Below, piece after piece: positions 1 through 32,406 of a stretch of DNA of 32,406 bases. The translations under genes were made by a program, and so were the position numbers. Source of the DNA: Octopus bimaculoides (taxonomy: Eukaryota); NCBI RefSeq assembly GCF_001194135.2, contig NC_068990.1:37906334-37938739 (forward strand), written 5' to 3'. The notes below the pieces were generated by a model. That model was given only the letters and a program-made list of their open reading frames with translations, was not told the origin of the DNA and searched no databases. The first letter of the stretch is position 1, and every line of letters starts with the position of its first letter.

Positions 1-75
1 CAATTGGTCTAGTGCCCTAAATCAGAAACCATTATCGTTGTTTTTGTTGTTGCTATTATTTTTATTATTATAATT

Positions 76-465
76 ATTCCTTCGTAATACAGTGTAGGTA
101 AAAATGCACCAGAGTCTTTAGTCATCTGTCAAGTCACAACAAGGACCTCAGGCAGATAATAATTTCCTTAAGATGTGTGTTGTGCCCAGTAAGGCTGCTT
201 TTTGCAAGGCATCAATTTTACATTGGATTTCCAGTTGCCCTAAGAAGTCTTGAAGTTTCAACGGGATTGAACCCAACGCTCTGATCACCACTGGTATCAC
301 TTTTACATTACCCTCTTGAATTCCATACAGTGTTGCCATTTCCACTTTCAATTCAGAGTACTTGGTGATTTTTACTCACAATATTCATGTCATTTGGTAT
401 GGCTACATCAATGATCTGACAGTATTTGTCTCTCTTATTCAATATGACAATATCCAGCTGACGAG
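76..465 (-). mobile_element. 3' end of a 5'-truncated RLE-type non-LTR retrotransposon (R4/Dong-like), restriction-like endonuclease C-terminus plus 3' UTR
   Basis: The minus strand translates, with one frameshift near 360, as RQLDIVILNKRDKYCQIIDVAIPNDMNIVSK..KYSELKVEMATLYGIQEGNVKVIPVVIRALGSIPLKLQDFLGQLEIQCKIDALQKAALLGTTHILRKLLSA*. This matches the R(P)D..D..P / KY..L / V.PVVIGALG / LQKA.LLGT..ILR signature of RLE LINE C-termini. (TTA)n-rich tracts flank both sides (52-77 and 483-500). Confidence 0.85.
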
Positions 466-502
466 TTATAATTCTTCTTCTTCTTATTATTATTATTATT
501 AA

Positions 503-716
503 TAAAGTGGTGAGCTGGAATAATTGTTAGCAAACCAGACGAAATACTTAGTGGCAATTCATCTGTCCTTACATTCTCCATTCAAATTCCTCAGAGGTCA
601 TCTTTGCCTTTCATCCTTTCAGGGTCGATAGTTTAAATACCAGTGAGACACTGGTGTCAATTTAACTGACTAGTCCGCTCCCCCAAAATTTCAAGCCGTT
701 TGCCTTTAGTAGAAAC
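503..716 (+). mobile_element. tRNA-derived SINE, family B (degenerate)
   Basis: The head GTGGTGAGCTGGAATAATTGTTAG...TTCAAATTCC and the body CTTTGCCTTTCATCCTTTCAGGGTCGATA align to the reverse complement of the copy at 23833-24060. Confidence 0.8.
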
Positions 717-889
717 GTTTTATCCAAAACTACACTACAAAGTGTTTCCTTTCCTTTCTTTTTTCAGTAGTCAGGGCATGCTTGAGTGAGTTCTGATTGT
801 TCCGAAATGCATAACAAGCTAAAACATTTTATAAGAATGTCTGGAAGCTTAAAAAATATAGAAAATATGTTGAAGTATGCTATTAATGA

Positions 890-1110
890 TTCAGAGTTGA
901 ATTAGCAGAATTCATTGGAGCTTTGGACAGAATACTTCATGACATTTGGTCCAAATCTCTGCATCCTGATTTCAAATCCAACCAAGATCTACTTTGCATT
1001 AACTGCTTTGGTGTTGATAAAGGAAAAGTAATAATCAAAGGTGGCAGATTAGTAGGAGTGTTAGAGGGTTGGACAAAGTTTCTTGTGCTATCCATTCTGG
1101 CTTTTGTGTC
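890..1110 (+). mobile_element. Two old family-B SINE fragments in tandem
   Basis: Degenerate matches to the family B head and body at ~890-1020 (TTCAAATCC...CTTTGC...TTTGGTGTTGATAA) and a second head at ~1035-1110. Confidence 0.5.
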
Positions 1111-1114
1111 CTAA

Positions 1115-1222
1115 CAGCAATACTTACAAAAACGCTTAGTGAAAGTGCTACACACTGGGACTGAACCTGGAACTAAATGATTGAGAAGTAGGCTTCTTAA
1201 GCATGCAACCATGGCTACTCCT
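1115..1222 (-). mobile_element. tRNA-derived SINE family A, 5' head only
   Basis: GGGACTGAACCTGGAAC...CATGGCTACTCCT is the reverse complement of the family A A-box/B-box head seen at 12817, 21445 and 25139. Confidence 0.75.
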
Positions 1223-1317
1223 ATACATACACACATAAGTTGAGCTGAAATGGATCTGTAATATTCTATATTTTGTTTAACACACACCCACATACACACA
1301 TACACACTATATATATG

Positions 1318-1339
<22 letters not shown>

Positions 1340-1349
<10 letters not shown>

Positions 1350-1545
1350 ATTATGATTGACCGTTGACTGAACACTATTCAATTTTTTTTCTCCGTGTTT
1401 TTCTCCTTGTCTCCGTATTCTTTCTGTTGAAGAGCGTAGCTTGAAACGTCAAAGACTTTCTGTATTCCCGAGCGTCATACTAATATATACTTTTGTTATT
1501 TACACCACCTGTCCTCGTCTGTTGTTATTATTTGTATATTCTCCC
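1340..1545 (+). mobile_element. Penelope-like retroelement terminal-repeat (pLTR)-type fragment
   Basis: A CpG-retaining, pyrimidine-rich repeat-like segment between (AT)n tracts. It contains TGAAGAG-CGTAGCT-TGAAACGTC, the hammerhead-like signature typical of PLE pLTRs. Confidence 0.55.
1419..1458 (+). ncRNA. Minimal type I hammerhead ribozyme-like motif (degenerate)
   Basis: TCTGT-TTGAAGA-G-CGTAGCT-T-GAAA-CG-TC-AAAGA. The core is YUGANGA...GAAA with a 1-bp helix II, a palindromic ACGT helix III, a GUC cleavage triplet at 1448-1450 and an imperfect helix I (TCTGT/AAAGA). There are two deviations from the canonical core (C3>U, C11.1>U). Confidence 0.45.
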
Positions 1546-1813
1546 ATATATATATATATACATATATNNNNNNNNNNNNNNNNNNNNNNNNNNNNNNNNN
1601 NNNNNNNNNNNNNNNNNNNNNNNNNNNNNNNNNNNNNNNNNNNNNNNNNNNNNNNNNNNNNNNNNNNNNNNNNNNNNNNNNNNNNNNNNNNNNNNNNNNN
1701 NNNNNNNNNNNNNNNNNNNNNNNNNNNNNNNNNNNNNNNNNNNNNNNNNNNNNNNNNNNNNNATGCCCTGAATATATTCCAAGAATTCATACCTTAAATA
1801 TCTCAGCTGAATA

Positions 1814-2033
1814 TATGAGGGAGTGCTGAGCAGTTACTGGCTTTAAGGGTATCGCAAAACGCCTGGTTGGAGGCCCAGCCTTCCAAATTCTCTTACAGGG
1901 TTTAGGAAAACTGAAGGACTGCTGCAATAAGTGTGTGAATCTGAAAGGGGAATATGTTGAATAAAATCATAATTAGGTGATCCTCCTATATTTTCATTAC
2001 CCAAAGCCAGGAACTTTTCAGCACACCCTTGTA
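1814..2033 (+). mobile_element. Mariner-derived MITE (~220 bp) with TIRs and TA ends
   Basis: Left end TATGAGGGAGTGCTGAGCAGTTACTGGCTTT versus reverse complement of the right end TACAAGGGTGTGCTGAAAAGTTCCTGGCTTT. An internal remnant LKDCCNKCVNLKGEYVE* resembles the mariner transposase C-terminus (RW.KC....G.Y.E). Confidence 0.85.
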
Positions 2034-2544
2034 TATACCTGAGAATATATGTAGAATATATTACCTTAATTTGTCAGTTATTTAGAAATGTAATGGTACA
2101 AAGAAGTCACATATTTAGGAAGGTTATACATATTATTTTTTTTACTCTCTTTTTTTTCTGTCACATCCAATGTTTCATTCCATCCATCTTATATTTTATC
2201 ATGCCAATATTTGAATAAATTAAGTCAAACTTTGGTACAACACATTAACTGTAGTCTGAAGTGGTGCTACTATAGAGAAATAGTTAACATCTCCAATAAC
2301 TAGGAATATATTTGTGACCAAGTTTAAACAGAGTGATAATGCTTTCAAACCTCATACACACACAGACGTACATACAATACACAGACATTCTGACAAAGAC
2401 ACGTATATACACTTAATTGTATGTGTGTATATATCAATATATCACCATATCATGTACACACATCTATTCCCTTGCATTTTTTATAGATATACATATAAAT
2501 GTTTATATACATGCATATAAATTATGTATTTATATATGTATGTA

Positions 2545-2585
<41 letters not shown>

Positions 2586-3452
2586 TATATATGTAAAATG
2601 TATGTATAAGTATACACACATATATATGCACATACATACATACATACTTACATACTCTCACACATATATAAGTAAGTATTCATATATATATTTACTCGTT
2701 CATTAATGTGTATGTTTATGTGTATGTATACTCAACAAGCAGGGAAAATGTGTATTTGTATTGTATATAAAAGCATGTGGAAGAGAAAATACCACACAAT
2801 TATGCCTACACACTTGCATATGTTTATATATATGCATGCGTGTATGTGTGTGGGGGTATGTATGTCTATGTTAAGTACACCTTTGAAAGTGAAATAAAAT
2901 ATTATTCATTCAAGGGGTGTTGCTATAGAATTATAAAAGCTTGAGTTTTCCATCAAAGACACCAACTTTCAAGATGAAAGAATCATTTTTTTTTGTGGTC
3001 AAACAATTTTTTCATGTTTTATTTTATTTTTTATATTTTGCTTTATTTTTTTTTATCTTTCAGTTGTAACCTCAATCTTGAATTATAAAACATGTTGATA
3101 TTTATGCTAGTTTATTTTTTCTTTTCTTTACAAAAAAATGTATAAATAAATAAATAAATACAATAAAATAAAATAAAATAACCCAGACTGTATAATTATG
3201 GACGGCAAACATAAAATACAGAGAAAATCAGTCCACCCTGCTATGTATGTGTTCTTCACCAAAAACCTAAACATAAATNNNNNNNNNNAAATAAATACAA
3301 TAAAATAAAATAAAATAACCCAGACTGTATAATTATGGACGGCAAACATAAAATACAGAGAAAATCAGTCCACCCTGCTATGTATGTGTTCTTCACCAAA
3401 AACCTAAACATAAATGAAAATCATAGTACCAAAGTAACAACAATGACAACAA

Positions 3453-3486
<34 letters not shown>

Positions 3487-3780
3487 ATCAGTAATAAGAA
3501 TAATAAAAAATAATAAAAGTTTCTTGTTAACAGAAAGAAAAAAATATGATACTGTAACTAATAATAATGATAATAACAAAAATGAAAACACAAATAAATA
3601 AAAGAGAAACAATAGTTTCTTTTGAATAATAATTGTGACTTTGAGAGGAGTACTGGTTGAGTGGCTAAAATATTGGACATAAATGACCATGTGTTAGGTC
3701 ATAAATTCAAATTCAATTACTGATTATCCAATGATTATATGTGTAAGTACTTTGACTTCTCTATGACTCAGTTCAATCAG

Positions 3781-4270
3781 TAGTTTAGAGATGGAATATA
3801 TAACAGAATGATGGTATGTTACAGAATAATGAAACCAAAAGCAGATTGATGGAGTAGATAGTAGATTGATAGTATAAACAGATGATTGATGTAAGATACA
3901 TGGGAATGATGGAATATGTACCGGATTGAGGGAGTAGATAGCAGATTGATTGAATAGATAACTGACTGATGGCATAAATATCAGATTGATGGAATACTTA
4001 ATCAATTGAATAGATAGGAGAATGATAAGAAAGGTACCCATCAGAAGAAAAAGTTAGCAGTTTGAGGGCATACATACCACATTGAAGTAATTGACAAAAT
4101 ACAAGTAATTGATAGAAGATTGATGAAACAGGTGTAGACTAATGTATTGTATAACAAATTGAGGGAATAGATATCAGATTCATGGAGTAGATAGCAAATT
4201 GATGAGCTTAGATACCAGGCTGATTAAAAAAAAATACTTACTTAAATACATTGTTAGCAGATTGATGGTA
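3781..4270. repeat. Degenerate 20-bp minisatellite, consensus ~GCAGATTGATGGAGTAGATA
   Basis: About 8 in-register units at 3841-4000 (gcagattgatggagtagata / gtagattgatagtataaaca / ... / ccggattgagggagtagata / gcagattgattgaatagata / tcagattgatggaatactta), with looser units out to ~4270. Confidence 0.8.
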
Positions 4271-6998
4271 TTCATACATTGAGATATTAAGGTGGTTTTG
4301 ATATATCCTCCTGAAGAAGATGAATCTCTTCTCAGCAGATGACCAGTAAAATTAGAAATAATTATTGGCTTTTCACAAAATTGTTGGGTCTTTGTGAAAA
4401 TATTTTAAAATTACATTTCAAATGAAACTTAAGTGAGATTTTCAAGCAAAATGTTTAAGTATAAACATTCTCTTCAGCAATTTGTTTTTTAGCCCCAAAT
4501 AATTCTAGTCTTCTTTGATAGAGTACTGCTAGAACTGAAAGTAGATTCATCTTGGTGCATCAATTAGAATATGTTTTATTGAAAGTCTGCAATTAATAGA
4601 CAACATCTTCCTCTCAGGGATGTTTAAAATTTAAAAGCCATACACAAGTGATATAACTCTGATAAAATCAATTAACATTTTTGAAAATACTGAAAAATGT
4701 GTTGAGTAAGTGAATCTAGTCTTTAGAATTTAGACTCCACTAGGGAGAAATTATAGCTACTAATTGCAAGGGAAATTTCAGTAAATCTAATTTTTTCAAA
4801 CCTAGTATTTAATATGTAATTGGTTAGCAAAATCATTTAACCAATAGCTCTTTGAATTCTGAGTTGAAGTCCAGATGAGATCAGTTAGCCGTTCATCCTT
4901 CTAGAGCCATTAGATGCATTACTAGTGAAGTATTAGAGTTAATTTTAATCTCTCTTCCCTTCTTTCACTTTCTCTACTATGCTGCCTTGTGAGAGAGTCA
5001 AGGAGGATCACAGATGATGACATTTTACTCTCAGAAAAGGATGAAAATTGAACGACTGGTGGGCAACCACATCTTATCCAACATGCTACAAAAGTCATCC
5101 AAAAATACTAGAGAAAAGTAACCATGAATATATTGATGTGCTGTTGAGTAAGGAATATTAAGACAAGAATATATTATATACATATGAATCTAGATTATTC
5201 TTCATTAATTATAGAACATTCGGCTCTCAAGTTTGTTCCCTCTACAACATCATTATGGTAACGGTTGGGTACTCTCAGTGTAATTTAAAACATAATATCT
5301 TCTGAAACTGTAATTTTTCTGAAATATTATATTTAAAAGAAAGTGTAAGGTCTATTTAGATAATATTGGATGTACAGTTTTAGGACAACTTTGGTAATTA
5401 TATTCCTTGTCATGCTTTCTATCTTAAAAGGTCATAAGTTATAATTTTTATCTGTAAATCATACAAAGATGCTTACCAAAGGAACAAAATTGGAGACATA
5501 TTCTAACCATAAAATTATTCTACCCCTTTATGACAATATCAGCAAAGCCTTAAAACATCTTAATTTGGTATGGTTTCATTGGAGAGAAAGTGTAGCTAGT
5601 CTTGAAACTACAAGTCAAACGAATAAAGTACAGTAGTTGACCCACTGAACTGTAGATTTAATATAAGCAATATTAAATCTATCATAGATTATATCTTTAA
5701 TTCCGTTCTATAGTTTATTAGTCTACTCTCTTTTAAATAATTCAAGTCTTGAATTCATAGAAGATTTTGTATCTAATTTCATTCCTTAAATGTAGTGTTG
5801 TAGTGCAGATTGCACAGAGTAATAGTATAGCTAACTTGCATACCAATGAGTTTACAAAATCAAAAACTCTTTATAAATTTGTTGATGCACTTTGCTATAG
5901 TTTATCTACATCCATAGAAAATAAACTTAAATTTGGCAGAAATTGCTACTTAATACTTACACAAGGCCCTCTACATCATTTATTCCAACAAGTTTATATT
6001 TATATTTAAAACAAATGAAATTTGTTTCCATTGATAATGGGGTGGTGAAGTTCATGTAGTGTCTTTACACACACAAATATATACACAGAGTTGCCAAAAC
6101 AGAAAACAATGTGTTCTGGTATGTATAATGTGTATGTATTTTAAGATATATGCACCAAATTGTATCCAATTCAGTTAATCTGCGAAAATTGACAATAATT
6201 TATATATTTACTGAGCTCTTTTCTAGAAATGGCTTTAAGAATACAATCATGTCATATTTTTGAAAGATTAATACTATATTATTCTGAGTTTGGATTAAAT
6301 CCTAATTGTTTACATGCTCAAAATGAATAAATAAGAATTACATAAAATGTCCAACTCTATACTTTATCCCATAAGTGTATGAATGTGTATAAATTTAGCA
6401 CAGTTACAATTTGATTTCATTTGATATACTCAGAGTATGAAGTTTCTGTATGGGTCTATGCACCTGAGTATTTGCACATCAAGTTATCAGAAAGGTTTAT
6501 GTCCTAACATATATGATATATTTTATGGTACATGTCTCAATTTGTTTCACTATGTGTCCATGTGTGTATGCATGTATATATTTGCATGCTCATATAATAT
6601 ACGTACATTTATGTATACTCACACATATATACATATATATATGTATACACCACGTATATATTCATATATAGATATATACATACATGTGAAAGTAGGCATA
6701 TATATATTGTTGCTATGTGCACATACTATATCACAAAGAATATTTGAGATTTGAAATCAGTGTAGCTGTCAATTTATCTCATGTGACTGACATATTAATT
6801 GCTATTAAATAAACGGATTTTTTTTCGTTTTTGTAGTTCCACTTATATATGAATTATCTTTCTGTCTATCACAATGAGATTTATAAACAATGTGACACAG
6901 CAATATTTTACACATACTTTATACAAATACACACACAATATAACATAACATAAAGATATACATATAGATACATAACCATATATGAATGTTATCTATAT

Positions 6999-7058
<60 letters not shown>

Positions 7059-7402
7059 NNNNNNNNNNNNNNNNNNNNNNNNNNNNNNNNNNNNNNNNNN
7101 NNNNNNNNNNNNNNNNNNNNNNNNNNNNNNNNNNNNNNNNNNNNNNNNNNNNNNNNNNNNNNNNNNNNNNNNNNNNNNNNNNNNNNNNNNNNNNNNNNNN
7201 NNNNNNNNNNNNNNNNNNNNNNNNNNNNNNNNNNNNNNNNNNNNNNNNNNNNNNNNNNNNNNNNNNNNNNNNNNNNNNNNNNNNNNNNNNNNNNNNNNNN
7301 NNNNNNNNNNNNNNNNNNNNNNNNNNNNNNNNNNNNNNNNNNNNNNNNNNNNNNNNNNNNNNNNNNNNNNNNNNNNNNNNNNNNNNNNNNNNNNNNNNNN
7401 NN

Positions 7403-7443
<41 letters not shown>

Positions 7444-8191
7444 CTATATGTAAAATACTTAAGAATAAAACAACATTGATAGAAGAAAACATAAAATTGG
7501 GTGAATATGAGGGAGATATGTTGAATGTTCAATCTGTTATTAAATTGGTGACAAAACTAATTAATCAAATATCGTTGTATTTAGAAAAATCACGAGCTGA
7601 ATGTAAAGTGTTCAGAGAACAATTAGTGAAACTACAATTGATTAGATAATTTCTTTTTAGTGATTTTTTTTCCTTCTTCTGAATTATCTATCTCTGTTGT
7701 CTTTTACTGTTGTTCTGGTACTGGGTATTGTTGTTGTTATTATATTTACTTTGAGAGAAAGTAACTTTGCTTAATCTGTTTATATTTTTTACTTCTTAAT
7801 CCGAAACTGTTAAGTAAGTTAACTATGCTATTTTCAGCTGAAACTGCTCAGAATTATAAATAAATATGCATGCATATATATGTATATATGTATATATATA
7901 TACATATGTGTGTGTGTATGTATATATACATATACATACATATGTATATATATACACACATGTTATATACATATACCAATGGAGTATATATTATATGTAT
8001 ATATATGTATATATGTGTGTGTGTGTATGAATGCATGCATGTATGCATACAATATAAAACTAATCTTATACACACATCCTTATATGTTTATAATGTCATG
8101 TACTTTTACGTATTCATGAATATATTACTATATACATACTTTATTGCATAAATATATCATATATATTCATAGAACCATTTATGAAGATACA

Positions 8192-8244
<53 letters not shown>

Positions 8245-9341
8245 GCACACATATATATAGTCACGCACACATACATGAAAATAAATTGGAAATTATGCAC
8301 ATACTTTACTGATATGTACATATATGCACACACAAAAACTTGTACCTGTATTTATAATACAAGCACATTCATTTATATATATTTCATTTTGCCTTTTGTC
8401 CCTCTGTGTGTGTGTGTATTTGGTGGTTCGTTGAACTCACCAATAATGTAATAGTGAAATCTCAGGTAACTGTTGGGCACTTCAAAAATCATAAATATAT
8501 GGACCAAATATATATATATATATATANNNNNNNNNNNNNNNNNNNNNNNNNNNNNNNNNNNNNNNNNNNNNNNNNNNNNNNNNNNNNNNNNNNNNNNNNN
8601 NNNNNNNNNNNNNNNNNNNNNNNNNNNNNNNNNNNNNNNNNNNNNNNNNNNNNNNNNNNNNNNNNNNNNNNNNNNNNNNNNNNNNNNNNNNNNNNNNNNN
8701 NNNNNNNNNNNNNNNNNNNNNNNNNNNNNNNNNNNNNNNNNNNNNNNNNNNNNNNNNNNNNNNNNNNNNNNNNNNNNNNNNNNNNNNNNNNNNNNNNNNN
8801 NNNNNNNNNNNNNNNNNNNNNNNNNNNNNNNNNNNNNNNNNNNNNNNNNNNNNNNNNNNNNNNNNNNNNNNNNNNNNNNNNNNNNNNNNNNNNNNNNNNN
8901 NNNNNNNNNNNNNNNNNNNNNNNNNNNNNNNNNNNNNNNNNNNNNNNNNNNNNNNNNNNNNNNNNNNNNNNNNNNNNNNNNNNNNNNNNNNNNNNNNNNN
9001 NNNNNNNNNNNNNNNNNNNNNNNNNNNNNNNNNNNNNNNNNNNNNNNNNNNNNNNNNNNNNNNNNNNNNNNNNNNNNNNNNNNNNNNNNNNNNNNNNNNN
9101 NNNNNNNNNNNNNNNNNNNNNNNNNNNNNNNNNNNNNNNNNNNNNNNNNNNNNNNNNNNNNNNNNNNNNNNNNNNNNNNNNNNNNNNNNNNNNNNNNNNN
9201 NNNNNNNNNNNNNNNNNNNNNNNNNNNNNNNNNNNNNNNNNNNNNNNNNNNNNNNNNNNNNNNNNNNNNNNNNNNNNNNNNNNNNNNNNNNNNNNNNNNN
9301 NNNNNNNNNNNNNNNNNNNNNNNNNNNNNNNNNNNNNNNNN

Positions 9342-9386
<45 letters not shown>

Positions 9387-10497
9387 CATGTAAGAGTTGG
9401 TGACAGGGAAAGCTCATATGTTTGCCCCACCAAAATGGTCAGGGAAATGAATAGATTGATATTTAAGATTAAATCCATGCAGATTATTTTAATAGTTAGT
9501 TGTTATTGAAGTAGTTTAGCTCTAGATTAGACTTTATTGACCATTTGGTATCATCAATGTGTTTACATCCCATTTGTGGCTGTTCCATTTGCTTTCTGAA
9601 ACAAAGTATATTCAGGAATGCAATATAACAAGTTTTTACTTTTTATAACTTGGTGGACTTGGTGATTTGAGGGAGATTTGGCTGCTATTTCTTACATGTT
9701 ATCAGATTATTAGCAAAGAAGCTCCCTTGTGAGCTTAGTTTATGGATGATATTTAGGTAGAATCTATAAAGAATTGGTGAAAATGTCATATAGTGTTTAG
9801 ACAGACAAATATATTTACTTCCAAGGGTCAATGTCATAAAGTATCAATAAAAGAGAAAGAAAATTTGCAAAGAGTATTATAGTCCAAGATATAGACTTCT
9901 TTATTTTAAGAAGTAAGATATGTTCATCATAACTAGAATGCAGTGATCAACTTATTCAGTGACTGGTTTAACAGAACACTAAAAATGAAGCAGAAACATT
10001 AATACAGGAATACTTTACAACCAAATAACCTATACTAGTTCAACATAAATCCCTATTAATTCCATAACAAAATATACAATTAAGACTATAAAACAGTGTA
10101 CTTTGCACCATTACAGCATTTATATTTACAGTATTTAAATACTCTCATGTATACACAAAGATACACCATTACAAAGTTTATAGACACAGTGTATGCAATA
10201 ATACATCATTATAGTGTTTATAAACATGGAGTATATACTGATACATCATTGCAAAATTTATGGTCATCGTTTAGTCAGTGATATGCCATAACAGTTTGTA
10301 GACATGGCTTAGACAATGAGAGGAAGTAGTCATATTTAGACATTTTGGTGTCATAGTGTGTTACCATAGGAAGATTGAGCCAATTATTCTTTTGCAATAC
10401 ATGATCAATCATCCAGAAAGTAAAGGACACATCTACAATATGCCACTGGACAATTATATTAGCAGTCTGGCAACAGTATCTCTCTAAATCATTACAG

Positions 10498-10581
10498 ATA
10501 AATGCAAATATAGTTGCAACATCAGGAAGTTTATTGACATTAAAATACTATTAGGACAGAAAGACCACAGCTGTTTGCAAG
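10498..10581 (+). CDS. Candidate internal coding exon (84 nt, phase 1-1) of an unidentified gene: xKCKYSCNIRKFIDIKILLGQKDHSCLQ
   Basis: Acceptor tctctaaatcattacag|, consensus donor AAG|GTGAGT, only one open frame, and phase-compatible with 13885-13933. Confidence 0.4.
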
Positions 10582-11068
10582 GTGAGTATTTTTTGGTTTA
10601 CCTCTACAACTGGACTATCATTCTGCATTTCCAATGCAGTTGACAACTGCTTTCCAGATTACATAAATATGGGATCATGGAGCAATGGATTTCACTGACT
10701 GCTAATATAGTATAGTTCAAACTTCCTCTCAACTTTCCTGAAGGTAACATCAACAAAATAAAAACAATTTTATTCAGATGTAGATCATATCTGAATAAAA
10801 GATTAGTCACTACATAGACATATTTCACCTGAACCCCGTTTGATGAGATGCTTGTTTGATCAAAGTAATAATTAAATAGAGGTTCCTTTGATGAGAGAAG
10901 TCTGTTTAATTAAAGGTCTTTTTGAACTGAAATCCATTTGAGTTGAGATCCATTTGACTAGATTTGAGCTGAATATTCAAGATATGTCTCATACTATTAT
11001 TGCCACAGGTTGACCAAAATTTGTGAATAAAATTTGGTAGATGGACACACAAACACAGACATACGCAG

Positions 11069-11099
<31 letters not shown>

Positions 11100-11169
11100 C
11101 ACAAACACAGACACACACACACACAAACACAGACACACACATTTACAATAGGATTCCACATAGTTTCTG

Positions 11170-11305
11170 ACAACACATTCACCCACAAGTCATTGGTCAG
11201 CTCAGGTCTGTAGTAGAAGACACTTGGCCAAGGTGCTGCACAGTGGGGCTGAATCTAAAACCACATTGTTGTAAAGCCATTTTTTTAAGCATACAGCTTT
11301 GCCTG
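11170..11305 (-). mobile_element. SINE family A, 5' half
   Basis: CTGTAGTAGAAGACACTTGGCCAAGGTGCTGCACAGTGGGGCTGAATC is the reverse complement of the family A head and body. Confidence 0.8.
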
Positions 11306-11731
11306 TGATTATATAGTTGGAAAACTATAGTATATTGTTAATGTATATGGAAATATGCCTCTGTGTATGAAGTGTGTCTGTTATATATACATATATATAT
11401 AAATGTATAATTATAAATTATAAATATATAGGGATCAGCATGAGATTGCTTCACCAACATACTGAAAATTTAGGAATTTAGAAATTCCCTGCCCTATATC
11501 TGTATATATATATATAGGTATAGATATGTGTGCATGTATATATATATATATATATATATACTCACACACGCACTCAGACACACACCTATATATATATACA
11601 TATATATAAATGCATATATATATACAGATAGATAATAATAATATTATAAAATTATAGATAGATAAATATGTATATCTTTCTATTGATCTATCTTTATATC
11701 TATCCGTCTTTGTGTGTGTCTCCCTCTCTCT

Positions 11732-11774
<43 letters not shown>

Positions 11775-12403
11775 TGTATATGTGTGTCAGTGTTTGTGTG
11801 TGTGTGTATGTATGTGCATACAAATTCATACCCATGTATTTATCAGCATGCTTATTTAAGCATGTTGAATATACATATCTCCACACACACACACACACAC
11901 ACACATGCAAATATACATGCACACACACATGCAAAAAGATCACAACGTATGTTGCAGTTCTAGTTGGCGTCATTTCGGCATGATTCATTGCATATATCAG
12001 TATGCCACCTTTTCCAAAGTGTCTCTCTGCAGAAATCCCAAGACTCAACCAGAACAAGAAATACAAGTAAAAGTGAATCACATCAAAAACAAAATCAAAT
12101 AAAATTAAGCAGAGTGATGCCGCATGAAGTCCATTGAAATGGTCAATAACTGAAATATAGAAAACAACAACAACAAAAACAACTGCAACCGCTACAATAG
12201 CAACTAAAAATGCAATAACAAACTATAGTGATATTAAAACAGTAACAGCAACAGCAAATGAAAATGACCAGTAATATAGGGAAAACACAAACAATGCCAT
12301 CTGGTGGTAGTTTGTTGTTGCTTTTGTTATAGGTCGTTCAATTGTTTTAAGGTCCATAAAGGTTGAATGAACAATGAAGTAATAAAGTTTCAAAAGTAAG
12401 TGC

Positions 12404-12443
<40 letters not shown>

Positions 12444-12674
12444 TGTATGTNNNNNNNNNNTGTATGTGTGTGTGTGTGTGCGTATATGTGTGTGCATGAG
12501 TATATGCATGTCAGTGTGCATGAATGTTATATATATAAATCTATAATATATATAAATATTTATACGTATACATATTTATATATATATATACATATACATA
12601 TATGTATATATATATATATACATATACACATATGTATATATATACATATACATATATGTATATGTATATATGTA

Positions 12675-12744
<70 letters not shown>

Positions 12745-12816
12745 TGTGTGTATGTATGTGTATATACATATTTATATATATTTTTACATATATATATGTA
12801 TGTATGTATGTATATA

Positions 12817-13263
12817 GGTGCAGGAGTGGCTGTGTGGTCAGTAGCTTGTTTGCCAGTCACATGGTTTTGAGTTCAGTCCCATTGTGTGGCACATTGGGCA
12901 AGTGTCTTCTACTATAGCCTCATGCTAACCAAAGCCTTGTGAGTGGATTCGGTAGACAGAAACTGAAAGAAGCTTGTTATATATATATATATGTGTGTGT
13001 GTGTATGCGTGTGTGTGTGTTTGCGTGTGTGTGCATGTATATGTATATGCTTGTGTGTCTGTGTTTGTCCCCACCACCACCACCACCACCACTTGACAAT
13101 TGGTGTTGGTGTGTTTATGTCCTTGTATCTTAGCAGTTCAGCAAAAGAGGCTGTTAGAATGAGACTAGGCTTACAAAGAATAAGTCTTGGGCTCAGTTTG
13201 TTTGACTAAAAAGGCAGTGCTCCAGCATGGTTGAACTCAAATGACTGATGCAAATAAAAGAAA
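12817..13263 (+). mobile_element. SINE family A, full length with internal (AT)/(GT) microsatellite
   Basis: GGTGCAGGAGTGGCTGTGTGG (A box) ... GTTCAGTCCC (B box) ... GTGAGTGGATTCGGTAGACAGAAACTGAAAGAAGC ... CTCCAGCATGG...ATGACTGA...AAAAG tail. It is collinear with the copies at 16278 and 25139. Confidence 0.9.
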
Positions 13264-13384
13264 GAATATATATAAATATTCATGTGCAGTATATGAAATA
13301 CCTATGTATGTAATTTTAATATACATATATATAATATACTTATAATATAATATAATATCATTATCATCATTATATATATATATA

Positions 13385-13448
<64 letters not shown>

Positions 13449-13593
13449 CACATACATATATACATACATATATATATTCACTCGCACATTTAGACATAGA
13501 GAACTAGTGTCATAAGTGTGATATTTAATACAAATTTACGAAACCATACCCAGTCACACACTAAGACACAATGGCAATCTGGGAATCGAAAAG

Positions 13594-13638
<45 letters not shown>

Positions 13639-13697
13639 NNNNNNNNNNNNNNNNNNNNNNNNNNNNNNNNNNNNNNNNNNNNNNNNNNNNNNNNNNN

Positions 13698-13758
<61 letters not shown>

Positions 13759-13884
13759 CATACATATTTATCGTATCCATACATACATATGTGTAAATAT
13801 AAGTCATTTTGGGTATCTATGTGTACCTGAGTGTGTATGACTGTGGTGGTTGTTTAAATGAAGAGGTGTAAATTTAATCCCCAG

Positions 13885-13933
13885 GTGTGTTGTGGATAGA
13901 ACATTTTTTCTCCTCAAACCATCAATATTTATG
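13885..13933 (+). CDS. Candidate internal coding exon (49 nt, phase 1-2): (G)VLWIEHFFSSNHQYL
   Basis: Acceptor aatttaatccccag|, donor ATG|GTGAGT. It joins in frame to 10498-10581 (G+GT=Gly) and to 14532-14587 (TG+G=Trp). Confidence 0.4.
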
Positions 13934-14280
13934 GTGAGTTTAACTTTGATATATTGTACTAATGCTCTTTCTTTATAAATAATTACAATGATTCTGCTGG
14001 AGTTTTTATTTATCTCTAAGTGTTTTAGTGTAGGTTTGGCTATGTTTAACACACACACATACACACACACGCACACACGTACACATACATCTCTACACAA
14101 TAATGTGAATAAAAGCAATATTAATCAAAAGAGATATCAATGATATTTGGAAACTGTCTCTCTCTGTGTATATATGTGTGTATATATATATTTATATATA
14201 TATCTATATATATATATATATATAAGTATGTATATACATACATACATATATATATATATGTATGTATATGCATATGCATA

Positions 14281-14371
<91 letters not shown>

Positions 14372-14531
14372 GCAGATGTATATGCACATATATATATTTG
14401 TATGTACAGATGCAGCAGTGTATGTACATGTGTTGGTATTAACCATCTTTTCTTTGCTGTGATTTAGTTTTCTAATCACATATGTCCCCAGTGATGCTAC
14501 TGTTCTTCAAGTACTCTTGAACTTGCTGTAG

Positions 14532-14587
14532 GGTGGAAGTCTCCAATGATATCATTGTTGAAGCATTAGAAATAAGTTTGTCAAAGA
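14532..14587 (+). CDS. Candidate internal coding exon (56 nt, phase 2-1): (W)VEVSNDIIVEALEISLSK
   Basis: Acceptor ctcttgaacttgctgtag|, weaker donor AGA|GTAACA, an open frame with protein-like composition, and phase-compatible with the preceding candidate exon. Confidence 0.3.
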
Positions 14588-14825
14588 GTAACAAAAATAC
14601 ATTTCTCATACTTTTCAAGAAGAGAGTACACATCTGTTTAATCCCTTGACTGTCTTGAAATAGAAGATAATTTTGCCTTAGATTACAACTTACTTTGTAA
14701 TAAAATATGAGATACACTGGTTTATATCTTTCTTGATATTTTAAGTATTAAAAAGAATGAGAAAATCATGGATAACATTTGAATATTGGTCAGTTGGTTT
14801 AGGATAGATTTTGAGTCAAAACAAA

Positions 14826-15684
14826 TACAAGGTTATATCAAAGAATTCCTATTTATTTACCTAAGTTCAACATTATCTCCTTCGAAATAGCCACCTTGTG
14901 CAGCAATACACTGGTCCCAGCATTCCTACCATTCATGGAATCCAGTCTGGAAGCTGTTTTCTGTGAGTTGAGAACCCTTTGTGGTTCGCTCTTAATCTTA
15001 ACAACAGTATTAAAATGGTGACCTTTGAGCTGCATTTTCATCTTGGGAATAGATGGAAGTCTGCAGGGGCTAAATCTGATGAATAGAATAGGTACTGAAG
15101 CAATACCATGTTGTTTTTGGTGAGAAACTCATGAGTGAGGAAGGTCGGTGACAGGGTGCATTGTTTTTGTGAAAATTCCAGAAGTTCAAATTGCCTGCAC
15201 AGACCAATAACATCAGCAATATCCTTGATTATCCTCTGATGAGAAGGATATAAATTTTCTCCATGTTTCCAGGGGTGATGCTCATAGCAGGTCTTCCAGA
15301 TCGTTCATCGAGTTCCAGGGATGTTGTTCCACTTTTGAAGTGCCCATGCCATTTGAAACATTGCATACAGCCCAGTGCCTCACCACTGTAAGCTCGCTAA
15401 AGCATACTTAATGTCCCTGTAGCAGACTTCCCAAATTTAATGCAAAATTACACATTGACGCTTGGTTCCAACTTTCCATTCATAATAAAAGTCATAGACT
15501 ACAACATAGACATGATCACAAAAGCAAAAATTTAAAAACTTGCAAAGTAATCACAGCACACTGTGTCACTCTGAACACTGCCTCTTGAAGGTCACTGCTA
15601 GCTTGCACTGTGCACACAACTGTGTACTGGCATTTGTTGATGTTCTACAGAACTAGCCTGAGAACTTTTTGATATCACCTTGTA
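14826..15684 (-). mobile_element. Internally deleted mariner (Tc1/mariner, D,D34D-type) element with both TIRs and TA target duplication
   Basis: TIRs TA|CAAGGTTATATCAAAGAATTC and TA|CAAGGTGATATCAAAAAGTTC (reverse complement of the right end). From ATG at 15483 the minus strand gives MNGKLEPSVNV*FCIKFGKSATGTLSML*RAYSGEALGCMQCFKWHGHFKSGTTSLELDERSGRP (mariner HTH region). It then jumps to NAPCHR..LTHEFLTKNNM..YSSDLAPADFHLF/KMKMQLKGHHF..QCIAAQGGYFEGDN (YSPDLAP motif and C-terminus). Stops and frameshifts are present. Confidence 0.92.
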
Positions 15685-15904
15685 ACGTCAAGACTAAAGT
15701 ATACAGTACAACCATCCATCACTCACAAGCGAATTAGGTATGGTAGCATGCATCATACTTTTAGGTTCCTCTGAGTCTTAAGTAAATATGCTCTGTTGGT
15801 CTTCCCACACTTTGACCAAATGGACCTTCAATAACTTGATAGCTGGGCAGGAAGAGGGATGTAAAAGCGTTGGGGTTAGCACTCATTTGCTGCAGAGTAT
15901 TTGG

Positions 15905-16030
15905 GAGGAGTGTGAAATGAAGTGTTTTGCTCATAGATACAACATATCATTCACTTCAGGAATTGAAACCATTAACTTAAGCTTGTGATTACAAGCCAAA
16001 CATCGTAACCACTAGGCTACATCGCTTCAC
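15905..16030 (-). mobile_element. tRNA-derived SINE family C, 5' head
   Basis: The reverse complement reads GTGAAGCGATGTAGCCTAGTGGTTACG...GGTTTCAATTCC...GTTGTATCTATGAGCAAAACACTTCATTTC, matching the + copy at 29907-30010. Confidence 0.7.
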
Positions 16031-16277
16031 ATCAAGGCAAGACTATATGGGTGCTTAAACTGAAAGAAATAGCAGACAAATTTTCATCAAGAATTGCCCT
16101 ACTGTCTCTGTGAAGAAAGGACACATTAAATAAGATAGTTATCAAAAGGAGTGTCAGTCATGGAGTGAGGAATAGAATATTTTGTCATGGGTGGATCGTC
16201 AATTGTGTAAACACTAATTACAAACAAACAATACAAGTTTAAATTTTCTTTGCAATTTAGTTAAAATAAAAATCACT

Positions 16278-16672
16278 GGTGCAAGTATGGCTGTGTGGTA
16301 AGAAGTTTGCTTTCCAACTACATGGTTCCAGGTTCATTCTCACCATATGGCACCTTCATCTAGTTTCTTCTACTATAGCATTCAGCTGACCAAAGCCTTG
16401 TGAGTGGATATGGTAGATGGAAACTGAAAGAAGCCCTTTATATCTCTGTATATCTATATGTGTGTGTCTTTGTGTTTGTCCCCCACCATGGCTTGAAAAC
16501 CGGTGTTGGTTTGTTTACATACCTGTAACTTATTGATTCAGCAAAGACACTGATGGAATAAATACCAGGTTTACAAAGCAAAAATAGATACTGGAGCTGA
16601 TGAGTTTGACTAAAATTCCTCAAGGTGATGCCCCAGCATGGCCATATTCTAATAACTGAAACAGGTTAAAAA
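16278..16672 (+). mobile_element. SINE family A, near full length
   Basis: GGTGCAAGTATGGCTGTGTGGTAAGAAG...CAGGTTCATTCTC...GTGAGTGGATATGGTAGATGGAAACTGAAAGAAGCCC...CCAGCATGGCC; collinear with 12817-13263. Confidence 0.9.
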
Positions 16673-16969
16673 ACGAAAAGGTGGAATATAAGTTCCAACT
16701 GAATGTAATGTATTCATAACTAGGTGGACTGGGTCATTAGCAGTTGAGGTGTCATTTGGTTGGTGGGTGGGTGGGGTCACAGAAATGTGGTGATGACATA
16801 TTATGAATGGACACCTCATTGGTAGGCAGTCAGCTAGTACGTCAGCACAATCAGAAATGGGATGCAACACACATGTATATATAAATAGACACATCATGCA
16901 TGTGCATACGCATATATGTATGCATATACAAATATTTATGCATATACATGAGTGTTTGCATAAATACAT

Positions 16970-17036
<67 letters not shown>

Positions 17037-17353
17037 TACATACATTATGTTATTGTATACATATAAATACACACTTTTATATCTGTGAACACATATGCAA
17101 TCATATATATATATGTATATCTATATAAATATGTATGTGTTTATATAGAGAATTATGTGAGTATATATACATACATACAGACACATACACACACATATAT
17201 ATATATAAAGGTATATATATACATATATATTTATATACATTTATGTATATATACATATATGTGTATATATGTATATATATAGATATATATATATATGTAC
17301 GTATATATATATGTGTGTGTATATATATATATGTTTGTTTGTTTGCTGTACAG

Positions 17354-17407
17354 TGATCTGTGGACATTTTGGATCCAGTCACACAAACTTTAAAGGATTA
17401 TTCAATC
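17354..17407 (+). CDS. Weak candidate symmetric exon (54 nt, phase 1-1): xICGHFGSSHTNFKGLFN
   Basis: Acceptor tttgtttgtttgctgtacag|, weak donor ATC|GTAATA. It is the only open frame in a non-repetitive island between microsatellites. Confidence 0.2.
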
Positions 17408-18410
17408 GTAATACATATATAAATGCAGATATAAATACCCCTAACAAACACCTTTTTATATGCATGTACAATCATATAATTTTTGTCTTACTACTGAATA
17501 TGTATGTACAAGTGAATGTGAACATATACATTCGTATATTTGTGGTGTGTATTTTGCTGGTAATTACTTTTGTGCATAATTGTATACATACATACATATA
17601 TACATGTATACACACACGTACATCTCTCTCTCTCCCTTTCTCTCTCTTAAACATATATTTATATGTACGTGTGCATATCTGTGTGTGTGTGTGTATATAT
17701 ACATACATATATATATATGTTTGTGTATGCATGTATATATACATGTGTCTGTATATATANNNNNNNNNNNNNNNNNNNNNNNNNNNNNNNNNNNNNNNNN
17801 NNNNNNNNNNNNNNNNNNNNNNNNNNNNNNNNNNNNNNNNNNNNNNNNNNNNNNNNNNNNNNNNNNNNNNNNNNNNNNNNNNNNNNNNNNNNNNNNNNNN
17901 NNNNNNNNNNNNNNNNNNNNNNNNNNNNNNNNNNNNNNNNNNNNNNNNNNNNNNNNNNNNNNNNNNNNNNNNNNNNNNNNNNNNNNNNNNNNNNNNNNNN
18001 NNNNNNNNNNNNNNNNNNNNNNNNNNNNNNNNNNNNNNNNNNNNNNNNNNNNNNNNNNNNNNNNNNNNNNNNNNATACATATATACTCATACATATATAC
18101 TCATACATATATATACATACGTATATATAAATATATATATATGTATATATATAAATATATATATATATGTATATGTGTATATATATACCTCTATATATAT
18201 ATACATATACATACATACATATACATACATACATACATACACACACACATATATATATATATATACACACATATACATACATACTTAGCAAGTATCAGTG
18301 AGTAAACATGTGTATGACAACAGCATTTATTTCCGCTCATTCCGAATGGTCATGTTGATTGGTTGCAGAGGTATAGATGATGGTCTGGTGTTGCTGTTAG
18401 TGGTGATGGT

Positions 18411-18441
<31 letters not shown>

Positions 18442-18880
18442 CTGCTGTCAGTTTGTTCTGTACAGGATCTCAGTCTTACCTCACCCATTTCTCCCTTGCT
18501 TCGCCATATGACATAGCCCCCCCTCCACACATTTTTTTTCTTCCCATCTCCACTCCTCAGCACGTTCTGTCCCATCATTCCATAATGTTATTGTCTAAAT
18601 ACATGATAGACCAAAAACAACATTGATAAGGCAATTATTTACTGCTGTATACAATTGGGTTTGCAGTATGGAACAAGTCCATGTAAAAACATTCTGTTAT
18701 AAAGCCTTTCCACCCACCTCCAAACACTACACACCTAATTATATGCATAATATTTGTATGTTTAGATGTATATATACACACATATATAAATATATGTACA
18801 TACATAACATATGCACACACACGCATGTATACATATGTGTGTGTATGTTGTTGTTATGGGTACATATATACATCCGTATG

Positions 18881-18929
<49 letters not shown>

Positions 18930-19580
18930 GTGCATGTGTATATATAGTTCATTTCTGGTAATCTGATTCCAAACAATGATATATTACTCTATTATATATA
19001 CTTTTCTCTATATCACAGCTAATATCCCTCCTTAATAATGCAATATGTAGCTTTGTTGTTCTACGTGTTATGTATTTCCCTGTATCTTCAAATATATATA
19101 TGTACACACATATAAGTATGTATGTATATATGAAGACATATGCACTTTTATATGTACTCATATGTACATGTATTTTATGAGGTGTGTGCATATTTTCTAT
19201 GCATATGTAGATGTGCAGAGTTATGTGTTTACATTTTTATATGCCACAAATTTGTGCGTGTATATCTGGAAAAATATATGAATTGGTTTTCATTTTTTTT
19301 TTTTGCATATATACCTATACATATTATATATATTATAATAAGAGATGTAATACATATTTTATGTACAGTTATTTACACAAACATATGCACACACATATAA
19401 AACATATATACATGATCATCTGCAGAAGCAGAAAATAAAATATGTATTACGTTGCTTAATGCATTATAGTTATCTTTATTCCTGATTATATTTTAGTATG
19501 TGCATGTGTACCCACACACACACACACTCACACAAACACATATATATACACCTGCGAACACACACATGCATATATATAAA

Positions 19581-19622
<42 letters not shown>

Positions 19623-19642
19623 CATATACATATGTATATATA

Positions 19643-19699
<57 letters not shown>

Positions 19700-20358
19700 A
19701 CTCACACACACACACAAAGTATATTTAGATTTTCCATGCTTATTTTGTCTGGTATTGTTCTATATCATGTTATGTTTTTTTGGTTTGTATATCTAGTAAA
19801 GGCTGAATTGCTGCTGTTCCAGTTGATGATGCCATTGGCATTGCCACACATTTTCACAATTTCACAATTTCTGTCATCTCCTCTTGTGATATTTTAACCC
19901 TTTGTAGTTATAATTGAGTGCTTTTGTTTAATTACTTCTTATCTACTTTCATATTTAAACCAACTTCTGTGTTTCGAATATTTCCTAATCATTAGCACAT
20001 TCTATTGCTACTTTTAACCTTGTGCCTGTACCTCCTGGTGTTTCTTCAGATGTGATTGTATGAAGCCACTAAACAACAAATCAATAATTTGCAAAAATAT
20101 GCCTACTCTTTAAGAATATTGTTTAAGAACAAATCTTACACACTATAATATAATGGTTAAAGGTTTGGATGGTGAAATACTCCAAAGGATTTTGTCAGGA
20201 AAAATATCACAAAAACTGTTAACTAAGAAAACAATATTTTCTAATAACAGCACTTTGAAAATGCATGCACCCACAGCAAACAATAGCAACAACACGTAGA
20301 GAAATGATAATCACCAAATCAACAACACAGCAATTATAATAATGATTGATACATAAGT

Positions 20359-20555
20359 TTAACCTTTTTGAGATGTTCTGTGTTTCTTTCAATTATTTTA
20401 AATATAATAAAGAATTTAGTAAAATGACTTAGTTATCATTCAGCTAGTGTTAGGAACATAAATTGTGACTTAAGTTTGGCAGAAGATTTTAATTCAAAAC
20501 TTATGAAAACAAAACATTTGTATTACAGAGCCAGAGCCGGTATCAAAAGTGTTAA
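20359..20555 (-). mobile_element. piggyBac-like MITE bounded by TTAA
   Basis: Begins TTAA-CCTTTT and ends AAAAGTG-TTAA (degenerate TTAA-CCC...GGG-TTAA ends). The ~197-bp body resembles a common octopus short repeat as recalled from memory, not checked. Confidence 0.55.
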
Positions 20556-20629
20556 GGCCAGCAGTTTGTGGGAGGGCTATCTAGGAGAGTATATAATCAA
20601 TCTGAGAAGGGGGAAAATATTGATATCAG

Positions 20630-20955
20630 CAAGATTTGAACTCAGATCATAATGTGCCAGTACGAATTGAACAAGACATTTTGTCAAACACTTTAATGAT
20701 TTTGCCAATTAACTGCTGTAAGAATCACAAAAGCAATGGTAACAACTGTGTTTAATTTAGGCATAAAGCCAGCAATTTTGAAGGGAAGGTGGTAGTTAAT
20801 GCCATAGACCTCAGTATTTGACTGGTATTTTATTGTATTGATGCCTGAAAGAATGAAAAGCATAGGCGACTTTGGCTGGTTTTGATCTTACAAGGTAAAA
20901 ATGTAGAACAACATGTTCTCTGTTCCTTCAATGATTCTTCCAATCTGTTGCCTTA
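20630..20955 (-). mobile_element. Two degenerate family-B SINE copies
   Basis: GATTTGAACTCAG...TTTTGCCA at 20630-20715 and AGGCATAAAGCCAGCAATTTTG...CTGAAAGAATGAAAAG...TTGCCTT at 20752-20955 align with 23833-24060. Confidence 0.6.
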
Positions 20956-21032
20956 AAGGCGACAAGAAGAAGAAGAAGAACAGCAGCTGCAGCAACGGTA
21001 GCAATGTCAACAACAAGGAAAAATAGCATCAA

Positions 21033-21330
21033 TACTTTACTCTTTTACTTGTTTCAGTCATTTGGCTGCGGCCATGCTGGAGCACCACCTTTAGTCGAGC
21101 AAATCGACCCAAGGACTTATTCTTTGGAAGCCTAGTACTTATTCTATCGGTCNNNNNNNNNNCTTATTCTTTGGAAGCCTAGTACTTATTCTATCGGTCT
21201 CTTTTACCAAACTGCTAAGTTACGGAGACGTAAACACACCAGCATTGGTTGTCAAGTGATGTTGGGGGGACAAACACAGTCAGACACACACACACATATA
21301 TATATATAAATACATATATAGGACGAGCTT
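21033..21330 (-). mobile_element. SINE family A, 3' half (CpG-rich, low-divergence copy)
   Basis: TACTCTTTTACTTGTTTCAGTCATTTGGCTGCGGCCATGCTGGAGCACCACCTTTAGTCGAGCAAATCGACC... is the reverse complement of the family A 3' end at 25430-25572. Confidence 0.9.
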
Positions 21331-21603
21331 AACAGTTTGGCAAAACTGACCAATTGAATAAGTATCATGTTTAAAAAATTAACTACTGGGGTGTCCCAGC
21401 ATGGCTTCAGTTCACTGACTGATACAAGTAAACCATAAAAGATAGGTGCAGGCGTGGCTGTGTGGTAAGAAGCTTGCTTCCCAACCACATGGTTCCAGGT
21501 TCAGTTCCACTGCATGACACTTTGGACAAGTATCTTCTTCTATAGTCTTCAGCCAACTAAAGCCTTGTGAGTGGATTTGGTAGACAGAAACTGAAAGAAG
21601 CCC
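21331..21603 (+). mobile_element. Old family-A 3' end (21331-21443) followed directly by a family-A 5' half (21445-21603)
   Basis: CAGTTTGGCAAAA...GAATAAGTA...CCCAGCATGGC...ACTGACTGATACAAGTAAA, then GGTGCAGGCGTGGCTGTGTGGTAAGAAGCTTGCTTCCCAACC...GAAACTGAAAGAAGCCC. Confidence 0.8.
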
Positions 21604-22334
21604 TCTCTTTCTCCCTCTACCACTCTCTCTCTTCCCTTTACACCGGCATGGTCACATGCTTCCGGTCAATAATCCTTTCCTTCCTTGGCTTTCGCCAAGT
21701 AACACACGCCACCACTTTGTCTCTCTCGGTTCCGTGCCTCATCGCGTTCATACACACATAATTTTTCTCGTCTGGCCGTAAAGCCTTCTGTTTGTTTTCC
21801 TGTCTTGTTTTTTGTCCGCCACTACATTCCTCCATGGCTAGANNNNNNNNNNNNNNNNNNNNNNNNNNNNNNNNNNNNNNNNNNNNNNNNNNNNNNNNNN
21901 NNNNNNNNNNNNNNNNNNNNNNNNNNNNNNNNNNNNNNNNNNNNNNNNNNNNNNNNNNNNNNNNNNNNNNNNNNNNNNNNNNNNNNNNNNNNNNNNNNNN
22001 NNNNNNNNNNNNNNNNNNNNNNNNNNNNNNNNNNNNNNNNNNNNNNNNNNNNNNNNNNNNNNNNNNNNNNNNNNNNNNNNNNNNNNNNNNNNNNNNNNNN
22101 NNNNNNNNNNNNNNNNNNNNNNNNNNNNNNNNNNNNNNNNNNNNNNNNNNNNNNNNNNNNNNNNNNNNNNNNNNNNNNNNNNNNNNNNNNNNNNNNNNNN
22201 NNNNNNNNNNNNNNNNNNNNNNNNNNNNNNNNNNNNNNNNNNNNNNNNNNNNNNNNNNNNNNNNNNNNNNNNNNNNNNNNNNNNNNNNNNNNNNNNNNNN
22301 NNNNNNNNNNNNNNNNNNNNNNNNNNNNNNNNNN

Positions 22335-22382
<48 letters not shown>

Positions 22383-22560
22383 GTAATAAAATATGATAGT
22401 GAAAGAGATAGGTATAACCTGAATAAGAGAGAAAAGGGAAGAAATAGAAATAGAGATAAAGAGAAAAAGTGTTGGAAATGAAATGAAATGAAATGGTGGG
22501 AGGGATATTAATAACTTGAAAGAGAAAGAGAGAGAGAGAGAGAGAGGAGGAGGAGGAGGA
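22335..22560. repeat. (AG)n and purine-rich simple repeats
   Basis: Direct reading: (AG)n at 22335-22379 and 22527-22546, (GGA)n at 22546-22561, (GAAAT)n at ~22476-22495. Confidence 0.95.
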
Positions 22561-22839
22561 GGGAATAAATTATAGTGAAAGTTAATAATATGTAATGGAA
22601 GTTGGGAGGTAGTTACTTGAATGAGAAGTTAATGTTAGAAAAAGAGACAGAAAGAGTTAAGAAAGAAAGAGGAAGTGAGGATGGAAATGAAATTTTGGTA
22701 AAGTGGGGGTGGTGATGTGGGCTAGGTATGAAAACCACCTATTTACGAAATAGTGTTCTCTCTTCCTATCATTGTATTTTATAGGAAATTACATTCCAAG
22801 AATAACAACAAAGTAACATTAAAAAAAGTAAATAAATAT

Positions 22840-23224
22840 TGGCCCAACCCCCTCCTCTCGCCCTTACCTATTTACTCACCTCTCACTACCACTTCATCTC
22901 ATTACCAATAACTTCCTCCTCCTCCTTTTTCTTCTTCTTCTTCTTCTTCTTCTTCTTCTTCTTCTTCTTCTACCTCCTCCTTCTCCTCCTGTGGATTTCC
23001 CCTTCTTCCTCTCATGATACCAAGCAATATCCCAACTCCTTCTCCAGTCATCTCTCACTCTTCCTCTCACTTTCCTTCTCACTCTCTCTCTCTCATCATT
23101 GCTGTCATCATATTCTTACATTGAATGATGCAAAACCACTACCACCATCACCAATACTACAACCACTGTCACCACCACCACCACTGCAATCATTAACTCC
23201 TTTACCACCACTTTACTACTAATG

Positions 23225-23268
<44 letters not shown>

Positions 23269-23830
23269 GCTGCTGCTACTTTCATTATTAACACCATTAC
23301 CACACTACGACGACCACCACCACCCCCTATTATCACCATTACCACTCCTATCATGAGCACTACTGCTACCACTACCACTACCACAAACATCACCACCGAC
23401 ATCACAAACTGCCACGCAAAACATTAACCCCCCACCACCATCACCGCTACAATCATCAGCATCACAACCACTACTTCCAAGACACTTACCAACATCACCA
23501 CCACCACCATGATCATAACCATTGCCACAACCAATAACACTGTACTCAACCACATTGCCGTGACGCCAACTGCCACCATCACTATCACCTGTGCCAGTGC
23601 CATAACCACTACAAGCATCACCTTCATCAGCATCATCTTCACTGTCATCCTCATCATCGTTGCTACTACAACCATTCTGTTAGACATCAACTCCATAACT
23701 ACCACTATTAACACCACAACCATTACGACGATGACGACAGCGAACAACAACAAAAACAACTAAAAAAACAACTGCGTCAACAACAATATCACAACAGGCA
23801 ACATCCCACAACCACCAAGACTTATGCCAC
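22840..23830. repeat. Low-complexity trinucleotide mosaic: (TTC)n, (CTA)n, (CCA/CAT/CAA)-rich
   Basis: (TTC)n at ~22930-22970, (CTA)n at ~23225-23268, and degenerate ACC/ATC/ACA triplets throughout. These account for the stop-free ORFs called on both strands. Confidence 0.9.
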
Positions 23831-23832
23831 AA

Positions 23833-24060
23833 CTGTTTCTTTCTTGCCCACAGGGGGCTAAACATTGAGGGGACAAACAAGGACAGACAAAGAGATTAAG
23901 TTGATTACATCGACCCAGAGAGTAAGTGGTACTTATTTAATCAACCTTGAAAGGATTAAAAGCAAGGTCAACCTCGGAGGAATTTGAACTCAGAATGTAA
24001 CAGCAGACAAAATACCACTAAGTATTTCGCCCGGCGTGCTAACGATTCTGCCAGCTCGCT
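23833..24060 (-). mobile_element. SINE family B, full length, relatively young
   Basis: The reverse complement starts GCGAGCTGGCAGAATCGTTAGCACGCCGGGCGAAATACTTAG...GAGTTCAAATTCCTCCGAGGTTGACC (A/B boxes, CpGs retained) and ends ...TTTAGCCCCCTGTGGGCAAGAAAGAAA. Confidence 0.9.
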
Positions 24061-25138
24061 AAATAACAACCTTTATAACTGTGAAACCATCACCAGCATA
24101 GGTACTGCATGACTGCCACAACTATTGTACCACTTCTCCAAGAATCACTAGAGGACCATCATTCATACAACCACCAGCACCAATAGTAGTAGCACCACCA
24201 TCGCCACCACCACCACCACTACCATCACCACCGCCACCACCACTATCACCAAAGTCTTTTGCACCTGTCATGTTTAGGTAGTTTATTCATAATTAAATTA
24301 TCGCTTATATTTCATATAGATAGAACTTCATGAAGAAAATTTTGGAGGCCACCAAAGTGGACACTGCTAATAGGATGACATATTTGCTATATACTTCAAG
24401 GCACTCATTGGTCTTCAATATCATTATCAATGATATTTTCATTGATAGTTATCTTCCCAGACGTTGTGATTCACCAGCTGAGTGTAGCAACAAGGACCAT
24501 GAAGTACAAGCATCCCAAGTCTTAAGACAACTGGTGTTACTGGTAAATCATCGAAGGACCTTATCAAAATGATTACAACAGTAGTTGAAATGATGGGTAG
24601 ACTATTCTCTACATAATGGCTGTAAAAGTAAATTGGTTTGGCCATTGTAGCAAAGCCTTGTTTGCTAGTGCCACTGAGACAGAAACAATAAAGACACAAT
24701 ATTGCCCAAAAACGTTTTAAATTTACTAAAAAGCATGTTATGATATTTTTTACTCATCGGAATCTTGACACACCTTTTGAACAAACAGTGGCACATTAGT
24801 TTGATTCTGAACATACTTTACATGTAGAGTTAAAAATTACTATCACACTTCTCATCCCATGGGAATCTGATAATTACTGTTGTGTCATATGTGAGAAGTT
24901 TTTAAAACGTTATGTTTTAAAGTTAGTTTAGCAATAATAAATCCTTAATATATTTTTCAACTTGTTTAATAAATAATATTTCGGTATTTTACAATTAGGA
25001 ATAAATTATTTTTTTAAATGTTCAGTCATTAGTATAAAGTTTCCAAAAGCCTTAAAATATGTTACCCACTTTAACATTTCATTCAATTATGTTGTTCTAA
25101 AGAATTTTTCATACATATCCCAAGTAACAATAATTATC

Positions 25139-25331
25139 ATGCAGGAGTGGCTGTGTGCTAAGAAGCTTGCTTCCCAACCACACGGTTCCAGGTTCAGTCC
25201 CACTGCATGACACCACACCTTGGGCAAGTGTTTTCTACTATGGCCTCGTGCCAACCAAAGCCTTGCGAGTGGATTTGGAAGATGGAAACAAAAGAAGCTC
25301 ATCGTATATATACACACACACACATATATAT

Positions 25332-25367
<36 letters not shown>

Positions 25368-25572
25368 TTGTGTGTCTGTGTTTGTCCCCCCACCATCATT
25401 TGACAACCGATGCTGGTGTGTTTACATCACTGTAACTTAGCAGTTCAGCAAAAGAGACCACTAGAATAAGTACTAGACTTACAAAGAATAAGTCCTGGGG
25501 ACGATTTGTTCGACTAATGGTGATGCTCCAGCATGGCTGCAGTCAAATGACTGAAACAAGTAAAAGAATAAA
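25139..25572 (+). mobile_element. SINE family A, full length
   Basis: GCAGGAGTGGCTGTGTGCTAAGAAGCTTGCTTCCCAACCACACGGTTCCAGGTTCAGTCCC ... CTCCAGCATGGCTGCAGTCAAATGACTGAAACAAGTAAAAGAATAAAA. Confidence 0.92.
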
Positions 25573-26083
25573 AATCTGTTAATGATCCTTTTATCACTGC
25601 TTCAATAAATATGGTCAGACACATGCTTCCCTAATGCCGTCAAATAATACAGTAATGTGACCAGAATTGTCTCTCACAATTCTCAAAGTAATAGAAACTA
25701 GTGGAATAACCAGACTCATATTGTTTTCAATTATCATGTAATCATTTCAAATTAGCTTTACAATGTTTTATGAACTAAATATCTTAACCTTAATTTACCT
25801 ATCTTCTTGTCTATATTTCTGCCACACCACTTTTACTTTTTGTTAGCTTTTTACTTCACCTTGCATTAAATACGTAATGAAACCTGTTGATCTTTTAGAT
25901 CACTTTTGTTATAAGGGTTGCTTTGACTAACCACATTTTGTGGAACTAATTTTTCTATAAAAGTACATGGGAATCTAGTTTCTCTTTCCTATTTGGCTTC
26001 ATTCACTCAACCTGTTTCTCACTTTATTTTGGCAATAATCATGCTAGGTCTAATTTTGCTTTCACTTTCCACATAACTAATAG

Positions 26084-26124
26084 TTAAATTCTGCTTTGGC
26101 ACAGCCTTGACAGAATTTCTGCAA
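26084..26124 (+). CDS. Candidate coding exon (41 nt, phase 1-0): xKFCFGTALTEFLQ
   Basis: Pyrimidine tract ttttgctttcactttcc, then actaatag| acceptor and consensus donor CAA|GTAAGT, with a single open frame. Confidence 0.35.
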
Positions 26125-26356
26125 GTAAGTGTGTACATGCTTGTTTAACTAAGATTTTTAATGACTTCTATTTACAATTCACTCATTTAAATTTATAATA
26201 CAAATTATTGAATTGATATTAAAACAGGAAAACATTTACATAATTTTCCTTTAACATTTCGATTGTATAAATTATATAAGTCACTTATTGGATGTACATT
26301 TTCATGAATACATCATGTAAAATTTTGCAAATTAATATCTTGAAATCTATATTTAT

Positions 26357-26436
26357 CTTGTATTCTGAAGTCATGCATTACAGAAATTCTGTTGTACTTG
26401 TATTCTGAAGCCATATATTACAGAAATTCTGTTATA
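26357..26436. repeat. 40-bp tandem duplication (2 copies, 36/40 identical)
   Basis: CTTGTATTCTGAAGTCATGCATTACAGAAATTCTGTTGTA followed by CTTGTATTCTGAAGCCATATATTACAGAAATTCTGTTATA. Confidence 0.9.
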
Positions 26437-26998
26437 TTATAATAATAGCAAGAACCACTAAGAACTATTTTCTCTGTTGGTAAATAGGAAAATAAGGAAA
26501 ATTATATACAAAAATTTTTATTGTTATATTTAAAGCTGAACCTTTTAAAATTGTTTATAAATAAATTAAAATTAACAGTACTGCAGTATTGCAGTGCAAT
26601 CAAATATGCCTACTACACACACATATATATTATAGGCTGACTGAAATTAATATAATCACTGTTGCCATTCATGTTCTTTCAAATATTTTGAAGTTATCTC
26701 CCTTGCATTTTGAGCAAGAAATATTGAAGTTAATTGCTTTTCTCTTCATTATGGTCGTACTTTCAATTGATTAAATATTTTGGGGGTTCACTAGATTAAG
26801 TGTGCGAACAGCTGTTTTAGTCTTGGTCAAGACATTAAACTGCATTAAAATGGGCTAAGAAGTCAGGAGTTTTGGGGAGTTTTGGGTTCTCTGATTAGTA
26901 GATAAGTGGGCCCTGCGCCTCAAAGGCAAACACTGGAAAGTAAAAGACTAGTGGAATAGCCAGAAAATAAACAAGCAGAAAACATCGTAAGAATTCAG

Positions 26999-27052
26999 GA
27001 TCTGGCATGGATATATGTGATTACCAGTGCCAATATATTCTGTCATTCTAAA
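26999..27052 (+). CDS. Candidate penultimate exon (54 nt, phase 0-0): DLAWIYVITSANIFCHSK
   Basis: Donor AAA|GTATGT opens a 121-nt intron that ends in a very strong acceptor. The exon's own acceptor (gtaagaattcag|) is weak. Confidence 0.25.
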
Positions 27053-27173
27053 GTATGTATGTGTAAACCTAAGTTTTACTGAATCAGATCAAAATGTAGC
27101 TCAGCAAATTGCAGATTTATCTCCCTTGCCTTTTTGGTATTGTCACTGATTTTTCTTTCCCTTTCCATTACAG

Positions 27174-27179
27174 GTGTAA
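27174..27179 (+). CDS. Candidate terminal coding segment (V-stop) followed by putative 3' UTR
   Basis: Branch-like CTGAT at 27146-27150 and acceptor tttttctttccctttccattacag|GTG TAA. All three frames stop within 13 codons, as expected for a last exon. Confidence 0.3.
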   Translation: M

Positions 27180-28949
27180 TTTCAATTGCTTAAACATTTC
27201 TAGGGGTATTTGAGAACCAATTCAAGTTTATGTTAGTGATACTGTGTTGTACTTTTTACACTGTTGCATAATGTAACCATTTTCTGGCCAGTCTACTCCT
27301 CAAAATCAGAATTGAGGTTTTAATCCTTAAATCCCAAACAGTAATAACTTTTGGGACATCCTTTTTGCCTTTATCCTGCAATACATATCCTGAATGAAGA
27401 ATCTATTTCGAAACTGTAGCTGAAACTGATATTTCATATTTAATATTAAGTTATATATTTTATTTATGCTTTATGCATGTAAACTGAACTATCTGTTTTT
27501 GGTAAATGTAATATTCTCATAATGGTATGGCATTTTTGCAGTGTCAGTTGGATTTATAGCAGTGTTCATGACCAGATAGGCAAACCATAAAAATACTGAT
27601 TCTAAAAAAACATCATAAAGGGGGAAAAAAGAAGTCTATTTATTGACAGTCTTTTTCCTGTCACTCATATTCTGTAGATAGAATAATTTTCTTCATGTTT
27701 TGGTTCTAAATTTTGTAGTTTTATTGCAACTTGAAGGCTATTTTACCAAAATATATATTTGTCCACTTTTGTAACTTTTGCGTTTCCATTCATCTCTGTC
27801 AGCACATATTTTAATGCACATAAAATGCCACTAAAAAACACCATGTAAAAAAAATTCTAATCAAATATTTGAAAGATTCTAATCAAATCTTTCAAGTTCC
27901 ATTTTATTCTTCCTTGTTAATCTGTTATTCTGTTTTTGTTAATTCAAATGACTTCTGTAGTCAAAGAAATGAATAGTTGTTTAGTCACAGGACAACTTTG
28001 CTTGAGCAAATCTATTATCAAATACTTTCCTACCATGAACATCCCCATCATTTTCATATTATAGGAATACATTGTCCAGTGTGTTGTTTCTTTAAAAGGT
28101 ATGATACAATTTGAAGGACAGGATATTTGGCTGCTATTCTTAGTAGATCATGTAACTGAGTAAATACAATCACTTGCAGACAAATGCAGGGTTTCTTCTA
28201 GTTTGCCATTTATACAGAATGATCATTTCTCTTCAGAACAAACCACAGAATGCCACTAGTGTTTGCTATTCATTGGTACTTGAATTTCAGAAAAAAAAAC
28301 CCCTTCCATTGGCACTTCAAACACTGAACACTTTACAAGTAAACAGAATATATATAGTGACGCTTCTGTGAAAAATAATAGTCAAATTACTTTTAAATCT
28401 TCCTGTAACATTTAAAAACAGGAAAATAGCTTAGACATCATCTATGTGTTCATACTCCAGTTTTCATATATAATAATTATGTAGCAGGTATTCTATTTAA
28501 AGAAGTAAAAGATCATATGACCACAATTTTTAACACTGAGTCTACCTTCAAACAACTGACTTATGATCAAAAACGCCCTAGCTGTGAGCACTATGTCTCT
28601 TGTTTTCAGATACAATATATAAAGGACTACATTATTAAGTTTATTTTATCTTGTGTAAGATATAGTTTGTAATAAGATATAATATGATGAATATTTGCAT
28701 GTTGTTTCTAGCAGATAAGCAACCACTTAAAACTTCCATCTTTAGCTTAAAACTCCATGTGGTTGGTGATCTTTGTGTCAAGATTTTATCATCTGCTTTC
28801 GTGAGGCTTACATTGTCTGGAACACATATTAGAGCATCAGATGAAAAGTGTTGTATTTGTTCCAGAGTTTTACTTTCCAAGTTCAAATGCTACCTTATAT
28901 CAACTTTAATTTTCATACTTCTAGGGTTGGCAAGGTAAACAAATATAAA

Positions 28950-29045
28950 GCAGTGGATTTGCTGAATCATTAGAGCATTGACCAAAACGGTATGTAGTAT
29001 TTGTTCTGGCTCTTTATGTTCTAGATTCAAATTCTTCTATGACAT
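28950..29045 (+). mobile_element. Degenerate family-B SINE head
   Basis: GCAGTGGATTTGCTGAATCATTAGAGCATTG...GTTCTAGATTCAAATTC aligns with the family B 5' end. Confidence 0.55.
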
Positions 29046-29829
29046 TGGTGCCAAACTACATCAGCCCTTAACATTTCCTTGGATAACATCAATGACATAG
29101 AGAGTAGGGATACCTGAAACATGTGCAACTGCTGGTAATAATAAATAAAAAAACATGCCAAGATTTTTGTACATGAGAGGACCATTTCAGATGCATACAT
29201 ATATTATGGCCCAACCTACTGGAAATAGTATTCCCCCTACTGGAAATAGTATTCAATCTAAATCTCATTCATGTTTTATTATACTGTCTTAGGAAATGTA
29301 GAACATGTAGAATAATGTTGTATCTGATGGGAAAGCAAAAATGTTAGTGTATTTTCTGGTATACAAGTTGAATTTCTAAGACTAAAACTTAATAGCAAAA
29401 AGATAAGTTGACTAATACATTGAAATGACTTTGAAGGGCCAAAAATTCTATGTAAAATGCTGCAGGATTTGAAAAGATAATGACAATGTTTGATTATGTT
29501 TACATTTTATACTTCATCATTTTGTATGCTTGGAAATGTGGTAACAAAAGGTTTGTTTGATAAGAGCTGCACCAGCTATAATATTAATGCATTAACAAAA
29601 ATATCAGTACAATAACTGTAAAACCAGTGCATCAATGCTAATGTCAGTACAACAATAAGTGCAGTAACAGCAACTATAAGAGGAGTCACAGAATAATTTT
29701 TCTCATTGTGATTCCTGTAACATATTATTTATGAATTGTCCTTATACTGTTCAATGTCTTTCAAGAACAATTCCTAATTATACAAACAATCCTAGATTTC
29801 CAAACTCATACTGCAAAAATGATTGCTTC

Positions 29830-30360
29830 TAATTCCAGTACAAGGCCAGCAACTTTCAGGGGATGGATTTGTCACTTGCATCGACCCCCATCCTCTATTA
29901 TTACACTGCTGAATGTCTAGTGGTTAGGGGATTGCATTCATGATTTCAAGGTATTGGTTTCGACTCTTGGATCAGGTGGTATGTTGCGTTCTTGAGCAAA
30001 ACACTAAATTTTATATTGCTTTATGATCAGTTTGACAGCTGATGTGTGACACACTGTGCAATACTATAGAGAATGTTAAATAAACATAGGGAGTGAGCTG
30101 ATGTACAATACAAACATTTGACCAATATAAGTAAATAATCTGTGCAGATTGTCCAGCAAAAAATTTGTAGAACCCTCATCGGTCATTTATGACAGGAGAG
30201 TACACAAAGTATTACACAAGTGCTTTCCTTTTATCCAATCCAAAAGAATGAATGAATGAGTTGACGACTACTAGATTTCAACTCAGATTGTAAAGATTCA
30301 CAAGAGCCAGAAAACCTGTTTTCTTTTTTGCCATAAGTCTTCTGATTCAATTGATTCATT
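29830..30360. mobile_element. Family-C SINE (+, ~29907-30209) nested inside an old family-B SINE (-, 29830-29890 and 30220-30360)
   Basis: The family B reverse-complement pieces CAAGGCCAGCAACTTTCAGGGG...CATCGACCCC and ...AGATTTCAACTCAG are interrupted by CTAGTGGTTAGGG...GGTTTCGACTC...GTTCTTGAGCAAAACAC. The direct repeat TATTACAC occurs at 29899-29906 and 30210-30217. Confidence 0.6.
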
Positions 30361-31384
30361 AACCTGGTACTTGCAGAAATAAAAGAAGTACACAGTATTG
30401 ACTAGGAATATAAATAATTAAGCAACTCAAATATCTGATAATAATGTCAATTCACTATTCTGTGTGGTATCTTGATGATTGTTTTCTAAATTTCTTGTAA
30501 TTTGGATTAGAACTTTCTTCTGATATAATTTTATCATTTATATTTATGACATTTATAATATGTATCATTAAATTCCCTAAGTATATATATATAGTAATAA
30601 TATTAGGGAATAAAGATTTATTCCAACCTTACAGGCAAAAATCGGGATAATATTACACCGCGTTTTGTAATATATAATATATATGTATATAACTAATTTA
30701 GAGACGAACCACCATTCTACAATTCAGTCAACTCAGAACCCGTCCAAATCCATGCTGAGAGGCATATACCATATTAATATTTATCTAAGATTTTAATCTA
30801 AAATTTTTAAATTTTAAATTTAAATAATATATCATAAATATATCATATAAAGAAACACTCATCATAAAAATATTAATTAAAAAATTTTTTTAATATTTTT
30901 TAAAATTTAAAAATCAAAATTATAATTTGGACAGTAAAAATCAATACAATAATATATAGTATGAAAGTATAAATGTATAAAAGTCAGTGCTAGTACATAG
31001 ATTATGCGCGTTTCATGGCTGAAATAGGACTATATAAAATCATAAGCAAATTCTATCCAAGTTCATTAGAACGGGGAAATGATTTTACACCCAAAATCAG
31101 TTACTCTTCTGGTGAAATCCCTAAGAAAATACTTAAATCATTCAAGGAATAAACATAAACATGAGAAATAAAGATATATATATAGAGACAAAATCTGTAA
31201 ACTAATCCCTACATTAACGATATTAATATAGTTATTAAGAGTTGCAATCTAAAAATATTATAGTAAACAAGGTTAAAACATTGAGGAATAAGTAGATAAT
31301 AGAAATAATGTGTTAGTGTACAAAGTTACTAACAGACGTATGTCAATATTGTTTAGAAAATTAAAATAAGAAAACATGACTTAC

Positions 31385-31440
31385 CTGCCGGCTGTTAACT
31401 GTAAATAAACCAAAATGGCCGTGCTATAGAATTTATACTA
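31385..31440 (-). other. Candidate non-coding first exon of a leftward gene (5' end uncertain)
   Basis: The minus strand reads ...ATAGCACGGCCATTTTGGTTTATTTACAGTTAACAGCCGGCAG|GTAAGTC, a perfect donor preceded by a CGGCCATTTT motif typical of 5' UTRs. It lies inside the CpG-retaining region. Confidence 0.4.
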
Positions 31441-31885
31441 AAAGGTCTCGTGATAGATATGGCGTCTATTACCCAGAAGTACATGCGTATTATAATTACT
31501 AAAATAATAACGAAAATATCGAAAAAGAAAATCTACCTAAAATAAAAAGTTTCTTGAGGATTAAAAATGCTAAAATACTTAAACTCGCAAATTAACGCAG
31601 AATAATAACTATACCACATACGAATATTCTATATAACGTAAATAATGTTAAGAAAACTTTGCAAAAGACCGCTCATATTATCGTTGAATACTTTATAGTC
31701 AAAGGTTAAATCATTATGGAAGAAGTAAAAAAAAATAGTAAAAAAATGTGTTAGTGTAATGAGTTAACAAAAGACGCATGTCAATATTGTTAAGAAAATT
31801 AACATTAGAAAATATAACTTATTTGCCGGCAATTTACCGGAGATAAACTAAACAGGGAGTACCTTAGAATTCTCACGTAATAAAC

Positions 31886-31904
31886 ATGGCGTCTATTACA
31901 AGAG
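31886..31904 (+). CDS. Candidate first coding exon of a rightward gene: MASITR + phase-1 intron
   Basis: AAAC ATG GCG TCT ATT ACA AGA G|GTAAAT has a strong Kozak-like context (A at -3, G at +4) and a good donor, and lies in the CpG-retaining region. The rest of the gene would lie beyond the window. Confidence 0.4.
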
Positions 31905-32262
31905 GTAAATACGTATTATAATTACTAAAATAATAACGAAAACATCGAAAAAGAAAATCTACCTAAAATAAAAAGTTTAGTGAAGATTAATAATATTAAA
32001 ATACTTAAAACTCTCTGATTTACGCAGAATAATAACTATACCACATACGAATATTATATATTACTTAAATAATACTATGAAATATTGTAAAAGACTGCTC
32101 ATATTATCGTTGAATACTTAAAGTAAAGGTAGTTATACGTTCTAATTTTGTATAATATTGTGATGATTAAAGCGTATTCTAAAGCTAATTAGATGTATTT
32201 CACGCTACTGATCATAACTATAAGTTGGTACCTAATCTTATGCCTAGATAGATAAATAAGTT

Positions 32263-32406
32263 GGCGCATGAGTGGCTGTGTGGTAAGTAGCTTGCTTACC
32301 AACCATATGGTTCCGGGTTCATTCCCACTGGGTGGCACCTTGTGAGTGGATTTGGTAGACGGAAACTGAAAGAATCCCGTCATATATATATATATATATA
32401 TATATA
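32263..32406 (+). mobile_element. SINE family A 5' half with internal deletion, running into (AT)n at the window edge
   Basis: GGCGCATGAGTGGCTGTGTGGTAAGTAGCTTGCTTACCAACCATATGGTTCCGGGTTCATTCCC...GGCACCTTG|TGAGTGGATTTGGTAGACGGAAACTGAAAG. It lacks the ~44-bp segment present in the other copies. Confidence 0.9.

What the first reader, a model, noticed from the sequence alone, without database searches (positions are those of the whole stretch)
31307..32129. Duplicated bidirectional promoter with apparently reciprocal loss: left copy serves a leftward gene, right copy a rightward gene
Seen in sequence: two collinear ~400-bp copies 438 bp apart. Copy 1 has a perfect minus-strand donor (CAG|GTAAGT, 31385/31384), while the homologous site in copy 2 is dead (CAA|ATAAGT, 31817-31825). 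Copy 2 has a plus-strand AAAC-ATG GCG TCT ATT ACA AGA G|GTAAAT start exon. The copy-1 homologue has a 1-nt insertion, a weaker start context and a degraded donor (AGAT-ATGGCGTCTATTACCCAGAA|GTACAT). Inference: an ancestral head-to-head promoter with under 100 bp between the two starts was tandemly duplicated, and each copy kept only the outward-facing function. That would be duplication-degeneration acting on a cis-regulatory module, uncoupling two previously co-regulated genes. Caveat: copy 2 has a possible substitute minus donor CCG|GTAAAT at 31832-31840.
Basis: partly seen in the sequence, partly recalled or inferred. Interest (0 to 1): 0.7.

Follow-up and report, generated by a model that had tools for sequence, protein, structure and literature searches.

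The report
Duplicated CpG-rich promoter-like segment
A roughly 435-base segment really is duplicated in tandem, and it sits in a small patch that has kept its CpG sites beside 30 kb that has lost them, so it is probably the start of a leftward gene, but the proposed 'two-way promoter that split its two jobs between the copies' is not shown by the sequence.

Summary
There are only two copies in the window.

New evidence: the whole window left of about 30.6 kb is strongly CpG-depleted (o/e 0.28, with TpG/CpA excess). The duplicated unit has o/e 1.65, with 25 CpGs against 4-6 expected. A SINE copy right of the unit keeps 4 of 4 diagnostic CpGs, while four SINE copies of the same age to the left keep 0 of 16. 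So the unit lies in long-term unmethylated DNA abutting gene-body-like methylated DNA.

The minus-strand donor CAG|GTAAGT at 31385 is the best-scoring of 3621 GT sites in the window. It points into the depleted domain and has no good acceptor upstream, which looks like a first exon.

The plus-strand 'start exon' of copy 2 is at chance level: about 8 comparable ATG-plus-donor loci occur in 30 kb, and its donor ranks 41st.

Best reading (confidence about 0.45): a tandemly duplicated promoter and first-exon region of one leftward gene, with copy 2 a decayed or alternative upstream duplicate. Bidirectionality and reciprocal loss remain untested, because no transcripts, outgroup or right-hand flank were available. 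The finding is ordinary in kind and of modest interest.

The parts
31262..31701 (.). Copy 1 of the tandem duplication (about 440 nt)
   Evidence: 14 CpGs, o/e 1.63.
31702..32135 (.). Copy 2 of the tandem duplication (about 434 nt)
   Evidence: 11 CpGs, o/e 1.65.
31379..31387 (-). Consensus splice donor CAG|GTAAGT, last exon base 31385. Proposed end of a non-coding first exon of a leftward transcript.
   Evidence: It is the only perfect 9-mer in the window and ranks 1 of 3621 GT sites by PWM. No acceptor ranked better than 174 of 3000 lies in the unit. All three minus-strand frames upstream of it hit stop codons (read).
31817..31825 (-). Copy-2 homologue of that donor, inactivated to CAA|ATAAGT by two adjacent changes
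31832..31840 (-). Weaker possible substitute donor CCG|GTAAAT in copy 2
   Evidence: PWM 7.55, rank 53
31412..31437 (-). Copy-1-only minus-strand motifs upstream of the donor: the TATAAA-like box at 31437..31432 and GCCATTTT (initiator/YY1-like) at 31419..31412. Both are absent from copy 2.
   Evidence: Read. Copy 2 lacks 31435-31445 (an 11-nt indel) and has CTAAACAGGGAG in place of CCAAAATGGCCG. These are motif matches only, and weak evidence in AT-rich DNA.
31886..31910 (+). Copy-2 plus-strand ATG mini-ORF (MASITR, then G|) followed by GTAAAT.
   Evidence: The coordinates are verified. The donor has PWM 7.77, rank 41. The pattern recurs at about 8 loci per 30 kb.
31459..31484 (+). Copy-1 homologue of that mini-ORF, with a 1-nt insertion and the poor donor GAA|GTACAT
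   Evidence: PWM 1.49, rank 1229.
31475..31697 (.). Better-conserved half of the unit (88.7% identity against 77.8% for 31269-31474). It is A-rich on the plus strand and has exact blocks of 31-35 nt.
   Evidence: No stable RNA fold on either strand (z +1.05 and +1.48). No Rfam match at gathering score.
30601..32406 (.). CpG-preserved domain. The maximum-likelihood change point is near 30.6 kb, the peak is on the duplicated unit, and the domain runs to the window end.
   Evidence: o/e is 0.18 (29.3-30.3 kb), 0.60 (30.3-31.3 kb), 1.63, 1.65 and 0.83 (right flank).
1..30600 (.). CpG-depleted, TpG/CpA-enriched domain, inferred to be germline-methylated gene-body or intron DNA
   Evidence: Every 1-kb bin has o/e 0.0-0.53 and TpG+CpA o/e is mostly 1.2-1.8.
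32263..32385 (+). SINE copy just right of the unit that has kept its CpGs. It serves as an internal control for the methylation boundary.

Best explanation
About 435 nt of promoter-proximal DNA of a single leftward (minus-strand) gene was duplicated in tandem long ago. The unit lies at the core of a patch of at least 1.8 kb that has stayed free of germline CpG methylation. That patch adjoins at least 30 kb that carries the mutational scar of methylation, which in molluscs marks the bodies of expressed genes.

In this model, transcription starts in copy 1, somewhere between about 31400 and 31500. It produces a short non-coding first exon that ends at the consensus donor at 31385, and it splices into a very long first intron running leftward. 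Copy 2 is an upstream duplicate of the same promoter and first-exon module. It has lost the donor, the TATA-like box and the initiator-like GCCATTTT. It therefore survives either as extra upstream regulatory DNA or as a weak alternative first exon using CCG|GTAAAT at 31838.

Shown here: the duplication, the motifs, the CpG contrast and the SINE control. Inferred: the methylation state, the position of the transcription start site (TSS), the existence of the gene, and the direction of change between the copies.
For: Duplication.

CpG contrast: o/e is 1.65 in the unit against 0.28 elsewhere, with 25 CpGs observed against 4.2-6.1 expected (p 1e-8 to 1e-12). Each copy is significant on its own. 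Since the duplication, CpGs have not been hypermutable: 10 of 14 are retained, against 67% retention for all dinucleotides.

SINE control: non-CpG divergence is equal across copies (8.6% against 8.9-12.3%). The copy at 32.3 kb keeps 4 of 4 diagnostic ancestral CpGs. The four copies at 12.8-25.3 kb keep 0 of 16 and show mixed TG/CA outcomes.

Splice signals: the minus-strand donor at 31385 ranks 1 of 3621. It is oriented into the depleted domain and has no strong acceptor upstream.

Literature: in Octopus bimaculoides, methylated CpGs cluster in the bodies of highly expressed genes, and a class of 8972 genes is methylated in the body but not at the TSS or promoter (PMC9476566).
Against: - No transcript data were available, and no exon of the supposed gene was found anywhere in the window.
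- The CpG change point is graded and sits about 0.8 kb left of the donor. The coincidence of the best donor lying inside the island with the right orientation is therefore only about a 3% event (my estimate), not a decisive one.
- The TATA-like and initiator-like motifs are poorly spaced (-21 or -37) and are common in 27% GC DNA.
- A methylated-to-unmethylated transition can also mark the 3' end of a rightward gene.
- Octopus transposable elements are also CpG-dense and unmethylated (PMC9476566).
- The species itself was not verified with tools.
Confidence: 0.45

Rival explanations
1. Neutral tandem duplication. An ordinary slippage or unequal-crossover duplication occurred in unmethylated DNA that happens to flank one end (5' or 3') of a methylated gene. 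The donor, the ATG and the other motifs are coincidences in AT-rich sequence and none is used.
For: - No coding potential in any frame.
- The plus-strand start-exon pattern is at chance level.
- Acceptors are unremarkable.
- The right flank and a SINE there are also CpG-preserved, so the unmethylated state belongs to the position, not specifically to the unit.
- The window holds many other small tandem duplications.
Against: - The single best donor of the window lies inside this 1.8-kb patch and points into the depleted domain.
- The unit's CpG o/e of 1.65 exceeds that of its own flanks, 0.60 and 0.83.
- Divergence is significantly uneven, 77.8% against 88.7% identity. That suggests constraint or gene conversion on part of the unit.
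Confidence: 0.3
2. An ancestral head-to-head promoter serving a leftward and a rightward gene was duplicated. Copy 1 kept only the leftward first exon and copy 2 kept only the rightward start exon (duplication-degeneration-complementation on a regulatory module).
For: - The motif pattern is exactly as described.
- The promoter-like CpG signature covers both copies.
- The copy-1 plus-strand homologue has a frameshift and a very poor donor, rank 1229 against rank 41 for copy 2.
- ATGGCGTCTATTAC is kept intact in both copies.
Against: - The rightward start exon is statistically unremarkable.
- It encodes only 6 codons, and the rest of the gene would lie outside the window.
- There is no fall in CpG in the 500 nt to the right.
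- Without an outgroup, loss cannot be told from gain.
- The proposed shared core (31382-31456) is the most diverged part of the unit.
- Copy 2 still has a usable minus-strand donor at 31838.
- A one-gene model explains all the differences.
Confidence: 0.09
3. The unit is part of a mobile element or satellite whose own structure includes tandem monomers, for example the 5' promoter monomers of a LINE-like element or the subterminal repeats of a DNA transposon. On this view its CpG richness reflects the usual CpG density of octopus transposable elements.
For: - Octopus transposable elements are reported as CpG-dense with low methylation (PMC9476566).
- The tandem monomers have an older internal sub-repeat (78% over 51 nt).
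- The window is full of repeats.
Against: - There is no other copy in 32 kb, although the SINE has five.
- No terminal inverted repeats, LTR-like structure or ORF were found.
- The two public metagenome scans found no matches.
- A SINE of ordinary age next to the unit also keeps its CpGs, so youth is not needed to explain the CpG richness.
- Genome-wide copy number could not be tested.
Confidence: 0.12
4. Assembly artefact: two haplotypes, or a collapsed repeat, were laid down in tandem.
For: The window is a draft scaffold with 9 N runs.
Against: The copies differ by 11-22% and by several indels, which is far above allelic divergence. No gap separates them.
Confidence: 0.02

Closest known systems
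Unmethylated, CpG-preserved promoter at the 5' end of a gene-body-methylated invertebrate gene (class 'MP2' of Macchi et al. 2022, O. bimaculoides)
   Same: There is a marked (graded over about 1 kb) change from CpG-depleted to CpG-preserved DNA. A consensus donor points into the depleted side, and the preserved patch spans about 2 kb.
   Different: Methylation and the transcription start site are inferred from sequence only. The patch is 26% GC, so it is an island by observed/expected ratio and not by G+C content. It contains an internal tandem duplication.
Tandemly duplicated promoter and first-exon modules that give alternative first exons (as in clustered protocadherin or UGT1A variable exons; from general knowledge)
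   Same: The repeated unit contains a promoter-like region plus an exon end with a donor, all in the same orientation upstream of a long intron.
   Different: There are only two copies, the exon would be non-coding, and one copy has lost its consensus donor. No evidence shows that either copy is spliced.
Bidirectional (head-to-head) promoters of animal genes (from general knowledge)
   Same: Outward-facing donor-like sites lie less than 100 nt apart within a unit, the region is CpG-preserved, and GCCAT/ATGGCG (YY1-type) motifs are present.
   Different: Neither gene has been demonstrated. The rightward signal is at chance level and its gene would lie outside the window.
Duplication-degeneration-complementation (Force et al. 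1999; from general knowledge)
   Same: The two duplicates show complementary differences in two candidate sub-functions.
   Different: The model is defined for duplicated genes with demonstrable ancestral sub-functions. Here there is no ancestor, no function assay and only one robust sub-function.

Membership tests
Tandem segmental duplication | Two adjacent collinear copies, with no gap and significant similarity | tested here: met
   nhmmer E-values are 5e-142 and 2e-135, the period is 426-438 nt, and no N run lies between the copies.
CpG-island-type / unmethylated promoter | Local CpG observed/expected ratio far above the surrounding DNA | tested here: met
   o/e 1.65 against 0.28. CpGs are not hypermutable between the copies. 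The SINE control gives 4/4 against 0/16.
CpG-island-type / unmethylated promoter | Elevated G+C content (classical vertebrate criterion) | tested here: not met
   GC is 0.25-0.28, below the window mean of 0.32.
CpG-island-type / unmethylated promoter | A mapped transcription start site, or absence of methylation measured directly | not testable with these tools
First exon of a spliced transcript (minus strand) | A strong donor with no acceptor upstream, oriented into an intron | tested here: met
   The donor ranks 1 of 3621. The best acceptor in the unit ranks 174 of 3000.
First exon of a spliced transcript (minus strand) | Downstream exons or coding sequence of the same gene | tested here: inconclusive
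   No hits were found, but those concatenated queries missed a fragment that a single query detected. ORFs near the unit are not in the protein collection.
Bidirectional promoter | Two genes on opposite strands with start sites less than 1 kb apart | not testable with these tools
   The right-hand gene would lie beyond base 32406, and the left-hand gene is inferred only.
Bidirectional promoter | A rightward start exon better than chance | tested here: not met
   The donor ranks 41, and about 8 comparable ATG-plus-donor loci occur in 30 kb.
Duplication-degeneration-complementation | A single-copy ancestor carrying both functions | not testable with these tools
   No orthologous cephalopod locus could be retrieved, and both metagenome scans were empty.
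Duplication-degeneration-complementation | Complementary loss in the two copies | tested here: inconclusive
   The sequence pattern is present. Its polarity is unknown, copy 2 keeps a rank-53 minus-strand donor, and the plus-strand function is unproven.
Transposable element or satellite family | Multiple dispersed or arrayed copies | tested here: not met
   Only two copies occur in 32 kb. Genome-wide copy number is not testable here.
Transposable element or satellite family | Terminal repeats, an ORF or other element hallmarks | tested here: not met
   No relevant inverted repeats, and no ORF longer than 47 codons under either genetic code.
Structured non-coding RNA gene | A match to a known family, or unusually stable folding | tested here: not met
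   Rfam gave nothing at gathering score and only E>3 noise otherwise. No tRNA was found. Folding z-scores are +1.05 and +1.48.
Mitochondrial insert (NUMT) | Open reading frames under the invertebrate mitochondrial code | tested here: not met
   The longest open stretch is 47 codons. An origin from mitochondrial rRNA or control region could not be tested.

The most novel reading that the evidence does not exclude
A head-to-head promoter pair was duplicated in tandem and each copy kept only its outward-facing first exon. Two once co-regulated genes would then have been physically uncoupled by subfunctionalisation of a regulatory module rather than of a gene.
Probability: 0.08. Interest if true: 0.6.

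Novelty: new member of a known kind. Interest (0 to 1): 0.3.

Why it matters
If the leftward-gene reading is right, this is an ordinary example of a promoter and first-exon duplication. Its main use is for annotation: it marks the probable 5' end of a gene whose first intron exceeds 30 kb.

The more useful by-product is methodological. In this genome a marked CpG observed/expected change, checked with same-age SINE copies on either side, locates the edge of a long-term methylated gene body from sequence alone. That can flag likely promoters in AT-rich cephalopod DNA, where G+C-based island criteria fail.

Only if the bidirectional reciprocal-loss model were confirmed would this become a notable case of regulatory subfunctionalisation. 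A full-text search for that combination found only two loosely related papers.

Tried and rejected
1. Concatenated stop-to-stop ORFs were used as single protein queries. These covered 24.3-31.5 kb on both strands and 0.15-22.9 kb on the minus strand. Neither gave a hit. However, the second query contained an RT-like fragment that gave four hits when searched alone. The concatenation trick is therefore insensitive, and these negatives say nothing about exons.
3. An exact look-up of ten window ORFs, four of them in or beside the unit, found none in the protein collection. The genomic contig could therefore not be extended beyond the window.
4. A look-up of the best RT hit gave only a 966-nt Logan contig with no organism information.
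5. Two exact-block scans of the metagenome collection returned nothing.
6. Rfam, tRNA and RNA-folding tests were all negative. I rejected a structured RNA as the reason the 3' half is better conserved.
7. Reading the minus-strand stretch 31498-31385 as an internal coding exon was rejected. All three frames hit stops and its acceptor scores poorly.
8. A mitochondrial protein-coding insert was rejected.
9. Pfam on the candidate transposase and RT fragments found nothing significant.
10. The bacterial promoter/terminator scanner was not used, because it does not apply to animal DNA.
Full report
**1. The observation**

The region 31262-32135 consists of two directly adjacent, collinear copies of a unit about 435 nt long.
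- The repeat finder recovers five blocks in register, with start-to-start spacing of 426-438 nt.
- A MAFFT alignment of the two copies has 89% mean column identity. Gapped blastn gives 80.5% over 431 nt.
- A profile built from both copies finds only these two places in the window.
- No run of N lies between them. The nine N runs of this draft scaffold are all elsewhere.
- Divergence of 11-22% plus several indels excludes two alleles laid in tandem.

- The minus-strand CAG|GTAAGT has its last exon base at 31385.
- Its dead homologue CAA|ATAAGT lies at 31825..31817.
- The plus-strand AAAC-ATG...AGA G|GTAAAT has its ATG at 31886 and its junction at 31904.
- The frameshifted homologue with GTACAT has its ATG at 31459.
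- The possible substitute donor CCG|GTAAAT lies at 31840..31832.

**2. How much of this exceeds chance**

The perfect 9-mer CAGGTAAGT occurs once in 32 kb on either strand, against about 0.09 expected per strand. I scored all 3621 GT dinucleotides on both strands with a generic donor weight matrix. The matrix frequencies come from general knowledge of the MAG|GTRAGT consensus. The 9-mer at 31385 is the top-scoring site.

The rightward donor GAG|GTAAAT ranks 41st and the substitute minus-strand donor ranks 53rd. I also counted a composite pattern across the window: a purine at -3, ATGG, an open frame, and a donor at least as good within 200 nt. It occurs at about eight independent loci. An 870-nt segment would therefore contain one by chance roughly one time in five.

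The leftward signal is thus exceptional. The rightward signal is not.

**3. New evidence: the unit is a CpG island by ratio inside a CpG desert**

The window as a whole has a CpG observed/expected ratio of 0.30. Every 1-kb bin from 1 to 30000 lies between 0.0 and 0.53, and most of them show an excess of TpG+CpA (1.2-1.8). That is the mutational signature of methylated CpG decay.

The two copies have o/e 1.63 and 1.65 at only 25-28% G+C. They hold 25 CpGs where 4.2-6.1 are expected from the rest of the window (p 1e-8 to 1e-12). Each copy is significant on its own.

The transition is graded. The o/e is 0.18 at 29.3-30.3 kb, 0.60 at 30.3-31.3 kb, 1.63 and 1.65 on the two copies, and 0.83 in the last 271 nt. 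A single change-point fit places the boundary near 30.6 kb.

Between the two copies, CpGs have been retained as well as any other dinucleotide: 10 of 14, against 67% overall. Only two of the five copy-specific CpG differences involve TG in the other copy. CpGs here have therefore not been hypermutable since the duplication.

**4. An internal control**

The window carries five copies of one SINE, all on the plus strand. Their divergence from the majority sequence at non-CpG positions is the same: 8.6% for the copy at 32263-32385 and 8.9-12.3% for the four copies between 12.8 and 25.3 kb. They are therefore of similar age.

Four alignment columns have CG in at least one copy and TG or CA (CT at one site in two copies) in the rest; three of the four show a TG/CA mixture, which marks them as ancestral CpGs. 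At these columns the right-hand copy keeps CG at 4 of 4, and the four left-hand copies keep 0 of 16. My own Fisher exact calculation gives about 2e-4.

The difference in CpG fate is therefore a property of position, not of the age or origin of the sequence. It has persisted for as long as these SINEs have been there.

**5. What that means**

In Octopus bimaculoides fewer than 10% of CpGs are methylated. The methylated ones cluster in the bodies of a subset of highly and broadly expressed genes. One large class of 8972 genes is methylated through the body but unmethylated at the transcription start site and promoter. Intergenic DNA and transposable elements are largely unmethylated (PMC9476566).

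From the 80.66 million CpG positions counted on both strands in that paper, and a genome of about 2-2.4 Gb at about 36% G+C (the size and composition are from my own memory), the genome-wide o/e is roughly 0.6. On that estimate the left 30 kb is more depleted than average and the unit is far less depleted.

I did not verify the species with tools. The inference needs only mosaic, gene-body-type methylation, which is general in molluscs.

The simplest reading is that bases 1-30600 are part of the body of an expressed, methylated gene, most likely one very long intron. The last 1.8 kb then lies outside the methylated part, at one end of that gene.

**6. Which end, and which strand**

Three observations favour the 5' end of a minus-strand gene.
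- The best donor in the window lies inside the CpG-preserved patch and points into the depleted domain. By my estimate this has about a 3% chance, given a 1.8-kb patch in 30 kb and two orientations.
- No acceptor of any quality lies upstream of it on the minus strand within the unit. The best ranks 174 of 3000. A first exon has that arrangement and an internal exon does not.
- All three minus-strand frames between 31498 and 31385 contain stops. The exon would be non-coding, which is acceptable for a 5' leader but not for an internal coding exon.

In addition, the cited paper describes methylation persisting downstream of the transcript end in the relevant gene class. That makes a clear boundary somewhat more typical of 5' ends.

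On the minus strand, copy 1 also carries a TATAAA-like box (31437..31432) and GCCATTTT (31419..31412). The latter resembles the YY1/initiator element; this comparison is from memory and was not tested. Their spacing to plausible start sites is imperfect, and such motifs are cheap in 27% G+C DNA, so I give them little weight.

**7. The two copies compared**

Identity is 77.8% over 31269-31474 and 88.7% over 31475-31697. That is 43 differences in 194 aligned positions against 25 in 222, which my own Fisher calculation puts at about 0.004.

The least conserved stretch is 31382-31456. This is exactly the interval between the two proposed outward-facing exons, and identity there is 27-34 of 50 positions. 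Within it, copy 2 differs from copy 1 in three ways:
- the two-base change that kills the donor;
- an 11-nt indel (31435-31445) that removes the TATA-like box;
- replacement of CCAAAATGGCCG by CTAAACAGGGAG.

All three candidate minus-strand core elements are therefore present in copy 1 and absent from copy 2. This fits a redundant upstream duplicate that has decayed, or gain in copy 1; no outgroup is available to decide.

The better-conserved half may be constrained upstream regulatory sequence or may have been homogenised by gene conversion. It is not a structured RNA, given z-scores of +1.05 and +1.48 and no Rfam match at gathering score.

Loss of constraint should bring a sequence up to the neutral rate, not above that of its neighbours.

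**8. The rightward gene**

Nothing testable supports it.
- The mini-ORF is six codons long.
- Its donor is ordinary, and the composite pattern is common.
- Any further exon lies beyond base 32406.
- CpG content does not fall in the 500 nt to its right. This is neutral evidence, since most octopus genes are unmethylated.
- The conserved ATGGCGTCTATTAC block occurs only in these two copies. It is equally well read as GACGCCAT on the minus strand, a promoter motif about 45-70 nt upstream of the leftward start.

**9. Other possibilities**

- A repeat-family origin cannot be excluded without the whole genome. In its disfavour, there is no third copy in 32 kb, no terminal repeat and no ORF, and the CpG preservation does not need a young insertion.
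- A mitochondrial protein-coding insert is excluded.
- An assembly artefact is very unlikely, given the divergence between the copies.

**10. What could not be done**

- No cephalopod genome, transcriptome or methylome is reachable with these tools.
- Exact-ORF look-ups failed, and both metagenome scans were empty.
- My two concatenated protein searches turned out to be insensitive. A later single-fragment search found hits that the concatenated query had missed. The absence of detected exons is therefore not evidence of absence.

**11. Verdict**

My confidence in each reading is:

| Reading | Confidence |
|---|---|
| Tandem duplication of the promoter and first-exon region of one leftward gene, upstream copy decayed | about 0.45 |
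| Neutral duplication in unmethylated flank DNA | about 0.30 |
| Mobile-element or satellite monomers | about 0.12 |
| Assembly artefact | about 0.02 |

In kind this is a new member of a known class, and its interest is modest (0.3).

Noticed in passing
window 1-30600 versus 30601-32406: The window splits into a long CpG-depleted, TpG/CpA-enriched domain (o/e 0.0-0.53 in every kb) and a short CpG-preserved domain at the right end. This suggests the window is mostly one methylated gene body or intron.
   Followed up: yes
window 12817-12971, 16288-16443, 21445-21603, 25141-25296, 32263-32385 (all + strand): Five copies of one SINE with similar non-CpG divergence. The last copy has an internal deletion of about 40 nt and alone keeps the ancestral CpGs (4/4 against 0/16).
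   Followed up: yes
window 14856-15400, minus strand: Three overlapping open stretches look like a decayed mariner-type transposase (motif ...YSSDLAPADFHLFPR). The only PDB matches are Mos1 transposase residues 263-289, at a weak E of 0.35, and Pfam finds nothing.
   Followed up: partly
window 151-375, minus strand: A 75-codon open stretch resembles the C-terminal tail of retrotransposon reverse-transcriptase proteins. It has four homologues (E 5e-13 to 2e-7), all on very short Logan or ENA contigs without names.
   Followed up: partly
window 23000-24300: The most G+C-rich part of the window (0.43) has extreme C over G skew (-0.56) and (CTT)n, (TAC)n and (CAC)n arrays. Its long open frames are low-complexity and probably not coding.
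   Followed up: no
window 3146-3415 and 3790-3996: Other local tandem duplications: a 137-nt unit x2 at 93% identity and a 20/80-nt array. Small tandem duplications are common in this window.
   Followed up: no
window 22418 and 22880, minus strand: The top-scoring acceptor (22418) and the second-best donor (22880) of the window both lie on the minus strand, in a purine/pyrimidine-skewed low-complexity stretch beside an N run. This is probably a compositional artefact, but it would be worth checking against transcripts of a leftward gene.
   Followed up: no
window 1568-1762, 7059-7402, 8527-9341, 17760-18074, 21843-22334 and four shorter runs: Nine N runs totalling 2250 bases, mostly flanked by (TA)n or (CA)n microsatellites. 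The source is a gapped draft scaffold, so distances across these points are estimates.
   Followed up: no
method note: Joining many ORF translations into one long query for the word-indexed protein search lost a fragment that scores E 5e-13 when searched alone. Negatives from such concatenated queries should not be trusted.
   Followed up: yes
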